Shown here: piece after piece, positions 1-64,000 of the stretch | Position numbering within the stretch: the first letter of the stretch is position 1 | How the letters are laid out: every line of letters begins with the position of its first letter | NCBI GenBank assembly: GCA_963741985.1 | Contig: CAVUKD010000001.1 | Coordinates: 42,916 to 106,915 of the forward strand | Source: an uncultured Cryomorphaceae bacterium | GTDB lineage: Bacteria > Bacteroidota > Bacteroidia > Flavobacteriales_D > Cryomorphaceae | Reading direction: 5' to 3' | DNA: 64,000 nt | The notes under the pieces: generated by a model | Told to the model about the DNA's origin: nothing | Database searches by the model: none | What the model saw: only the letters and a program-made list of their open reading frames with translations | Translations under genes and position numbers: made by a program

Positions 1-321
1 GTTTTCTACTTTGCATTTTAACCATGCCACGAATCAAATAATCTGACTGAATAATTTTGTGAAAATAATGAAATATCGTAGTATTTATCATATTTCAGGA
101 TAAAAGTTCCTTCTACTCTTGAGATTTTACCGAGGTATAAAGACCAAAAATGCAATTCGTTTTTGAATCAACAACCCTTTTCATTTTGTTTTTTACACAT
201 TGAGATGGTAAAAACATTGTAGAACTCCCCATTAGTCATAAAATCTAATTGACCGAAAAAGGCCTTATAAAGTTGCTTTCGTGTTCCTGTTATTTATTTG
301 GATGGCTCCTTGAATCTCCAC

Positions 322-1995
322 TTAATTGACTACAACTTTTCGTACGGCGAGCATTTCGCCCGATTTGAGATAGCAGTATACAAAATACATTCCTTTTGAA
401 AGCTTACTTATATCAATCGTTTTAACCGCTTTGTTTGCAAGAGAATCCATTAAAAGGACTCGATTTCCGCTCACGTCGAAAATAGATAATTCAACGTTTT
501 TTACGGAGGTATTAGCGAGCTGAAAATCTACCGACAGTTCTTTTTGAGCAGGATTTGGATATATATTAAAGCTCTGCACCCATTTATGGTCTTCCAATGC
601 AGAACTTATAATATTGACTTGAGGAGTAGTAATAGTACACCCTGATTCAGTGGTAATTTCAACAGAATATTCGCCACTTTCAGAAATCGGCAGGATTTGT
701 TGGTTCGCATCAGCTATTTCTATACCGTTCAAAAACCAGGTGTAAGAGTTGCCTTCGAGTGTAGACTGAATGGTATTCTCTTCGACCATAATTATCGGCC
801 CCAAATAGGTTCCCGATGCTTCTTCTACCCTGTATATAATTCCGCTACTTCCTTCCACTGCATACATTTCACTCCAGATATCCGTTCCAAAAGATACAAC
901 CTGATTGCCAAGATGAGCACCGTGAAAATTTTGCCATTCTCCATCTTCCTCCCAGGAGAGCCAATATTCACCTGAGCAATAGTCGGTAAAAATATATTTC
1001 CCATCGAGAAGCTCAAAGGATGACCCGCGATATACCCGGCCTCCGGTCACAGAGCAGCGACCAGGTCCGGAAGGATTAGCATGTGTGAAATCGAATATCG
1101 GAGAAGTAAAGTCATTTGACTCATCGCATTCAGAGAGATCATAATTAGCCGTGCCTTCATAACAACGCCATCCAAAATTCATACCTCCAGAGTTACCAGC
1201 GGCTACGTAATCGACTTCTTCGTGAAGACTTTGTCCAACATCGGCAATAAAAAGATCTTCATTTTCAGAATCGAAAGCGAATTTCCATGGATTGCGAAGA
1301 CCGAATGCCCATATTTCCGGTAAGGCTCCTTCTTGGTCAACGAAGGGGTTATCTGCAGGAATATTATATGGCAATTCAAGGGTTGGGCCGGACACATCGA
1401 TACGTAAAAGCTTACCGAGATATTTTTGTAAATTTTGTGCGTTATTAAAGGGATCTCCTGCACTACCTCCATCACCGGTACCAATATATAGGTAGCCATC
1501 GGGACCAAACTCGATGTGGCCGCCATTGTGATTGCCGAAAGGCTGATCAAAACTAAGCAAAACATTTTCAGAATCTTCAAGTGCGTTATTTTCATTATCC
1601 GGGTCTACTTGAAATCGGGAGATATGGGTTTTAAGTTGCCCTCCAACGGTCGTGGTGTAATCTACATAAAAAACGCCTGATATACAGTAATCCGGAGGGA
1701 AAGCGATCCCCAGTAATCCCATCTCACTACCCGATCCGTCCACGCGATCCGATATATCCATAAAAGGATCTGACTCTTGTGTCCCATCCGTATAAAGAAT
1801 TCGGATCAAACCGAGCTGCTCAATTACGAATAGACGTTCGTCCCCTGCATTTACAATTTCACATGGCCGGTTGTAGCCCGAGGCAATCTGCGTAAGGGAC
1901 ACTTCGTACTGGCCTTGAGCCACAAGAGGCAAAAAAGCTAATGCCATTAACATTTTTTTGAAGGTTTTCGGGGTATTATGTACGTTATTTGTCAT
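322..1995 (-). CDS. PQQ-dependent sugar dehydrogenase (glucose/sorbosone dehydrogenase family) with type A T9SS C-terminal sorting domain
   Basis: GSDH motifs HNGGHIEFGPDGYLYIGTGDGG and GLRNPWKFAFD; C-terminus IYPNPA...IDISKLSKGMYFV...KVVVN is a typical type A CTD. Start trimmed from 2091 to the ATG at 1995 because the longer ORF overlaps the prfC promoter and start. Confidence 0.85.
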   Translation of the reverse strand: MTNNVHNTPKTFKKMLMALAFLPLVAQGQYEVSLTQIASGYNRPCEIVNAGDERLFVIEQLGLIRILYTDGTQESDPFMDISDRVDGSGSEMGLLGIAFPPDYCISGVFYVDYTTTVGGQLKTHISRFQVDPDNENNALEDSENVLLSFDQPFGNHNGGHIEFGPDGYLYIGTGDGGSAGDPFNNAQNLQKYLGKLLRIDVSGPTLELPYNIPADNPFVDQEGALPEIWAFGLRNPWKFAFDSENEDLFIADVGQSLHEEVDYVAAGNSGGMNFGWRCYEGTANYDLSECDESNDFTSPIFDFTHANPSGPGRCSVTGGRVYRGSSFELLDGKYIFTDYCSGEYWLSWEEDGEWQNFHGAHLGNQVVSFGTDIWSEMYAVEGSSGIIYRVEEASGTYLGPIIMVEENTIQSTLEGNSYTWFLNGIEIADANQQILPISESGEYSVEITTESGCTITTPQVNIISSALEDHKWVQSFNIYPNPAQKELSVDFQLANTSVKNVELSIFDVSGNRVLLMDSLANKAVKTIDISKLSKGMYFVYCYLKSGEMLAVRKVVVN

Positions 1996-2026
1996 GCCTT
2001 CAAAGATAAACACATTTATGTTTATG

Positions 2027-2034
2027 TAAATTTG
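2027..2034 (+). promoter_or_regulatory. Bacteroidota housekeeping promoter -7 element (TAAATTTG) upstream of prfC
   Basis: Exact match to TAnnTTTG, ending 20 nt before the prfC ATG; no clear -33 TTTG at canonical spacing. Confidence 0.55.
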
Positions 2035-2054
2035 CATTTTGAAATTTGATTTGA

Positions 2055-3653
2055 ATGAAGCTGAAGGAAGCAATAGATTCCAGAAAAACATTTGCCATTA
2101 TTAGCCACCCGGATGCCGGGAAGACGACATTAACAGAAAAGTTCTTGCTTTTTGGAGGTGCTATCCAAACAGCCGGTGCCGTAAAATCAAATAAAATTAA
2201 GAAGACAGCTACTTCCGATTTTATGGAAATTGAGCGGCAACGTGGAATTTCGGTGGCTACTTCCGTAATGGGTTTTGAATATCTGGGAATGCAAGTAAAT
2301 ATTCTCGATACCCCAGGCCACAAAGATTTTGCTGAAGATACTTTTCGCACGCTCACAGCCGTGGATAGTGTTATCCTCGTGATTGACTGTGTAAAAGGTG
2401 TGGAAGCTCAGACAGAAAGGTTGATGGAGGTATGCCGTATGCGTAATACGCCGGTTATTATTTTTGTCAATAAAATGGACCGTGACGGAAAGGATGCGTT
2501 TGATCTATTGGATGAACTCGAAGAAAAGCTAAACATTAAGACTAGGCCGCTCAGTTGGCCAATAGGAATTGGCCCAACCTTTCAGGGAGTTTACAATCTC
2601 TTTAACAGCACGCTAAATTTATTTGCAGCGAATAAGACGAAGGTTGAATCTAATACAGTAAATATTACTGACCTTAAAGATAAGACCCTAGATAAGATAT
2701 TGGGTAATGCACCGGCTGACGAACTTCGCGAAGATGTGGAAATGATTGAAGGAGTTTATGATTCTTTCGATCGGGGGGCATATTTAAAAGGAGATCTGGC
2801 TCCCGTTTTTTTCGGAAGTGCTTTGAATAATTTTGGGATCAAGGAATTGCTCGAAACATTTATAGATATCGCACCAATTCCTCAACCTCGTGAAACCGAT
2901 GTCAGAGAAGTGAAACCTTTGGAAAAAGCTTTTACCGGATTTGTTTTCAAGATTCACGCAAATTTGGATCCCAAGCACCGGGACCGAATTGCATTTTTAC
3001 GGATATGTTCAGGAAAGTTTGAGCGAAACCAGTTTTTTTATCACGTCCGGAACGATAAAAAAATTAAATTCTCCAATCCTTCCAGCTTTATGGCAAGTGA
3101 AAAAAGTACCATTGAAGAGGCATTTCCTGGCGATGTAATCGGACTCTACGACACCGGAAATTTTAAAATTGGAGATACCCTGACTGAGGGAGAAGTTTTG
3201 AATTTTAAAGGCGTTCCCAGCTTTTCACCTGAGATTTTTAAAGAAGTAGAGAACCGTGATCCTATGAAGACCAAGCAAATGGAAAAGGGTATTCGACAGC
3301 TTACAGATGAGGGCGTAGCTCAACTTTTTGTTCAGGAATTAGGAAATAAAAAAATTATTGGAACCGTAGGCGAACTTCAGTTTGATGTAATACAATATCG
3401 CCTCGAACATGAGTATGGCGCGAAATGTGCATTCCGACCTCTAAATTATTACAAGGCTTGCTGGGTGACCAGCGATAGTCAGGAAAAATTGAGCGAATTT
3501 ATTCGTATAAAATCAACCAATATGGCCAAGGATAAGGATGACAATTGGGTTTTTATGGCTCCAAGTGAGTGGATACTCAAGTTGGAGAAACAGAATTTTC
3601 CTGAATTAACTTTTCACACGACAAGCGAATTTAAACACGAAGTTTCCGTTTGA
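2055..3653 (+). CDS. prfC: Peptide chain release factor 3
   Basis: [39 protein letters not shown] and NKMDR GTPase motifs; 532 aa. Confidence 0.97.
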
Positions 3654-3697
3654 TCGTCATTCGTATACATACCAAACATTATAAATAGTAGAATTCA

Positions 3698-5167
3698 ATG
3701 AAACGAGCTATTCTATTTCTGCTTTTTGCAGGTTCATTGGTAACCTCACAAGCACAGGAAAACCCTTACCAATTTCACATTAAAGGACTGCAGGATACGG
3801 TAGTGTATCTCGCGAGTTACTATGGTGACAAACTCTATTATGCAGATACTGCATACGCCGATAATAATGGTGATTTTTCATTCAAGAAAATAGAAGATAA
3901 GGATCAAGGTAAATATGCCGTAGTAATTCCCGGGCCAAAATTTTTCGAATTTCTGATAGCTGATGATGAGGATATCGAAATGACCACTGACACCACCGAT
4001 TTGGTGAAAGATTTGAAAGTGTTGAAATCGAAGAATAATAAGGTTATGTACGAATACACGCGATTTCTCACAGACCGACGTGCTGAAAGGGATAAGTTGG
4101 TAGATGCCATTGATTCGAATGAGACAGACCCTTCGAAAACGAAAGCTATAAAAGAGGAATATAATAAACTGAACGACCGGGTAGTAGAATATCAGAAAGA
4201 AATTGCTAAAAAGAATATGCCCCTATTTGTGGCAAAGGAGATTATGATGTCGGTCGATCCGGATATTCCATCAGCGATTCGTGATAGTGCTGAGGCTTCC
4301 TATTATTATTTCAAAGCCCACTACTTCGACAATATTGATCTTTCCGACGATCGCATTGTGCGCACACCTATTTTCCAAACAAAGCTTATTAATTATTTGA
4401 ATAAAACGCTTGTTCAAAATCCAGATTCAATTATCAAATCGCTCGACAAGCTCATTGCCACGCTTAATCCGAAATCAGAAGTCTTCAAGTACATTGTTCA
4501 CTATTCAACCTATAATTTCGAGACCTCCAAAATAATGGGGATGGATAAAGTGTTTGTTCATCTTGTTGATAAATATTATGATAAGAACACCGCCTTTTGG
4601 ATGGATGCAGACAAGCTGAAGAAGATTCAAGATAAGGCAAGTGAAAAACGCTATACCTTGATTGGGATGAAGGCACCTGAACTTATTTTGATGGACACTT
4701 TAGGCAACTGGGTAAGCACATATAAAGACATTCATACAAAATATACGGTTCTCTATTTTTATGATGCTGATTGCGGGCATTGTAAAAAAGAAACACCGGT
4801 GCTCGTCGACTTTTATAAAAACTATAGGGACAAAGACTTGAGCATTTATGCTGTATGTGCGGATCACGACCAAAAATGGCTCGACTTTATCAGGAAATAT
4901 AACACAGGGGATTTTTATAACGTTACTATTCCTTCAAAGGCATATAGTGACGCCGACTTCGCTACAAATTTGATCACCTCAGGAAAAACGACTTATCAGA
5001 GTTTGAAATACTTAGAGACTTTTGATGTTTACTCTACCCCGAAGGTTTTTATTCTGGATGAGAACGGAATCATCAAAGCCAAGGATATTTCTGTAGAACA
5101 AATTGGAGAGATTCTGACGCGACTTAAGGAAATGAATGCAAAAAAAGAAAAGGCTGAGCTGAAGTAA
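3698..5167 (+). CDS. Exported thioredoxin-like (TlpA/AhpC-TSA) protein with DUF5106-like middle region
   Basis: Signal peptide ending AQ; YFKAHYFDNIDLSDDRIVRTP middle region; FYDADCGHCKKE CxxC motif; FDVYSTPKVFILD cis-Pro loop. Confidence 0.75.
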   Translation: MKRAILFLLFAGSLVTSQAQENPYQFHIKGLQDTVVYLASYYGDKLYYADTAYADNNGDFSFKKIEDKDQGKYAVVIPGPKFFEFLIADDEDIEMTTDTTDLVKDLKVLKSKNNKVMYEYTRFLTDRRAERDKLVDAIDSNETDPSKTKAIKEEYNKLNDRVVEYQKEIAKKNMPLFVAKEIMMSVDPDIPSAIRDSAEASYYYFKAHYFDNIDLSDDRIVRTPIFQTKLINYLNKTLVQNPDSIIKSLDKLIATLNPKSEVFKYIVHYSTYNFETSKIMGMDKVFVHLVDKYYDKNTAFWMDADKLKKIQDKASEKRYTLIGMKAPELILMDTLGNWVSTYKDIHTKYTVLYFYDADCGHCKKETPVLVDFYKNYRDKDLSIYAVCADHDQKWLDFIRKYNTGDFYNVTIPSKAYSDADFATNLITSGKTTYQSLKYLETFDVYSTPKVFILDENGIIKAKDISVEQIGEILTRLKEMNAKKEKAELK

Positions 5168-5193
5168 TTTTTAAGCTTTCAGTATTTTGGGAA

Positions 5194-5415
5194 TCATCCT
5201 TTTTTAAGGACCCGAACATCAATTGCTTCGGGGCCGTTTTTGCCGGCTACTTCGCGGTAGCTTACTATATTGTTCTTTCGGATTTCATCGATCAAGCCTG
5301 CCACAGGGATATAGACTTCCTTACCGGTTTCATTATCATTTAAAAATCCAAATAGTTTTTCGTCGATATAAAATTTGACGGTCCCAACACGGGTTTCTTG
5401 CTCTGCAGGAGTCAT
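5194..5415 (-). CDS. Cold-shock domain protein (degenerate RNP motifs)
   Basis: GTVKFY..EKLFGFL..NETGKEVYI...GLIDEI..NNIVSY...GKNGPEAIDV matches the CSD pattern. Confidence 0.8.
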   Translation of the reverse strand: MTPAEQETRVGTVKFYIDEKLFGFLNDNETGKEVYIPVAGLIDEIRKNNIVSYREVAGKNGPEAIDVRVLKKG

Positions 5416-5418
5416 TTA

Positions 5419-8400
5419 TTAGTCTTTTGATTTGTTGTTGAATGCGTCAATCGTTTCGCGGCTCCAGGTATTTTCAGAAATCGATAGTCCATTTTTAAAA
5501 TAATAGTTACCGGACTTATCGAGCACTTTTTTATACTCATCTCCCCTATTTCCTTTTACCACTATACGGGTGATGATTACTTTATTTCCCATCGTAGAAC
5601 TCTCCTCGCTCACCCCTTGCGGGTATGTCACAGCCAGCAAAGATCGATAGTAATCTGCGTACTCTTTTGGGCTATTCTCAAAAAGCATTCTGGCTTCTTT
5701 CATAGCGTCTTCCCTCCTTTTATCCGCCATTTGTTGACGGTCTTGAGTGTTGGAGGCGTATCGCTCTTTTTGTTGTTCAAATTGTTGCGCAGCGACAGTT
5801 ACTTTATCGTCGTTCTTTGAGCCCATTGATTTGGAGTAGCTTTCTCGTTGTTCTGCAAGTTCCTGCGATGTGTTCCGCACTTTTTCCATATCTTCTTGAG
5901 CAGCTTCAGCACGGGTCTCTAAAAATTCCACTTTCCTTTCAGAAAAGTCCTGTGAGCGTTCAGCCCGAAGATCATCTGCAACTTTGTTCTCCGTATATCG
6001 CTGCGCAGCATTCTGCTGATTTTCTTTATTCAATTTCAATCGTTCTTCCGTACTGGCATCACTCCACTCCTGAATTTTTTGCAATTGCTGCTCCTTCAGC
6101 GCTGCCTGCTTCTGGACTTTTTGTTCATGTCGTTTTTCGCGATCACTCAACCACTCTGAACGGTTGGATTCATCCTTTTTAATCTGCTCATAGGCATCTT
6201 TTCGATGAACTGTTTCCGTTTCAGCTGCGGCACTTCGGCTATCGAGTAAGGTTTTTTTGTAATTGACCGAATTATTTACTTTTTCACTTCGGTTATTTAC
6301 AGATTCAATATCTTGGTTTTCACGGCCTGACTCCAAAGATTCAATATGATCCCGATTTTCTTTCCGCAGTTCATCACCGCTTGCGCGGAAGTTTGAATTG
6401 TTCTTCGCATATTGCTCTTTTTGCTTTTTAACGCGCTCATATTTTTCTCTTTCCTGAGCGTCGCGGGCGTCCCGCATAAATTGTTCCGCCTGGTCTTCCG
6501 AGTTGGTATTTACGTTGCTTACCACTTCTTTCTTCCTTTCAGGAATAGCTTTAGCTTCTTCCTCTTCCTCAGCAATTCGGTTTTTTTCAGCTTCTTGTGA
6601 TGCTTGCTGTTCTTTGAGAAGTTTTATTTTCTCAATTTGACCTTTTGGGTATACTTCAGACGGCTTAATTGTTAGTGCGTTTTTATACGAATCAATAGCC
6701 TCATCGTATTCCGAACCTGCAAAAAAATCATTCGCTTCCTTCAAAGCATCATTATATGCTTTTTCTTTCGCAGCAATTTCCGCTTGGGAATCGGCTAATC
6801 GCTGTTTTTCAAGAAGGATATCAATTTCGGTAATTCGTTTGGTCGGATATTTCTCATCAGGCATCATCTGCTGTGCATCGAGATATTTCAGCCGAGCCAT
6901 TTCATAACTTTCGGCATTGAATAATTCATCCGCATCTACGACCAAGGCTTCATACTGAGCGCGGGCATCCTTCTTCGCGTCAAGCTGACCAAGAATTTCA
7001 TTTACGGCTCCGATTTTTTCAATTGCCACCTCATTTCCCGGAAGGAGGCCAAGAGCAGACTGATATGAATCGAGCGATTCGTTGTAGTTTTTATGTTTAA
7101 AGTCCTTATCGCCCTCTGCAATGAGATCATCAAATTGTGATTGAAGTTCCGCTTGCTTCGCCTTTTCAGCATCAATGGCCGCCGCTGCTATTTTCGAATC
7201 AATATCGGATATCTGATCTTTCGGATACTGCTCTTCAGATTTTATCGAGAGCGCATTTTGGTATCCGTTTTTTGCATCTGTCCAATCTTCTTTTTTGTAG
7301 GCTTTATCTGCATCATCGATTGCAGCCTGATAAGCCTCTTGATTGGCAGCGGATTCCTGGAACGTCAGCATTTTTTTCATGGCTGCATCACGCTTGGATT
7401 CAATATCCGAACGATTCGGCAAAATAGATAATGCCTCTTCATACTTCACAATTCCTTTTTCGAAAGAATTCGCTTTTACCAAATTATCGCCTTCGAGAAC
7501 TATTGCATTAACCTCATCGATTTTTGCTTGCATTTCCGCATCAGCAGCAGCGGCAGCTTCGGCTGCGATTTTCTCTTGAATAAGCGCAATTTGGTCTTTG
7601 GGATATTTTTCAGAATCTTTTAATTGAGAAGCTTCTTGATAAGCTGCCAACGCATTCTGTAGATCGTTCTTGCTATATTTTTTATCGGCATCGGCAATCT
7701 TGACATTGTATTGATCATTAAGCGCCATCTTGCTTTCTTTTTCCTTGAGCTTTGCCAGTGCCACCTCCCTCTTATTGGTAGCAGCAGCATCTCCATCCTT
7801 TACGCTCAGGGCATTTTCAAACTGAGTTATTGCTTCTGCATATTCTGCTTTACCTATTGCAATATCTCCGGATGACATATATCCCTCGTATTCAGCTTGC
7901 AATTTCGCCTGTTCGGCAGCATCTGCAGCTGCTTTTTCCGCTTGAGCTATTGCCTGATCGATTAATTCAAGTTGTGTTTTCGGATACGCTTCATCCGACT
8001 TTACGTTCAGTGCTTTTTGGTAATCCGTGCGTGCAGCTTCGTATTTCTTGGCGTTAAACTTTTCATCAGCCGAAGCAACCAGATTCGCGTATTCCGCTTC
8101 TGAAGCCTGGGTTTTATCATATTCTGCTTTCAGCTTGGTAGCGTTATCCAAAGCATTTGTTGCTGCTTTATCGTCTGCAAATACCGCAAGTGCCGCCTTA
8201 TATTGGGAGATTGCTTCGCCGTATTTCTTGCCTTCTTCGGCAGTTTGCCCAGCCTTCATGGCTGCATCGTACGTTTCCTGAGCTTTTTGAGAATCAGCCA
8301 ATTCTTTCAATTTGGCATCGATTTTTGTAATCTGATCCAACGGATATGTTTCTTCGGGAATGAGTTTTTTTGCTTCCTGATATTTGGTTTTTGCGTCAGC

Positions 8401-9960
8401 ATATTCCTCTTTCCCGAAAAGTTTGTCCGCGTCAGCGATCAGCGCATCATAATTCGTTTGCTTTTCAGCCAGTGCATTCTTTTCATTCAGTAGACCCTGT
8501 GCTTCTTTAAGCTTTGCAGAAGCTGTGGCATCTTTTGGGAAAACAGCCAAAGCGCTGTTGAATTTCTCAATTGCAGAATGATAATCAGTGGCCGTGAGAG
8601 CGTCGGTTCCTTCTTTCATTAACGCATCGAAAGAGGCTTGCTTTTCTGCGGCAGCCGCATTTTCTGCTATTTGGGCATTACAAGCCGCAATACGTTCAGT
8701 GGGATACGTTTCATCAGGGAGCAACTTCGCAGCCGCTTCATAATCCGGTAAGGCCTCTTTGAAATTTTTGGATGAATATTTTTGATCCGCAGAAGCTATC
8801 AAAGCGTCATAGCTGGCCTGAAGTTTTGCAATTTTTTCCTTGTTGGCAATAGCATCTTGTGTAGCCTGAATTTTTTTAGCAACCTCACTGTTATCCGGCA
8901 TTACGGTTTGTGCTTCCTGATATTTGGCAAGGGCATCTTCATACTTTTTCCCATCGAAAGCAACAGCACCTTCTCCCATCAACTTATTGAATTTGTCTTG
9001 TTTAGCCAAATTCTCAGCTCGATCCTTTTTAATCTTTTCTGCCTTGGTTATCTGATCTTTGGGGTACGACTCGTCGGGTTTTATTTTGAGGGCAGCATTG
9101 TAGGATTCAATGGCTTTATCGAATTCCTCGGTTCGCATAAAACCATCACCTTTATCGAGAGCAGTCGCGTAATTTGCTTCTTTTTCAGCTGCCGCTTTTT
9201 CATTATTAAATTTTGTTTGTGCGTCACCCAGCTTTCCCTTTACCGGAAGATTGTCGGGTTTTATTGCCAAGGCGGCCTGATAGTTGAGCACGCCATCCTG
9301 ATAATTTGATTTGGACATGGCGGCATCTCCATCTTTCACAAACTGATTGAACTTTTCTTCTTGTGCTTTAGCTGCTTTATCTGCTTCAGAATCTTGTTTA
9401 TCAAGCTCTTTCTGCTTTTTCTCCACATCATGCATAAACGACATAATGTCGTTTTTTACTTTATTAGTATAGGTAAAATCCCAAACCAAATCACCCTCAG
9501 CAGGATCGAATTTTGCTTTTCCAATAGGCTCATTAAATACCGACAAATCAGCTCCTTTCATTGCTTCGGTTATCTCATACATGCTCATATCCGTCGGCAT
9601 GATTATACCAGCACCTATAACTTCAGGAGGCACATTGGTGGCATCTATCGTAATGGATCGATCCACGTATCCATCCTTTTGAAAAACCAAGTCGTATCGC
9701 GAATCGCAATCTAGATAAAACTCATATTTACCATTAGCTCGGGTGGTGAATGTATCGTGGTTGGTGCCGTTCTTTTTTACTGTAACCTTGACGCCATCAA
9801 GCTTTGATGAGCTCATAGCATCGGAAACTACTCCGTGAATGTTCAGATCATCTTGCGCATAGGAAAGCATGGGCGCAAAACATATTAACCACATTCCAAA
9901 ATGGAACAGGAAACTTTGCACAGATATTTTTTTGGAAAATGGGCCTCGCAGGTAGCTCAT
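5419..9960 (-). CDS. Giant exported TPR-repeat protein: carboxypeptidase-regulatory-like N-domain, 15 TPR-like modules, charged coiled coil, small C-terminal domain
   Basis: Signal peptide ending MLSYAQ; beta-sandwich IHGVVSD...VKVTV...TRANGKYEF...LVFQKDGY; repeated Y..A....D......Y..A...Y..AL...P modules. Start placed at the ATG at 9960 (track uses TTG 9969). Confidence 0.8.
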   Translation of the reverse strand: MSYLRGPFSKKISVQSFLFHFGMWLICFAPMLSYAQDDLNIHGVVSDAMSSSKLDGVKVTVKKNGTNHDTFTTRANGKYEFYLDCDSRYDLVFQKDGYVDRSITIDATNVPPEVIGAGIIMPTDMSMYEITEAMKGADLSVFNEPIGKAKFDPAEGDLVWDFTYTNKVKNDIMSFMHDVEKKQKELDKQDSEADKAAKAQEEKFNQFVKDGDAAMSKSNYQDGVLNYQAALAIKPDNLPVKGKLGDAQTKFNNEKAAAEKEANYATALDKGDGFMRTEEFDKAIESYNAALKIKPDESYPKDQITKAEKIKKDRAENLAKQDKFNKLMGEGAVAFDGKKYEDALAKYQEAQTVMPDNSEVAKKIQATQDAIANKEKIAKLQASYDALIASADQKYSSKNFKEALPDYEAAAKLLPDETYPTERIAACNAQIAENAAAAEKQASFDALMKEGTDALTATDYHSAIEKFNSALAVFPKDATASAKLKEAQGLLNEKNALAEKQTNYDALIADADKLFGKEEYADAKTKYQEAKKLIPEETYPLDQITKIDAKLKELADSQKAQETYDAAMKAGQTAEEGKKYGEAISQYKAALAVFADDKAATNALDNATKLKAEYDKTQASEAEYANLVASADEKFNAKKYEAARTDYQKALNVKSDEAYPKTQLELIDQAIAQAEKAAADAAEQAKLQAEYEGYMSSGDIAIGKAEYAEAITQFENALSVKDGDAAATNKREVALAKLKEKESKMALNDQYNVKIADADKKYSKNDLQNALAAYQEASQLKDSEKYPKDQIALIQEKIAAEAAAAADAEMQAKIDEVNAIVLEGDNLVKANSFEKGIVKYEEALSILPNRSDIESKRDAAMKKMLTFQESAANQEAYQAAIDDADKAYKKEDWTDAKNGYQNALSIKSEEQYPKDQISDIDSKIAAAAIDAEKAKQAELQSQFDDLIAEGDKDFKHKNYNESLDSYQSALGLLPGNEVAIEKIGAVNEILGQLDAKKDARAQYEALVVDADELFNAESYEMARLKYLDAQQMMPDEKYPTKRITEIDILLEKQRLADSQAEIAAKEKAYNDALKEANDFFAGSEYDEAIDSYKNALTIKPSEVYPKGQIEKIKLLKEQQASQEAEKNRIAEEEEEAKAIPERKKEVVSNVNTNSEDQAEQFMRDARDAQEREKYERVKKQKEQYAKNNSNFRASGDELRKENRDHIESLESGRENQDIESVNNRSEKVNNSVNYKKTLLDSRSAAAETETVHRKDAYEQIKKDESNRSEWLSDREKRHEQKVQKQAALKEQQLQKIQEWSDASTEERLKLNKENQQNAAQRYTENKVADDLRAERSQDFSERKVEFLETRAEAAQEDMEKVRNTSQELAEQRESYSKSMGSKNDDKVTVAAQQFEQQKERYASNTQDRQQMADKRREDAMKEARMLFENSPKEYADYYRSLLAVTYPQGVSEESSTMGNKVIITRIVVKGNRGDEYKKVLDKSGNYYFKNGLSISENTWSRETIDAFNNKSKD
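6620..9355 (-). repeat. Protein-level tandem repeat: 15 TPR-like ~60-aa modules within the giant protein
   Basis: Modules aligned by eye from the translation; even modules end in E.YP..(Q/R)(I/L), odd modules lack YP. Boundaries approximate. Confidence 0.8.
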
Positions 9961-10024
9961 TGTGCGCAAATATCGAAGAAAATTCTCTTACTTTCGATCA
10001 AAATTTAGTTAATATTTAACGCCG

Positions 10025-11152
10025 ATGATACAGTTTAGTTACTGGGAACACAAGCATTTTTTTAATTTTTGGGATTTCACCATCGTAGGTAGCGGAATCA
10101 CAGGACTTACCACTGCTATTTTCATTAAAAGAAAACGTCCAAAGGCGAGAGTTGTTGTCCTCGAACGTGGTATTCTTCCTTCGGGTGCGAGTACAAAGAA
10201 TGCTGGATTCGCTTGTTTCGGAAGTCCTTCAGAAATTATCGACGATTTGAAGACCATGCCTGAGTCGGAAGTATTCGAACTGGTAGAAAATAGGTATAGA
10301 GGTTTACAAGGGCTTCGGACCCTTCTTTCTGACAAGCAAACAGGATATGAAGCTTCTGGGAGTTTTGAAATTTTCACGGAAGAAGAAAAATCTCTGTACG
10401 AAGAGTCTATAGAAAAACTTCCGCTTTTGAATCGTCATCTTCGGAATGTGGTGGGAGAAAATCCTTTTGCGGAGGCAGATTCAAAAATTAAAGAATTCCG
10501 ATTTGCCGGCGTTAGTCATCTTATTGCAAATGTGTGCGAAGGAATGATCGACACGGGTCTAATGATGAAAAACCTCATTCGTCTTGCAAGAAATGAAGGG
10601 GTAGAAATTTTCAATGGAATAGACGTTCGTTCTCTGGATTACTCAGATGCACAACCCATATTGGAAACAAATATCGGGACAATAAAAACAGGCTATGTGG
10701 TGGTGGCGACCAATGGATTTGCATCAAAACTAATTCCGGATCTTGCATTAAAACCAGCTCGTGCTCAAGTGCTTATTACTGAACCCATCCCCAATTTAAA
10801 GCCATTTGGCTGTTTTCATCAAAATCGCGGTTATAATTATTTCAGAAGTATCGACAATCGGATTCTCCTTGGCGGAGGAAGAAATCTCGACCGGGAAATG
10901 GAAACCACAGAAATTATGGAAACCACCCCAAAACTTCAGGAATATCTCGAAGATCTTTTAAAGCGGGTAATCTTACCAAATAAGGATTTTAAAATTGATA
11001 AGCGCTGGAGTGGTATCATGGGTGTGGGTGATTCGAAAAATGTAATTCTCAAAACGATTGGTCCTTCAACGGTTGTTGCGGTACGCTTTGGCGGAATGGG
11101 AATTGCATTGGGGACCCATATCGGTCAGCAAGTTGCTGAAAGGGTCGGGTAA
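10025..11152 (+). CDS. FAD-dependent oxidoreductase (DAO/DadA/PuuB-like family)
   Basis: IVGSGITG dinucleotide-binding motif, GASTKNAGFACFG, C-terminal GGMGIALG. Confidence 0.85.
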   Translation: MIQFSYWEHKHFFNFWDFTIVGSGITGLTTAIFIKRKRPKARVVVLERGILPSGASTKNAGFACFGSPSEIIDDLKTMPESEVFELVENRYRGLQGLRTLLSDKQTGYEASGSFEIFTEEEKSLYEESIEKLPLLNRHLRNVVGENPFAEADSKIKEFRFAGVSHLIANVCEGMIDTGLMMKNLIRLARNEGVEIFNGIDVRSLDYSDAQPILETNIGTIKTGYVVVATNGFASKLIPDLALKPARAQVLITEPIPNLKPFGCFHQNRGYNYFRSIDNRILLGGGRNLDREMETTEIMETTPKLQEYLEDLLKRVILPNKDFKIDKRWSGIMGVGDSKNVILKTIGPSTVVAVRFGGMGIALGTHIGQQVAERVG

Positions 11153-11153
11153 A

Positions 11154-13844
11154 CTATCTCATCATGCGAATCGCGCCTATATCTTCGTGAACGATTCCTG
11201 CCATGTCTTTAGCAATATATCGGTACGAATATACATCGTCAATGGCCGCATCGCCCGTATCTTCAACCGATCCATCCCATCCTTTGTTTATGTCATCAAT
11301 CTGAAATATCATTTTTCCCCAGCGGTCGAAAATCAACATTTTAAAGGAAGCAATGAACATCCCCTTCGCTTTGAAAATATCATTCAATCCATCTCCATCA
11401 GGGGTAAAGGCTGTCGGGATAAAAATTCTGAACGGAGGGTTGTAGTATTCCAAGGCTTCGGCTTCGCAACCAATAGCGCTGCGCACCGTGAGAAATGTAT
11501 TTCCATTTATAGCTACCGAAGGATCTAATAATGGTTCAAATTCATTGGAAGTAGAGCCGTCATGAAAATTCCAGCTATACCAACAATCCGGACTGGAATG
11601 GTTAATGATCAAGGCATTTTCATGCTCATAATCAAATTCAAATTCAGCACTAACTTTTTGGATATTAACCGTGACCAGCTTTTCTGAATGGGCGCCACAT
11701 TCATCGTCTACCTCAAAAGTGTAGGTGATATCTCTTTTTGGGATAACACTATAAATTCCGCTCGGAATTTCAGTGTTGTTCCAAAAATAAGTGTATTCTC
11801 CAAAACCTCCTGATACGTTTGGTTCGAGTATTAATTTTTCGTTTTCACAAATCAACGTATCTGTCGGCAATTGAATATTCAAAGGCGCATGGGTAATATA
11901 AACCGTTATATCATCATTTGCAGATTGGCCACATTGGTCGGTTACCGTCAACGATACTCCACTCGACTGAGAAAATTGGGCACTGAAAGTCGGACCGCTG
12001 CTCGCGGGCAAATTATTCACCGACCACACATACGCCATATTCCCAAAACCACCATAAACCTCCGGAACGATTACAAGTGGGTTGACACATGAGCCTGAGG
12101 TATCCGGGCCAAGGGAAACATGTAATTGATTGACCTGGGAAACGACCAAAATTTCTGAACTATTCCGGGGCATGCAATGGTCATTTACATCAAAAATTAG
12201 GGGTGAACTATTTGTGAGGATTTGATTTAACTGCAATTGATCGGAAAGAATGACGTCATTTTGAGACCAAGAATAGGAGTATTGTCCTGCTCCGCCTGTT
12301 ACAATTGGAGTTATATTCACTGGTTCGGCGCAATTATAAGACACTTGAGTAGGTGCTTGTATGGTTACCGAATCATAAATTTGGCGGTAAACTACCACTT
12401 GTATATTTTCAGAATTGACATGGCAAAAATCGGTAACGGTTCCGGTATAAATTTCGAGACTATCAGGTGATGAGTTAAATTGAAATCCCTGGACATTCGG
12501 CTGATCCCACAAAATAATAAGCGGTCCATAGCCTCCATCCGTTTGGATGTTCACCAAAGCAGTTTCATCGCAACCCAATGCGATAGAATCCGGATATGTC
12601 AAATGCATCTGCGTAAAATCGATTAAAGAAGAAGCCAGGGTAATCACCGCGGTATCCACAGAACAAATTTGAGGTTGAAGAATTTGAAGATTAAAATCTC
12701 TCAATCCTTCGAAATTGCCGTTATTGGCAACATCCAATTCGATAGTTTTAACTCCATCCAAGGCGTAAAAAGTAACAGAATCAGGAAGATTTGTGAAAAT
12801 CTCATTTTGATTGTCAATGCCAGCAGTGCGCAAATAAACAGTCTTGGTGCCAGTACTGTCACTTCTTGACAACCTCAATTTATAGGAGCTGCAACCTTCT
12901 ACCGCATTTCCTGCTGTATCAGGTTGGATAATACTTAAATCTGCTTCAAGCGGTGCCTGGCTACTAAAACTTCCTGCTTCGATAAAAACTGCGGAATCAT
13001 TCTTGCCGTCTGTAGCATCGGCGATAGCCATTTTAATATGGTAAGTGCCACCGCAAACCACAGGGATTTCAATCATTAAGGGAACAGTAAAACCATCAAA
13101 TTGAGTCGCATTCAAGTCATTATTCGATTCATTATTTACAAAATACACACTGTTTTCCTGCCAGTTGGTGCTTTCTGCATTGCACACGCTATTGGCTCCA
13201 AATTCACCTGCAAATCCCTGATTTACGGTATTTATCGCTACCGGTACGTCCTTTCCTGGTACGAGGGCTACGTTCTGAGCATTGTGTTCGTAATTTGGAT
13301 TTTCAGGAATGCCTGGGCCGGAAATAAAAAACCCGAAAGCATCATTGTACGGTGAACAGGTATGCTCATTGTATTCTTCGCTGGCAAATACATACTTAAA
13401 TCTCAAGGTATCTCCGAGCGCAGTAAAATCAAATTCTATTGCAGCCACATCATTTAATAGTGCTGGTGCTATAATTTGAGCCAGATCAGGCTCAGTATTA
13501 TACTGTTCAGATTCCGGAACAAGGACATGAGCTGTGGGTAAATCGTTGGGGCTTTCGGCAATAGTTACTCCACCGGTGGCCAGAATTATTCCGTTGCTTA
13601 GACCAATATTGGAGTTCTGCGCATTGAAAGTCCCGAATTGGGATGAGATATTGTCGGCTGACGTTCCATTGAACGTAATATTTTCTGCTTGAATGCCTTC
13701 ACCAAGAAGGACATCATTTATGAGTTGTGTAGGACTTAAATCGTTTTGCACGACAAGTTGACTTTTCGCGAAAAGCGAAAATCCAGAAAATAGAGCCAAT
13801 AGCGCGAGGGATTTCAATGGCATGAGCTTAATGGGTTTGCTCAT
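11154..13844 (-). CDS. Choice-of-anchor L domain protein with type B (gliding-motility-associated, CHU_C) T9SS C-terminal domain
   Basis: EFDF...FKYVFASEEY...YNDAFGFFISGPG...QFDGFT...IADATD...DSAVFIEAGSF; C-terminal IFIPTAFTPDGDGLNDIF...IFDRWGK...GWDG. Confidence 0.85.
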   Translation of the reverse strand: MSKPIKLMPLKSLALLALFSGFSLFAKSQLVVQNDLSPTQLINDVLLGEGIQAENITFNGTSADNISSQFGTFNAQNSNIGLSNGIILATGGVTIAESPNDLPTAHVLVPESEQYNTEPDLAQIIAPALLNDVAAIEFDFTALGDTLRFKYVFASEEYNEHTCSPYNDAFGFFISGPGIPENPNYEHNAQNVALVPGKDVPVAINTVNQGFAGEFGANSVCNAESTNWQENSVYFVNNESNNDLNATQFDGFTVPLMIEIPVVCGGTYHIKMAIADATDGKNDSAVFIEAGSFSSQAPLEADLSIIQPDTAGNAVEGCSSYKLRLSRSDSTGTKTVYLRTAGIDNQNEIFTNLPDSVTFYALDGVKTIELDVANNGNFEGLRDFNLQILQPQICSVDTAVITLASSLIDFTQMHLTYPDSIALGCDETALVNIQTDGGYGPLIILWDQPNVQGFQFNSSPDSLEIYTGTVTDFCHVNSENIQVVVYRQIYDSVTIQAPTQVSYNCAEPVNITPIVTGGAGQYSYSWSQNDVILSDQLQLNQILTNSSPLIFDVNDHCMPRNSSEILVVSQVNQLHVSLGPDTSGSCVNPLVIVPEVYGGFGNMAYVWSVNNLPASSGPTFSAQFSQSSGVSLTVTDQCGQSANDDITVYITHAPLNIQLPTDTLICENEKLILEPNVSGGFGEYTYFWNNTEIPSGIYSVIPKRDITYTFEVDDECGAHSEKLVTVNIQKVSAEFEFDYEHENALIINHSSPDCWYSWNFHDGSTSNEFEPLLDPSVAINGNTFLTVRSAIGCEAEALEYYNPPFRIFIPTAFTPDGDGLNDIFKAKGMFIASFKMLIFDRWGKMIFQIDDINKGWDGSVEDTGDAAIDDVYSYRYIAKDMAGIVHEDIGAIRMMR

Positions 13845-13873
13845 TGTACTCCATTGAAAGCGTAAATGTTACA

Positions 13874-16306
13874 TTATTTGGGCATTAGCTTCAATAAAGT
13901 TGACACCGAATCTATCTGTGCTTTGTTCATTCTCATTTTCCGAAATTTTCCGGCGATATACATTTCGGCCTGATCTTGGTAATGCGGACTAAGGACATTT
14001 CCACTGTTTCCTGTGGGAAGAATTGAGACGGCATTTTCAACATCGGCAAAGTCAATTATTATGCGCATTGCAGGACCAAAATCAGAGGTGTATTGTCCTT
14101 CACCACTGAATTTAAAACTCGCATTATTGACGGTTTCAATACCTCCAGGGGCGGGAAATGGTCCTACGTTAAAAAACGTACTCAGGAATTCTTTCTGGCC
14201 GAATGGGTGTGGGTGTAGCAGAAAATGTACACGATCCCAGCGCCATTCAGATGGATCGTCACCTAGTTGTTCACGCGTTTTTGCCACCGCTTTCTTAAAT
14301 CCCTCAACAAAGATATCAGCGCGGGTTTCTCTTTTACCTGAGGTAGTGACATAATCCCACCATTTCGAATCGTCTTGATAGAGCAATTTTGGATAGGTCC
14401 GCATCAATAAATGTGTGCCTTGCAAGGATTGAAATAGATCATTACCTAATTCATCGCGCATGGCTTTTCGCAGAATATAATATAAAACACTATAGTAAAG
14501 TGTGGGTTCCTGATCGCGCAAACGATGATTTCCATCCCAATTTTTCAACAATTCCAATCCTTCTTTTTCGAGGTCTGAAAGCATAGTGCCTTTCTCAATA
14601 ATAACTTTAGCAATTTCATGGCTCAATGCGGCCTCCGTTTTGGAATAAACATCTGTGCTCAGAGTTTTTACGCTATCCACCGTTGCCGGAAACATGGTAC
14701 CGAGGCGGCTTCCAATTCGATTATAGCGTGTATCTGGTGCATAATAGCCGGGATACGCTAAGCCGGTAGAAGAGTCGTGGTATTGATTTGCTGAATATAG
14801 ACAGCCGCTCACAGGGTTTTCAGATTGTGGATTTTCTGAAAAAGGATAAAAGCCAAGATAATTGTCTAATGAAGAAAATCCATTTGCAAATCGCTTTCCA
14901 AAATTTCCTTCCGATCGTTTGATAAGTTTTGAAGCAGACCAGATAGCAATATTTCCAGCAGCGTCGCCATAGGCAATATTGAGTCCCGGCGCTCCTATCA
15001 TACGTACACCTTCCTTAAATTGATCAATTCCGATGGAGTGATTCATCTTGTAAAACGCCTCCACAAGATTATTTTCAATGTGGATATAATTCCAATACAT
15101 ACTCACCGGTTTATCAAAATTAGAATTCAAAAATGAATTAATTATGGGACCGTGAACAGTATTATAAATCGTAATTACTGTATCTTCCTCACCATCAACC
15201 TGTATCTGCTCCTTTAGTTTATACACAGTTTTGGAAAGGCTATCGTTGTATAGCGTCGCAGAACTATCTGTCGATGAAAATTTTTCATTAAAAAAATCAG
15301 AATCATCTTCCTCAAACATGGTAATTCCCCAAGTGTGATTGCGGCTATGCCCAATAGGGGCGAATGGCATTCCAGCCAGAAAATTACCATACACGGCAAA
15401 CCCGGGATATTCAATATGTGCTTCGTACCAAACACTAGGTGAAGCGTATTTGATGTGGGTATCATTAGCAAAAATAACTTTACCCGACAAGGTTCGCGAT
15501 GGACCCAAAACCCAATTATTACTCCCTTCGAGTACTGGTGCTGGTAATTCATCTAAAAAACTTGTATTCAGTAGAAATGCAAAATTTGAATCAATGGGAT
15601 ATTGCTTGTTTCTTAATGGAACAACGGGAGTAGGGTCATTGAATATCGAGTCTGAAAATAAAAACGACTTAGACGGATATCCGAGGTCAAAATCTTTCAA
15701 ATAGGCCATTCCAAGCCGATCATAAATTTCCTCCAGCAGCGGATCTGTGCGCAAAGAATAGGCGAAACTGTAAGCCATATATGCCTCAATCGCAAACATA
15801 TCTTCCAATGTATATTCACGCGGAGTAGATCCAAGCAATTTGTATTCAAGAGGTAATTTTCCTTCTTTTATGTAATCGTTTACACCACCGATGTATGCTT
15901 GGATTGCAACCTTTACAGGCGTAGGAAGTCTCTCAAATTCAGCAGCATCCGCAGCTGCTTTTCGATTCGTTCCTATTGTCCGAAAAAAGGAATCGGTTTT
16001 TTTGAATTTTGGACCGAACAATTCGGATAATTGACCATTTCCAATTCTTCGCATTAATTCCAATTGAAAAAGCCGGTCAGTGGCATGAATATATCCAAAA
16101 GCCCGATAAGCATCCTCAGCATTTGCAGCATAAATATGCGGGATTCCATAATCGTCATAATAAACGTCAACATTTTTCATCAATCCCGAAATTTTAAGGC
16201 TCCCTTTCAGTTGGGGCTGATGACTTTCTATAAATACCCAAAGCCCTAATATAAAGAGCAATATGGCTGCTAAAATGATTCTTATAATTTTACTGAAATT
16301 TCTCAT
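13874..16306 (-). CDS. Penicillin acylase family protein (S45 Ntn-hydrolase)
   Basis: N-terminal membrane anchor, YYDDYGIPHIYA, DRLFQLEL.RR, beta-chain start GSNNWV, ANDTH, GPAMRIIIDF and PTGNSG. Confidence 0.9.
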   Translation of the reverse strand: MRNFSKIIRIILAAILLFILGLWVFIESHQPQLKGSLKISGLMKNVDVYYDDYGIPHIYAANAEDAYRAFGYIHATDRLFQLELMRRIGNGQLSELFGPKFKKTDSFFRTIGTNRKAAADAAEFERLPTPVKVAIQAYIGGVNDYIKEGKLPLEYKLLGSTPREYTLEDMFAIEAYMAYSFAYSLRTDPLLEEIYDRLGMAYLKDFDLGYPSKSFLFSDSIFNDPTPVVPLRNKQYPIDSNFAFLLNTSFLDELPAPVLEGSNNWVLGPSRTLSGKVIFANDTHIKYASPSVWYEAHIEYPGFAVYGNFLAGMPFAPIGHSRNHTWGITMFEEDDSDFFNEKFSSTDSSATLYNDSLSKTVYKLKEQIQVDGEEDTVITIYNTVHGPIINSFLNSNFDKPVSMYWNYIHIENNLVEAFYKMNHSIGIDQFKEGVRMIGAPGLNIAYGDAAGNIAIWSASKLIKRSEGNFGKRFANGFSSLDNYLGFYPFSENPQSENPVSGCLYSANQYHDSSTGLAYPGYYAPDTRYNRIGSRLGTMFPATVDSVKTLSTDVYSKTEAALSHEIAKVIIEKGTMLSDLEKEGLELLKNWDGNHRLRDQEPTLYYSVLYYILRKAMRDELGNDLFQSLQGTHLLMRTYPKLLYQDDSKWWDYVTTSGKRETRADIFVEGFKKAVAKTREQLGDDPSEWRWDRVHFLLHPHPFGQKEFLSTFFNVGPFPAPGGIETVNNASFKFSGEGQYTSDFGPAMRIIIDFADVENAVSILPTGNSGNVLSPHYQDQAEMYIAGKFRKMRMNKAQIDSVSTLLKLMPK

Positions 16307-16420
16307 CTCGGAAGTCGGGTGATTCTATTTAATCGTGAAATATACGCCAAGAATTGGAAGTAACAGAAAGAAGTACATCAATTATTCGGATATTCGAAGT
16401 TTTAAAGGAATATTTCGAGC

Positions 16421-17641
16421 ATGAGAACAAAACGTATAAAATTTAAAAATTCGGAAGAGCTGGAGTTGAGTGCCCGTCTCGAATTACCGGCTGGAACAGG
16501 CACGCCTGAGCGGTTTGCAATTTTTGCCCATTGTTTTACTTGCGGAAAAAATGCCAAAGCTACGACTGCTATTTCACGAGCCTTAACCCAATCGGGCTAT
16601 GGGGTTCTAAGATTTGATTTTACTGGCTTAGGCCAAAGCGAAGGAGAATTTTCAGACACCGGTTTTTCAACAAATGTTCAAGATATAGTTGATGCAGCCG
16701 CATTCCTGCAAGAATTTTACCGTGCTCCTTCCCTCCTTGTGGGTCATTCGCTGGGAGGCACGGCCGCAATCCATGCGGCGTCCAAAATTAAAAGCATTCA
16801 AGCTCTTTGTACGATTGGAGCACCCTTTGAAGCCGTACATGTTCTCAATTTATTTGGAAAAGACAGAGCGGAAATTCATGATAAAAAGAATATAAAGGTG
16901 CAGATTGCCTCAAGGGAGTTCAACATTGGAGATAAATTTTTGGAAGACTTGGAAACAATAAGTACGGCTGATGTATTATCGAAGCTGAAAAAGCCTATTC
17001 TGATTATGCATTCACCTCAGGACGAGATTGTGGAAATTCAAAATGCCGCCAATATTTACAATTCTGCTTTTCATCCAAAGAGTTTTATTTCGCTCGACGG
17101 CACCGATCATCTCCTTACGGAAGACAATGATGCAAATTACGTCGCCCGTGTATTAGGAGCTTGGGTATCACGCTACATTTGCGAAAGCGACGATAGTAAA
17201 TTTCAAACAGAGAAACAAGTAGCAGTGCAAATAGGGAGTGATGGTTTTACCACAGAAGTGGTAGCCGGCGAACATTATTTCTTGGCCGATGAACCGAAGT
17301 CCGTGGGCGGAAATGAATTAGGACCATCGCCTTATGAACTGCTCAATGCTGCACTTGGGGCATGTACGGCTATGACAATTAAAATGTATGCCGATCGGAA
17401 GAAATGGCGGCTCGATAAGGCAACGGTTCACCTGAGTTACAATAAAGAATACGATAAGGACAGTGCAAATCCCGAAGATAGATCGAGTAAAATCGATTTT
17501 TTTGAACGCGAATTGGAGCTTGAGGGAGATTTATCGGAAGATCAGCGTGAAAGGCTGTTAGAAATTGCAAATAAATGCCCTGTACATCGCACGCTGACAG
17601 ATAATTCTGTAGAAGTTAAAACCTCTTTGAAAACAGATTAA
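16421..17641 (+). CDS. Bifunctional alpha/beta hydrolase - OsmC family protein
   Basis: FAHCFTCGK, LRFDFTGLGQSEG and GHSLGG nucleophile elbow; OsmC half with LGACT and KCPVHRTL. Confidence 0.9.
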   Translation: MRTKRIKFKNSEELELSARLELPAGTGTPERFAIFAHCFTCGKNAKATTAISRALTQSGYGVLRFDFTGLGQSEGEFSDTGFSTNVQDIVDAAAFLQEFYRAPSLLVGHSLGGTAAIHAASKIKSIQALCTIGAPFEAVHVLNLFGKDRAEIHDKKNIKVQIASREFNIGDKFLEDLETISTADVLSKLKKPILIMHSPQDEIVEIQNAANIYNSAFHPKSFISLDGTDHLLTEDNDANYVARVLGAWVSRYICESDDSKFQTEKQVAVQIGSDGFTTEVVAGEHYFLADEPKSVGGNELGPSPYELLNAALGACTAMTIKMYADRKKWRLDKATVHLSYNKEYDKDSANPEDRSSKIDFFERELELEGDLSEDQRERLLEIANKCPVHRTLTDNSVEVKTSLKTD

Positions 17642-17644
17642 TAG

Positions 17645-19006
17645 TTGGAACTACCACCTTCATTTTTAAAAAGCCTTCCCATCCCCGACTCTGAAAGGAA
17701 CGACTTCATCGCTGCGCTCCACACGCCTGCACCGGTAAGCTTTCGCATAAATGAAGCCAAAGCAAAAATTGCCACTCAGGCGGATCCGATTCCCTGGGTT
17801 TCTAACGGATATTATCTCGAAAAACGGCCTCGATTTACTTCCGATCCCGCTTTTCATGCGGGAGCTTACTACCCTCAAGAAGCTTCATCCATGTTTTTGA
17901 GCCATATTTTAAAAGTATTAAACCTTAACAGAGCTCCCCTAAAAGCGCTCGATCTATGTGCTGCGCCCGGAGGAAAATCTACCATTTTAAGAACCGACCT
18001 CCATCCCGATTCTTATCTTGTTGCCAACGAGGTGATAAAATCACGCGTGCCTTTACTCGAAGAAAACCTTATCAAATGGGGAAAAACCGGTTTTTCAGTT
18101 ACATCCGCAGACCCCTTTGACTTTAGTGCATTACCCGATTTCTTTGATCTGATGGTGGTTGATGCTCCATGCTCAGGCGAGGGGTTATTCCGAAAACTTG
18201 AAAATGCAATTGAGCAATGGTCGCCCAAAGCGGTGGAAATGTGTGCCTCCCGGCAAAAGAGAATCCTGAAAGATGTATGGCCATCACTCCGTCCCGGTGG
18301 ATATTTGATATACAGCACCTGCACATACAACAGGAAAGAGAATGAAGAGAACCTGAACTGGCTGAATTCAAAATGCGGTGCAGAATCGTTTCCTATTGAT
18401 CTTCAGGGTATGGATTGTATTCAGGAAATCGAATATCAAGGTATGTATGGATATCGATTTATGCCGCATCGCACGAAAGGGGAAGGTTTTTTTGTGGCTG
18501 TTGTTCGCAAACCGGAGGGCCGGATAAAAAAGCAAAAAATCGGTTCAGGGTTATTTCAAAATATCACCATTCCCGGATGGAATACCAGGGATAATTCTTC
18601 CATAATAATCAATAAAAATCAAGCATGTTTTGCCATTGGAGCGGGACATTTTAAGTCGATTCATTCGGTTCTACATGCTTTTAATCAATCCACTCCTGGA
18701 ATTCCTATAGGTAAACTATACGGACAAAAATTTAAAGCCGACCATGGCCTTTCTCAAATGGTTAATACATTTTATTTCGCAGAATTGGTGGAACTGGATT
18801 TAGAAGATGCCATTCTTTACTTAGAACGAAACGATGTTTCAAAACCAAAGTTGAAACCTGGGCATTACATTACCGGTTTCGACGGGTTCAAACTCGGTTT
18901 TGCAAAGGCACAGCAGAAAAGACTTGTAAGTCAATACCCGTTAAACTGGCGCATACGTCAAGGGAGACCTGAAAAATACATAAAACTAGTATCGTCACTC
19001 TCGTAG
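17645..19006 (+). CDS. RsmF/RsmB-NOP family RNA (cytosine-C5) methyltransferase
   Basis: YPQEASSM, LDLCAAPGGKST, VDAPCSGEGLFRK, YSTCTYN and EGFF; TTG start. Confidence 0.9.
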   Translation: MELPPSFLKSLPIPDSERNDFIAALHTPAPVSFRINEAKAKIATQADPIPWVSNGYYLEKRPRFTSDPAFHAGAYYPQEASSMFLSHILKVLNLNRAPLKALDLCAAPGGKSTILRTDLHPDSYLVANEVIKSRVPLLEENLIKWGKTGFSVTSADPFDFSALPDFFDLMVVDAPCSGEGLFRKLENAIEQWSPKAVEMCASRQKRILKDVWPSLRPGGYLIYSTCTYNRKENEENLNWLNSKCGAESFPIDLQGMDCIQEIEYQGMYGYRFMPHRTKGEGFFVAVVRKPEGRIKKQKIGSGLFQNITIPGWNTRDNSSIIINKNQACFAIGAGHFKSIHSVLHAFNQSTPGIPIGKLYGQKFKADHGLSQMVNTFYFAELVELDLEDAILYLERNDVSKPKLKPGHYITGFDGFKLGFAKAQQKRLVSQYPLNWRIRQGRPEKYIKLVSSLS

Positions 19007-19071
19007 AGGATTTCAGAATCTGGCCGGCTTAGCCAAAATGTTTAATTTCGCACCTTAATTTATATATCAGT

Positions 19072-21117
19072 ATGAAGTTAGAAAATTACGTGCTCGGAAG
19101 TTGGGTATCCGGAGATGGAGAAGGAAAACCCCTATTTGACGCTGTTTCGGGAAAGGAAGTAGCTGTGGCAAGTAGTGCTGGGCTTGATTTTGGAGATATT
19201 TTGAAGTACGGTCGCGACATTGGCAATCCCATACTTCGAAAAATGACTTTTCAGGAAAGAGGCCGAATGCTAAAAGCACTGGCTCTTCATTTAAATTCGA
19301 TAAAAGACAAGTTATACGAACTGAGTTATTCCACCGGAGCTACCAAAACTGATAGTTGGATAGACATTGAAGGGGGAATTGGTAATTTATTCGCTTACAG
19401 CAGTCTGCGGCGTCAATTCCCTGACGAACCTTACTATGTTGATGGCGACGTAGCCCCGTTATCCAAACATGGATCATTTATTGGTCATCATATAATGGTA
19501 CCGAAAGAAGGGGTTGCTATTCATATTAATGCATTCAATTTCCCGATTTGGGGAATGCTTGAAAAAATAGCTGTTAATCTGCTTGCCGGAATGCCAGCCG
19601 TTGTAAAACCGGCTACCGTTACTTCTTATCTTACCGAAGCAATGGTACGTGAAATTGTGAAAAGTAAAATCTTGCCCCAAGGCGCCCTTCAGCTTATTTG
19701 CGGTTCGGCTCATGGGATTTTAGACAGTGTACAATCACAAGATGTCGTGACTTTTACCGGATCGGCGAGTACGGGAAGAATGCTCAAATCCACTCCACGC
19801 ATTCTGGAGGAATCGGTACCTTTCAATATGGAAGCCGATTCTTTAAACTCCAGTATTCTCGGCCCCGATGTAGCCCCCGACTCTCCGGAATTCAATTTAT
19901 TCATCAAGGAAGTTCAACGTGAAATGACCGTAAAATGTGGCCAGAAATGTACTGCTATCCGACGCGTGATTGTGCCAAAAGAGCGCATAGAAGACGTTCA
20001 AATAGCACTCGCTAACCGTCTTGCAATCACTAAATTAGGAGATCCGAGAATCGAAGGAGTCCGGATGGGGGCTCTTGCAGGAAAAGAACAGTTGAAAGAA
20101 GTTCATGAAAAAGTAAGAGAGTTACTTAAAACTTCGGAAATCGTATATGGAGATTTGGAAAAAGTAAGCGGTGAAGGCAATATTTCTGAAGGTGCATTTA
20201 TGTCGCCGATACTTCTACGCAATGACCATTCGCATAATCTTGGTGGGGCACACGAGATTGAAGCATTCGGTCCGGTAAGCACATTATTGCCTTACGACTC
20301 GCTTGAGGATGCCATTGCAATTTCAAAAATGGGTAAAGGCTCATTGGTCTGCTCCATAGTCACTTATAATGATAATACGGCCAGAGATTTTGTTCTCGGA
20401 GCTGCTTCCCATCACGGCAGAATACTTGTCCTCAACCGTGACTGTGCCAAAGAAAGCACAGGCCACGGGTCTCCTATGCCATTACTAGTTCACGGGGGCC
20501 CGGGACGCGCTGGCGGTGGTGAAGAAATGGGCGGTAAACGCGGTGTAATGCACTATTTGCAACGTACTTCCATTCAGGGGTCACCCACCACCCTTTCGGC
20601 CATCACGCAAGTATATCAGTATGGCGGCCAACAAAATACAGAAAAGTCGCATCCTTTCAGACGCTATTTTGAAGAATTGGAAATCGGCGATACGGAAATT
20701 ACAGCAAAACATACTATAACCGAAGCGGATATCACCAATTTTGCTAACGTGAGTGGTGATAATTTTTACGCTCATGTCGATGACACTTCTCTTGAAGACA
20801 CTATTTTCGAAAAACGCGTAGCTCATGGATATTTTATTCTCTCCAAGGCCGCCGGTCTTTTTGTAGAAGCGAAAAAAGGTCCGGTGCTGCTCAATTATGG
20901 CCTCGAGGAATGTCGATTTACTAAACCGGTGTACCCCGGCATGACTATCGGTGTGCGCCTTACGGTAAAAGAAAAAGTGGCTCAGGAAAAAAGAAGCGAC
21001 GACGATATTGCCAAAGGAATTGTAAAGTTTTTGGTGGATGTGTATGACGAAACCGGCGAAACAGTAGCGATTGCGACCATTCTCACCATGGTGAAAATGA
21101 AAAATCAGGAAGGATAA
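19072..21117 (+). CDS. paaZ: Phenylacetate degradation bifunctional oxepin-CoA hydrolase / aldehyde dehydrogenase PaaZ
   Basis: ALDH domain (INAFNFPIWGMLEK, EADSLN, GQKCTAIRR, EAFGPV, HGGPGRAGGGEE) fused to a C-terminal MaoC domain (SGDNFYAH, VAHGYF); 681 aa. Confidence 0.93.
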   Translation: MKLENYVLGSWVSGDGEGKPLFDAVSGKEVAVASSAGLDFGDILKYGRDIGNPILRKMTFQERGRMLKALALHLNSIKDKLYELSYSTGATKTDSWIDIEGGIGNLFAYSSLRRQFPDEPYYVDGDVAPLSKHGSFIGHHIMVPKEGVAIHINAFNFPIWGMLEKIAVNLLAGMPAVVKPATVTSYLTEAMVREIVKSKILPQGALQLICGSAHGILDSVQSQDVVTFTGSASTGRMLKSTPRILEESVPFNMEADSLNSSILGPDVAPDSPEFNLFIKEVQREMTVKCGQKCTAIRRVIVPKERIEDVQIALANRLAITKLGDPRIEGVRMGALAGKEQLKEVHEKVRELLKTSEIVYGDLEKVSGEGNISEGAFMSPILLRNDHSHNLGGAHEIEAFGPVSTLLPYDSLEDAIAISKMGKGSLVCSIVTYNDNTARDFVLGAASHHGRILVLNRDCAKESTGHGSPMPLLVHGGPGRAGGGEEMGGKRGVMHYLQRTSIQGSPTTLSAITQVYQYGGQQNTEKSHPFRRYFEELEIGDTEITAKHTITEADITNFANVSGDNFYAHVDDTSLEDTIFEKRVAHGYFILSKAAGLFVEAKKGPVLLNYGLEECRFTKPVYPGMTIGVRLTVKEKVAQEKRSDDDIAKGIVKFLVDVYDETGETVAIATILTMVKMKNQEG

Positions 21118-21137
21118 AAATAAAGACCTTATTAATA

Positions 21138-21911
21138 ATGAATGATTCTCTAAATGAAGGCAGCGTGAAGTTGCAAGTCGAAAATGGTATCGGCACCATC
21201 GAATTTCATCATCCTGCGAGCAATTCCCTTCCGGGAAAAGTACTTAAACAACTCGCAAACACTATTTATGATGCGGGCGAGAATGATAAAGTCCGTGTGA
21301 TTGTTCTTAAATCCGCCGGCGACCGGGCTTTTTGCGCCGGCGCGAGCTTCGATGAGCTTATATCTATTGAGGATGCAACAATTGGAAAATCCTTTTTTAT
21401 GGGTTTTGCCAACGTGATAAATGCAATACGTAAAGTGCCGAAATTTGTAATAGGCCGGGTTCAGGGGAAGGCCGTGGGAGGTGGTGTAGGTTTAGCTTCG
21501 GCGGTAGACTACTGTCTTGCGACCAAACTTGCATCTGTAAAGCTCAGCGAACTCGCAATTGGAATTGGACCATTTGTAGTGGGGCCAGCGGTGGAAAGAA
21601 AAATTGGAAAATCGGCTATGACCGGAATGACAATAGACGCGACGAGCTGGCAAACAGCAGAATGGGCCAGAGAAAAAGGAATGTATATGGCGATTTATGA
21701 AAATGTTGAGACGCTTGATGTTGCAGTGATGGAATTGGCGTCAACCCTTTCAAGAAGCAACCCTGAGGCAATGCGCGAATTGAAAAAAACCTTTTGGTCC
21801 GATGCAAATCATTGGGATACACTGCTCACCGAACGCGCTGAGTACAGCGGAAAACTTGTACTTAGTGATTTTACCCGTAAGGCAATTGAGAAGTTTAAGT
21901 CAAAATCTTAA
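21138..21911 (+). CDS. Enoyl-CoA hydratase/isomerase family protein
   Basis: AFCAGASFDEL and VQGKAVGGGVGLASAVD crotonase motifs. Confidence 0.88.
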   Translation: MNDSLNEGSVKLQVENGIGTIEFHHPASNSLPGKVLKQLANTIYDAGENDKVRVIVLKSAGDRAFCAGASFDELISIEDATIGKSFFMGFANVINAIRKVPKFVIGRVQGKAVGGGVGLASAVDYCLATKLASVKLSELAIGIGPFVVGPAVERKIGKSAMTGMTIDATSWQTAEWAREKGMYMAIYENVETLDVAVMELASTLSRSNPEAMRELKKTFWSDANHWDTLLTERAEYSGKLVLSDFTRKAIEKFKSKS

Positions 21912-22000
21912 GCTTTCTAAAACTCAATTGTCGTTTCTTTTTTTGGCAATACTAACTTTTTACAAAAACGGACGTATCGATAGGCACATATACCCCGACT

Positions 22001-24193
22001 GTGTCACATATAATATCGAAAATAACCTTCAAGATTTTTACAATTGTACTTGCAGCAATGCTATGTCTGGCGTCTTACTTCACGCTGGTGATGTACAATC
22101 AAGCCGTAGAAAATGCTGAGAAATCAGAATTGCAAAAATTAAAAAGTATTGCTTCCACATATGCTATTGATTTTGAATCGGATCCATTTTTTCAACATGC
22201 GATTTCCTCGGATCAAAACGTAGTATCGGATTATCAAACGTTCAGCAGAAAGCTCGAAAACACCTTATACAGAACCAATAAGATTAACGAACTTCAAATT
22301 GGTGTTTCGGTTTTGTTGGTAAATCCACTTTCCAAATCTCTCGACTGGATCGGATCGACTGGAAAGTACAAATCCAAATATTTAGAGAAAATTGGAGTAG
22401 ATGTTCTCAGAAATCCACAGGCAACTCCAATTTCTATTGGATTGACCGAAGACTCAAATGATGATCATATTTTATATGCCTACCCCATTTCTCTCACTTC
22501 CGATGTACCTTACAGAGGATATATCGTTGTGGAAGATAAAATAAGCCAACAGATCGGAAATGCAACGAAAACTCTTTATAACCAGGCAAGTATTACTTTT
22601 TTAACGATTTGCTTTATCGGGTTTATAGGATTCAGATCATTAAAGCGGGTTCTTAAGCATGAAACGATTGCTAAAAAGAAGCTAAAAGAGTACATAGATC
22701 TTGCGGAAGCACGATACAATGAATTAGAGACGCTTACCACTGTACTCAGCAAAAGCGAAAATCTGATTCTACTCACCGATAGCGAGGGTAAAATAGAATG
22801 GTTGAACGAAGTTTACACCAAGAAAAACAACTATAGCGAAACGGAATTGGAAAGTTTTGTAGGCAAGGAACTAGCCGAAGTAAGTCATTATCCAAAAATC
22901 AAGAATGTAATTCAGGAAGTGTATGTAACACGTAAAAAAGTTGAATATGAAGCGAAGAGTTACGACAGTAATAAAAATGAATTTTGGGCAAGCACGACCG
23001 TTACGCCTATTATAAATGATGCAGGTGAAATCGAAAAACTATTATTTATTGACGCAGATATTACGCGACTGAAAAGGGCGGAGAAGGAAATTGCGAAATT
23101 GGCAAACTTCACACAAGAGAATACCCGGCCTGTGATCCGTATTCAAGCTGATGGTACCATTCTTTATGGCAATGATTCAGGTAAAATCATTTTACAACAG
23201 TGGAATGCCGAGGTAAATCAAAAAATAAAACGCAAAACAGTGCTGCTTACGCTTGACAAAGCAATGGAAAATGGCAAGGAACAAACTCTTAATCTGGCTT
23301 GTGGCAGTAGATTGTACCGGCTGCAATTTATTCCCGTGTTGGACAAAGAATACGTAAACGTATACGGAGAAGATATTACTGAAGTGCAAATGGCCGAAAA
23401 AGCCTCACGCGCCCACCTTCACAAGATTGAGCAACATAATCTCAATATTACAGACAGCATCAATTATGCCCGGCGTATTCAGGAAGCAATCCTTCCCGAT
23501 GAAGACCATATTCGCCGTTTTTTTAAGAATTCATTTGCTTTAAGTAAGCCAAAGGACATTGTAAGTGGTGATTTCTTCTGGATTCATGAATTGATCCCAC
23601 AAAGTGAATACATTATCGCACTCGCCGATTGCACCGGCCATGGAGTTCCCGGCGCCATGATGTCGATCATCGGTCATAGTTTATTGAATGATATTGTTGA
23701 AAATGAAAAAGATCCTGCGCGTATGCTTGGCATACTCAATAAGGAGATTATTAAATCCTTACGGCAAAAATCACAGACCGATACGAGTGACGGAATGGAT
23801 GTAAGTATCGTACATGTAGATTTAAAAAAATTAGAAATAACTTTTTCAGGGGCGTACCATCATCTTTACTGGATGAATGGGAGTTTGAATATTCTTAAAG
23901 GTGATCGCCAGCCCATTGGAGGATTGCACCATGATAATAATCGAAATTTTACGAATCACAAATTCCAAGTACATACCGGTGATTCTTTATATCTGCTGAG
24001 CGATGGATATATTGATCAGTTTGGCGGTCCGCGAAATAAGAAATTTATGTCGCACCGACTTACAGAATTGATTGAGAAAAGTCATAAATATTCTATGCAA
24101 GCCCAATCCTTTATTTATGAAAAAACCTTTGAAGAATGGCGGGGTGGCAATGAACAAATTGACGATGTATCACTCATTGGAATAAAATTTTGA
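22001..24193 (+). CDS. Membrane sensor with PAS domains and SpoIIE/PP2C phosphatase output
   Basis: Two TM segments; PAS/PAC (ILLTDSEGKIEWLN...FWASTTVTPI); PP2C motifs DIVSGDFFW, ADCTGHGVPGA, DGMD, SDGYIDQFGG and QIDDV. Confidence 0.85.
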   Translation: MSHIISKITFKIFTIVLAAMLCLASYFTLVMYNQAVENAEKSELQKLKSIASTYAIDFESDPFFQHAISSDQNVVSDYQTFSRKLENTLYRTNKINELQIGVSVLLVNPLSKSLDWIGSTGKYKSKYLEKIGVDVLRNPQATPISIGLTEDSNDDHILYAYPISLTSDVPYRGYIVVEDKISQQIGNATKTLYNQASITFLTICFIGFIGFRSLKRVLKHETIAKKKLKEYIDLAEARYNELETLTTVLSKSENLILLTDSEGKIEWLNEVYTKKNNYSETELESFVGKELAEVSHYPKIKNVIQEVYVTRKKVEYEAKSYDSNKNEFWASTTVTPIINDAGEIEKLLFIDADITRLKRAEKEIAKLANFTQENTRPVIRIQADGTILYGNDSGKIILQQWNAEVNQKIKRKTVLLTLDKAMENGKEQTLNLACGSRLYRLQFIPVLDKEYVNVYGEDITEVQMAEKASRAHLHKIEQHNLNITDSINYARRIQEAILPDEDHIRRFFKNSFALSKPKDIVSGDFFWIHELIPQSEYIIALADCTGHGVPGAMMSIIGHSLLNDIVENEKDPARMLGILNKEIIKSLRQKSQTDTSDGMDVSIVHVDLKKLEITFSGAYHHLYWMNGSLNILKGDRQPIGGLHHDNNRNFTNHKFQVHTGDSLYLLSDGYIDQFGGPRNKKFMSHRLTELIEKSHKYSMQAQSFIYEKTFEEWRGGNEQIDDVSLIGIKF

Positions 24194-24315
24194 CGGAATC
24201 CTCCGAAAAACATCTTTTTCTGCTATACATTTCGTAATTTTCCTACCTAATAAATTTAAGATCTGAACACTACCTTTGATTTTTCTTTAAGATCAAAGTC
24301 TGAAAGCGTATTTTT

Positions 24316-26403
24316 ATGAAAACAGAAATCCTCACAAAGCTTGAGCGGCTATTAGAAACTGATAATATTTTCACGGTCCAGCAAGAATTTAAGCAGCTTG
24401 CTGCTCAATTCAGAAACCTAATAGATCATGGTATTTCGGATACTGAAGGCGATGACGAGCAGACAGATGATGAACATGACGAAGATCACTCAGCTGATAC
24501 TAAATCATCGCGAGAAGCCGATACCAAAGAGGTTGCCCCTTGGATAGAAAATAGCGCGGACAGTGCAAGTTCTCCCAAAATTGAGGCAGTATCAGATTCT
24601 GACGATGTGAAGCAAACTCTTCAAATCAAGGATAAAATTACTGATGAAAATACCGGTAAGGAAGAAAGTTCAGTATCAGAAAATGCGGAAGAAACTTTAA
24701 CGACTGACAGTTCGGCAGTTGAATCATTCACTGCTTCAGAATCTGATGAACCTACTGTTATTGAGGAATCTGAAAGCACCGACATAGAGCCGAAGAGCGG
24801 GCAGGTTGAGAAAGATACGGCCGTTGAAACCGGAAACTTTTCGAATAAGACGGTTACTGACTCTCAAACCAAGGGGAATGAATCCGAAAGTTTTGATGAG
24901 GCAAAAGCGCATTTTGAAGCTATTGTAAATAAATTCACGGTACGCCTGGAAAAAGCACGGAATGAAAAGAAAAAACTGGAAGAAGACACCATAAGTACCG
25001 CCAAGGATTTATTAGAAGAACTTCAAAAACTTGTTGAAAACGAAGAGAATATCGGTAAAGCATTCAATGGATTTAACGCAATTCAGGATAAATGGAAAAG
25101 CCTGCCGCGTGTGAGTAATGATGCCTATCGGGATTTGAATGTTGAATACAATAAATTCGCTGAGCAGTTTTTCTACAACATCAATATTTATAAGGAATTA
25201 AAAGAGCTTGACCTAAAGCATAATCTTGAGCAAAAGCTCATTGTAATCGAAGACCAAAAGAAGCTTTCTGAGCTTAATGATATTCGCCGAATGGAAGTGG
25301 AGGTACGTCTAAATCAGGATAGATGGAATGAAATAGGCCCTACTTTTAAAGAGGAATGGAACAAGATAAAAGATGAGTTCTGGAGTGTTACTAAGGTTAT
25401 TTATAAAAAGATTCAGGATTTTTACAATGATCGCAGAGAGCAACAACAAAAGAATTTTGAGCAGAAGGAGGAGTTACTAAAAAAACTCAATCAGATTCTT
25501 GCCATGAATCTAAAATCGAATAAGAAATGGCAGTCAAAAACCTCGGAGGTAATAGATTTGCAAAAGCAATGGAAAATGATTGGTTTTGTACCGAAGGAAA
25601 AAGGAAACATCTGGAAAGAATTCAGAAAAGGGTGTGATATGTTTTTTGAAAGCAAGCGTCTCTTTCTTAAAGAAATAACTGATATTCAGGATGCGAACAG
25701 AGAAGCAAAACAGAAATTGCTCGACATAGCAGAGTCTATAAAAGACAGCGAAGACTTTAAAGAGACTTCTCACCAGCTTATTAATCTTCAGAAACAATGG
25801 AAGGAAATCGGTTCCGCCAATCAACGTGATGAGAACAAACTGTGGCGCAAATTCCGTCAGGCCTGCGATACCTTTTTTCAGAAAAGAAAAGGACAAAAAG
25901 AAGAAGAAATTACAGAGCAAAAGGCAAATTTGGTTGCCAAAAAGGAGCTTCTCAAGGAATTGGATAGTTTTGAGCCTGGGTCAGATCCGGGGGAGAATGT
26001 TAAAAACCTGAAATCATTTGCAGAAAAATGGAGAGCAATTGGTCATGTACCCTTTAAAGAAAAAGACCACGTAAATAAGGCATACAAAAAATTGCTTGAC
26101 TCAAAATTTGGCGCTTTAAAAATTGATAGAAAACAAAAAGAGAAAATCAGATTTGAGCAAAAGCTTGAAGATATACGCGATCGCGATGACAACGACTATC
26201 TGATCCGAAAAGAGCAGGATGCGATCCGAGCGAAAATATCGAAGCTTAAAACTGAAATAATCCAGTTCGAAAACAATATGGGGTTCTTTGCCAGCTCAAA
26301 GGAGGCCAATAAATTGAAAGAAGAAGTGGCATTAAAAGTCAATAAATTAGAAGATGAAATCACTACGCTCAAAGGAAGACTCGCACTGCTTCGTGAGGCA
26401 TAA
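24316..26403 (+). CDS. DUF349 domain-containing protein
   Basis: Repeated LQKQWK.IG.V...LW..FR.ACD.FF modules after a long acidic, low-complexity N-terminal linker. Confidence 0.85.
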   Translation: MKTEILTKLERLLETDNIFTVQQEFKQLAAQFRNLIDHGISDTEGDDEQTDDEHDEDHSADTKSSREADTKEVAPWIENSADSASSPKIEAVSDSDDVKQTLQIKDKITDENTGKEESSVSENAEETLTTDSSAVESFTASESDEPTVIEESESTDIEPKSGQVEKDTAVETGNFSNKTVTDSQTKGNESESFDEAKAHFEAIVNKFTVRLEKARNEKKKLEEDTISTAKDLLEELQKLVENEENIGKAFNGFNAIQDKWKSLPRVSNDAYRDLNVEYNKFAEQFFYNINIYKELKELDLKHNLEQKLIVIEDQKKLSELNDIRRMEVEVRLNQDRWNEIGPTFKEEWNKIKDEFWSVTKVIYKKIQDFYNDRREQQQKNFEQKEELLKKLNQILAMNLKSNKKWQSKTSEVIDLQKQWKMIGFVPKEKGNIWKEFRKGCDMFFESKRLFLKEITDIQDANREAKQKLLDIAESIKDSEDFKETSHQLINLQKQWKEIGSANQRDENKLWRKFRQACDTFFQKRKGQKEEEITEQKANLVAKKELLKELDSFEPGSDPGENVKNLKSFAEKWRAIGHVPFKEKDHVNKAYKKLLDSKFGALKIDRKQKEKIRFEQKLEDIRDRDDNDYLIRKEQDAIRAKISKLKTEIIQFENNMGFFASSKEANKLKEEVALKVNKLEDEITTLKGRLALLREA

Positions 26404-26692
26404 ATACAGAATTCCTTTTTTAGTATTTTTAGTCTGCTCCCTTACCACAGCTTGTTCAGGTGGAAACCAAGAAAAAGAAAACACTCAGGTGAGATCGATG
26501 GTTTATGAAGGCATGCCGGCTAAAGATTTAGAAAACATTCTTGGGACACCTGCGAAAATAGATTCTTCAGGCTCCGTTTTTGATGCAAATAAAGGAAAAA
26601 CAATAAAAGTTCAAAAGTGGTATTACGAAAAAAGAGTCGTCGTATTGATTGACGATACCGTTATCAAGCCTACCCTTCCCGATATCAATTGA
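26393..26692 (+). CDS. Small lipoprotein, SmpA/OmlA(BamE)-like
   Basis: GTG start at 26393 overlapping the DUF349 end; lipobox SLTTAC; GMP...L..ILGTP...KWYY pattern. Confidence 0.55.
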   Translation: MRHKYRIPFLVFLVCSLTTACSGGNQEKENTQVRSMVYEGMPAKDLENILGTPAKIDSSGSVFDANKGKTIKVQKWYYEKRVVVLIDDTVIKPTLPDIN

Positions 26693-26930
26693 GGTGAAGT
26701 AAGCTTATACTTTCGAGATGCGCCTTACTCTCAAAAATGTTATTGACTGCGCGGATATATTGAACACGCTGGTCAAAGCGATAACTGACCTCCACATAAA
26801 ATCCGAATAAATCGTATATCAAAACTTTTGAGCCAATTCCGCTGGGACGATTATTTAAATATTTGCCGTATTTGGTGAGCAATGAAGCTTTACCGTCAAA
26901 ACCAAGGAGATTAAAATCTGTAAGTGTCAT
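26685..26930 (-). CDS. Small hypothetical protein (81 aa), family recurrent in Bacteroidota
   Basis: Compact ORF with an MTL.DFN.L...K...L...G.YL...LIYDLFGFYVEV.Y pattern I recognise from Bacteroidota hypotheticals; AT-rich upstream region. Confidence 0.6.
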   Translation of the reverse strand: MTLTDFNLLGFDGKASLLTKYGKYLNNRPSGIGSKVLIYDLFGFYVEVSYRFDQRVQYIRAVNNIFESKAHLESISLLHLN

Positions 26931-27083
26931 AGCTCAGTATTTTCTACAAATCTAAAATAAATTGCGACTAATGTCAATATTTTATCGACAGAATTACATT
27001 TAATGCAAATATTTATTAAACTTATTTTCTAATATCTTCATAATCAGCCAAGATTTTTCATTTCTTTAACCAAAATATCATCA

Positions 27084-27116
27084 CTTAATAAAACCTTAAC
27101 CTTAAGCTAAGATTAT
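27084..27116 (+). promoter_or_regulatory. Three 11-bp-spaced direct repeats (CTTAAT/CTTAAC/GCTAAG), possible PhoB/OmpR-type operator
   Basis: Units start at 27084, 27095 and 27106, ~140-170 nt upstream of a phosphate transporter; function inferred. Confidence 0.35.
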
Positions 27117-27251
27117 GGAAAGTAATTTTTGTGTACCATTGCACTTTTAAAACGGATTATAACAAAACGCCCAAAAGTGCATATAGGCATTAGAGTTACT
27201 GAAATTATTTCAAATCTTAGGGTAATCACTTTTGAATTTCTGAATTAATCG

Positions 27252-28814
27252 ATGGATCCGTACCTTTTTATAGTCATTGCCTTACTTATTCTTGCAGTTG
27301 TTGATTTGATAGTGGGTGTGAGCAATGATGCCGTCAACTTTCTCAATTCGGCTATAGGATCCAAAGTTGGTTCGCGACGCACTATTTTCATCATTGCGGC
27401 TGCGGGAGTTTTTATCGGTGCAACTTTTTCGACAGGAATGATGGAAGTAGCCAGGAAAGGTATTTTTAATCCTTCTTTTTTTTCGTTTCAGGATATCATG
27501 GTCATCTTTATGGCTGTAATGTTAACCGATATACTTATCCTAGATTTATTCAACTCGCTGGGAATGCCTACCAGCACCACCGTTTCTATCGTTTTTGAAT
27601 TATTGGGTGCTTCTGTCGTTACAGGATTATTAATGATCGCGAACAGTCCCGATCACGCAGGCTTGAGCATTCTCGATTTAATCAATTATTCAAAATCCAT
27701 TGAAATTATTTCGGGAATTTTCATTTCCATTGCCGTCGCCTTTTCTGTGGGAGCAATTGTTCAATGGCTAGGCAGATTTCTTTTTACCTTCCACTACAAA
27801 AAACGATTGCGCATGTATGGTGCACCCTTTGCTGGTGTTGCCCTGTCCGTAATTGTATATTTCCTTTTGGTCAAAGGGCTTAAAAGTGCAACATTTATCT
27901 CTTCTAATTTTGCTGAGTACGTGTCGAACCATTCTCTCACGATAATAATATTCACCTTAATAACGGCGACCGGAGTGACTTTTATACTCCAAAGAGTATG
28001 GAAAATCAATCCTCTCAGGATAGTGGTTTTCACGGGTACATTTGCTCTCGCGATGGCATTTGCAGGAAATGATTTGGTCAATTTTATTGGAGTTCCAATT
28101 ACAGGTTACCAGTCTTATAATCTTTGGCATGCATCTGGATTACCGGCAAGCGAATATGGGATGTCTGCTTTGGTAGATTCCGTGAAAACTCCAGGCGTGA
28201 TGCTCTATGCTGCGGGCTTAATTATGGTGTTAACTCTTTGGTTTTCTTCAAAGGCCAAAAAAGTAACCGATACCGAACTTAAGCTGGGATCACAAGGCGA
28301 AGTGCAGGAACGATTCAGGCCCAATAGATTGTCACATGGAATTGTAAAAGCAGCGAGTCTTTTGGGAAAAGTTTTTCGAAATTTCATGCCACGCAAAACG
28401 AATGTTTATATTAATTGGCGATTCCGGCTGCTCACAATTGATGAAAAAGACAAACCAGCATTTGACCTTGTGCGAGCGAGCGTTAACTTAATGATAGCCA
28501 GTACACTTATTGCATTCGCTTCTTCAATGAAACTTCCGCTCTCCACCACCTATGTTTCTTTTATGGTGGCTATGGGTTCATCTTTGGCAGATCGTGCTTG
28601 GGGTTCAGGAAGTGCTCCTCATCGGGTGGCAGGGGTACTCAATGTGATTGCAGGATGGTTTCTCACAGCGGCTGGTGCCTTTATTGGTGCCGGATTAATT
28701 GCACTGCTTATTTATTTTGGGGGGCCTTGGATCGCAGCTGTACTCTTCGGAATTGCCATCATAGTGCTGATCAGGAGTAATCTGCCTCTACGATTAAGGA
28801 AAAAACAGATATAA
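27252..28814 (+). CDS. Inorganic phosphate transporter (PiT family)
   Basis: GVSNDAVNFLNSAIGS and AFAGNDLVNFIG PiT signature motifs; LPLSTTYVSF; multiple TM helices. Confidence 0.9.
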   Translation: MDPYLFIVIALLILAVVDLIVGVSNDAVNFLNSAIGSKVGSRRTIFIIAAAGVFIGATFSTGMMEVARKGIFNPSFFSFQDIMVIFMAVMLTDILILDLFNSLGMPTSTTVSIVFELLGASVVTGLLMIANSPDHAGLSILDLINYSKSIEIISGIFISIAVAFSVGAIVQWLGRFLFTFHYKKRLRMYGAPFAGVALSVIVYFLLVKGLKSATFISSNFAEYVSNHSLTIIIFTLITATGVTFILQRVWKINPLRIVVFTGTFALAMAFAGNDLVNFIGVPITGYQSYNLWHASGLPASEYGMSALVDSVKTPGVMLYAAGLIMVLTLWFSSKAKKVTDTELKLGSQGEVQERFRPNRLSHGIVKAASLLGKVFRNFMPRKTNVYINWRFRLLTIDEKDKPAFDLVRASVNLMIASTLIAFASSMKLPLSTTYVSFMVAMGSSLADRAWGSGSAPHRVAGVLNVIAGWFLTAAGAFIGAGLIALLIYFGGPWIAAVLFGIAIIVLIRSNLPLRLRKKQI

Positions 28815-28855
28815 AATTCCTTTTGTTTCCCATACGTACATGCCAGAGAAATATT

Positions 28856-29656
28856 TTAATTCTGGGGATTATAATATTTCAAAGCTTTAGGCATGTATGC
28901 TTCTAAATCTTTAATACGAGTTGCATCCGCAGGGTGAGTGCTCAAAAATTCAGGTGGTTTGTCTCCACCTTGTGCCGCCATGCGTTTCCAAAATTCAGGC
29001 GCAGTTCGTGGATCGTATCCAGCCATAGCCATAAATACCAAACCCATTTTATCCGCTTCGCTTTCATCCTTTCTGGAAAAAGCCAAAGCACCCAGTCCGG
29101 CACCAATTCCATAGGATTGTAATAGCAAATCGTGTGTAAGCTGCGGCTGGTCTTGCAATAAAACATCTAGTGTACTGCCCGCAGCCTGAATCCCTATTTG
29201 TTGGCTCATACGCTCATTTCCATGTCTCGCTACCGCATGGCTTACCTCATGACCCATTACTACAGCAATACCGGCCTCATCGTCGCAAATTGGGAGAATA
29301 CCCGTGTAAAATACTACGCGTCCACCGGGCATACACCATGCATTAACGGTCTGCTCATCCACAGTATGAAACGTCCATTTAAATTCGCTCGCCAATTCCT
29401 TATATCCATGTTCATTGAGGTAAGTATTCACTGCGGTTGAAATCCGCTTCCCAACTTTTTCAACTTGTTTTGCCCTTGGATCCGAAGCGGGTAATGGCGG
29501 ATGCTCTTTTAGAAATTTGGAATATTCGGTGGCACTCATTTCCGTCATTTGTGATGTCGGCAACAAATTCAATTGACGGCGCCCGGTAATAGGCACTTTA
29601 GAACATCCCATAAGGAGGAATCCAGTAAGTAATACAAGTGCGAATGTCTTCTTCAT
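28856..29656 (-). CDS. M48 family zinc metallopeptidase, lipoprotein
   Basis: Lipobox LLMGC; NAWCMPGG, GHEVSHAVARH, ESEADKMG and STHP motifs. Confidence 0.92.
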   Translation of the reverse strand: MKKTFALVLLTGFLLMGCSKVPITGRRQLNLLPTSQMTEMSATEYSKFLKEHPPLPASDPRAKQVEKVGKRISTAVNTYLNEHGYKELASEFKWTFHTVDEQTVNAWCMPGGRVVFYTGILPICDDEAGIAVVMGHEVSHAVARHGNERMSQQIGIQAAGSTLDVLLQDQPQLTHDLLLQSYGIGAGLGALAFSRKDESEADKMGLVFMAMAGYDPRTAPEFWKRMAAQGGDKPPEFLSTHPADATRIKDLEAYMPKALKYYNPQN

Positions 29657-29944
29657 CTATTGTACTTCAGCGGTTAATCCCCTATTTTGCAATGCAGAAC
29701 ATAGGGGTTTTAATTTTTCAAACTCTCCGCGCTTTACGGAGCACTTTCCATTATAATGCACGATATGGGTACATTGTTCAGCTTGAATCAAACTATGTTT
29801 ACAAACTTTGACAAGACTATCGATTACGAAGTCAAACGTATGATAATCATCATCAAAAAGAATAAGTTCTTTCTGATCTTTTAGCAATTCATCAAGTTGA
29901 ATATCAACTTCTTCCTCAATCTGAACATCCGACATTTCCATCAT
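29657..29944 (-). CDS. clpS: ATP-dependent Clp protease adaptor ClpS (short Bacteroidota type)
   Basis: LILFDDDYHTFDFVI...AEQC..IVHYNGKC.V...L...GLTAEV; stop codon directly abuts the M48 ATG. Confidence 0.88.
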   Translation of the reverse strand: MMEMSDVQIEEEVDIQLDELLKDQKELILFDDDYHTFDFVIDSLVKVCKHSLIQAEQCTHIVHYNGKCSVKRGEFEKLKPLCSALQNRGLTAEVQ

Positions 29945-29965
29945 ACCAATGAGTTATCAATTATA

Positions 29966-29973
29966 CAAAGGTA
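29966..29973 (-). promoter_or_regulatory. Housekeeping promoter -7 element (TACCTTTG) upstream of clpS
   Basis: Exact TAnnTTTG match on the minus strand, 21 nt before the clpS ATG. Confidence 0.55.
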
Positions 29974-30008
29974 AGAAACGCGAAATTGTTTGAAATAATG
30001 CCTAAAAA

Positions 30009-33000
30009 TTATTTTGAATCGACAGAAGTAATTTTGCCGTTGACCACCTGCCCCATTATGGCGGAATCTATTCCGGCTTTGCGGCTCAATTTTAGAAAGT
30101 CTTCCGCTTCAGCTTTGGTCTCAAACTCGGGCGAGGCGTAAATTGAAATGCCGTTTGGTGCAGTAACCCTTCTTATCTGCAAATCGGATCTATCAAGGAA
30201 AACATTTGCCACATTTTGAGGAATATCGCCTGCATAGCTTCCCAGGATAATAACGTATCTCACATTGTCTTTAAAAGGTTCAGATTTGGCAGTGGATTCA
30301 GATTTCGTTTTAGCCACCGGCTTAACACTCTCTGGTTGCTGATTTTTTGAAATTTGAGCTGATAAGATCGAATTTCCTTTCTGATCCAGTAATTCTTGAG
30401 CACGAGTCAAAGAAATTCGTACTCCATTATAATACGCCGTGATAAATGCATCGGTCACTCCTTTGGCAATAGCCTCGGATTTTCGAACGGTTGCATTTTT
30501 AACACTGGAATAGCGGCCACTGGTGTAGCGAATAAATTTAGATGCGGTGAGCTCACTATTCAATTCTACCAAATTGAATAATTTATCGAGTTTAACCGGT
30601 TTCGAATAAACCCCCACCTGAACAGTATAAAATAATCCGGGAGTAACTTCTACCTGAGTGGCTTGAGCTGCTTCAGGATCAGAGTAGTAATCTATATTTT
30701 TCGTTTGAATGGCATCAATTTTAGCTATCTCATCCGTGCTTTTGGTGGCACTCGCTTGTTTACCCGGGTTTTCGGCCGCTTTGTTTTGAGCTATTTCTTC
30801 GGCCGTTACACCTTCATTCACTCGCGCTTGCCGCAAAATGTCCTGAGCCTGAGCACCGGTTAGGCGTTCTCCATCGATATACGCTACAACGAATGCATCA
30901 GAATAACCGCGGGCGCGAATCTTTGTCTTAGCCTCAAGCGCATTGCGGTATTGTTTGAAAATTCCGGCACGATAACGGGTAATTCCATTGTCGAGCTTCT
31001 CTCCCATTATTGGTGCAAAATCTCCGAAAAGATCTTGTGGAATTTTATTCCTAAAAGCGCCAACCTGCACTTGGAAAATCAATCCTTTTGGAAGCTCAGG
31101 ATTCATCGGAATAGGTAACAATTTGGAGTAAATCGGTTGATCTGTATCGATGAAAAGCGACTCCTTCACATCCGAGAAATCATCTTTTTCAGCAATTACT
31201 TCTACAACATTCAGCCAGTTACCATGTGCTTCCAGCAAAAGTTTCTCATCTATCGAACTTAGATTTTCATTAACAGTTACGATATCCGAATCGGGAGTTT
31301 TCTCAGGTGAGGCGGGGGGCACAACATTAATTTTTAAATCTTTTTTGGGAGTTGATTTTACTGGTTTGGCATCATGAATTTCTGTGGAAGCAAGATCGGA
31401 AGTTACAACCGTATAGGTTTTATTGTTTAACACAGCATTAAGTTCGGCTAAATCTTTTGGTTGCAAATATGTGGCACTGCGCGCAATTACCTCTTCTTGT
31501 GATTGTCGCATCGTACGCAGATCTTCTGCTTGATAAGCTGCTAATGAAGCTTTTTCGAGTTTTTCACTTGCCGAAGCAGTCAGACGATCAATGCGATTCT
31601 GAATTTGTATTTTCCTACTTTCAATATTTTCGTGTTTTTTCGCATTTTCTAATCTTTTTACTTCCTCCAGTGTCTCCTTAGCATTGTTCGTGAGCCTTTC
31701 AGCATAATCCGCTTTTCGACTCTCTATTTTCTTCAAACTGTCTGCCTTGATCGATGCCGTGAGATAATTAAGTTTCTCCGGGCTGCCTTTCAGCAATCGA
31801 ATTCCTTTCTCATCAATTTTCGTTGCCGTGCTGAGCAATTTATAATCCGCTTCTTCATTTGCGGATTCATAGAGAATAGGAGAAACTTGGAGCTCCACGT
31901 TATTTGCAATATAATCTGCTTTTTTCTTAGGAGCCATCTTGGATTCATAATCCCTGAAAATTGGTGTTATATAGCTCATGCCCTTTTCAGGTTGATAGTT
32001 AGCTGATTTCTCCAGTATCGCTATTTCCGCAATATCAGATAGTTCAGGAACTTCTTGATTCGTATTTGTTATGGTGTCAGCAGCTTGGTTATCAACTGCG
32101 TTAGCGACCACCACTCGAATTTCATGCGCCTCAACAATATCATCAAGCTGCGTATTAAGTGCATCGAGCTTAGCAATTAAGTCACGATCTCTGGAAATTT
32201 TTTCGGAATTTAATATAATCCCTTTTTGAAGATTTGATTCATTTTCTGAGAGTTGCATAGCAAGACGCGATGATTCCTCAGTTAATTCCCTTATGGGTAT
32301 GGTTTCGCGTGAAGCAGTCGGAAAATTCTGAATCTCAGACATCACCGCATCATTGGCAGATTGGAAAAAAGCGATTTCAGCGGCATTTGAGTTTGCAATG
32401 ACTTCGTTTATTTGCGCATCATTCTTTTCAAGTTTTGTATTTAAATTTGCAAGTTCGGCAGATATTTGATTTTTTTGCACCCCTTGCGGCATTGTTTCAA
32501 TCTGATTCACTAAATTTTGAGCTTCCTGCCGCATCTGTATAGATGAATCCATTTTTGAACGAATTCCGTTGAAAGTAATATTGGCATTCAGTGATTTGTA
32601 ATTCCCTGAGCTGACTTTAGGAGTTTGAATCAGCGCATTAGCCTTTTCAATATTTTGACGTATTTCAGTCGTTGAAATCTCAGAATTTGCAGATACCTCA
32701 TTCGATCTTCCATTCTCTGCAATTGAATTATCAATCTGGCGGTTTACTTCGGTTTTGGTTTGAGCGGCCAGCATTTCGGCTTCAGATTTTAACCGGTCGG
32801 CTTCCTGTCTTTTGTCAGCTGCGATATCATCCAATTGCTGAATTTCTTGCTGCACCAAATCCCGATTAACGTTGGAAGAAGGATCATCGAGTTCGGCTAT
32901 CAATTCATTAATGGAAGCATCAATTTGAGCTGCTATTTGAGCATTCAAAGCAGACATCCGCGTCAATTCATCTAATTTATTAGGCTTTTCGGCCAAAATT

Positions 33001-36000
33001 TCGTCAGAAGAAACCTGATAAAGCGAATCAAAATGATGTACAATTTCAGCCGTCATTTCGGAAGTATTTCTTGGTTCTTCCTTAATTTTCTGTGATTCAG
33101 CGCCAAAAACTTCAGTAGACTCAGCGTTTTCTGAATGGTCTAGTGTATTCTCATTTTGATTTGTGTTTTCTGCTAATTCAGGCTGTCCGTTTTCCGGCTC
33201 ATTTGACGCAAGGCTAATATTTTCAATAAATGTCTGATCTTTATCAATCTCATCAATTACAGCCGATCGCTCAGCCAGTAGTAAGTCATAACGCTTTTGC
33301 AGGGCAATTTTATTATTCGCATTGGTGGTCCCATTTAGCGCTGCAGAATATATCTCAATATCTGCATGCAAATTCTTCAGGTAATCTTTATTAATGTCAA
33401 TTCGGGATGCAGCTTTCGCTTCCTCAGTAGCCTGAAGATCAGATTCCTTCATTTCTACCTCATAGCCTGGAAGGATAACATTGCGCGAATATGAAAGTTG
33501 AAGTTCGGCAGCTAGTTCAGGACTCAAATTCGGAAACTGTGAAGAATTATTTGCCGTTTTATTGATCTGTTCATCTGCTGTAACGGTTTCAGAAACCATG
33601 GATTTATACTCGCGCGCCTCAGGAGTTCGTGCTTGGTAAGCCATCTCTCCAGTTTGAACTTTTCGATCCTGAAGGATTTCAAGCATTTTCATGCGCCGTA
33701 ATTCGAGGAGTTGTTCGGACCACAATTCACTGACCGCAGAATCCGACATATTTTTATCGACAGATGCAATGAAATTTTCATTCAATGCAATACGTTTATT
33801 AGCAATTTCTGGATCACTCAATCCGGACAACTCAATTGAAGCCAGTTCGGGGAGGTAATTAGAATCCACCTTCCGAATATTTTTTATTGATTGGATATCT
33901 GTTGCCGATTCATTACTTTTCATTTCTAATCGACTCACCAAAGAGGAGCTCAGGGTATCTACATCATTTTCGGCCGCAGCGACGACACTTGCAAGGGCCT
34001 CTGCATCAGTTCGATCTGCACTTTGCATTTTTTGGATCGAAGCCTCACTTACAGAAATTTCTTTTTCCTTAGCCGTGCGAAGCTCCCTGTATTGATCCAA
34101 TTGCGCCTGAGCGCCGGCTTTGTCGGTTGCAGTATTTGCTGCAAGTTCATCTTCGAGCTCAGCTATAGAGGCATCAATAATAGCGATCCAGTCTGAGGCA
34201 GCAGAAATTTTTACTTTCTCAGCTTTTATCTGCTTCGGGATTTCGGTTATTTCTGGTTTCTTCACATCATCACCCTCCCCTGTCGCGACGGAATGAACAG
34301 AATCACTTTTTGCCAGTTCATTAACCGTAAGCGAGTTTTCAAGAGAATTACCCTTTGAATCACTTCCTTGATTCCCAAACACATCAGGTGTTGCATTCGC
34401 TATTTCATCACCAACCAATTTTGGATTGGATATAGATTCATTTACTCTTTTCTCTTCAAGACTATTCTCCGATTCATCCGACTTATTTTCAGCTAAATCG
34501 GCTGAACTTGATTTTGGAACCTCTTCGTTCGTGGAGTTTCTGGCATCCTGAGTAATAGTCTCATCTTGCGAAGATTCATTCAGGTTTTTGGCAGAATCCG
34601 TTCTATCAGAACGAGCGATTTCGGCTTGTGTTGATGCAGAAGGGTCAATTCCATTTTCGGTTTCTTCAGCATCTTCATTCGAAAGATTCTCGACTTGGGA
34701 ATTGGATTTATCTAAATCCACATTTTCTTTGTCATTATTAGTTGAAAATGAGGCTAAAAGCGCATCATCATTTTGGACTCCAGCTTGACTGTTAACTGAG
34801 GCATCTGGAGCATATTCTCTCTTAAAAGCCATTGCAACCTGATCGTTTTCAAAAACATTTCCTGCATCAGGATTAGCCGTCAGATAAGATGAAACCGCCT
34901 GGTTATCAATCGATAATTTCGAAATAGATAAGGCTACTTGGTCCAGGTTACCCTCTTTAATTTCATTTGCCGCGCTGGCAACAGTTTTGTCGGGGGTTGA
35001 GTCTTCACTAAGCGCGGCCAGAATATCGTATTGCTGAGATTTGCTGAAAGCTTCTTTTTGCACCATTGCTGCTTCCGCAAATGCCTTATCCGTTCTTCTT
35101 TCCGAACTGGCAATTTCAGCTTTTAAGTTAACAATTTCGCCATCAAGTTTAGTGGCATCTTTTCCTTTAGCCGTTTCTCTTTGACGGTTTCGGGTAACTA
35201 AACGAGCCTTTAATTCATCATTTTGTGCTCGGAGGGAAGAAGCACGATCGAGGTATTTTTTAGCGTCTCTTTGAGCTTCGCTGCTATTAGATTGAATCTC
35301 AGTAACCGGATTATATTTTTCTACCGATTTGTCTGTATTTTCCTGATTCTCCTTTTCACGTTTTAAAGCAGTCAAAGCAGCATTGTAGTCATCGCCTTCC
35401 AGCGCAGCTTTTAAAGAATCATTAAACTGTTGATTTTTTTCATAAGCCGTCTGGGTTCTTTCTTCAATTTTGGAAAGATTTTCAATCAGTGCTTTAGAAC
35501 TTTCAGCTTCATTTAACGCATTCTCAGCTTTCAGTTTCGCAATTCCCGCATCAAACATTATTTTACTACGCTCATCTCCAGTGGCTTTATCTGCCTGGGC
35601 TATCAAGCCGCTTGCCTCTTTCTGTTTGGCTTCGGCTACAGCTAATACATCAAAATAATTTTGGTTTGCAGCATTTTTCAATTGAGAAATACGCGCTGCT
35701 TGTGAACCAATTTTCTTGGTTCTTTCCAAAGCAGTATTCAAAACTTTTTCATTGTTCAACCCCGCTCCGAAACCGGCCGCAGTATAGGCCATGGCAATAT
35801 CTTGTTCTGATTCAGGCTGCAGTACCGGTTCTTCAGCTTGTCCCGAAGCATTAAAGTTTACATCAAGCGCCGCACGCTGACGCAAAAGTTTTTGTGCCAA
35901 TGCAGTTACATCCCCATCATAGGTTTGATCAAAGAGATTATTAATAAGCAATTTTTCCACTCCGGAAGAGCTTACGAGTTGCATGTTTTGCAAATAGGCC

Positions 36001-37286
36001 TTTATGCCTGAGCTTTTCGGAATATCTACCGTTCCACTATGTATCTGATTGCTCTTTTCAATTTCGACTAAAAATTTAAATCGTCCACTTCTCGGAAAGC
36101 TCAATACATAATCACCCGAATTGGGATCGGTATATTGTACATCGATTTGTGCGTTTGTGGAAGCATCCACTACGGTGATTTTTGCCAGTTTGTTTTCCGG
36201 ACTAATTTTGTTTGAGAAGCTTCCTTTAATTAAGGTGATTTCAGCAGGGACACTTTTAACTAATACTTTATATACATCCAACTCACCTTGTGTGCTGCCT
36301 CGTGAGGATGCAAAATTGGCCAATTGTTTTGCCGAATCGGCAACGTAAAAAAGATCGTCATCAGGTGTGTTTATAGCAAAATCGAGATTCTTGGCAGTGG
36401 TAAACCTTCCAGTTGATGCATCCAGATCAGCGCGAAAAATATCATATCCTCCCATGCTGCTGTGGCCTTTGGAGGAGAAATAGAACGTCGTATTATCGGG
36501 GTGTAAAAAAGGATAATCTTCATCATACGGGGTATTAATCTCTGGACCGAGTTTTTGCGGGTTAGAAAATGCACCGTTTGGTAAAACTTCCGCTTGATAG
36601 ATATCGAGACCGTTATCACCATCTTTCCCATAGCTCGAAAAATAAACCGTAGTTCCCGACCCGCGAAAAAGAATCAGTGATTTATGGTTTCGCTTCTTAT
36701 CAAGCGAGCTCAGAAGGGCATCGGGCGTAACGAGGATCTTGCCTCCAATATCGCTCAGGTCGTATATTCTGAAGAAAGATTCAGCCAGAGATTTATTCTT
36801 AGCCAGAACCGTAACTTCCTTGATGTTTGACAGAAGGTTTTGTCCGTTGCGGCAATCTTCAATTTCTCGATCAACATTTCGCTCGGCAATTTCCTTTTTC
36901 GATGCGAGTTCCTGAAATTTTTGATAGGCATTGATCGCATCCGCAAATTGATAATTAAGGTGATAGGCTTTTCCCAGAAAGTACCAACAATTTTTGTCGA
37001 TTCCAGTTTTTGTGGAAGCAAAACGCAGATACTTTATGGCTTCTTCCTTCTTAGTCGCATCGCCATAAAGTGCTGTTGCACCATACTTATAATTGAATTC
37101 TGGCTTGGTGGGTTCGAGGCTTAATAATTGGGCGTAAAGCGGCATTGCCTCAGCGTATTTGTGCTGTTCAAAGAGCACATTTGCTTCGCTGAGCAAATTA
37201 TCTTCACTGTACTGTGCCTTAAGGCTTAATGCCGAAGTAAGACACAGCGCAATTAAATACAGCTTGTATTTAAAGCGTTGAGTCAA
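30009..37286 (-). CDS. Giant exported protein: TPR + PD40/WD40-like propeller + carboxypeptidase-regulatory-like domain + long helical stalk + three SPOR-like domains
   Basis: Signal peptide ending SLKAQ; TPRs; PD40 motifs (INTPYDEDYPFLHPDNTTFYFSSKGHSSMGGYDIF, INTPDDD); three C-terminal repeats F.VQVGAF/Y...RY..G...A......G..DAF..AY. Confidence 0.75.
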   Translation of the reverse strand: MTQRFKYKLYLIALCLTSALSLKAQYSEDNLLSEANVLFEQHKYAEAMPLYAQLLSLEPTKPEFNYKYGATALYGDATKKEEAIKYLRFASTKTGIDKNCWYFLGKAYHLNYQFADAINAYQKFQELASKKEIAERNVDREIEDCRNGQNLLSNIKEVTVLAKNKSLAESFFRIYDLSDIGGKILVTPDALLSSLDKKRNHKSLILFRGSGTTVYFSSYGKDGDNGLDIYQAEVLPNGAFSNPQKLGPEINTPYDEDYPFLHPDNTTFYFSSKGHSSMGGYDIFRADLDASTGRFTTAKNLDFAINTPDDDLFYVADSAKQLANFASSRGSTQGELDVYKVLVKSVPAEITLIKGSFSNKISPENKLAKITVVDASTNAQIDVQYTDPNSGDYVLSFPRSGRFKFLVEIEKSNQIHSGTVDIPKSSGIKAYLQNMQLVSSSGVEKLLINNLFDQTYDGDVTALAQKLLRQRAALDVNFNASGQAEEPVLQPESEQDIAMAYTAAGFGAGLNNEKVLNTALERTKKIGSQAARISQLKNAANQNYFDVLAVAEAKQKEASGLIAQADKATGDERSKIMFDAGIAKLKAENALNEAESSKALIENLSKIEERTQTAYEKNQQFNDSLKAALEGDDYNAALTALKREKENQENTDKSVEKYNPVTEIQSNSSEAQRDAKKYLDRASSLRAQNDELKARLVTRNRQRETAKGKDATKLDGEIVNLKAEIASSERRTDKAFAEAAMVQKEAFSKSQQYDILAALSEDSTPDKTVASAANEIKEGNLDQVALSISKLSIDNQAVSSYLTANPDAGNVFENDQVAMAFKREYAPDASVNSQAGVQNDDALLASFSTNNDKENVDLDKSNSQVENLSNEDAEETENGIDPSASTQAEIARSDRTDSAKNLNESSQDETITQDARNSTNEEVPKSSSADLAENKSDESENSLEEKRVNESISNPKLVGDEIANATPDVFGNQGSDSKGNSLENSLTVNELAKSDSVHSVATGEGDDVKKPEITEIPKQIKAEKVKISAASDWIAIIDASIAELEDELAANTATDKAGAQAQLDQYRELRTAKEKEISVSEASIQKMQSADRTDAEALASVVAAAENDVDTLSSSLVSRLEMKSNESATDIQSIKNIRKVDSNYLPELASIELSGLSDPEIANKRIALNENFIASVDKNMSDSAVSELWSEQLLELRRMKMLEILQDRKVQTGEMAYQARTPEAREYKSMVSETVTADEQINKTANNSSQFPNLSPELAAELQLSYSRNVILPGYEVEMKESDLQATEEAKAASRIDINKDYLKNLHADIEIYSAALNGTTNANNKIALQKRYDLLLAERSAVIDEIDKDQTFIENISLASNEPENGQPELAENTNQNENTLDHSENAESTEVFGAESQKIKEEPRNTSEMTAEIVHHFDSLYQVSSDEILAEKPNKLDELTRMSALNAQIAAQIDASINELIAELDDPSSNVNRDLVQQEIQQLDDIAADKRQEADRLKSEAEMLAAQTKTEVNRQIDNSIAENGRSNEVSANSEISTTEIRQNIEKANALIQTPKVSSGNYKSLNANITFNGIRSKMDSSIQMRQEAQNLVNQIETMPQGVQKNQISAELANLNTKLEKNDAQINEVIANSNAAEIAFFQSANDAVMSEIQNFPTASRETIPIRELTEESSRLAMQLSENESNLQKGIILNSEKISRDRDLIAKLDALNTQLDDIVEAHEIRVVVANAVDNQAADTITNTNQEVPELSDIAEIAILEKSANYQPEKGMSYITPIFRDYESKMAPKKKADYIANNVELQVSPILYESANEEADYKLLSTATKIDEKGIRLLKGSPEKLNYLTASIKADSLKKIESRKADYAERLTNNAKETLEEVKRLENAKKHENIESRKIQIQNRIDRLTASASEKLEKASLAAYQAEDLRTMRQSQEEVIARSATYLQPKDLAELNAVLNNKTYTVVTSDLASTEIHDAKPVKSTPKKDLKINVVPPASPEKTPDSDIVTVNENLSSIDEKLLLEAHGNWLNVVEVIAEKDDFSDVKESLFIDTDQPIYSKLLPIPMNPELPKGLIFQVQVGAFRNKIPQDLFGDFAPIMGEKLDNGITRYRAGIFKQYRNALEAKTKIRARGYSDAFVVAYIDGERLTGAQAQDILRQARVNEGVTAEEIAQNKAAENPGKQASATKSTDEIAKIDAIQTKNIDYYSDPEAAQATQVEVTPGLFYTVQVGVYSKPVKLDKLFNLVELNSELTASKFIRYTSGRYSSVKNATVRKSEAIAKGVTDAFITAYYNGVRISLTRAQELLDQKGNSILSAQISKNQQPESVKPVAKTKSESTAKSEPFKDNVRYVIILGSYAGDIPQNVANVFLDRSDLQIRRVTAPNGISIYASPEFETKAEAEDFLKLSRKAGIDSAIMGQVVNGKITSVDSK

Positions 37287-37362
37287 TTTATAGTTTAAAG
37301 GTCCTTTTTCTACGCCTTGGGAAACGTAAAGTTACGCTAAGAAACCAATAAAAAGGTTCTTA

Positions 37363-40300
37363 TTAAAACATGAACTGATCCAAAAATATATTTTGCTTGG
37401 ATTTGGAGCCTAACATGTAAAGATAGTCATCCTCTTTTTTCTTTCCGGAGGTCTTTCTTTTGTCCTCTTTTTCTTCGAGCACTACGTTGTTAAACTCTTT
37501 ATCTGAGGCATATACCTGCATAAGACCACGCTTGTAAGTGAAGTAATACCAATTGGCTTCATCTACTTCAAAGTAGATATGAATAATATCCCCGCTCACT
37601 CTTTTTTCAATTACAATTTTCCCGGGTACTTTTCGGAAAAATTGATCTTTACCAATGCTTGCTATTCCGATCTCTCCTTTCGAAACAAAAGCTTCCAAAA
37701 CCGGATCCCATGTCATTTCAACGTCTGAGATGAATAAAGTCTTATTCAAGTCATCCGGAATCTTTTTGAGTGTGCCGCTCAAACTCAATTCGGAAATAAC
37801 CTTATCGGAAGCGTCAAGCCCCATCAATTCTCGAACCGCATACTCGTAATTTGATTTGGAAAAATCGACAGGTTTCAAATCGGGAACTGCACTCAGGTAA
37901 GTTCGCATCTTGTCCAGCGCCTGCTGACTAAATGGGAAGTTGAGCGTCATGGAAGCATCTATTGCTACTTTTTCATTTGCCGGATCATAATTCAACTTAC
38001 CGATGGTTTTCATGTCAAATTGTCCCAGATCATCACTTAAATTCAAAGTTCCCTGTCCATCAAGACTGCAGCTCTCGGTATTGAGGGATACAAAATTCCC
38101 GGGAAGGTTATTTTGTTTTAGTTTAGCATCTGAGGCTACTTCGTAAGTTTTCTTGACTTTATTGTATTCCAGCAATCCACGTGAAGTTAAGACACTTTGA
38201 TCATTTTCATTGTGACTCGCCGACAAGAAAGTACCATATATCTCATACGGATCCTTCGCGAGTTTCAACCCCACATCAACGAGATCTCCCTTATCATCGG
38301 TGAGCACAGTATCTACCGGGATTTCCACGTTTTGAGGGTCTATACTTGCCGTAAATTTCATCCAATTTCGTTGCAATCGGTCGCAATTGTGAATAATGCG
38401 TGTACTTCCGTCAAAAGTCAAAAACTTGTCGTTTGACTTCAGATTCACTTTTCCTTGATACTCAAAATGGGGGCTTAGAAAAAACTTATCGTCTGAAGCG
38501 ATCCTACCGGTACCAACAGTTTGAAGCGAACTATCCACACCAATGGTTTCGATGGAGATCAAATTTGGCTGTTTGTTTTCATCTATATATGTGTAACTTC
38601 CCGCACCCACGTAGTCAAATCGTGAGAAGATAGTTACCGATGCATCGCTAATCGTATGGTATTGGGTAACGTAGTTGGCAAGGATTGTAGCATGTACAAG
38701 TGGATCCATCTTGGCGCGACGTCGGATAACTACTTTTCCGCTATCGGGTGTAATTTTTGCGTCTGCAACGCGAATCCACGGAATTTTTGAAGCAGAGATG
38801 GTATAGCTATCTAAGTCATAAACGGCACTTGGCGACATGAAATTAAGTGAATCCTGACCTTTGGCAGTACTAAAAAAGTTCGAGCGATTCATATCGAGCT
38901 CTGTATCGATTACGAAATCCGTTGCCATCTGTCTCGATGTTTCCAGAGCAATATCGTTTTTGTCCATAAACCACTTAAATTCATCCATAAAACAGATATA
39001 GTCATTTACGGGAAATTCTACTTTCGTTTCATCGCCATTCGATTTGAATTTACCAATACGGTTATCAAAATCAATGAATGCATTTACATTGTCCGTTTTA
39101 AAAGCAAGATTGGCTTCCTGCATAGCCAGAAGGCTGAATGCTGCCGTATCTGAATTGAAAGTATTGTAATGAAAGTTCATCAGATCGGATTCCAACTCAG
39201 CTCCCGAAAATACAACAACACCCGAACCGGATAACCCAGTAGGCTGAAGATCGATTTTTCCTTTAGTAGCCTGTGCCTGTCCTTCAAAGAGGTTAATTGG
39301 TGTTTTAATGACACCGGCTGACATTTTATCATCCAGTGGGTAGAATCCTAAATCGACAGTCGTGGCATTCGCTTCAGGTATTTCAAGCGGTGTTTTTTGC
39401 GCAGTATTTACGAAAGATGAGGTAATACCGCGCGTACTATCTGGGAAGAAGGTAAATCGGTCTGAGGAGGCGGTCGCTGTGAGATATTCAATATCTCCAT
39501 TTCCTTGAAGCCCGTCATCACCCAGAATAATTTCATTTTTAAAAGTGGCCTTATTCCCATATAGCGCAAGTCCTTCAGCAGGTGTAGCGCGTTTGAAACC
39601 AAGTGAATAATCTTCCTGAATACGAAGTTTTTCATTCATTTCGGGAAATATCCCGCCACTAACGAATCGCCCGTCGAAGGCCACTTGTTCAGTGGCAAAA
39701 TTATCGAGGCTGTCGAGCACAAAAGGCTCGAGTTCGAAAAATACTTTATCGCGTTTGTATAGCCCACTCTGGATTCTCTTATTATCGTAATAGACATATG
39801 AATCTTTATCGCTGGTAAGAATCGGAAATTCAGTAAATTGATCCTGTAATCCGGATTTGTTAAATGGGTTGTCAATCTGGAGCGTCCCTCCTATCCCTTC
39901 AATAACATTTTTCACCCTTCGAAGATTACTCGAATTTGGGCTAAAATCCTCAACGTAGAGCTGACAGGAATCTACATTTATCAAATCGATCTGGAATTTG
40001 TCGTAATTGAAAGCATACTCCTGACCATAAAATTCGAAACGTCCGGAGCGAATGACACCTCCAAAATTGAAATCACGATTTTTACGCAAGTTTACCTCGC
40101 CATTTTTTGGGTAAATCGCCACATTCTGTGAATCCGAAAGCAGAATTTGGCTTACTCCTTTCAATGCGAGATCAAAATTGACGAGATTGAGTTCAGCATT
40201 ATCACCATTTTTGACGTCAGAGTTAAAGATAATAACATCGTAATCAATATTTCCGCCAGCAGCGGAGATATAATCGAAAAGCTTCTGACGGACATGCACC

Positions 40301-41808
40301 ATTTGAGAAGCAATATCATAGTCGATAAATCCTTTGTTTGTAAGATCTATAAGCCTTGGTATGTATGCTTCCAATCTGAAGCCCAAGTCTTCCACAAGTC
40401 CTTCGGCATAAAAATTATCGGAATTTACTTTTCGCGCATACTGTCGTATGGCGTAGAGTGGATTTATCTTATCCATTCCCTGTAATGAATAGTACCGTTT
40501 CAATTTAAAGAAATTAGAACTCTCAAAGGCAGCACGCGTTTCTGAACTCCCGGCCAGATTGCCCATGCGCATTATTGGGTCGTCAATATTCCAAGTGAAG
40601 GATTCAAAGTACATATCCACTTTATGGTACGAATCGTAATACGGTGATTTTGAAAGACCTTCATCGGTTCTGATTAGGGTGAGCGACCTGTTTTCATCCC
40701 GAAATCGCAGACGAACGCTCGGGTGAACAATAGAGTCATTATTGAGTATTATAACTACCCGAGCGTCCGTAGAAGAAATTCTATCGGGTTTAATCGCATA
40801 AAACTGTGAATATGCGATGAGTTGCGGAAGGTTATCCCTTTTAAAAGTAAGGATGGCCGGTTGATTTTTATCGCCGTACCCTTGCAGGTTAGCTCCCTCC
40901 ATTCGAAAACCTCCATTGTAATCCACTTTAGAAACGATGTCTTTTATCGACAAGCGCTTTTCATACGATGAAAATTGAGGGTAAGTAGCCTTATCCGATG
41001 TCACATTTGCAAGTATTTTATCTTCAACATCTCCTAAGAGCGGATAGGAAAAGAATTCATTAAAGAACTCTACCGAGTCAATCTTAAACGATGAAGAGCG
41101 AGTCGTAATTTCGTAAGGGTACTTTATTACCGCATAGGTTTTATTCGGATCAAGGGCAGCTCTTTCCCAAGTTATTTTTCCGTCTTTCCCATTAAATTTC
41201 TCGGTGCGTGGAAAATATTGACCAGAAGTACTATATATCACGGAACTATCGCCTTTTGCCAAACAGATCAAATTCAAATTGGGAAATTTGATCGATGGAT
41301 CTGTGCCGTCAAAAACGAATTCCCACCCGGCATTATTTGATTTCCATATAGTTGAAGGCGATTCGTAGAATGTATTATCTTGAAAGAGCGACTGAGACAT
41401 AGTAATGTAGTCTTCGATACCGCTTTTACTTCCTTTTAGTAAACTCATCAATGTTTCCGTCCACGTATCAAAACCCGCTCCTTCTTGAGGGGATCCGGGA
41501 AAAGAAAGCAAACACGTAAAATAGGCTTTGTAAAAAGGGTAAGGACGGAGACGTTTTTTGAGCATTCCATCGGCTATTGTGTATATTTTCTCGGCTTGTT
41601 CATCGGTATAAACAGTGCTATTTAACCAAAACGGACCAAAAGCTTCGTCCATGAATTCTTTGGTTTCCTTCTTATCCACATCGTTCATCAATCCGTATAC
41701 CTCGTCATAAAATGCTTGTCGCTCATGCGTGAATTCTCTCAAGCTTTGGGCTTGAAGCATTCCACCCAATAAAACCCCTAATACACTTACTACAATTGCT
41801 TTAACCAT
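37363..41808 (-). CDS. Large exported beta-strand-rich hypothetical protein (1481 aa)
   Basis: Uninterrupted ORF with signal peptide ending LQAQ; alternating hydrophobic/polar strand pattern through most of its length; no catalytic motif recognised. Confidence 0.8.
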   Translation of the reverse strand: MVKAIVVSVLGVLLGGMLQAQSLREFTHERQAFYDEVYGLMNDVDKKETKEFMDEAFGPFWLNSTVYTDEQAEKIYTIADGMLKKRLRPYPFYKAYFTCLLSFPGSPQEGAGFDTWTETLMSLLKGSKSGIEDYITMSQSLFQDNTFYESPSTIWKSNNAGWEFVFDGTDPSIKFPNLNLICLAKGDSSVIYSTSGQYFPRTEKFNGKDGKITWERAALDPNKTYAVIKYPYEITTRSSSFKIDSVEFFNEFFSYPLLGDVEDKILANVTSDKATYPQFSSYEKRLSIKDIVSKVDYNGGFRMEGANLQGYGDKNQPAILTFKRDNLPQLIAYSQFYAIKPDRISSTDARVVIILNNDSIVHPSVRLRFRDENRSLTLIRTDEGLSKSPYYDSYHKVDMYFESFTWNIDDPIMRMGNLAGSSETRAAFESSNFFKLKRYYSLQGMDKINPLYAIRQYARKVNSDNFYAEGLVEDLGFRLEAYIPRLIDLTNKGFIDYDIASQMVHVRQKLFDYISAAGGNIDYDVIIFNSDVKNGDNAELNLVNFDLALKGVSQILLSDSQNVAIYPKNGEVNLRKNRDFNFGGVIRSGRFEFYGQEYAFNYDKFQIDLINVDSCQLYVEDFSPNSSNLRRVKNVIEGIGGTLQIDNPFNKSGLQDQFTEFPILTSDKDSYVYYDNKRIQSGLYKRDKVFFELEPFVLDSLDNFATEQVAFDGRFVSGGIFPEMNEKLRIQEDYSLGFKRATPAEGLALYGNKATFKNEIILGDDGLQGNGDIEYLTATASSDRFTFFPDSTRGITSSFVNTAQKTPLEIPEANATTVDLGFYPLDDKMSAGVIKTPINLFEGQAQATKGKIDLQPTGLSGSGVVVFSGAELESDLMNFHYNTFNSDTAAFSLLAMQEANLAFKTDNVNAFIDFDNRIGKFKSNGDETKVEFPVNDYICFMDEFKWFMDKNDIALETSRQMATDFVIDTELDMNRSNFFSTAKGQDSLNFMSPSAVYDLDSYTISASKIPWIRVADAKITPDSGKVVIRRRAKMDPLVHATILANYVTQYHTISDASVTIFSRFDYVGAGSYTYIDENKQPNLISIETIGVDSSLQTVGTGRIASDDKFFLSPHFEYQGKVNLKSNDKFLTFDGSTRIIHNCDRLQRNWMKFTASIDPQNVEIPVDTVLTDDKGDLVDVGLKLAKDPYEIYGTFLSASHNENDQSVLTSRGLLEYNKVKKTYEVASDAKLKQNNLPGNFVSLNTESCSLDGQGTLNLSDDLGQFDMKTIGKLNYDPANEKVAIDASMTLNFPFSQQALDKMRTYLSAVPDLKPVDFSKSNYEYAVRELMGLDASDKVISELSLSGTLKKIPDDLNKTLFISDVEMTWDPVLEAFVSKGEIGIASIGKDQFFRKVPGKIVIEKRVSGDIIHIYFEVDEANWYYFTYKRGLMQVYASDKEFNNVVLEEKEDKRKTSGKKKEDDYLYMLGSKSKQNIFLDQFMF

Positions 41809-41814
41809 TTACAC

Positions 41815-42648
41815 TTATTTCTTTTTAAATTTTATTGCTGCCCAGTCATGTTGGTTTTTATCCATTTCGGGAATCAGGTTTTGCCTTTCGGCAAAATGAA
41901 TAATTTCTTCCATATCAGAGGTGAAAAAACCACTGAGAATCAATGTTCCTCTGGTTTTAAGACTTACCGAAAAGGAGCTCATCATCTTCATGAGTACATT
42001 CTTGTTAATATTGGCTAAGATAATGTCATATTGGAGCGAGTTGCTAGGAATAGCATCTGCGTTTTGCACATCGATATCCACATTATTAAGCTTCACATTT
42101 TCAAGGGTGTTTTTATACGCCCAGTTTTCATCGTCAATAGCTACCACTTGTGACGCCCCTTTCTTTGCGGCGGCAATTGCCAACACTCCCGTTCCGCTTC
42201 CCATATCGAGAACAGTTTTATTTTTTAAATCCAGGTCCAAGAGCATCGACATTACCAAAAAAGTCGTTTCATGGTGGCCCGTGCCAAACGACATCTGTGG
42301 ATTTATAACGATTTCAAGATCATATAACTTCTCTGTATTTGAGTGGAATGGTGCACGAATAATACATTTATCACCGATTTCCACTATCGGATATGATTTT
42401 TCCCATTCAGCATTCCAGTTTCGATCTTCGATTCGCTGTTTTGAAAACTGTATCTCTCCAATTTCTTCCAATTCTTGATGAAGTTTTTCAACTGCAGATG
42501 TATTGAGAAAGTTCTCAGGGATATACGCTTTCAATTCGGGATCTTTTTCTTCAAAACTTTCAAATTCCAGGCCAGAAAGCCTAGCGACCAAAATTTCACT
42601 CAGCGGTTGGAAAGGATGACAGACGAATGTATATACAACATAATTCAT
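41815..42648 (-). CDS. prmA: Ribosomal protein L11 methyltransferase
   Basis: NWNAEWEK, INPQMSFGTGHHETT, VLDMGSGTGVLAIAA and DIILANIN. Confidence 0.95.
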   Translation of the reverse strand: MNYVVYTFVCHPFQPLSEILVARLSGLEFESFEEKDPELKAYIPENFLNTSAVEKLHQELEEIGEIQFSKQRIEDRNWNAEWEKSYPIVEIGDKCIIRAPFHSNTEKLYDLEIVINPQMSFGTGHHETTFLVMSMLLDLDLKNKTVLDMGSGTGVLAIAAAKKGASQVVAIDDENWAYKNTLENVKLNNVDIDVQNADAIPSNSLQYDIILANINKNVLMKMMSSFSVSLKTRGTLILSGFFTSDMEEIIHFAERQNLIPEMDKNQHDWAAIKFKKK

Positions 42649-43412
42649 TTTGCTGCCGCCTCAATAATTTGAATAAAATCAGCGGCTTTTAATGCTGCTC
42701 CGCCAATCAGCCCTCCGTCCACATCGGGTTGAGAGAATATCGATTCAGCATTTGAAGGTTTGCAACTCCCTCCATAAAGGATGCGCGTTGCTTTCGCAAA
42801 ATCAGCACCATGAAGCTCTGCCAGAACTTTTCGGATTTCACCATGCATTTCCTGGGCTTGACCTGCAGAAGCTGTTTTGCCAGTACCAATCGCCCAAACG
42901 GGTTCGTAGGCTATGATCAAATTCTTAAGGGCGTGGCTTTCAAAATCTTTGAGCGCTGTAATAATCTGGCTCGTTACGACTTCTACATACTTGTCCGCTT
43001 CGCGTTCTTCCAGTTTTTCACCACAGCAATAGATAGGGATAATGCCGGAATTGACACAGGCTTTAATTTTCTTGGCAATCAATTCATCGGTCTCTTTGTG
43101 ATATTCACGCCGCTCACTATGGCCAACAATAGCATACTTTATGTCAATTGATTTGAGCATCGCGGCCGAGTATTCTCCGGTAAAAGCACCATATTCCTCA
43201 TGTCCACTTACATCCTGAGCACATACCCCAATCGAGTCGTCCAGTTTCGATTGAAGTTTTTCCAGATAGAGCGAGGGGGGTGAAATGATCACTTTAACAT
43301 TCTTCGGTATTCTGTTCATATTTTCTTGCAATGCGTCAGTTAACATTTTTGCATCTTCCAGCGTAGTGTTCATCTTCCAATTACCCGCTACGATTTTAGT
43401 TCTTGATTTCAT
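42645..43412 (-). CDS. tpiA: Triosephosphate isomerase
   Basis: IVAGNWKMN, GAFTGE, VGHSERR, AYEPVWAIGTG, LYGGS and GGLIGGA; start reassigned to the ATG at 43412 (MKSRTK). Confidence 0.97.
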   Translation of the reverse strand: MKSRTKIVAGNWKMNTTLEDAKMLTDALQENMNRIPKNVKVIISPPSLYLEKLQSKLDDSIGVCAQDVSGHEEYGAFTGEYSAAMLKSIDIKYAIVGHSERREYHKETDELIAKKIKACVNSGIIPIYCCGEKLEEREADKYVEVVTSQIITALKDFESHALKNLIIAYEPVWAIGTGKTASAGQAQEMHGEIRKVLAELHGADFAKATRILYGGSCKPSNAESIFSQPDVDGGLIGGAALKAADFIQIIEAAAK

Positions 43413-43609
43413 AAGTATGTGATTTAGGTTCAATATTTTAAAACTTAAAAGTAAAGTAAAAAGTATACCACTTACAATGGTCTGGCCGTTTATTTTACCT
43501 ATTAACCGAATTTTGCTTTCGGTAGTTTTTTGTTTAGGTTGAACAGTTACACGGTCTATGAGGTATCTCCATAGAATTCCATTTTTTCTTCTAAAATGGG
43601 AGTAAAATC

Positions 43610-44896
43610 CTACTTCAACCTGATACGTGGATCGAGCCAACCGTATATAATATCCACAAAGATATTTATCAAAACGAAAGCGGAAGCTATTACGAGCACT
43701 GAACCCATCACTACCGGATAATCATCATTTTGCAAGGACATAAAAACTTGCAATCCTAATCCTTTCCAATTAAAAATAAACTCAATGAAAACCGCACCGG
43801 CAAGCATGGAGGCAAACCACCCTGAAACGGCTGTCACCACCGGGTTTAGCGCGTTTCGCAAAGCATGTCCGAAGACGACTTTCACAACCGAAAGACCTTT
43901 TGCACGAGCTGTTCGCACATAGTCTTTGGACAATTCTTCCAAAAGTGAATTTCGCGTAAGCTGCATAACAATAGCCAGCGGTCTGATTCCCAATGTTAAA
44001 ACTGGCAAAAACAAATTTCTAAAGGAAAGATAAGGCCCAGTGAAAACATCTACATCATATAAGGAACCAGTCATATTCAGTCCGGTGCCGGGCAGAATAA
44101 AATCCACCGAAGCAAAAGGAACGATTGAAAAACCGAATAAAAACCGAATCAGGCTATTGAGAAGAACTAATCCCAAACCGAGCACAAAACCTTTGAGCCC
44201 AACATTAACTATACGAAAGGTTGATCTATTCTTTTTTGCGAAAGCGGCAATAATCCCACCTATCAGTGCAATTATCATAGGCAAAGCCGGAAAAGAAATA
44301 TGCTGGGTCCATAAATATCCGCCAATCCAAGAAAAGATAATTGCCGCAAAAAAGGAGGGTGATGACATACCCAAAACTGCCGAGAAAAGGGAGAAATTAT
44401 CGAGAAATGAACCTTTGAATAACGCAGAGAGAATTCCAAAAAGGATTCCGACAAAGAGCGCGAAGCTGATGGCGAAAATGGCTAAAATTACCGTTCCCGG
44501 AAGGGCTTCGCCTATAACTTCGGACACCGGCTTACGAGATTGATACGAACGGCGTAAATAAGGAACTTTCAGCACAATGGCCTTTGAACCAATCGTTAAC
44601 AATTTAGAGAAATCGTACTTGGCAGAATCCAGATATAAATGGCTGTCTTCCTTATCTACTTCATGAATTGAAACCGGGCTTACATCGTTGAGATAGAGCG
44701 CGTACTGTTTCCATAGGGGAAGGTCGAGCCCCAATTCCCGATTTACCGTGGCAAGCGAAGCCTCATCGACGCGCTGACCTAGTAACATCCGCGCTGGGTC
44801 GCCGGGATTGATACTGAAAATAGCAAATACCAGCGTAATAACGCCCCACAGCACGAGAATTCCATAAAGCAGCTTACGTAAAATGTATCCGGCCAC
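43610..44896 (-). CDS. ABC transporter permease (DppB/OppB type), without partner genes in the window
   Basis: NPGDPARMLLG, EAA-type motif DYVRTARAKGLS, GAVFIEFIFNWKGLG and DIIYGWLDPRIR. Confidence 0.9.
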   Translation of the reverse strand: MAGYILRKLLYGILVLWGVITLVFAIFSINPGDPARMLLGQRVDEASLATVNRELGLDLPLWKQYALYLNDVSPVSIHEVDKEDSHLYLDSAKYDFSKLLTIGSKAIVLKVPYLRRSYQSRKPVSEVIGEALPGTVILAIFAISFALFVGILFGILSALFKGSFLDNFSLFSAVLGMSSPSFFAAIIFSWIGGYLWTQHISFPALPMIIALIGGIIAAFAKKNRSTFRIVNVGLKGFVLGLGLVLLNSLIRFLFGFSIVPFASVDFILPGTGLNMTGSLYDVDVFTGPYLSFRNLFLPVLTLGIRPLAIVMQLTRNSLLEELSKDYVRTARAKGLSVVKVVFGHALRNALNPVVTAVSGWFASMLAGAVFIEFIFNWKGLGLQVFMSLQNDDYPVVMGSVLVIASAFVLINIFVDIIYGWLDPRIRLK

Positions 44897-44902
44897 AGGT
44901 TT

Positions 44903-46435
44903 TTATTTCATATAATCTTTCTGAATGGTCGAAAAATCAGGAATATCCGACGCACTCCATTTCGCCAGGATCGTTCCACCTTTCATCAATACTAATCCTG
45001 GATTTGAGCGAATTATGGTTTTCAGGAAAATCGCATCTGCTGTATAAAAAGTGAAAGGGAGTTGATTCTCATGTCTATAAGTTTCTGAAACATCGTAGGG
45101 AGAAGAAGTCATTCCGAAGAAATTTATCTGATTTTTGTCTGCTTCTGCTGCCAGTTCTCTAAGCTTATCAGCTGAGTGACCGTCTCGCCTGCGCGTGATA
45201 TCATACATCACCACGATCAAACTGTAATTGGGATCGCTCAAAATTTCTTCACCGATATCATTGTCCTCTTCGTCCATTACGTTGAACGTAGCGATGGGTG
45301 GTTCATATCCACTTTTTATTACAATCGGTTCAGGGCTTGTCGATTCGATAGACCAGGCCTTGTTTTCCCAAATTTTCTTATCGAGATAATCCTTGGAATT
45401 CATGGTCATGGTTTCGCCGGTTTCCGAATTTTTAAGCTGATAAATATTCGCGTATACCGTTGGCTCCACTCCTAATTCTTGTGCCGATTTCATTTGTTCT
45501 TTGATATTTTTACCAACGGCATACGGACGATAATCCTTAATCGGAAGATGTTTATAGGTGTAGATTGCGAATATATAGGTGAGAGTGGCAAGTGTGAGAG
45601 CGAGAATCCATTCGCGTTTGTTTACACTCCCTTTCACAGCGCCCGTGGCGAAATAAACAATGATCGCCAGTGTGAAAAATAGTGTTGGAAACATCCATCC
45701 GAAAAGCCATCCCCCAAAGAGCAAAATAATGAGAAAGGAAAACGGCAACATTACCAAATTGTCGCGCATGGTGTTGAGCTTTATTTTACTACTTTTCAGC
45801 AAAATAACGATCACCAGAAACATAAGCCCCAAATCCTTGTAAAAAGATTCCCAAGGACTTAATGGTCTTCCAACTGATCCGCGCAGCGCATCTCCAAAAC
45901 AGCCACAATCGGTTACACACACCTGATCAAAAGGCTGGGCGGCAGTCATAGCCGCAAGTTGAGCATCGTTGCAGGAAGCTGTGAAATAGGTTAGCCATGC
46001 AAAAAAGAGCGTCATAGCCAGCAATACAATAGATACCATGCGAGACTTGGCTCCAAAAATTACGGCTAGACCGAGTAAAGTCTCTACTCCTGCTATCAGA
46101 ATAGCGATGGGGAGAGAATAATCACGAAAAATTGCCCAGAAAGCTCCCAGCGCATTTGGATCGAAATATTCTTCGAGCTTTATACTGAAACCTACGGTGT
46201 CGTTGGCTTTTATCAATCCGGAAACGATAAAGACTGAACCGACAACGAGCCTTGCAAAATAGGTGGCTGTTACGGGCATTTTCACGATTAACAAAATACC
46301 AGGAATAAAAGCCGCAGTGGCGGACATCCAATAGATATTAAATCCGTCTACCACGCTTGGTTTTACTAGTCCGAGTATAAACATAAAGCAGGAAACTGCT
46401 ACGAGAATAACTCCTAATATTCGATTGCTCTTCAT
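44903..46435 (-). CDS. DoxX/MauE-like membrane protein with C-terminal thioredoxin-like region (BT_3928-like)
   Basis: RLVVGSVFIVSGLIKAND..GF..KLEEYF, DCGCFGDA, WESFYKD and IIRSNPGLVLMKGG. Confidence 0.8.
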   Translation of the reverse strand: MKSNRILGVILVAVSCFMFILGLVKPSVVDGFNIYWMSATAAFIPGILLIVKMPVTATYFARLVVGSVFIVSGLIKANDTVGFSIKLEEYFDPNALGAFWAIFRDYSLPIAILIAGVETLLGLAVIFGAKSRMVSIVLLAMTLFFAWLTYFTASCNDAQLAAMTAAQPFDQVCVTDCGCFGDALRGSVGRPLSPWESFYKDLGLMFLVIVILLKSSKIKLNTMRDNLVMLPFSFLIILLFGGWLFGWMFPTLFFTLAIIVYFATGAVKGSVNKREWILALTLATLTYIFAIYTYKHLPIKDYRPYAVGKNIKEQMKSAQELGVEPTVYANIYQLKNSETGETMTMNSKDYLDKKIWENKAWSIESTSPEPIVIKSGYEPPIATFNVMDEEDNDIGEEILSDPNYSLIVVMYDITRRRDGHSADKLRELAAEADKNQINFFGMTSSPYDVSETYRHENQLPFTFYTADAIFLKTIIRSNPGLVLMKGGTILAKWSASDIPDFSTIQKDYMK

Positions 46436-46449
46436 AATGGGTTTTGTTC

Positions 46450-47010
46450 TTATTGTTGAAAAGTTCCGGCGTTTTCACCAATTAATATAAGTGCGAAGAT
46501 CGAATAATTGATCATATCAAAATAATTAGCGTCAATGCCTTCAGAGATGAGTGTTTTTCCTTCGTTATCTTCGATTTGTTTGATGCGTAAAAGCTTCATC
46601 AAAATCAGATCTGTAAGCGACGAAATCCGCATATCGCGCCAAGCTTCGCCATAATCATGATTTTTGTTTAGCATGAGCTCAAAAGCTTCATTGGCGTACT
46701 TATCATAAAGTTGAGTAGTCGTTTTTTTATCCAAATCCAGATTATCGTTATGTCCCAGCTCGAGCTGAATAAGTGCCATGATGCAGTAATTTACTATTCC
46801 TATAAATTCCGAATCAACTCCTTCGTTTACAAGACTTTTTCTCAAATCCTGGATCGTTCGGATACGGTTTGCCTTGATAAAAATCTGATCGGTAAGCGAA
46901 GAAGTACGCAAAATACGCCATGCCGTCCCGTAGTCGTGCATTTTCTTAAAGAATATATCTTTGCAATCGTTCAATACCTCTTGGTACTGCTCAGATGTGT
47001 GATTTGCCAT
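46450..47010 (-). CDS. DUF1599 domain-containing protein (two tandem domains)
   Basis: Duplicated K.HDYG.AWR..R.SSLTD.I..K..RI motif; start at ATG 47010. Confidence 0.85.
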   Translation of the reverse strand: MANHTSEQYQEVLNDCKDIFFKKMHDYGTAWRILRTSSLTDQIFIKANRIRTIQDLRKSLVNEGVDSEFIGIVNYCIMALIQLELGHNDNLDLDKKTTTQLYDKYANEAFELMLNKNHDYGEAWRDMRISSLTDLILMKLLRIKQIEDNEGKTLISEGIDANYFDMINYSIFALILIGENAGTFQQ

Positions 47011-47042
47011 TTCGATTAAATAATTTTTCAATACTTACAGCC

Positions 47043-47897
47043 GTGAAAGATACTGCTTTTCTTAAACACCAAAGTATTCAAGTCCGAGGTTCTCTGTTAA
47101 ATATTAACAAGGTATTAACGATGGGAATTTTGAATATTACCAACGACTCTTTTCATTCTGAGAGCCGTGTTATTTCAAAGCCAGATTATCTGGCTGCAGC
47201 CAAAAAAGTGGTTCTGGAAGGAGCAGATATTCTGGATATTGGCGCGTATTCAACCCGCCCCGGTGCAGATGACATTTCGAGTGATGAAGAAACAGAACGA
47301 GTGTGCGATGCTGTTTCCGCTATTCGCGCTCAGCATCCGGAGATTTTAATTTCAGCAGATACGTTTCGGTCGGCTGTGGCCGAAAAAGCTGTCGAAGCTG
47401 GAGCGGATATTATCAATGATGTTTCAGGTGGAATATTGGATGATGCAATGTTCGAAACAGTTGCACGGCTTAGGGTTCCGTATATTCTGATGCACTTTCG
47501 AGGCACGCCGAAAACGATGAATTCGCTTGCCGTGTATGAGGATTTGGTTGGCGAAATCGTATTGGAACTGAGTGAAAAAGTGAATCGACTTCGACTTTTG
47601 GGCGTTGAAGATATCATCCTAGATCCCGGATTTGGATTCGCTAAAACGGCGACTCAAAACTTTGTACTCTTAAAACGGTTAAAGCAATTGGAATTATTTG
47701 GATTACCGATATTGGCAGGGCTTTCGCGTAAGTCAATGGTTTGGCGCACGCTTGAATGCAAGCCCGAAGAGGCACTAAATGGAACAACTGCCCTGAATAT
47801 GCTTGCCTTGCAAAACGGAGCAAACATCCTTCGCGTGCACGATGTGAAAGAAGCCAAGGAAGTAATAGCTTTGTGGGAGAAATATCGGGAAGCTTAA
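47043..47897 (+). CDS. folP: Dihydropteroate synthase
   Basis: MGILNITNDSF, DIGAYSTRPGA, ISADTF, INDVSGG, DPGFGFAK, GLSRKS and LRVHDV; GTG start at 47043 preferred. Confidence 0.96.
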   Translation: MKDTAFLKHQSIQVRGSLLNINKVLTMGILNITNDSFHSESRVISKPDYLAAAKKVVLEGADILDIGAYSTRPGADDISSDEETERVCDAVSAIRAQHPEILISADTFRSAVAEKAVEAGADIINDVSGGILDDAMFETVARLRVPYILMHFRGTPKTMNSLAVYEDLVGEIVLELSEKVNRLRLLGVEDIILDPGFGFAKTATQNFVLLKRLKQLELFGLPILAGLSRKSMVWRTLECKPEEALNGTTALNMLALQNGANILRVHDVKEAKEVIALWEKYREA

Positions 47898-48006
47898 ATA
47901 AGATTCGAAAACGCATATTCAAATTAGCACTAAACCCTTTGCAATCTTTGCATAAAGACTCTGTGATACTTCCCGTTCCCTTTGGTAGACAGTTAAATAA
48001 AAGCAA

Positions 48007-49002
48007 ATGAAAGAACTACACTACAAGGCAATAGTAATCGGCGGAGGCCCATGTGGAATTGCCGCTGCCGCAGAATTGAAAAAAAAAGGAATCCAAAGCC
48101 TGATCATTGAAAAAGGATCGGTCACGGAATCGCTGCGCAATTATCCACGTAGGATGACCTTTTTTAGCACTGCAGAAAACATCGAAATTGCAGGTATCCC
48201 CTTCCCTACCAGCAATGTGAAAGCTACCCGAATCGAAGCGCTTCAATATTACCGGAAGGTGGCGCAATATTTTGAACTGAAATTTCAACTCCACACAGCC
48301 GTTACCAAAGTGAATAAAACAAAAGATGGATTTTTGGTGAAAACCGAAAAACACGGCGATTTTACCGCAGATTATGTGGTTTTGGCCACGGGCTACTTTG
48401 GCAAACCCCGTCTATTGGGTATACCCGGCGAGAACGAACCGAATGTAAGCCATTATTACGAAGAGCCGTTTGCCCATTCCTTTCAAAAAGTGGTAATTGT
48501 AGGTGGCGGCAACAGCGCCATTGAAGCAGCACTCGAACTTTACCGCCACAATGTGGATATCACGATGGTGGTGCGCGGCGAAGGACTGAAACCCACTGCC
48601 AAATATTGGTTGGTTCCCGATATTCAAAACCGGATTAAAGAAGGAAAAATCAAAGTGATCTATCAAGCCGAAGCCAAAGCGATTGGAGAAAATAAAATCG
48701 AAATCGTTTCGAAAGAAGGGGGTAAACAAACCCTCGAAGCTGATTTCGTATATATGCTAATTGGCTATTTGCCCGACGAAAACCTGATGAAGGCGTGCGG
48801 ATTGCATCCAAAGCCGGATGATCTTCTGTTAGAGCATGATCGGGAAACGTTTGAATCAGAAATCGATGGTTTTTATCTCTGCGGAACGATTCTGGCTGGT
48901 GTGCGCACTGAGAAGGTTTTTATTGAAAATGGCCGCGATCATGCGATTGCCATTGGGAATGACATTGCCCGAAAGGAGGCGCTTATGCCTTCGGATGCTT
49001 GA
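48007..49002 (+). CDS. ypdA: YpdA-family putative bacillithiol disulfide reductase (FAD/NAD(P)H)
   Basis: IGGGPCG, FFST.ENIEI, TRIEALQYY, SHYYEEP, GGGNSA.EAALEL, KYW..PDI.NRI and FIENGR.H. Confidence 0.85.
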   Translation: MKELHYKAIVIGGGPCGIAAAAELKKKGIQSLIIEKGSVTESLRNYPRRMTFFSTAENIEIAGIPFPTSNVKATRIEALQYYRKVAQYFELKFQLHTAVTKVNKTKDGFLVKTEKHGDFTADYVVLATGYFGKPRLLGIPGENEPNVSHYYEEPFAHSFQKVVIVGGGNSAIEAALELYRHNVDITMVVRGEGLKPTAKYWLVPDIQNRIKEGKIKVIYQAEAKAIGENKIEIVSKEGGKQTLEADFVYMLIGYLPDENLMKACGLHPKPDDLLLEHDRETFESEIDGFYLCGTILAGVRTEKVFIENGRDHAIAIGNDIARKEALMPSDA

Positions 49003-49741
49003 TCAATTTGTGGTACAAAACCAGCAATTTATCCGGTTTTACGCCGAGATAGTAAAGGGTAAAAATGATACCATTGGCCCAGTTGACGCGGACATATGAA
49101 TTCTCTTCATACTTACGGGCAGATACCAGAATATCATCATCGAGAAGGGTGAAATTGTTTTTCTTTTTAGCGCGACGAATGATGTCATAGTCTTCCATTA
49201 CAACATGATCAGTATCGTACCCGCCTATGGACTCAAAAAATGAATGTCGAATAAAAAGCGATTGGTCGCCACCGCGAAACAACATAAACGGGAAACGGGT
49301 GAAGTAAGAATTAATTCGAAGCATTCCTTTGTTATTGTCAAATTTGAAGCGAAAAGATCCGAATGATGCTCCATTTTCCACCGCACCCATTATTTTCTCA
49401 GCGTATCCCTTTGGCGGAAGAGTATCGGCATGCACGAAATAGAGAAGAGAAGCGGTGGCTTTTGCTGCGCCCTCATTGAGTTGTTTGGGACGCGACTTTT
49501 CATGAATGTTTAAGCATTTTGCCCCCAAATTGGCCGCTATTTCCAAGGTCGTATCTGTACTCCCGGCATCGGCTACGATAATCTCAATCGGAATTTTCGT
49601 TTCGCGCAAACGGTGAATGAGCCGAGCAATATGCCCAGCCTCGTTGAGAGTCGGAATAATTACCGAGATTTGATGAACAATTGGCTCGGTTATCGCTTTA
49701 TCTATATGTTCTGTAGAAAATCTATTCTGCACCTTAATCAC
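48983..49741 (-). CDS. Family 2 glycosyltransferase, TIGR04283 type
   Basis: ISVIIPTLNE, DAGSTD.T, QLNEGA, YFVHADT, GDQSLF, MEDYD and SARKY; true start uncertain. Confidence 0.82.
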   Translation of the reverse strand: MIKVQNRFSTEHIDKAITEPIVHQISVIIPTLNEAGHIARLIHRLRETKIPIEIIVADAGSTDTTLEIAANLGAKCLNIHEKSRPKQLNEGAAKATASLLYFVHADTLPPKGYAEKIMGAVENGASFGSFRFKFDNNKGMLRINSYFTRFPFMLFRGGDQSLFIRHSFFESIGGYDTDHVVMEDYDIIRRAKKKNNFTLLDDDILVSARKYEENSYVRVNWANGIIFTLYYLGVKPDKLLVLYHKLIKHPKA

Positions 49742-49777
49742 GTATCTTTACTACGACCTAAAATTAAATTCAGATTT

Positions 49778-50605
49778 ATGAAGAACCTACTTATAGTTTT
49801 GATCATTACTTTTTCTTCCTATGGATGCATGCAGGCAAACCAAGCCGGTGACAATAATAAGGGAAAAGTAGCGCAAACTTCTGAAAAAGCAGATAAAATG
49901 TCGGATAACAACTCGAGTCTCTCCAATCCTGTGGATCATAAATTGTGGGACGAGCTCTTGCACGCCCATGTTAACGACAAAGGATTGGTAGATTACCAAG
50001 GAATGATAGCGGACAGCACAAAGCTGAACAAATATCTCGACATGCTGAGTGTAAACCCACCGGATGAAGATATTTGGACAAAATCAGCGCAGCTCGCTTA
50101 TTGGATCAATGCCTACAATGCATTTACCGTCCAACTGATTATCCGCAACTATCCTGAAAAGTCCATCAAAGATTTGGCAGGAGGTATTCCTTTTGTAAAT
50201 ACTCCATGGGATATAAAATTTATCCACATCGGTGATAAAACCTACGATTTGAATAATCTTGAACACGGAATTATTCGCAAGCAATTTGATGAAGAACGGA
50301 TCCATTTTGCATTGGTGTGTGCCGCGATGTCGTGTCCGCCACTTCGAAATGAAGCCTACACTGCCGACAAACTCGATGCGCAGCTCAACGATCAGGCAAC
50401 GACTTTCTTCAACGATCCTGCGAAAAATAAAATTTCAAAAGACAAAGCCGAGATATCTCCTATTCTGAAATGGTACGGTGGCGATTTTAAGGACAAAGCT
50501 CCGAGCTTGCGTGCGTATGTGAATCAATACAGCAAAGTACAGATCAATCAAGGTGTTGATATTGGATTTACGGATTATAATTGGGAACTGAATGAGCAGA
50601 AGTAA
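49778..50605 (+). CDS. DUF547 domain lipoprotein
   Basis: Lipobox SSYGC; GLVDY, LAYWINAYNAFT, LNNLEH..IR...E.RIHFALVCAA.SCPPL and YNWELNE; start at ATG 49778. Confidence 0.9.
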   Translation: MKNLLIVLIITFSSYGCMQANQAGDNNKGKVAQTSEKADKMSDNNSSLSNPVDHKLWDELLHAHVNDKGLVDYQGMIADSTKLNKYLDMLSVNPPDEDIWTKSAQLAYWINAYNAFTVQLIIRNYPEKSIKDLAGGIPFVNTPWDIKFIHIGDKTYDLNNLEHGIIRKQFDEERIHFALVCAAMSCPPLRNEAYTADKLDAQLNDQATTFFNDPAKNKISKDKAEISPILKWYGGDFKDKAPSLRAYVNQYSKVQINQGVDIGFTDYNWELNEQK

Positions 50606-50739
50606 TTTTCGGCTGCAAGCTTTTAGCTGTAAACTGCAAGAATGCGGGGTACAGTTGAGTTAATTCGCCGCAAGAACTGTCAAGAGTCTCGAATCACAAG
50701 CCACGAGAAAAATGGAGATGGAAGCTAATAGCTAACCTC

Positions 50740-51327
50740 TCACTCCCCCAACCCTTTTCCGTTCAAAATATCCGGGATACTTTTCTCCACGCGTGAGGTG
50801 CGGGTTTTGGATTGTTTGGCTCCACCAAAATGAAGCAGGTATCCCCGCTTGCGTCCCGGAGTGAGTTCTTCGAAGGCTTTCTTGAGAATTGGCATCTCAT
50901 CAAGTTTTTCCTGAAACTCTTCTGGAATTTCATATTCGGAAGTCTTTTTCAAGTCAACTTTCAGTCCCGCTTTTTCTACTTCCACAGCTTCATATATGTA
51001 GGCTTTTAGTTTCGGTTTTAGATTCATTATTTCGCTTACTTCCGTAAAACGAATCTGGCGTGCAGATTGCACATTTTTGGTTTGCTGGATGAGCAGATCG
51101 TCGGTATCTTTTAACAATACCCCTTTGTGAAAAAGAATGGCGCAATATTCCTTGAATGCGTGGATTAGTAGAATATTGGAGTCGTGCCAGGTGTAACAAG
51201 GAACTCCCCATTTCAATTCTTCGGTTAGCCCGCAGTCGAGAATTATACTTCGTAATTTCTCCAATTCTTCCTGCCATTTTTTTGCTTTCGCAAAAAAGAA
51301 ATCAACTTTTGGATTCGCACCTTTCAT
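50740..51327 (-). CDS. YdeI/OmpD-associated family protein (DUF1801 + OmdA domains)
   Basis: EELKWGVPCY, LFHKGVLL, QSARQIRF, FEELTPGRKRGY and AKQSKTR.SRVEK. Confidence 0.88.
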   Translation of the reverse strand: MKGANPKVDFFFAKAKKWQEELEKLRSIILDCGLTEELKWGVPCYTWHDSNILLIHAFKEYCAILFHKGVLLKDTDDLLIQQTKNVQSARQIRFTEVSEIMNLKPKLKAYIYEAVEVEKAGLKVDLKKTSEYEIPEEFQEKLDEMPILKKAFEELTPGRKRGYLLHFGGAKQSKTRTSRVEKSIPDILNGKGLGE

Positions 51328-51485
51328 TTTATTGACTGTTTAGATTATAAGTTAAGAAGATCATGGTTAATGAATTTCCGTAGCATTGGCTGGAACGATT
51401 TGCTTGGTTCCTTTTGTGAAGGTTGAAATTTCCATAACGCTTTCTAACCTGAATGAATGATGCACTGATTTTTCAGCATCGCACG

Positions 51486-52421
51486 TCATCTCATCCACCT
51501 CTTTATTTCCCTTTTCGACATCTCCTGCGTAATAATCGAATCGGGTTGCACTCCGGTGTACATATTGCCTTGCTTCAATTGTTGGTTTTGCTGCTCCTTG
51601 GTACAAAAAACCAAAGGCACGCAGGCCATTTTCGCATTTAAGTCCAAACCATTCCTTGATTTTGTCTGTTCTGCATCATTGTAATAGACTATAAAGCGAA
51701 CGTGAAGGCCGGTAGTGTAATTGGCTCCGCCGGCAATGGCTATTGGATCGGAAGCTTCGACCTCCTGCCCGAGATGAACCAATGATTCGCTTAACACCTG
51801 ATATCTTGCAAAGGAGCAGTCTTGCTGGAATATTTCGATATAATTATCCTCGCTCGAATACACGTAACCGGAATACGCCAAACTCGAAGTGTCACGAACT
51901 CCACAAACCACACCCCGTCGGGCTGCAAATATAGTGTCGCCTTCCTCCATCTTAAATCCCACGGCGTAATAATCCTTCGGCTCAGGCGATCTATTGCTGA
52001 TTTTCAAATAATCTATGGGAAAGGTTTCTGTTATTCTGTCCTTGCCCACGGGCAGTAAATAATTGAAATTCATATCGATTTCGGGATCCATACAACCGGT
52101 GATATAGGCAATACTATATTGAAAACTGGAAGTCTGACTTGGATCGCCGGCCTCCAACGTAAAAAGATAGTTATTGCCGTGATGCACTTCGGTAAGGAAA
52201 GGTAATTGTATGCGCCACTTAAGGTTTTTTAATTCTTGAAAATTTACTTCAAGTGTATAGGTACAATAATTCTCGTTTTCACAATAAAATTTGTAATTAC
52301 CTCTACTATCCGCGTCGTACCTAACCGTGATGCCATCCTGGGCACAAGCGTTTTGGTACATTCCTTGAAAGATGAAGAGAAGAAAAAAATATTTTAGCTG
52401 GCTATGCTTATAAAATTCCAT
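51486..52421 (-). CDS. Exported M23/LytM-fold protein with degenerate zinc-binding motifs
   Basis: GDTIFAARRGVV, NYIEI.Q.D.SFARY..L....V..GQ.V....IA..G and GLHVRF match the LytM scaffold, but HxxxD and HxH are not intact. Confidence 0.65.
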   Translation of the reverse strand: MEFYKHSQLKYFFLLFIFQGMYQNACAQDGITVRYDADSRGNYKFYCENENYCTYTLEVNFQELKNLKWRIQLPFLTEVHHGNNYLFTLEAGDPSQTSSFQYSIAYITGCMDPEIDMNFNYLLPVGKDRITETFPIDYLKISNRSPEPKDYYAVGFKMEEGDTIFAARRGVVCGVRDTSSLAYSGYVYSSEDNYIEIFQQDCSFARYQVLSESLVHLGQEVEASDPIAIAGGANYTTGLHVRFIVYYNDAEQTKSRNGLDLNAKMACVPLVFCTKEQQNQQLKQGNMYTGVQPDSIITQEMSKREIKRWMR

Positions 52422-52717
52422 CGTCTGTGGGCACTTATGAGTTGCGAAGGTTTGGTGCTATTAATGGTTTTTTACAGAAGCACTATATATCACAAATCCA
52501 TCGCCATTTTGTGCTAACAATAATAAGAAAAATTGTAGAAATCGAAAAGATGAGTGATTTGATGGCAGAAGATTCTAATCTGAGACAATCAACTTTTTAA
52601 CTCCAGTTCCTTTCTCATTTTCCATCTGAAAGAAGTAAACTCCTTTCGGAAATTGACTCGGTTGGAGTTGTGCAATCCGGTTATCCAAATGTCCAAGTGA
52701 AAAATTCTAAACCCTTA

Positions 52718-53470
52718 TCAATTAATCAGAAAACCAAGCATAACCCCCAAACGATGTAAATCGGCCGAACCGGTGAAGCTGGTCCCACCTTCGAAAAGAC
52801 TAAATCCATACCCATATTCAGCTCCATCGAGATGCACATAGCGATAGGTGAGATTTAATTGAAATGCAAAATGGAGATTGTTATAGACGACAAGTCCTAT
52901 CCGGCCACCTAAAAAAGATCCTTTGTCGTAATTGTAGTTGTAGTACCAATTGTCAACATTGGTAGTGGATAGTGGTATCATGAAACCACCATTTACGCCC
53001 ACTATCGGACTGAATCGCTTATTTAGAATCTGGTAACTATAGTCGGCGTAAATGGGGATATACCAATTACCGGCGTATTTTTCCATGCCCAAACCGATTC
53101 CGGGATGATGGCCATTTATCTTGTACCCATTTATCATATCATAGGCAAATGTTGGTTGCAGATCGCCGTATTCGCTTCTGCCAAACTGGGGTCCGACCAA
53201 TGAATTGTGGAAATATCCTTTTGATTTTATCTCAAAATCCTTTTTAATGACTTCATTATCGGCTATGTTCATGCTACTAATGTTAGCGGCAATTACGGTA
53301 AGTATCCTTCCGTCTAAGAGTTTGATCGTGGCGTGATCTTCAGGAATATATTCCGTAACATTTCCCTTGTAAAAGGAACCGTCTTTCAGACTTATAATAT
53401 CGTACACTTCTTGCGCCCGCAGTGAAATAGTGCCAATACATAGCAGAACGAATGTGAATACGTGTTTCAT
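52718..53470 (-). CDS. Outer-membrane beta-barrel protein with small N-terminal beta domain
   Basis: Signal peptide ending RAQ; DIISLKDGS.YKG.V.E N-domain; amphipathic strands ending LGVMLGFLIN; starts immediately after the LVIVD gene stop. Confidence 0.65.
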   Translation of the reverse strand: MKHVFTFVLLCIGTISLRAQEVYDIISLKDGSFYKGNVTEYIPEDHATIKLLDGRILTVIAANISSMNIADNEVIKKDFEIKSKGYFHNSLVGPQFGRSEYGDLQPTFAYDMINGYKINGHHPGIGLGMEKYAGNWYIPIYADYSYQILNKRFSPIVGVNGGFMIPLSTTNVDNWYYNYNYDKGSFLGGRIGLVVYNNLHFAFQLNLTYRYVHLDGAEYGYGFSLFEGGTSFTGSADLHRLGVMLGFLIN

Positions 53471-54748
53471 TTAATGGGCAGGAATTAAACTGAGTTCTGA
53501 AATAGCATTGGGGTCGGAATAATCATATTGATAAATCCCCTCTTTAGCCGACATAATCAATACATGATTAAACGGAATGACATCGTACGTCTCAATATTT
53601 TGATAATGCGAAATCAGATGGTCGGTAATAGTCAAATCGTTCTCCGCATCAAAGACTTTCAGACCATCGGTACCGTCGCAAATAAATAAAGTATTGCCAT
53701 CGATGCCAATACCGTGTGGATTGGTCAGGTCGTATTGGGCAAGTTGAGTTGGCGCAGTGTAATCGGTAATATCTATAACCAAAAGCCCGTTGGTAAAGCC
53801 GCCACATCCGGTACCCGTACGAATAGTAGCGTAAGCCCGATTGCCTTGCACCGCCACGGGGTCACAAGAAGTGATATGCGATATCTGACTTACATATTCG
53901 GGTGCAGCAGGATTATTCAAATTATAAATAATCATCCCTGAAGAAGTACCGAGAAAAAGGTGGTTGTTGTAAGGAAAAATGGTTTCGGCGTTCCAACCTA
54001 CATTTGTCACCGAGCTCTGCTGTGGACAATTATTTCCCGAAAGGTCAAAGGAAGTAATGGATGACGGGCGAAGTACATAGAGATAATCGCCTGAAACCGT
54101 AAATTGCGCCATGCTGCCGCCCATTCCGTTTCCGGAAATATTGCCGACGGCGGTTCCAATTTCATTTAATCCTCCATTACTCCAAGCAATATCCTCGTAC
54201 ATATAACTCTGATAAGGTTGTGCATCGCGTGATATTTCTTGTTGCGTCCAACCTGTGATCACCCCTTTTGCAGGATCGATTCCGATAAAGGGCAGGCTTT
54301 CATCGTACCCTTTGACCATCGTCCAATTAGAGAAATCGAATGCATTAGGCACCCGGCACGATAAGGCAGGATGGGCGGGATCGCTGATATCAAAAGCCAG
54401 CAAATCATAATACGCATCGGCATAAAGTATATGGTTACGCACCGCAAGGTCCACGCAACCGGCTATGGAGAGAAAGGCCATATTCTGGGGTGATGATGGA
54501 TTGGCATTGTCGAAGATATGAATGCCTTCGCCTCTTTCTACAATGAAGAGATAATTCTGATAGATGTAAATCTTACCGGGCTCCCTTAGGTCGCGCGGAG
54601 TCTCGGCGGCAATATCCATGGCTCTCCAGGTTTCGAGCGACATATATTCTGGTACGTTGGCTTGGTAGGTTTCGGTGTATTTGTCAGTACAGCTCTGTAA
54701 AGAGCCAAGAATTAGGACAATCAAAAAGGTTAACGATAGGTTTTTCAT
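53471..54748 (-). CDS. LVIVD-repeat (beta-propeller) lipoprotein
   Basis: Lipobox LQSC; repeated G.HIFD..NP.SP, LLAFDISDPAHP, IYNLNNPAAP and VIDITD..P units; start reassigned to ATG 54748. Confidence 0.82.
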   Translation of the reverse strand: MKNLSLTFLIVLILGSLQSCTDKYTETYQANVPEYMSLETWRAMDIAAETPRDLREPGKIYIYQNYLFIVERGEGIHIFDNANPSSPQNMAFLSIAGCVDLAVRNHILYADAYYDLLAFDISDPAHPALSCRVPNAFDFSNWTMVKGYDESLPFIGIDPAKGVITGWTQQEISRDAQPYQSYMYEDIAWSNGGLNEIGTAVGNISGNGMGGSMAQFTVSGDYLYVLRPSSITSFDLSGNNCPQQSSVTNVGWNAETIFPYNNHLFLGTSSGMIIYNLNNPAAPEYVSQISHITSCDPVAVQGNRAYATIRTGTGCGGFTNGLLVIDITDYTAPTQLAQYDLTNPHGIGIDGNTLFICDGTDGLKVFDAENDLTITDHLISHYQNIETYDVIPFNHVLIMSAKEGIYQYDYSDPNAISELSLIPAH

Positions 54749-54774
54749 GGGTTGGGATGTTCGTTTGGTTTTAA

Positions 54775-54804
54775 GATGCATTTGAATAGAAAATGGTTGC
54801 ACGG
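54775..54804 (-). promoter_or_regulatory. Putative ECF sigma promoter (CCGTGCAACC-N15-GCATC) upstream of the LVIVD lipoprotein
   Basis: Minus strand reads ccgtgcaacc attttctattcaaat gcatc; same motif and spacing as upstream of the sigma gene. Confidence 0.65.
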
Positions 54805-54859
54805 CGTTCGATACTGACGCTGCGGTTAGCTTTAAAAATGCACTCACTAATTTTTTCTG

Positions 54860-54954
54860 CACGGTGAACACAGAGCGGTGTTTGACTAAAGGGTCAGAAT
54901 ATGTTTTTTGAGTTTTATTCTTTTCTCCGTAAATTTTTCTTTGTGACCTCTGTG
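54860..54954. repeat. Degenerate REP-like inverted repeat (CACRGWG.. units)
   Basis: Left arm CACGGTGAACACAGAG (54860-54875) matches the reverse complement of the right arm CTTTGTGACCTCTGTG (54939-54954) at 11 of 16 positions; a small internal hairpin lies between them. Confidence 0.45.
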
Positions 54955-54994
54955 TGAAGAGGTAGGCCCGTTCATTAACAGTAATCATAAACTC

Positions 54995-56431
54995 TTAAAA
55001 AGAGACCACAGCTCCAAATCGCAATCCGGGCCAGAGATTTTGTTGAGAGTAGAAGTTGGGATTGCTGGTGTAATAATACCGCAGGAGCGATCCTTCGGCG
55101 TAAAGTCCAAAATGCTTGGTAAATTTAAAAGTCATTCCTAGGCCGGTATAGATATTGGCCTGGTTGCCTTGTTCATTTTTATTGCTGGTATCAGTCCCTG
55201 TCAATTCTCCGTTCAGAAATGTTTTGGAAGTGGTTTGCTGCCAGATTTGAATATCGTATGCATTGCCCAGAGTGGTATATGCGGAGAATTTTGGTTTATG
55301 GATAAAATCAAATTTGAGATAGGCGGGTATGGACAAATACCGATTCTGTGACTCGATCTCTAAACTTTGTTGACCTCCATAGGTGTACTCTGAGGATTTC
55401 CGCATCTGCAGATATCCCAGCCCCGTGCCAACGGCGAGGCGTTGTAAAAATTCAATTTCTCCATTTACTCCGTAATAAACGGGTGTGGAATAGGTCACGG
55501 ATTCAGATAAAGCGGCAAATTCATTACTTACGCCGATTCCGACTGCTGTTCCGTCCGCATATGCAGAATAATCTGCATTGGTTTGATCGGTACTTCCGCC
55601 AAATGCCAGTTGAGAACCTGCCAGGATAGAATATTCGTTGGATGCCCGTTTTTCTGTACCGTCATAAAATGGAGAACTCTTCACCTTCTTGTCTGTAACT
55701 TCACTTTTTGCAAAAGAAACGGTTCTCACCTGTCCCACCAAAACGGCTTCCGCCAAATCTATCTGGATATCGGAATCAATTATGGAAATGGCTTGTGCCT
55801 CTAACAGCTCACTTTCTAGTGGAACCAATTGAGGATTCAGGAATGCAGTGGAATTATTCAATGGATGAGCTTCTTTCTTAACGCTTCGCAAATCTGCGAG
55901 AATTTGATCTTCTTTGCCATCCATTGGCATGGATGCCGATTTAAAAGCACTTTCACTCGAAAGTTCACTATTTTCCGTTTGGGGTGTCGTTTCCGCAAAA
56001 GCTGAATTAGAAGGTTTCTCACTTGGTTTTGACTCATTAGGTGTCGCCGTTGGAGTTCGTGTTTTTGCAGGTGTATTGGATTCTTTTTGGTTTTCGGTTT
56101 TCACTTGTTTTTCGGCAAGGGATTTATCCACAGTGGTTCCAGGATATTTTACGTAAGTGAAAACAGCCAGAAGGAGAATGGAAGCAGCGGCACCAATCCA
56201 CCACCAGGCCGCGGTGCGCCTACCCGAAGAAGGACGTAATACCGCATCGATACGATGCCACACATCCTTAGAAGGCTGTACCGCATAAGATGCAAACTTT
56301 CCACTCAGCAATCCCTTTGCATTTCCGTAAGGAATACCCGCAGAAATAGCCTCCCAATTGGAATCATCTACAGGGTAGGTATAGTTTTCGAACTTCCTGT
56401 TCAAGTCATTATTTTCAGATTGCCTGTTCAC
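54995..56431 (-). CDS. Putative anti-sigma factor fused through a TM helix and linker to an outer-membrane beta-barrel
   Basis: N-terminal K-F..Y...P....W..I motif twice; TM AAWWWIGAAASILLLAVF; S/T/E/P/K-rich linker; barrel strands ending LRFGAVVSF; GTG start at 56431 overlaps the sigma gene end. Confidence 0.7.
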   Translation of the reverse strand: MNRQSENNDLNRKFENYTYPVDDSNWEAISAGIPYGNAKGLLSGKFASYAVQPSKDVWHRIDAVLRPSSGRRTAAWWWIGAAASILLLAVFTYVKYPGTTVDKSLAEKQVKTENQKESNTPAKTRTPTATPNESKPSEKPSNSAFAETTPQTENSELSSESAFKSASMPMDGKEDQILADLRSVKKEAHPLNNSTAFLNPQLVPLESELLEAQAISIIDSDIQIDLAEAVLVGQVRTVSFAKSEVTDKKVKSSPFYDGTEKRASNEYSILAGSQLAFGGSTDQTNADYSAYADGTAVGIGVSNEFAALSESVTYSTPVYYGVNGEIEFLQRLAVGTGLGYLQMRKSSEYTYGGQQSLEIESQNRYLSIPAYLKFDFIHKPKFSAYTTLGNAYDIQIWQQTTSKTFLNGELTGTDTSNKNEQGNQANIYTGLGMTFKFTKHFGLYAEGSLLRYYYTSNPNFYSQQNLWPGLRFGAVVSF

Positions 56432-56963
56432 TTCTTTTTTTTTCGTTTTCAATCATTTCCCGCAACATAGCTTTGCTTCGACTGTATTGAGATTTACTTG
56501 TTCCTTCGTTGATGCCCAGTTGCTTTGCAATTTCGTGGTGTTTGTATCCTTCAATTGCGTAGAGGTTAAAAACGGTTCTAAATCCCATCGGCAGATTCTG
56601 TATTTTCTCCATCAGTTCATCTGCACTCATACTGCTCAGCACATCATCACTTACTTCTCTCAGATGCAGGTCGCTATTTTCAACACGCACCAGTTGCACG
56701 TTTTTATTTTCGCGAAAGCGTTGCAGAGCCACATTAATCATTATCCGCCGTATCCATCCGCCCAAAGGTCCCGATCCGGAATATGAATCGAGGTGATTGT
56801 AGACACGGATAAAGCCTTCCTGGAGAACATCTTCAGCGTCGGCAACGCAGGAACAATAACGCATGCACACACCCATCATCTGCGGAGAATGCAGTTGATA
56901 CAGTTTTTTCTGTGCACGGTAATCACCGCTTAAACACGCTTTCACCAGCGTTTTTTCATCCAT
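56415..56963 (-). CDS. ECF-type RNA polymerase sigma-70 factor
   Basis: DAEDVLQEGFI, WIRRIMIN, LP.GFRTVFNLYAIEGY.H.EIA..LGI.EGTSKSQYSR. Confidence 0.93.
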   Translation of the reverse strand: MDEKTLVKACLSGDYRAQKKLYQLHSPQMMGVCMRYCSCVADAEDVLQEGFIRVYNHLDSYSGSGPLGGWIRRIMINVALQRFRENKNVQLVRVENSDLHLREVSDDVLSSMSADELMEKIQNLPMGFRTVFNLYAIEGYKHHEIAKQLGINEGTSKSQYSRSKAMLREMIENEKKRSEQAI

Positions 56964-57010
56964 TGGTTTTTCTGAGGCCTTCAGTTGGTTTTTTATTCCA
57001 CTAAGGTAGT

Positions 57011-57040
57011 GATGCCGATTGGATCAAAAGGGTTGCACGG
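57011..57040 (-). promoter_or_regulatory. Putative autoregulatory ECF sigma promoter (CCGTGCAACC-N15-GCATC)
   Basis: Minus strand reads ccgtgcaacc cttttgatccaatcg gcatc, ending 47 nt before the sigma ATG. Confidence 0.65.
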
Positions 57041-57073
57041 TGGTGGAAAAAAATTAGAGGTTGGAGCTTGGTC

Positions 57074-58747
57074 TTAACCGAGTTTCAACATCTCATTTGC
57101 CCTCGAAATCGATTCCTGAATATCATCACAAAGATTTGCCTTTTCGAGCACCGAATAAATATCGACCCTTTCAAGATCTGCACGAACTTTTGGATTCAAT
57201 CCCGAAAGCACGATACCCACTTTTTGATGCTTGTATTGCCTGATCATTTCTTTGAGCCGGTATATTCCGGTCGCATCGATGAAGGGTACATTCCGCATTC
57301 TCAATATCATCACTTTTGGATTTTTTTGTACGCTGTTAATTGTGTCTTGAAAAGTTTGAGCAGCACCAAAAAACAAGGCTCCGCTTATTTCAAACATGGC
57401 AATATCCGGATCCATTTTTGGCAATTCATCTTCAAATAAGGTCTCGGAATTTTCATTCTTATCGAAGAAAAGATTTTCACCGGTCTCAATGCGCATCGAA
57501 TTGCTCATACGTCTCATTAATAAAAAGCTGGACAATACAATTCCGATTTCAATAGCGATTACCAAATCAAAAACAACGGTAAGAAAAAAGGTAACCAACA
57601 AGATGAGAATATCTGATTTATCTCCTTTGAGCAGCGATTTGAATTGCCTCCATTCGCTCATGTGATACGCTATTACGACCAGAATACCTGATAGACAAGC
57701 CATTGGTATAAGTTTGGCCAAGGGTGCAAGCAGCAACATAATTAGCAGGAGAACCAGCGCATGAACGATACCTGCGATAGGTGTGCGCCCACCGTTTTTG
57801 ACATTGGTTGCGGTACGCGCAATGGCTCCTGTGGCCGGGATTCCGCCGAACATAGCCGAAAAGCAATTGGCTGTGCCCTGTGCAACGAGTTCGGCATTAG
57901 AGCGATGTCGTCCGCCCATCATTCCATCCGCTACTACCGCAGAAAGGAGCGACTCAATACCTCCGAGAAGTGCAATGGCAAAAGCCGGGCCTATCAACTC
58001 TTTTACGATTTTGAAATCGATGTGCGGAATAGAGGGCATCGAAAGATGATTTGGAATATCTCCAAAAGAAGTTTCGATGGTCGTGACGGGAAGCTTAAAC
58101 CAGTATACAACCAGCGTACAAACCAGAATGGCCACGATTGATCCGGGCACCTTTGCGGTAATTCTCTGAAACTGGAAGGAAATAAGCACGGTGAAAGCTG
58201 CAATCGCAACTGCTATCCAGTTTATATGTTCGAAGTGCAGGACGTATAATTGCCACTTTTCTATGAAGTCTGCAGGAACAGCGTCGATGGGTAGCCCGAA
58301 GAAATCTTTTATCTGAGAAGAAAAGATAATAACGGCAATACCACTAGTGAAGCCCACTATCAGTGGATAAGGAATGTATTTCAAAAGTGTACCCAGCCGC
58401 GCTATTCCCATCGCGATCAGGATAAAACCCGCCATAAATGTGGCAATGGTCAGCCCGTTTACTCCGTGCTTTTGCACGATGGCATAAACGATGACAATGA
58501 AAGCTCCGGTAGGGCCGCCAATCTGAACCCGGCTGCCTCCCAATACCGATATTACCAGACCTGCGACTATTGCGGTAATAAGACCTTTATCCGGTGAGAC
58601 TCCAGATGCTATGGCAAACGCAATGGCGAGTGGAAGTGCAACGATCCCCACGATTACACCAGCTGTTAAATCTTTGAGGACTTGTTCTTTGGTTATTCCG
58701 GCTTTTAAAAGCGAGAATAATTTGGGAGTGAAATCGTGATTTTTCAT
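57074..58747 (-). CDS. SulP/SLC26 family anion transporter with STAS domain
   Basis: DLTAG.IVGIVALPLAIAFAIASG, GGPTGAF, ESLLSAVVAD, ATGAIART and C-terminal LFFGAA...LRMRNVPFIDATG. Confidence 0.93.
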   Translation of the reverse strand: MKNHDFTPKLFSLLKAGITKEQVLKDLTAGVIVGIVALPLAIAFAIASGVSPDKGLITAIVAGLVISVLGGSRVQIGGPTGAFIVIVYAIVQKHGVNGLTIATFMAGFILIAMGIARLGTLLKYIPYPLIVGFTSGIAVIIFSSQIKDFFGLPIDAVPADFIEKWQLYVLHFEHINWIAVAIAAFTVLISFQFQRITAKVPGSIVAILVCTLVVYWFKLPVTTIETSFGDIPNHLSMPSIPHIDFKIVKELIGPAFAIALLGGIESLLSAVVADGMMGGRHRSNAELVAQGTANCFSAMFGGIPATGAIARTATNVKNGGRTPIAGIVHALVLLLIMLLLAPLAKLIPMACLSGILVVIAYHMSEWRQFKSLLKGDKSDILILLVTFFLTVVFDLVIAIEIGIVLSSFLLMRRMSNSMRIETGENLFFDKNENSETLFEDELPKMDPDIAMFEISGALFFGAAQTFQDTINSVQKNPKVMILRMRNVPFIDATGIYRLKEMIRQYKHQKVGIVLSGLNPKVRADLERVDIYSVLEKANLCDDIQESISRANEMLKLG

Positions 58748-59203
58748 TCAGATAAGTTACAATAGAATTGAAAATTCCATGGTCCTTAAGGATCGTGGGT
58801 ACCGCATGCTTTGTGAAATGATCCTGACTTGCCATTTAATCTACTAAATTAAAAAAGCACGCTTGAATATTCGAAATTATATCGCGCCAAAGTATAGCTT
58901 CCGGAGCAATACGGGGATGATTAAAATCATATAACGTGATGCAGCCGTATAATTTTTCTCACGAATCAAACCAGAAATTCAAATGATTTTGACTCCACAG
59001 CTAACTTCCGAATCCCTTCAGTCAAATTTCTATCCTCCTTTCTACTCAAAAGAAATTCTGTAAAATCCGACCCCTCCTGAATTTATTGATGCGGTAGCTT
59101 TGAAAGCTTATCGATCGTTATCTCTATTAACCCTTTGCATGTCATCAGTTTGATTTTCTTTCAAGGTTAAAGTTTTTAGGCATTCACCCAAAAGATTCGA
59201 ATA

Positions 59204-60289
59204 TCAAAAGGCCTCTCCTATAGTCAAATAATAAGCCGGCTCGCCATTGCCCACTCCCACATCAAAGCGGATATTAATCCGGTCTTTTTTGTTGACAGCA
59301 AACCGCAGTCCTGCGCCATATGTTTTACGCACATATTGGAGCTGCATATCTCCATACCCGGTGGAAACTCCACCGAGTGCGCCAAAAGCCACGGCTCCCA
59401 GCCTGCCCACTATTTGGCGGCGGTATTCTGCTTGCACGATGGCTGAGGTATTGTCTCGGTACCGTCCTTCGTAAAGTCCCCGCATACGCTTGTTGCCACC
59501 GAGCAGTGCCAGCGTTATAAAGGGTGACCTACCCGAGATTAATTCAGTGTAGAGGTTGAGGGCAAGAAAGTTTTTGGGATGGATAGGTATATACTTCCGT
59601 AAATCAAAGATGAAATGCGTGTAAGTATAATCGCTGTTTAGAAACCGGCCGTGGCGGTCTATATTCAACTCGGCGTACCAACCGCTGTGGGCATCAAAAG
59701 ATTTGTCGCGGGTATCAAAGGTCAAAGCCAATCCGGCACCACTATTCACTCCACCCTCAATTCCTGGTACATCGCCATTTATAAGCAAGCCGTCGGGAGC
59801 CAATTCGGTAATCCGAAAATCATCGGCGGTGAGTCGCACACCGGCATATAGATGCGGGATGAAGGCGTACTGCAGTGTGACTCGCAGTCGGGGATAATTT
59901 ACTCCGTAGAGTTCTTTGGTATCGGGTGGATTGGTATTGCCAGTGCCGAAGTAATAATAATTGTAACGGTACCAGCCGAGCTCGCCTAAGAGGGTGCACC
60001 GCTCCTTGTCCCACCAGAGTTGGTACGAGAGGTATGATAGTATCTGATCGTTGAGGGTGTAAGCACCGCCGAGTTGTATTTGCGAGGGACGCGAACTATC
60101 GGCTTCTGCCGGAAAACGCCATGAGAGAAATCCTGCCGCACCAAAGGCCCAGCGGGTTTCGGGAGTGTAATACACGATGGGCAGGCCGAATATAGTGGTG
60201 CGGTTCGAAGTAGTATCTGCGCTGCTCTGTCCTTTTGCCGAAAGGCCAAAGAACAATACGATACAGGAGAGTAGCAGGGCGGGCTTCAT
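59204..60289 (-). CDS. Omp85 (BamA/TamA) family outer-membrane barrel without POTRA domains
   Basis: Signal peptide; strands begin immediately; LGGNKRMRGLYEGRYRD loop-6-like motif; ends YYLTIGEAF. Confidence 0.8.
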   Translation of the reverse strand: MKPALLLSCIVLFFGLSAKGQSSADTTSNRTTIFGLPIVYYTPETRWAFGAAGFLSWRFPAEADSSRPSQIQLGGAYTLNDQILSYLSYQLWWDKERCTLLGELGWYRYNYYYFGTGNTNPPDTKELYGVNYPRLRVTLQYAFIPHLYAGVRLTADDFRITELAPDGLLINGDVPGIEGGVNSGAGLALTFDTRDKSFDAHSGWYAELNIDRHGRFLNSDYTYTHFIFDLRKYIPIHPKNFLALNLYTELISGRSPFITLALLGGNKRMRGLYEGRYRDNTSAIVQAEYRRQIVGRLGAVAFGALGGVSTGYGDMQLQYVRKTYGAGLRFAVNKKDRINIRFDVGVGNGEPAYYLTIGEAF

Positions 60290-60368
60290 GATTCAAATGA
60301 ACGCATAAAGTTCCGGAATGGTTTTGGGCCATGTTTAAATCCGTGGATTTGTCAGGGATCACGCCCGC

Positions 60369-60794
60369 CTATTTGGTGGTCTCCCCTCCCATTTCGGTAA
60401 ATACGCTGTCAATGGGTTCCCACAGTTCTATTTTATTGCCTTCAGGATCCATGATATGCACAAATTTACCATAGGAATATTCCTCAATCTCGTCAACGAT
60501 GGTCACACCATTTGCGCGCAATTTGCGCACAAGGCCCTCCATATTTTGGACGCGGTAATTGATCATAAACTCCTTTTCAGAAGGATCGAAATATTTTGTA
60601 TTTTCATCAAAAGGGCTCCAGGAAAGGTAGTTAATCTCATCGGGACGGTGGGCATTTCTGAATTCGAAAGAGGACCCATACTCTGAGATAGCCAGACCGA
60701 GATTTTGTCCGTACCACTCTTTCGTAGCTTGGGGATCTTTGGTGCGGAAGAAGATTCCGCCTATTCCGGTTACTTTTGGGATGGTGTCGCTCAT
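60369..60794 (-). CDS. VOC (glyoxalase/bleomycin-resistance) family protein
   Basis: KVTGIGGIFF...P...KEWY...LG, MINYRV and YGKF..IMDPEGNKIELWEP; start reassigned to ATG 60794. Confidence 0.88.
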   Translation of the reverse strand: MSDTIPKVTGIGGIFFRTKDPQATKEWYGQNLGLAISEYGSSFEFRNAHRPDEINYLSWSPFDENTKYFDPSEKEFMINYRVQNMEGLVRKLRANGVTIVDEIEEYSYGKFVHIMDPEGNKIELWEPIDSVFTEMGGETTK

Positions 60795-61104
60795 GATTTT
60801 TAGGTTTTGGATCAAAGGTAGGTTTTTTGGTTTTTGATTAAAACCGGGACTGTATAGAATTTTGTGTTCCAACGCAGAGGACACAATCAAAGGCACTAAG
60901 GGCACCAGGCGTGTGGGTTTGCGCGTAGAGACAAGGCTTTCCATGGTTCTCCCATTTTTTTTGGTCATCTCTGGTTCCTTCCATGCTTTGCGCCTATGGC
61001 ATTCCAGTAAGACTACCTAAGTAATAGAATGGCTTCATATACAGGTTGCATGCAGATTATATACGGATTATTGTATAGTCCAATAGAAGTAAGAGAAGCT
61101 TCAA

Positions 61105-61148
61105 ACCGGCATCATACCGGCACTATACCGGTAACACACCGGTAGAAG
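61105..61148 (+). repeat. Four tandem 11-bp units sharing the core ACCGG
   Basis: ACCGGCATCAT ACCGGCACTAT ACCGGTAACAC ACCGGTAGAAG starting at 61105, 61116, 61127 and 61138. Confidence 0.75.
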
Positions 61149-61654
61149 TATGCTATAGAACAATTCAAAAAAGTGCATTTCCGGTTCGGATTACGTTGGG
61201 ATGTATTTTGAAACCTGATAGTCCTTGTTTTGCGTTGGGAACGATTAGAAATGGAGGCATTTATTAAGGATTTCCAACTACTGATGAAGCCTATATGGCG
61301 TCCTTGTTTTGAATACCCCGGGGCGGTTAGGGTAAGAGCCGCTGCAATTACCTTGCTGCGGTCGTAGTTAATATTCTGATCCCTTAAAATTCTGCGTTTT
61401 AAATTGCCGTTCATTATAAATTGCAATGCTGCACACTTTCTTGCCACGCTCCCCTAACTCCTTAAAAACCTCATTAATCTCCATCAGACCCTTCTAAAAA
61501 AGATAATATTTTTCATCGATTTTGCGAATCTCTTTTTCACCCTCATGAACCAACCACCATTCCTTTGCGTTACTTTCGCAAAGAAGCTTCCCTTTTTTGG
61601 CGGGTTTGAAAGCTGAACCGGGCAAGCTGCATGCGTTTACAAAAAAACAAAAAA

Positions 61655-62155
61655 ATGGAAAAGTATAAAAAAGCATATATAGCAGGCGGTTGCTTCTGGG
61701 GTATGGAAGATTTGTTCAGAACCCGCCCCGGAATAATCGACACCGAAGTTGGATACATTGGTGGTGACAACGAGCATCCCACCTACCGCAACCATCCCGG
61801 CCATGCCGAAGGTATTGAATTGACGTACGACCCCGCAAAAACGAGTTTTAAGGAGATTCTCGATTATTTCTATAGAATTCATGATCCATCGACTATCGAC
61901 AGGCAAGGCAATGATAGAGGCTCGAGTTACCGTTCCGCCATATTCATTCAGAATGAAGAAGAACGAAAAATCGCCGAGGAGGTTATCAAACTGGTGAATG
62001 ATTCGGAACGTTGGAGCGGGAAAGTAGTAACAACGCTTGAACCAATGCGTACTTTTTGGCCGGCAGAGCCGGAACATCAGGATTATCTCAAGAGAATTCC
62101 AAATGGATATACGTGCCACTTTGAACGGTTTGGAACGTTTTTGGGAGTGCGTTAA
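61655..62155 (+). CDS. msrA: Peptide-methionine (S)-S-oxide reductase
   Basis: [17 protein letters not shown]...RQGND.G..YRSAIF and AEPEHQDYL; start at ATG 61655. Confidence 0.95.
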
Positions 62156-62268
62156 TCGATATATTTGAAGAGTCCGAGCCGATTACGGCACATGGCCAAT
62201 ATAAATCCTACTGAAATTTGAGTTTTGTTGTTTATCTCGAATTTGTAACAAAATGAAAATAAGAGAGT

Positions 62269-62725
62269 GTGATAGTCTTAGCTCTAATTTTAGTAGTTTT
62301 TATTCTTTATTCTTTGCTGAATGCGGCCAAGAAAAGAGCTGCAAAAATGCAATATGAAAAGGTAAGGAAGACCATAAACGATTTCAAACTGAAAGCCGAC
62401 ACTATTTCAAGTTGACTTAGGTCAGACAGTTCTGAAATCAAATAATTGGCAAGAGGAAGTGGTTATTAATAATTCGAAGAGTGGCGGATATAATCAACTT
62501 GGGGGGAGAGGAGATTTGAATATTGAGATTGTGCAACATAATCTAAATGTTATCCAGTTGCGTATTCCATACAAAGGGAAGCATATTGAGGTGAACTATC
62601 GAGTCGATATGGATCCCACGGTACTGAAAATGAAATTAGCCATTCAAGAAGTAACGACACTTTACGTCAATCCAAATAACGCGGATGAGCTCTACTTGGA
62701 CATGGAGTTTTTACAATCGAAATAA
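62269..62725 (+). pseudogene. Frameshifted membrane-anchored hypothetical gene (extra T at 62405-62407, or a sequencing error)
   Basis: Frame 1 from GTG 62269 (VIVLALILVVFILYSLL...KLKADT) stops at TGA 62413. Frame 2 is open from ~62393 (..QVDLGQTVLKSNNWQEEVVINN...LYVNPNNADELYLDMEFLQSK) to 62725. Removing one T joins them. Confidence 0.6.
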
Positions 62726-63002
62726 GTCTTTTCAATCTTCAATGTGCGGAGGGCAAAAAAGTTGACTTCGCAATTGTAAATTGCGTTCGAGATTGTATAT
62801 TTCGTCCGAAATACCCGTGTGCCTAAAGGAAAAATTAGATGTGAATTCACAAAATCAAAAACGGTTGCTACTTTTATCATTCTTTTTAAGTGGTGGTCTT
62901 CGGCGATATGAACAGAGGTGTAGTTTGCAAAGTGGGAGGTGGTGCTTGAATAAAGAATGACTTTGGCAAAAAAAGCGGTGTTACAGAATTATATTTTGAT
63001 AT

Positions 63003-63386
63003 ATGCCACCAACTAATCGAAAGAAAATAAGCTACAAAACGGTACAGGAATATTTAGATAACCAGTCAGTAGATACAAAGCGAAATCTACTGGCGCTCAA
63101 AGAAATAATAGTGAATGCTGTGCCCGAGGCAGAAGAGCTTATTAATTATGAAATGCCGGCATATACAATGGCGAAAGGTGGAAAAAGGGACAAACAAATC
63201 ATGATGGCGGGATATAAAAATTTTGTTGGTTTTTATGTAGGCACAAATATTCTCGACCATTTTGAAAAACAACTTAAAGACTTTAAAATAGGAAAAGCGT
63301 CAGTTCAGTTTCCGAACGACAAACCTTTACCAAAGGAATTAATTACAAACATTATTAAGTACAAAAAAAAATCACTGGAACACTAA
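63003..63386 (+). CDS. DUF1801 (YdhG/iron-chaperone-like) protein
   Basis: V.EYL..Q, I...VPEAEELINY.MPAY, GYKNFVGFY, KASVQFP.DKPLP.ELI..II.Y. Confidence 0.85.
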   Translation: MPPTNRKKISYKTVQEYLDNQSVDTKRNLLALKEIIVNAVPEAEELINYEMPAYTMAKGGKRDKQIMMAGYKNFVGFYVGTNILDHFEKQLKDFKIGKASVQFPNDKPLPKELITNIIKYKKKSLEH

Positions 63387-63826
63387 TGGAAAAAACCGGA
63401 AGTGAAAACAAGCCGAACCCAACTCCTTTCGCGCAGACTTATTTTCACGGAACCAAAGCTGATTTAAAAATTGGAGAGCTGATTAAAGTAGGGTTTAACT
63501 CTAACTTCGGCAAAAGAAAAAATGCGAAGTATATCTTCCTGACCTCCACTTTAGACCCCGCCATTTGGGGTGCCGAACTTGCAATAGGAGAAGGCCGTGA
63601 GCGAATATATTTAGTGGAAGCAACAGGAGAAATTGAAGATGACCCGGACTTAACCGACAGAAAATTCCCCGGCAATCCCACCATGTCTTATCGTTCAATA
63701 CATCCTTTTCGAGTGGTAGGAGAAGTTACCGTTTGGTGGGGACACCCGCCAGAACAAGTTGACGCGATGAAAAAAGCATTAGAAAAACTTAAAGAACAAG
63801 AGATCGATTCATTGAACGATGATTAA
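63386..63826 (+). CDS. arr: NAD(+)--rifampin ADP-ribosyltransferase
   Basis: YFHGTKADL, GFNSNF, A.WGAELA.G.GRERIY.VE.TG.IEDDP.LTD.KFPGNPT.SYRS..P.RVVGEV; ATG overlaps the upstream TAA (TAATG). Confidence 0.92.
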   Translation: MEKTGSENKPNPTPFAQTYFHGTKADLKIGELIKVGFNSNFGKRKNAKYIFLTSTLDPAIWGAELAIGEGRERIYLVEATGEIEDDPDLTDRKFPGNPTMSYRSIHPFRVVGEVTVWWGHPPEQVDAMKKALEKLKEQEIDSLNDD

Positions 63827-64000
63827 GGCAAAATAAAAAAAGGTTGAGTCTATGCAGCTGAACAATACACAGATCAATATAGAATCGACCAACGAAGCCC
63901 TTCAGATTCTCAATCAGTTATGAGCCATCCACCTGGAGGAATCGAAGCAGATAATGGCTGATGCCGAAGCGCTGTATATCTCCGGTAAAACCTCTTCCCA

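Follow-up and report, generated by a model that had tools for sequence, protein, structure and literature searches.

We identified two giant, co-oriented genes that fill the region between prmA and clpS in a 64,000 nucleotide stretch of an uncultured Cryomorphaceae genome (the window). In our preferred reading, to which we give about an even chance, they encode a pair of distinct, conserved envelope proteins that have yet to be named (P1, a possible conduit for lipid, and P2, a tether or scaffold anchored to the cell wall), rather than the parts of a lineage-specific two-gene machine.

Organisation of the locus

The minus strand of the window carries, in order, prmA, 6 nt, an ORF of 1481 amino acids (P1), 76 nt, an ORF of 2425 amino acids (P2) and clpS (Table 1). 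The prmA stop codon is followed by GTGTAA and the ATG of P1. Pfam and NCBIfam confirmed the identity of prmA, tpiA, clpS and a downstream M48 peptidase, the last with partial matches to NCBIfam BepA and LoiP that fall below cutoff. At the N-terminus of each giant protein is a hydrophobic signal sequence ending at an A/Q site kept in the homologues, and a conserved lipobox cysteine is absent from the homologues of either. The ORFs, Sec signals and junctions described in an initial annotation of this DNA were confirmed, as was a TAnnTTTG element belonging to clpS itself (TACCTTTG).

Judging by homology both ORFs are real genes, since full-length homologues of P1 number in the hundreds and vary little in length, and P2 has at least 460 homologous clusters. 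By sequence profile neither exceeds the threshold of any characterised family, and searches of Pfam and NCBIfam found no catalytic domain in P1 or P2, in agreement with the earlier remark that neither has a recognisable catalytic motif.

Table 1 Features of the P1/P2 locus (window positions)
Feature	Positions	Strand	Evidence
tpiA (triosephosphate isomerase), upstream member of conserved cluster	42645..43640	-	Pfam TIM 8.6e-93
prmA (ribosomal protein L11 methyltransferase)	41815..42648	-	Pfam PrmA 1.1e-51; NCBIfam NF001785 308 bits, above cutoff
P1, whole gene, 1481-aa exported protein, large unnamed Bacteroidia family	37363..41808	-	ORF, ATG start
P1 signal peptide, residues 1-20	41749..41808	-	MVKAIVVSVLGVLLGGMLQA/QS; predicted cleavage A20/Q21
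P1 N-terminal all-helical domain, residues 30-144	41377..41721	-	AlphaFold2 m5125d6345e91: seven helices, pLDDT ~80-94
P1 beta-rich body, residues 146-1290, ~88 beta-strands	37939..41373	-	AlphaFold2 models
P1 winged-helix-like insert, residues 436-517	40258..40503	-	Helix-strand pattern in model; Foldseek OhrR 2pex prob 1.00, 84 columns
P1 C-terminal domain, residues 1296-1481	37366..37923	-	AlphaFold2 m3df3536f43f1: helices, 7-strand sheet, terminal helix; no PDB match assigned
P1/P2 intergenic spacer, 76 nt	37287..37362	-	plsY slot in most other Flavobacteriales families
P2, whole gene, 2425-aa exported protein, Flavobacteriales-specific	30009..37286	-	ORF, TTG start
P2 signal peptide, residues 1-25	37212..37286	-	Predicted cleavage KA/QY; A/Q site also in homologues
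P2 TPR region, residues 32-130	36897..37193	-	Pfam TPR_2 27 bits, TPR_14 24.8 bits, ANAPC3, others
P2 PD40 beta-propeller and next domain, residues 203-452	35931..36680	-	Pfam PD40 31 bits, above cutoff
P2 acidic helix-prone linker, residues 481-2000	31287..35846	-	44-55% A/E/K/Q/L/R, 16-21% D/E, 4-6% G/P
P2 SPOR domain 1, ~residues 2045-2145	30852..31154	-	Pfam SPOR 21.2-21.4 bits vs cutoff 21
P2 SPOR domain 2, ~residues 2207-2295	30402..30668	-	Block GLFFTVQVGVYS...DAF, nearly invariant (alignment A5); SPOR matches in homologues
Putative third, SPOR-like C-terminal P2 domain, ~residues 2325-2425	30012..30314	-	Sequence pattern only
TACCTTTG, Bacteroidota -7-type promoter element before clpS	29966..29973	-	Exact TAnnTTTG, sequence read
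clpS	29657..29944	-	Pfam ClpS 6.9e-17
M48 metallopeptidase (short, BepA/LoiP-like), last gene of conserved cluster	28856..29656	-	Pfam Peptidase_M48 2.1e-31

P1, a widespread exported beta-rich protein with a predicted Lpt-like module

P1 is a single-copy gene in 243/251 Flavobacteriales genomes and occurs in 86/86 genera of the order; homologues that are 24-33% identical are found in further orders of Bacteroidia. P1 is scarce in the families that were sampled together with Bacteroides-type genomes; some Bacteroidales-labelled metagenome bins carry it. Approximately 1857 clusters (50% identity) match P1, mostly about 1470-1570 aa in length, all unnamed and none with a Pfam match, and neither P1 nor six of its distant homologues gave a match in Pfam or NCBIfam. 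Family alignments show Q21 as invariant or nearly so and many invariant polar residues, including H362, H395, D522, D524 and H1051.

AlphaFold2 models (pLDDT 88.9 and 90.4) bear out the long beta-scaffold that had been proposed for P1, showing a helical head, approximately 98 beta-strands overall, an inserted winged helix and, at the C-terminus, a small domain. The body is predicted to hold at least one LptA/LptC-like beta-jellyroll module, which the matches shared by the two models would place within residues 741-1200. Foldseek matched P1 to LptC (6mit_C; prob 1.00, TM 0.63-0.64, rmsd 3.3-3.5 Å, 173 columns) and to LptA (2r1a/2r19; prob ~1.0, TM 0.56-0.67). Weaker matches comprised LptH, whole LptD chains (E ~1e-5, with global TM-scores of only 0.1-0.2), ApoB100, LPD-3, teneurin and other beta-rich proteins, and a chorein-N protein in a viral structure library, the LPD-3 and chorein-N matches being weak (prob 0.01-0.21). 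The family profile also gave weak winged-helix matches to PadR, TFE and SmtB at profile positions 452-521 (E 0.07-1.4). Profile comparison detected no LptA sequence homology, neither to PF03968 nor to the family of the genome's own 546-aa LptA (hhalign probability <1%), and the modelled resemblance to Lpt is one of fold only.

Following Sec export and cleavage at A20/Q21, P1, which has no membrane anchor, probably resides in the periplasm as a soluble protein. As a candidate lipid conduit it may bind or pass hydrophobic cargo between the inner and outer membranes, possibly phospholipid, another envelope lipid or lipoprotein acyl chains. Such a route would run parallel to both the canonical Lpt bridge and TamB, each of which this genome encodes: the 546-aa LptA-like gene is its only PF03968 match and there are two TamB genes.

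Several features are shared with the Lpt bridge proteins (LptA/LptH, LptC and the LptD N-terminal domain). LptC and LptA can each be superposed on at least one module of P1 (rmsd ~3 Å), and LptA is likewise Sec-exported with no membrane anchor. The Bacteroidota LptA is a long, 56-strand protein (10.64898/2026.10.03.756453) which, like P1, is much longer than E. coli LptA. P1 differs from Lpt in its helical head, winged-helix insert and C-terminal domain and is ~2.7 times longer than the genome's own LptA; compared by description, it also does not fit purified translocon subunits. In being giant and mostly beta (~1300-1700 aa) it resembles AsmA-like/TamB/YhdP proteins, VPS13 and LPD-3, bridge-like proteins proposed to span the periplasm, or in eukaryotes to act in lipid transfer, carrying lipid in a groove. 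However, AsmA-like bridge proteins carry an inner-membrane anchor where P1 has a cleavable signal peptide, which counts against the conduit reading, and P1 gave no TamB, AsmA or DUF490 match.

Alternatively P1 could be a structural scaffold in the periplasm or associated with the outer membrane, a spacer or docking platform without lipid cargo whose Lpt-like module reflects a common beta-sandwich shape. In its favour, P1 shows no homology in sequence to the Lpt and AsmA families, and the strong domain-level match is restricted to one module. The winged-helix insert and helical head, modules of a kind that typically binds protein, also agree with this reading, as do the invariant histidines and aspartates, unexpected in a plain lipid groove. 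We consider it possible but unlikely, as the confident domain-level Foldseek matches apart from the winged-helix insert (OhrR) are LptC, LptA and LptH, as LptD, ApoB100, LPD-3 and the chorein-N protein are prominent among the weaker whole-chain matches, and as tight linkage to plsY, a phospholipid-synthesis gene, points to lipids.

P2, a putative wall-anchored tether

P2 homologues of 1900-2700 aa occur across Flavobacteriales; beyond the order only small SPOR proteins were found and the giant form is confined to it. The description of P2 as a PorE-like protein with SPOR domains was upheld, Pfam and NCBIfam giving a PorE-like head and C-terminal peptidoglycan-binding SPOR domains. Residues 203-452 align with PorE and CHU_0125 over their propeller and regulatory domain (model positions 277-518), and the NCBIfam scores are partial (CHU_0125_OmpA 100.6 bits, T9SS_PorE 88.4 bits) and far below the cutoffs of 620 and 600. 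Only residues 1 to ~800 and ~2020-2420 are alignable to other families; within the linker, residues 481 to ~800 are conserved and the remainder is fast-evolving.

SPOR was matched in 24/34 P2 homologues (best E 6.3e-11), and the family profile gave a weak match to the CwlC SPOR structure 1x60. Conservation in the tail is highest in the second SPOR domain, and the majority consensus of alignment A5 stops after this domain, where most homologues appear to end; from its sequence pattern the third C-terminal domain of P2 may also be SPOR-like.

P2 would be exported by Sec, cleaved at A/Q and fixed to peptidoglycan by its two to three C-terminal SPOR domains, to which the acidic helical linker of ~1500 aa would join the TPR/PD40 head. 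We infer that P2 serves as a tether or scaffold fixed to the wall; the division septum is a possible site, given that the SPOR domains of FtsN, DamX and DedD bind glycan strands stripped of peptides. The periplasmic strut envisaged in the initial annotation is doubtful, as a helical linker of this length would far exceed the width of the periplasm. A C-terminal SPOR domain is common to P2 and the division proteins FtsN, DamX, DedD, RlpA and CwlC, from which it differs in having two or three such domains in an exported protein of 2400 aa that has a propeller head and lacks a transmembrane segment. With PorE, of type IX secretion (T9SS), and CHU_0125, an OmpA-like outer-membrane-integrity protein, P2 shares the TPR and PD40 propeller of its head and a terminal peptidoglycan-binding module, which is however OmpA_C in those proteins and SPOR in P2; P2 also adds the long linker and lacks a lipobox.

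Gene order and linkage of P1 and P2

The common arrangement in the order is tpiA-prmA-P1-plsY-P2-clpS-M48, with tpiA upstream of prmA and P1, and clpS downstream of the P2 homologue, in most loci. P1 adjoins prmA in 57/70 evaluable loci and also in other orders, even at 24-33% identity; in three loci from other orders (L006, L011 and L012) the M48 peptidase gene directly follows P1. With P1 near-universal in Flavobacteriales and next to prmA outside it, the pair is not a lineage-specific insertion in a core operon. The adjacency of tpiA, prmA and clpS put forward in the initial annotation was not seen in four genomes of a large family (f11), where no clpS lies within 10 kb of tpiA-prmA.

P1 and P2 may still be functionally linked. 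In 47/70 evaluable loci P2 is found downstream of P1 on the same strand, no more than 1.5 kb away; every sampled family of the order but f11 shows this, and both genes are kept in most genomes even where unlinked. In most f11 genomes, however, the genes lie on different contigs or at a distance of 14-330 kb, and other orders, as well as 3/30 f11 genomes, three small ones, have P1 but not P2. We suggest that the proximity of the two reflects shared membership of an ancient housekeeping cluster whose genes run in one direction, permease-tpiA-prmA-P1-plsY-P2-clpS-M48.

This distribution bears on the proposal of a single trans-periplasmic complex, in which wall-anchored P2 would contact P1 and position or stabilise its beta-conduit, for example at the septum, for lipid or lipoprotein transport across the periplasm. 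The close linkage and joint retention just described would fit such a machine, as would the export of both proteins and a spacer in which a scan found no terminator-like site and TAnnTTTG is matched only 7/8 (TAACTTTA), an imperfect promoter element. It is nevertheless improbable: P1 predates P2 and has a much wider distribution, the f11 genomes separate the genes or lack P2, plsY usually lies between them and the cluster includes unrelated housekeeping genes.

A role for the pair as a T9SS or gliding-motility accessory, with P2 a PorE relative, is highly improbable despite the partial match of the P2 head to the PorE and CHU_0125 models, given the scores far below cutoff, closer PorE/CHU_0125-like paralogues elsewhere in the genome (213-215 bits), the absence of a conserved lipobox in P2 and of a recognised T9SS C-terminal domain in either protein (Pfam, NCBIfam), and the absence of gld, spr and por genes within ~15 kb. 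PorE is described as consisting of TPR, WD40, regulatory and OmpA_C-like domains, the last reported essential for function (PMC12773672); in P2 it is replaced by SPOR domains.

The plsY gene is found directly after P1 in 41/70 loci and between P1 and P2 homologues in 36/70. Among 41 related genomes searched, 9/9 plsY copies adjoin P1, and the adjacency recurs in one other order; the direct P1/P2 junction of the window coincides with the absence of plsY from its family. The P1-plsY linkage may be inherited gene order without functional meaning, because the cluster also holds unrelated housekeeping genes.

Organisation of the P1/P2 gene cluster and export signals

P1 and P2 are encoded in a conserved cluster (listed in the table), of which the initial annotation had given a correct description as regards coordinates, the 6-nt and 76-nt gaps, the element ahead of clpS and the hydrophobic signals. 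The sequence GTGTAA separates the prmA stop from the P1 ATG, and within the 76-nt gap between P1 and P2 (37287-37362) we found no terminator-like site and a best TAnnTTTG match of 7-of-8. P1 starts with a hydrophobic signal that on sequence inspection reads MVKAIVVSVLGVLLGGMLQA↓QS, with predicted cleavage at A↓Q, and P2 with a hydrophobic signal ending LTSALSLKA↓QY. A↓Q is the usual signal-peptidase-I site in Bacteroidota in published signal-peptide work. Q21 of P1 is invariant or almost so across the family, and the P2 homologues whose called start is plausible keep an A↓Q site of signal-peptidase-I type and show no conserved lipobox cysteine. Both are exported, conserved proteins with the domain content annotated here.

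Features of the P1/P2 cluster, its proteins and related genes. Plain coordinates are those of the window; G000 is the whole genome assembly, C2 and C3 are its contigs, and L-numbers are retrieved gene neighbourhoods
Feature	Location	Strand	Details
OppB-like permease	43610-44896	minus	
tpiA	42645-43640	minus	
prmA	41815-42648	minus	
P1	37363-41808	minus	1481 aa
P2	30009-37286	minus	2425 aa, TTG start
TACCTTTG	29966-29973		exact TAnnTTTG element ahead of clpS
clpS	29657-29944	minus	
M48 peptidase	28856-29656	minus	266 aa, short, BepA/LoiP-like, below family cutoffs; closes the conserved cluster
P1 signal helix	N-terminal		predicted (model)
P1 seven-helix domain	residues 30-144		predicted (model)
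P1 beta region	residues 146-430		predicted (model)
P1 helix-strand insert	residues 436-517 (40258-40503)		predicted (model)
P1 beta region	residues 527-1290		predicted (model); many hairpins of 10-14 residues
P1 helical segment	residues about 1295-1345		predicted (model)
P1 seven-strand sheet, then terminal helix	residues 1358-1466 (sheet)		predicted (model)
P2 TPR repeats	residues 32-130		TPR_2, TPR_14
P2 PD40 propeller and regulatory-domain part	residues 203-452		aligned to NCBIfam PorE, CHU_0125
LptA-like gene	G000:C2:217957-219594 (L099:1501-3138)		546 aa
PorE/CHU_0125-like paralogue	G000:C3:289046-291091 (L125:1546-3591)		681 aa
PorE/CHU_0125-like paralogue	G000:C2:1918208-1919764 (L126:1709-3265)		518 aa
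plsY example	L014:7872-8546		PF02660
plsY example	L127:14503-15156		PF02660

Distribution of the P1 and P2 families

Across Flavobacteriales we identified P1 in 243 of 251 sampled genomes and in 86 of 86 genera, and it is single copy in 40 of 41 close relatives. Among 1.84 billion cluster representatives, residues 1-1200 of P1 had matches to 1857 with E ≤ 1e-3, of which 1015 reached E ≤ 1e-30, and nearly all full-length representatives are about 1470-1570 aa in length. Among named organisms Cryomorpha ignava comes nearest, with 78 % identity in P1, the remaining matches being mainly metagenome bins labelled Flavobacteriales or Cryomorphaceae, and every one of the homologues is named "hypothetical protein" and is without a Pfam domain. 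A phylum-wide draw recovered P1 in 17 of 301 genomes, some of them from families outside Flavobacteriales, where identity is 24-33 %, and homologues from other orders are labelled Sphingobacteriales, Chitinophagales, Saprospiraceae, Lewinellaceae, Xanthocytophaga and, for a few bins, Bacteroidales. P1 is older than Flavobacteriales. Giant P2-type proteins occur throughout Flavobacteriales, with at least 460 homologous clusters named "hypothetical", "tetratricopeptide repeat protein" or "PD40 domain-containing protein". In 13 P1-bearing genomes of other orders no giant P2 was found, the only SPOR proteins there being small. Our literature search found no paper on either family.

Conserved gene order and the position of plsY

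Using the best 80 loci from named genomes, 70 of which were evaluable, we found prmA immediately upstream of P1 in 57. Downstream of P1 the order was P1-plsY-P2 in 36 of the 70 loci, adjoining P1 and P2 in 11, P1-plsY followed by another gene in 4 (with one further locus ending just past plsY) and some other arrangement in 18. A complete metagenome-derived genome carries the series permease-tpiA-prmA-P1-plsY-P2-clpS-M48 with very short gaps, and family f10 keeps prmA-P1-P2. Linkage is looser in family f11, where P1 and P2 lie 14-330 kb apart or on separate contigs in most genomes, a few genera retain one of the adjacencies, four genomes keep tpiA-prmA with no clpS within 10 kb, and three small genomes have P1 with no P2 found. 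Among loci of other orders prmA is immediately upstream of P1 in 10 of 14, with tpiA-prmA-P1 kept, and an M48 peptidase lies immediately downstream of the P1 homologue in three (L006, L011, L012). The initial annotation had taken the pair for a lineage-specific module set between prmA and clpS; this is wrong, because both genes are found throughout the order and tpiA-prmA-P1 is kept even in distant orders, and the gene content has instead to be read as ancestral and order-wide.

The gene of 215-224 aa that separates P1 and P2 is plsY (PF02660, E about 1e-55), which functions in lysophosphatidic-acid synthesis. It was present in 9 of 41 relatives within Flavobacteriales, always adjoining the P1 homologue, and the plsY-P1 adjacency recurs in another order (locus L010). 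No plsY was found by tblastn and hmmsearch in the whole 99.6 %-complete assembly of the window's genome, in 25 of 25 sampled genomes of its family, or in any genome sampled from families f2, f4, f5, f10, f11 and f12. Since plsY is absent from the window's family and lies between P1 and P2 elsewhere, the P1/P2 junction in the window marks the plsY position.

Relationship of P1 to known envelope families

Scans with Pfam and NCBIfam returned nothing in P1, nor did they in six distant homologues. The genome encodes its own LptA-like protein, the sole PF03968 match in the assembly and present in 31 of 31 relatives, against whose family the P1 family, aligned by hhalign as a whole and in six segments, reached probabilities of 0.1-0.4 %, all below 1 %. 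Two TamB genes (PF04357) are found elsewhere in the genome, on contigs C2 and C5. As the genome has its own LptA and two TamB proteins, P1 is therefore additional to them and not a divergent replacement of either. AsmA-like proteins and TamB have an N-terminal inner-membrane anchor, whereas inspection of P1 gives a short hydrophobic segment and a conserved A↓Q cleavage site, and neither a TamB/DUF490 nor an AsmA domain was matched in P1 by Pfam or NCBIfam. By sequence P1 stands outside the known families.

Two October 2026 preprints describe a greatly expanded Bacteroidota LPS translocon that exports surface lipoproteins too. In one, LptA is a 56-strand beta-taco and the extra translocon subunits LptN, P, Q, R, S, T, U and V serve surface-lipoprotein export (Liu et al., October 2026 preprint, 10.64898/2026.10.03.756453), while LptZ has 642 aa and five domains (Jana et al., PMC13692018). 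The 546-aa LptA-like gene fits the long 56-strand Bacteroidota LptA (10.64898/2026.10.03.756453). We considered P1 and P2 as LptZ, LptP or other new Lpt subunits and rejected this, the described sizes and architectures setting them apart; P1 corresponds to none of the purified translocon subunits as these are described.

Predicted structure of P1

We generated two overlapping AlphaFold2 models of P1, each from a 73-sequence alignment at 25-80 % identity. Both are confident predictions, with a mean pLDDT of 88.9 and pTM of 0.58 for residues 1-1200 and a pLDDT of 90.4 and pTM of 0.73 for residues 741-1481, and together they give a total of about 98 strands. Searching the PDB with Foldseek, both models matched LptC (6mit_C; prob 1.00, TM 0.63-0.64, rmsd 3.3-3.5 Å over 173 columns) and LptA (2r1a, 2r19; prob 0.95-1.00, TM 0.48-0.67), and LptH was also among the domain-level matches; apart from the insert at residues 436-517, these were the confident domain-level matches. 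A whole-chain 3Di match of the C-terminal model to LptD (E about 1e-5, prob 0.99) had a global TM of only 0.15-0.19. ApoB100 was matched too, LPD-3 at low rank, and in a viral-structure library the top match, of low probability, was to a chorein-N (VPS13-type) protein; among the weaker whole-chain matches these and LptD are the conspicuous ones, next to teneurin and other beta-rich proteins.

The models thus predict a beta-jellyroll (beta-taco) fold for at least one module of P1, though not for the whole chain, and the matches common to both place this module, by inference, within residues 741-1200. The predicted module shares its fold with Lpt/OstA-like proteins but has no sequence or profile match to them (PF03968 and relatives). 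P1 would represent an unnamed giant architecture that contains an Lpt-like fold. As far as fold goes, the Foldseek matches support the possible LptA/TamB/AsmA-like groove put forward in the initial annotation. Segment-versus-segment hhalign detected one weak pair of internal repeats (527-581 vs 977-1035, 87 %), and P1 is therefore no simple tandem array at the sequence level.

The helix-strand insert matched OhrR in Foldseek (prob 1.00), with weak profile matches to PadR, TFE and SmtB. When the P1 family profile was compared with all PDB sequences, weak winged-helix matches to this insert were the only ones returned and no Lpt protein was among them. A winged-helix-like domain thus sits within an exported, otherwise all-beta protein. 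Such a fold is of DNA-binding type, and its presence in a periplasmic protein suggests that the insert binds protein.

Domain architecture of P2

The head of P2, comprising TPR repeats, a WD40/PD40 propeller and a regulatory domain, resembles that of PorE/CHU_0125, with scores of 88.4 and 100.6 bits against the NCBIfam cutoffs of 600 and 620 for PorE and CHU_0125. P2 differs from these proteins at its C-terminus, where Pfam found SPOR instead of an OmpA_C-like domain, and in lacking the lipobox of an outer-membrane lipoprotein. At least two closer PorE/CHU_0125-like paralogues lie elsewhere in the genome, at about 180-215 bits (closest 213-215, cutoffs 600-620), and tblastn identified several further PD40-head paralogues. 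A role as a T9SS accessory, which had been put forward on first reading, was rejected on the lack of an OmpA match, the scores far below cutoff, the lack of a conserved lipobox and the closer paralogues elsewhere.

Two conserved C-terminal SPOR domains characterise the P2 family. Of 34 homologues examined, 24 match Pfam SPOR (PF05036), the strongest at E 6.3e-11, and a precomputed PF05036 match is listed for some homologues. The score of the window's P2 is marginal (21.2-21.4 bits vs a cutoff of 21), and a third SPOR-like domain is absent from the majority consensus. Residues 481-2000, between the head and this tail, are acidic, helix-prone and poor in Gly and Pro, with only about the first 300 residues of the stretch conserved between families. 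Estimated at 0.15 nm per residue, this linker as one continuous helix would far exceed the width of the periplasm, and P2 is therefore no simple cross-periplasm strut, contrary to the periplasmic strut first envisaged. P2 is a new architecture made up of known domains.

Possible roles of P1 and P2

The recurrent operon link with plsY and the link with an M48 peptidase at three distant loci point to membrane-lipid or outer-membrane biogenesis. P1 may be a soluble periplasmic protein that shields hydrophobic cargo by means of its Lpt-like beta-jellyroll structure, and P2 may fix a TolB/PorE-like binding head to peptidoglycan via its predicted SPOR domains. We put forward, tentatively and with some doubt, that P1 could constitute a third class of periplasmic lipid/lipoprotein conduit in Bacteroidia beside the Lpt bridge and AsmA/TamB, being anchor-less, about 1500 aa in length, with Lpt-like beta-jellyroll structure in part of the chain, genetically coupled through plsY to phospholipid synthesis, and positioned in Flavobacteriales by the wall-anchored P2. 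Joint action of P1 and P2 we regard as improbable, because P1 is the older of the two, occurs in genomes that lack P2 and, in the large family f11, is not linked to it. The observation made in the initial annotation stands, and its interpretation is supported in part.

The transit of lipids and lipoproteins across the wide Bacteroidota periplasm is an active question. Flavobacteriales and several further orders have P1 as a near-universal, single-copy exported protein of 1500 aa, unnamed and without a Pfam family, with a confidently predicted module resembling Lpt carriers. Were P1 to carry lipid, outer-membrane biogenesis would gain a new component, and this in a major phylum with abundant marine members as well as pathogens of fish and poultry. 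In P2, an envelope protein would be tethered to peptidoglycan through a new architecture.

Additional features of P1 and the window

P1 shows no enrichment of the Bacteroidota O-glycosylation sequon D-[ST]-[AILVMT] (7 observed vs 5.9 expected). Six sequons, at residues 244, 358, 699, 790, 887 and 986, are conserved in 45-72 of the 73 family members, and "DS" is recurrent in the LptA-family consensus as well. A few kb from the cluster, at 24316-26403, the window encodes a 695-aa protein with five DUF349 repeats (Pfam E 4.4e-63).

Follow-up and report, generated by a model that had tools for sequence, protein, structure and literature searches.

This locus places an ECF sigma factor gene and a gene for an LVIVD beta-propeller lipoprotein on the same strand, each behind a copy of the same short motif, which raises the question of whether one sigma factor controls both and how far its regulon extends. 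We consider it highly probable that the locus is a Das/Dma-type ECF module, in which the sigma factor, here termed sigma A, reads a shared promoter at its own operon, at the operon of the LVIVD lipoprotein and an adjacent barrel protein (the LVIVD-barrel operon), and at extra targets. The components in the window, that is, the whole 64,000-nucleotide stretch of DNA analysed, are:

57011..57040, minus strand: predicted promoter (type A) of the sigma/anti-sigma operon, CCGTGCAACC + CTTTTGATCCAATCG + GCATC, read from 57040 to 57011
56415..56963, minus strand: ECF sigma factor, sigma A, 182 aa; Sigma70_r2 61 bits and Sigma70_r4_2 42.8 bits (Pfam)
54995..56431, minus strand: anti-sigma/barrel protein, 478 aa; GTG start overlapping the sigma stop by 17 nt; matches record P0005
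54775..54804, minus strand: predicted promoter (type A) of the LVIVD-barrel operon, CCGTGCAACC + ATTTTCTATTCAAAT + GCATC, read from 54804 to 54775
53471..54748, minus strand: LVIVD beta-propeller lipoprotein, 425 aa; PF08309 47.7 bits against a cut-off of 20.2
52718..53470, minus strand: small outer-membrane protein, 250 aa; predicted signal peptide, N-terminal beta domain of ~45 aa and 8-stranded barrel

The earlier note had read the genes as a one-strand series of sigma factor, anti-sigma/barrel fusion, LVIVD lipoprotein and barrel, and this order was recovered in full. Sigma A contained only regions 2 and 4 and, with 182 aa, fell within the length of about 180-200 aa typical of ECF (group 4) factors; it scored 88.5 bits against the sigma70-ECF model TIGR02937 (cut-off 42.9), while matches to two related NCBIfam models were below cut-off (TIGR02985, 74 against 126.4; NF058625, 73 against 130). 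Its orthologues in five relatives were 74-77% identical and always had the same neighbours. The LVIVD lipoprotein has a signal peptide and a lipobox, LGSLQSC, ending at Cys20. The ATG of the 250-aa barrel gene directly follows the LVIVD TAA and, because of this, the two genes would be translationally coupled. The 250-aa protein had no match in Pfam; its AF2 model (mean pLDDT 83.7) comprised eight long strands across residues 85-249, and Foldseek returned NspA (E 1.6e-5, target TM 0.75), OmpW (target TM 0.59-0.62), OmpX and OmpA, such that the modelled structure fits the 8-stranded outer-membrane barrels of the OmpX/OmpW/NspA-like type.

The anti-sigma protein proved to be composite. Alignment of 21 homologues revealed conserved cytoplasmic helices, with a duplicated (F/Y)..P...W..I motif at the N-terminus, and a poorly conserved, low-complexity linker region. 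In the AF2 model a TM helix (residues 73-93, hydrophobic AAWWWIGAAASILLLAVFTYV) was followed by a linker of ~170 aa without secondary structure (residues 94-266, pLDDT below about 35) and by a C-terminal barrel, for which pLDDT was 74-88 per 10-residue block in residues 310-450 and 470-478, and 53-62 in 451-470. Foldseek matched this barrel to OmpA, OprF, Ail and OmpW (E 2e-7 to 1e-4), and the protein ends in a Phe that is conserved among homologues. In Pfam searches of the window protein the barrel was below reporting level and the N-terminal region did not match any anti-sigma domain; its homologues contain PF13568 and bear the name 'PorT family'. The fusion is no oddity, being a member of the described Dma class (PMC10927553), and sigma A is very probably the Das-like partner of a Dma-type anti-sigma factor.

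Upstream of both operons, two 30-nt sites on the minus strand read CCGTGCAACC-N15-GCATC, one with the sigma gene 3' of it (57011-57040) and the other with the LVIVD gene 3' of it (54775-54804). The claim that the two share a bipartite motif, a 15-nt spacer and TTTT at spacer positions 2-5 was exactly borne out by the sequence. Specifically, the sigma-operon site has its -35 element TGCAACC at 57037-57031, a 15-nt spacer that opens CTTTT, and its -10 element GCATC at 57015-57011, and transcription is predicted to start ~6-8 nt downstream of the motif, giving a leader of ~40 nt. The LVIVD-operon site has TGCAACC at 54801-54795, a spacer that opens ATTTT, and GCATC at 54779-54775, with the LVIVD start codon 26 nt downstream of the site. 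The Bacteroidota housekeeping -7 box, TAnnTTTG, was absent upstream of both operons; Flavobacterium LVIVD genes have TAnnTTTG and lack the ECF motif. A weak third resemblance, CCGTGCAG...GCATT, lies at 54834-54866, where parts of the motif recur without the correct spacing.

RpoE/RseA of E. coli and SigW/RsiW of B. subtilis are likewise encoded as sigma and anti-sigma operons whose sigma-dependent promoters combine an AAC-containing -35 and a short -10 ending in TC, and in both, destruction of the anti-sigma factor frees the sigma factor. The locus departs from these systems in its -10 element, which is CATC and not the usual ECF CGTC that they have, and in its anti-sigma factor, which in those systems ends in the periplasm, whereas here the sensor is predicted to lie in the outer membrane on the same chain.

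The earlier note had also proposed scanning the genome and the orthologous loci for the 12-base core, TGCAACC-N15-GCATC. The 4.63 Mb genome contained four exact copies, where base composition predicts about 0.34, and all four lay shortly before start codons, 19-47 nt upstream of a gene-opening ATG, as did only 1-2 of the 22 one-mismatch matches. The reversed pattern matched once, and other spacings (5 to 30) gave 0-2 matches each. With a weight matrix built from nine sites, all taken from relatives, the sigma and LVIVD sites scored 35 and 32 bits and ranked first and second genome-wide, the next match having 24.7 bits. At orthologous loci, the motif was kept before the sigma gene in G001, G002, G003, G005 and G017, and before the LVIVD gene in G001, G002, G003 (as GTATC) and G005. 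Across 11 sites in six genomes (the window genome and five relatives) TGCAACC was kept in all 11 and GCATC was exact in nine; identity was 100% in the -35 and 93% in the -10, compared with 42% at spacer positions 5-15 and 34-43% in the flanks. A chance origin of the motif is excluded, and the comparative data strongly support an autoregulated sigma factor, with the LVIVD-barrel operon driven by the same predicted promoter. We infer only from adjacency and co-variation that the motif is read by sigma A itself.

The type of switch is already known; what is new is its larger regulon, the spread of the LVIVD-barrel pair, and a sister sigma factor with a second motif. Das1/Dma1 of B. thetaiotaomicron corresponds to EcfO/Reo in B. 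fragilis and Phocaeicola vulgatus, and the class is restricted to Bacteroidota (PMC10927553, PMC13114119). Dma/Reo systems induce their own operon along with adjacent and unlinked lipoprotein genes (PMC10927553, PMC13088901, PMC13114119). Our locus resembles Das1/Dma1 in the overlap of the ECF sigma gene with the anti-sigma gene after it, in the architecture described for Dma1 (short cytoplasmic N-terminus, one TM helix, long disordered linker and C-terminal OMP_b-brl_2-type barrel; PMC10927553), and in a small regulon consisting of its own operon, the lipoprotein gene that comes next, and lipoprotein genes elsewhere in the genome. In contrast to the NigD lipoproteins of Das1/Dma1, the outputs here are the LVIVD protein with its 8-stranded barrel, T9SS cargo, and a lipoprotein of 230 aa that belongs to no known family; a search for the NigD family (PF12667) in the 99.6%-complete genome returned nothing, while the B. 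thetaiotaomicron control was positive. Das2/Dma2, reported only in the genus Bacteroides (PMC13088901), has the layout proposed here, since anti-sigma deletion mainly induces downstream genes of the same operon (BT_1555-1557) together with the sigma gene; those downstream genes differ, however, encoding DUF4858, DUF4943 and a reductase-like protein. The word 'promoter' is absent from the text of the Dma1 paper (PMC10927553), and the accessible portion of the Dma2 paper describes no promoter motif (PMC13088901). Dma-type anti-sigma factors were first described in 2024, in gut Bacteroides only, and the locus offers a precise predicted promoter for such a system in a free-living marine or polar relative.

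Taken together, sigma A would be held at the inner membrane by its anti-sigma factor, a single chain that would start in the cytoplasm, cross the periplasm and end in a small outer-membrane barrel. Inactivation of the anti-sigma factor, which on the model of Dma1 and Reo would occur by proteolysis after outer-membrane damage, would free sigma A to guide RNA polymerase to promoters matching TGCAACC-(A/C)TTT-N11-GCATC. The promoter at the sigma/anti-sigma operon itself would provide positive feedback, and a second would drive the LVIVD lipoprotein and the coupled 8-stranded barrel. The inducing signal, the dual-membrane topology and the function of the output proteins are putative components of this scheme, and it is by analogy that the module may sense the envelope and expose its lipoprotein at the surface.

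The circuit had been put forward as self-contained, with a visible two-gene regulon. The promoter shared by the sigma and LVIVD operons stands, but the circuit is not fully self-contained, as the type A motif also precedes unlinked genes, namely that of the 230-aa lipoprotein (C1:526794-527483) and a T9SS cargo gene (C4:324289-325056), and a one-mismatch version of it precedes another T9SS cargo gene (C3, near 287460); the same promoter type would drive all of these. The regulon thus probably exceeds two genes by the 230-aa lipoprotein and one or two cargo genes. These extra targets are the weaker part of the case: owing to a spacer without TTT, the C4 site was scored at only 14.9 bits by the matrix built from relatives, and the C3 cargo gene had no orthologue in the five relatives searched. 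The C3 promoter and leader segment appear to have been copied, and regulon growth can apparently proceed by such copying.

Relatives also encode a paralogue of sigma A, sigma B, whose gene and downstream lipoprotein gene are each preceded by GTAACC-N15-GCACT (type B motif, GTAACC-N14/15-GCACT). Where sigma A was present and sigma B was not found (G000, G002, G005), type A or A-like motifs preceded the LVIVD, 230-aa lipoprotein and cargo genes. Where sigma B was present and sigma A was not found, the cargo gene was of type B in G004, G007, G009, G011, G013 and G016, as were the lipoprotein gene in G010 and the LVIVD gene in G009; in the latter, no sigma and anti-sigma genes accompany the operon, which has TGTAACC-N15-GCACT at the promoter position. 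In G001 and G003, with both sigma factors, the LVIVD gene was of type A and the 230-aa lipoprotein and cargo genes of type B. In most cases the target genes carry the motif type of the sigma paralogue that was found in the genome. The few exceptions were G017, with hybrid motifs, G006, with an A-like motif where sigma A was not found (the assembly being 87% complete), and G010 and G014, whose cargo genes have motifs of a third type.

LVIVD homologues were found at forty loci across Bacteroidota, and the same barrel family was encoded directly downstream at 18 of the 37 distant loci examined and in three close relatives. The pair of LVIVD and 8-stranded-barrel genes is widespread in Bacteroidota, usually with a predicted ECF-type promoter. 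In Niastella, a sigma gene (50% identical), a PF13568-barrel anti-sigma gene, the LVIVD gene and the barrel gene occur together, with GCAACG-N17-TGTCA before both the sigma and LVIVD genes, while Saprospiraceae have the order LVIVD-barrel-sigma with one cAACC-N16-CGTCT in front, and Emticicia, Chryseolinea and Cyclobacteriaceae have cAAC(C/G)-N16-TGTCA before LVIVD. The promoter logic of these distant lineages appears to be the same, with a different -10 element. In many lineages an LVIVD gene with an ECF promoter lies more than 5 kb from any sigma gene. The locus would also link this uncharacterised lipoprotein/small-barrel pair with a circuit for outer-membrane stress in several Bacteroidota classes.

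The motif could be a real ECF-type promoter that is read by another ECF sigma factor, making the site before the sigma gene part of a cascade and not of autoregulation. Other ECF sigma factors are indeed present (18 sigma-like first-look candidates in the genome, three at E <= 1e-30), at least one other paralogue has a similar -35, in GCAACC-N15-CGTCT before C2:2033720, and cross-talk among B. thetaiotaomicron Dma systems has been suggested (PMC13088901). We nevertheless regard this as unlikely, given that the motif type tracks the presence and absence of sigma A and sigma B across genomes, that a type A motif is absent upstream of both of the closest paralogues in G000, and that in Niastella and Saprospiraceae the -10 changes together with the linked sigma factor.

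It is also very unlikely that the LVIVD site is an unused relic of local duplication and that the LVIVD and barrel genes owe their transcription entirely to read-through from the sigma promoter. Such read-through would be compatible with four genes on one strand and with the lack of a convincing intrinsic terminator between the anti-sigma and LVIVD genes, and the C3 site exemplifies a copied promoter segment. However, both hexamers and their exact spacing are kept in five genomes although the 15-nt spacer and flanks diverge, and the solitary LVIVD operon of G009 retains a matching ECF-type promoter, and the LVIVD genes of the many lineages without a nearby sigma gene have an ECF promoter too. 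That the motif is a chance repeat or the site of a DNA-binding repressor or activator, for which one might cite the partial look-alike CCGTGCAG...GCATT (54834-54866), is extremely improbable: the element is asymmetric and strand-specific, has a fixed distance to start codons and the AAC ... N ... TC form of ECF promoters, no other promoter is visible upstream of the sigma or LVIVD genes, and the matrix ranks and copy-number statistics speak against it.

Returning to sigma A as the reader of the type A motif, we somewhat favour, at little better than even chances, a scenario in which Cryomorphaceae have two sister Dma-type systems, with promoters about three bases apart (TGCAACC-N15-GCATC and TGTAACC-N14/15-GCACT), and a shared pool of envelope genes that is handed over by promoter point changes whenever a lineage loses one system. 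The pool would consist of the LVIVD-barrel operon, the 230-aa lipoprotein and the T9SS cargo gene, and in the window genome sigma A would have inherited the whole regulon. The related genomes are not independent, and few evolutionary events may therefore underlie the sigma A/B pattern. This comparison suggests how a regulon outlives the loss of its regulator. It also suggests that specificity between sigma A and sigma B resides in -35 position 3 and the last two -10 bases, which bears on ECF orthogonality, a matter of interest to synthetic biology.

The window carried a four-gene module on the minus strand, which is given here with its two promoter sites and its neighbours (LVIVD denotes the gene for a propeller lipoprotein):

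56415–56963, minus strand: ECF sigma factor (sigma A), 182 aa, with regions 2 and 4 only
54995–56431, minus strand: membrane protein (Dma-type anti-sigma), 478 aa, with a GTG start overlapping the sigma stop by 17 nt
53471–54748, minus strand: LVIVD-repeat lipoprotein
52718–53470, minus strand: exported protein (small barrel), 250 aa, with its ATG immediately after the LVIVD stop codon
57040–57011, minus strand: sigma site, CCGTGCAACC-N15-GCATC, TTTT at spacer positions 2–5
54804–54775, minus strand: LVIVD site, CCGTGCAACC-N15-GCATC, TTTT at spacer positions 2–5
57074–58747, minus strand: SulP/STAS anion transporter, directly upstream of the module
51486–52421, minus strand: M23 peptidase-domain protein, a neighbour of the module
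50740–51327, minus strand: DUF1801/OmdA protein, a downstream neighbour

Both sites, their shared 15-nt spacer with TTTT, and the gene order had been described in an earlier note, and all were present in the minus-strand sequence of 52718–57040. The motif was absent from all three neighbouring genes, and the housekeeping −7 box of Bacteroidota (TAnnTTTG) was found upstream of neither sigma nor LVIVD. The SulP/STAS gene stopped 33 nt before 57040, where the 30-nt sigma site begins. A weak third likeness, CCGTGCAG ... GCATT (54834–54866, minus strand), lay 30 nt upstream of the LVIVD promoter and had the CCGTGCA heptamer in common with the motif; it was not counted as a further site because its spacing was wrong, and it may be a decayed copy. 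Just past the anti-sigma stop was an inverted repeat without a T run, CCTCT-tcacac-AGAGG (54943–54966, minus strand), which drew no call in a terminator scan and may act between the two operons as a weak terminator or as a processing site.

We scanned the genome of the window (G000; 4.63 Mb, five contigs, the window lying at C1:42916–106915) for the 12-base core TGCAACC-N15-GCATC, hereafter type A, and found four copies, two of them outside the window, versus about 0.34 expected from base composition. In control scans of this genome the reversed pattern gave one match and each other spacing from 5 to 30 gave 0–2. Matches were judged by their distance to the next gene start, an open-frame intergenic filter having been dropped as too strict because frames remain open upstream of genuine starts. 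All four exact copies were 19–47 nt upstream of a gene-opening ATG, as compared with only 1–2 of 22 one-mismatch matches. As an independent test, a weight matrix derived exclusively from nine sites of related genomes was run over G000, where the window sites ranked first and second (35 and 32 bits), followed by matches of 24.7, 23.9, and 23.6 bits and then a drop to 17.5. The 23.9-bit match, at C2:663324, was set aside as a probable false positive because of its poor −35 element (GCGCAAT). A position on contig C3, C3:517131 (TGCAACCATTTG...GCAAC), 68 nt before the gene for a 115-aa membrane protein, is an unconfirmed motif candidate.

The two remaining exact copies preceded genes unlinked to the module, and a one-mismatch copy preceded a third:

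C1:526794–527483: lipoprotein of no known family, 230 aa, exact motif upstream
C4:324289–325056: T9SS cargo protein with Por_Secre_tail, exact motif upstream
C3:287460–287500 (L043:7961–8001): promoter region with the one-mismatch motif copy, before a second T9SS cargo gene

The visible two-gene regulon of the earlier note, which had also suggested the scans of the genome and of orthologous loci, kept both window sites and probably extends beyond two genes. In the 230-aa lipoprotein, SKDDD follows the lipobox cysteine and, we infer, resembles a surface-export signal; its orthologue in the related genome G002 (73% identical) kept both hexamers with a different spacer. The cargo gene on C4 was the last of three tandem paralogous T9SS cargo genes (C4:322432–325056, L042; 36–46% identical) and the only one with a type A promoter. 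For the C3 cargo gene, the promoter (27 of 30 positions identical), leader, and first codons aligned with those of LVIVD (window positions 54748–54804), a 14-nt insertion interrupting the leader; no such relationship extended beyond the −35 element on its upstream side. On this alignment the promoter looks like a copied segment. Elsewhere on C3 (69424–73137), a 26-nt string, TGCAACGGAATTCTCTGATGCGGCAT, occurred seven times on one strand; its recurrence mostly at intervals of 738 nt suggests a large gene built of ~246-aa repeats.

Five relatives at genus or family level (G001, G002, G003, G005, and G017) encoded sigma A orthologues of 74–77% identity. The four-gene order was identical in the first four, and the G017 contig stopped inside the anti-sigma gene. 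The type A motif or a one-base variant was located upstream of sigma and LVIVD in these relatives; start codons in some of them were picked by eye among in-frame ATGs. Over 11 sites, mean pairwise identity reached 1.00 for the −35 block and 0.93 for the −10 block; it was 0.82 at spacer positions 1–4, 0.42 in the remaining spacer, and 0.34–0.43 in the flanks. This block-wise conservation is the footprint that would be expected of a bipartite promoter, with spacer positions 1–4, (A/C)TTT, as a predicted extended −35 element. In G001, the sigma A orthologue (L068:1340–1440, C2) fell into two reading frames, as though a base had dropped out of a short run of C. The orthologue may be a genuine pseudogene, or the frame break may reflect an assembly error in this two-contig genome; the orthologue's own promoter had ACATC in place of GCATC. 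Upstream of the G002 LVIVD promoter (L065:4660–4850), degenerate 10–11-nt repeats of AAATCATAAATCTGAAATCA-like units filled the region between anti-sigma and LVIVD, and such repeats were absent from the window.

We then considered which sigma factor reads the motif. Among the sigma paralogues of G000, the two closest ones (C4:549039 and C2:2033720) were rejected as readers because neither has the motif upstream. Relatives encoded a paralogous sigma about 42% identical to sigma A (sigma B), with its own motif, GTAACC-N15-GCACT (type B), upstream. Modules comprising sigma B, a Dma-like anti-sigma, and a ~220-aa lipoprotein were at G003:C1:214112–216232, G010:C61:5459–8280 (L109/L114), and G001:C2:1388725–1391550 (L108), with type B before sigma B in G003 and G010 and before the lipoprotein gene that follows the anti-sigma gene in G010 and G001. 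This lipoprotein was distantly paralogous to the 230-aa one of G000 (28% identity over 93 aa). Sigma B and its partners had no match in G000 and were likewise not found in G002, G005, and G017. Type B also occurred at the same position before orthologues of the 230-aa lipoprotein (G001, G003, and G010) and before cargo orthologues (G001 and G003).

Sigma factors and promoter types at their putative targets, by genome
G000, G002, G005: sigma A present, sigma B not found; type A or A-like at every target
G001, G003: sigma A and sigma B present; type A at LVIVD, type B at lipoprotein and cargo gene
G004, G007, G009, G011, G013, G016: sigma A not found, sigma B present; type B at cargo gene
G010: sigma A not found, sigma B present; type B at lipoprotein, third motif (CAACGA...CGTCT) at cargo gene
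G014: sigma A not found, sigma B present; third motif at cargo gene

G009 is the most instructive genome: sigma A was not found in it, and its LVIVD–barrel pair (61% and 56% identity) had no adjacent sigma or anti-sigma gene; there, the orthologous LVIVD promoter read CACCGTGTAACC-N15-GCACT. The exceptions were G017, with hybrid motifs (assembly 89% complete), G006, with an A-like motif and sigma A not found (87% complete), and G010 and G014, whose cargo genes carried the third type of motif. As the genomes compared are related, independent motif switches may be few. The co-variation is the best available evidence that the motif belongs to sigma A, and suggests a hand-over of targets from one sigma to the other by about three point changes.

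The module belongs to the Das/Dma kind, that is, an ECF sigma with an anti-sigma ending in a predicted outer membrane barrel. The AF2 model of the 478-aa protein, based on 21 homologues, had short N-terminal helices, a TM helix (73–93), residues 94–266 without structure, and a C-terminal barrel (pLDDT of 10-residue blocks mostly 74–88) that matched OmpA, OprF, Ail, and OmpW in Foldseek; its homologues carried PF13568, the label 'PorT family', and a conserved terminal Phe. The 250-aa protein (AF2, mean pLDDT 83.7) had a small N-terminal beta domain and eight long strands, resembling NspA, OmpW, and OmpX. Sigma A scored below the cut-off of NCBIfam models related to ECF21. In the published accounts, this kind was founded on Dma1/Das1 of B. 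thetaiotaomicron, which has Reo/EcfO as its orthologue, and loss of the anti-sigma, proposed to be removed by proteolysis in Bacteroides, induces the sigma operon, the adjacent downstream gene or genes, and a few lipoprotein genes at unlinked positions (PMC10927553, PMC13088901, PMC13114119), the same layout as in the window's module. NigD, the known output of the Bacteroides systems, was tested as a possible output and not found in G000.

In the circuit that we infer, in its sigma binding, topology, and signal as in the role of its output proteins, the cytoplasmic end of the Dma-type anti-sigma would hold sigma A until outer membrane damage, or a signal arising there, led to removal of the anti-sigma. 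Freed sigma A would then transcribe its own operon from 57011–57040, the LVIVD–barrel operon from 54775–54804, and the unlinked lipoprotein and T9SS cargo genes. In the available text of the Dma literature we found no promoter motif, and the word 'promoter' is absent from the Dma1 paper (PMC10927553); to this kind of system our analysis adds an explicit promoter with likely specificity bases, a probably larger regulon, and the pattern of hand-over between sigma A and sigma B.

Finally, we examined 40 loci with LVIVD homologues (30–44% identity), drawn from several Bacteroidota classes. Scanning them strictly for the exact motif gave matches in two Tannerella MAGs only, and direct reading of the upstream regions uncovered related ECF-type motifs with different −10 elements:

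Niastella: sigma (50% identical), 582-aa protein with PF13568 barrel, LVIVD, barrel; GCAACG-N17-TGTCA before sigma and LVIVD
Saprospiraceae: LVIVD, barrel, sigma, large membrane protein; a single cAACC-N16-CGTCT before LVIVD
Emticicia, Chryseolinea, Cyclobacteriaceae, Saprospira: cAAC(C/G)-N16-(T/C)GTC before LVIVD
Tannerella: TGCAACG-N14-GCATC
Flavobacterium: no ECF motif found; TAnnTTTG box instead

Counted by hand, the AAC-to-TC distance was equal in the window, Niastella, Emticicia, and Saprospira sites, which differed only in the two bases before TC. Together, the distant loci indicate that LVIVD is a recurrent target of this ECF lineage. We found no paper on LVIVD together with a sigma factor, and for LVIVD by itself nothing beyond the 2004 description of the repeat and papers using the term in an unrelated sense. 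Of the 37 distant loci checked for a downstream partner, most had a signal-peptide protein of ~200–255 aa starting within 20 nt of the LVIVD stop, and an iterated profile grouped those of 18 of the 37, as well as those of three close relatives, into a single family with the barrel of the window.
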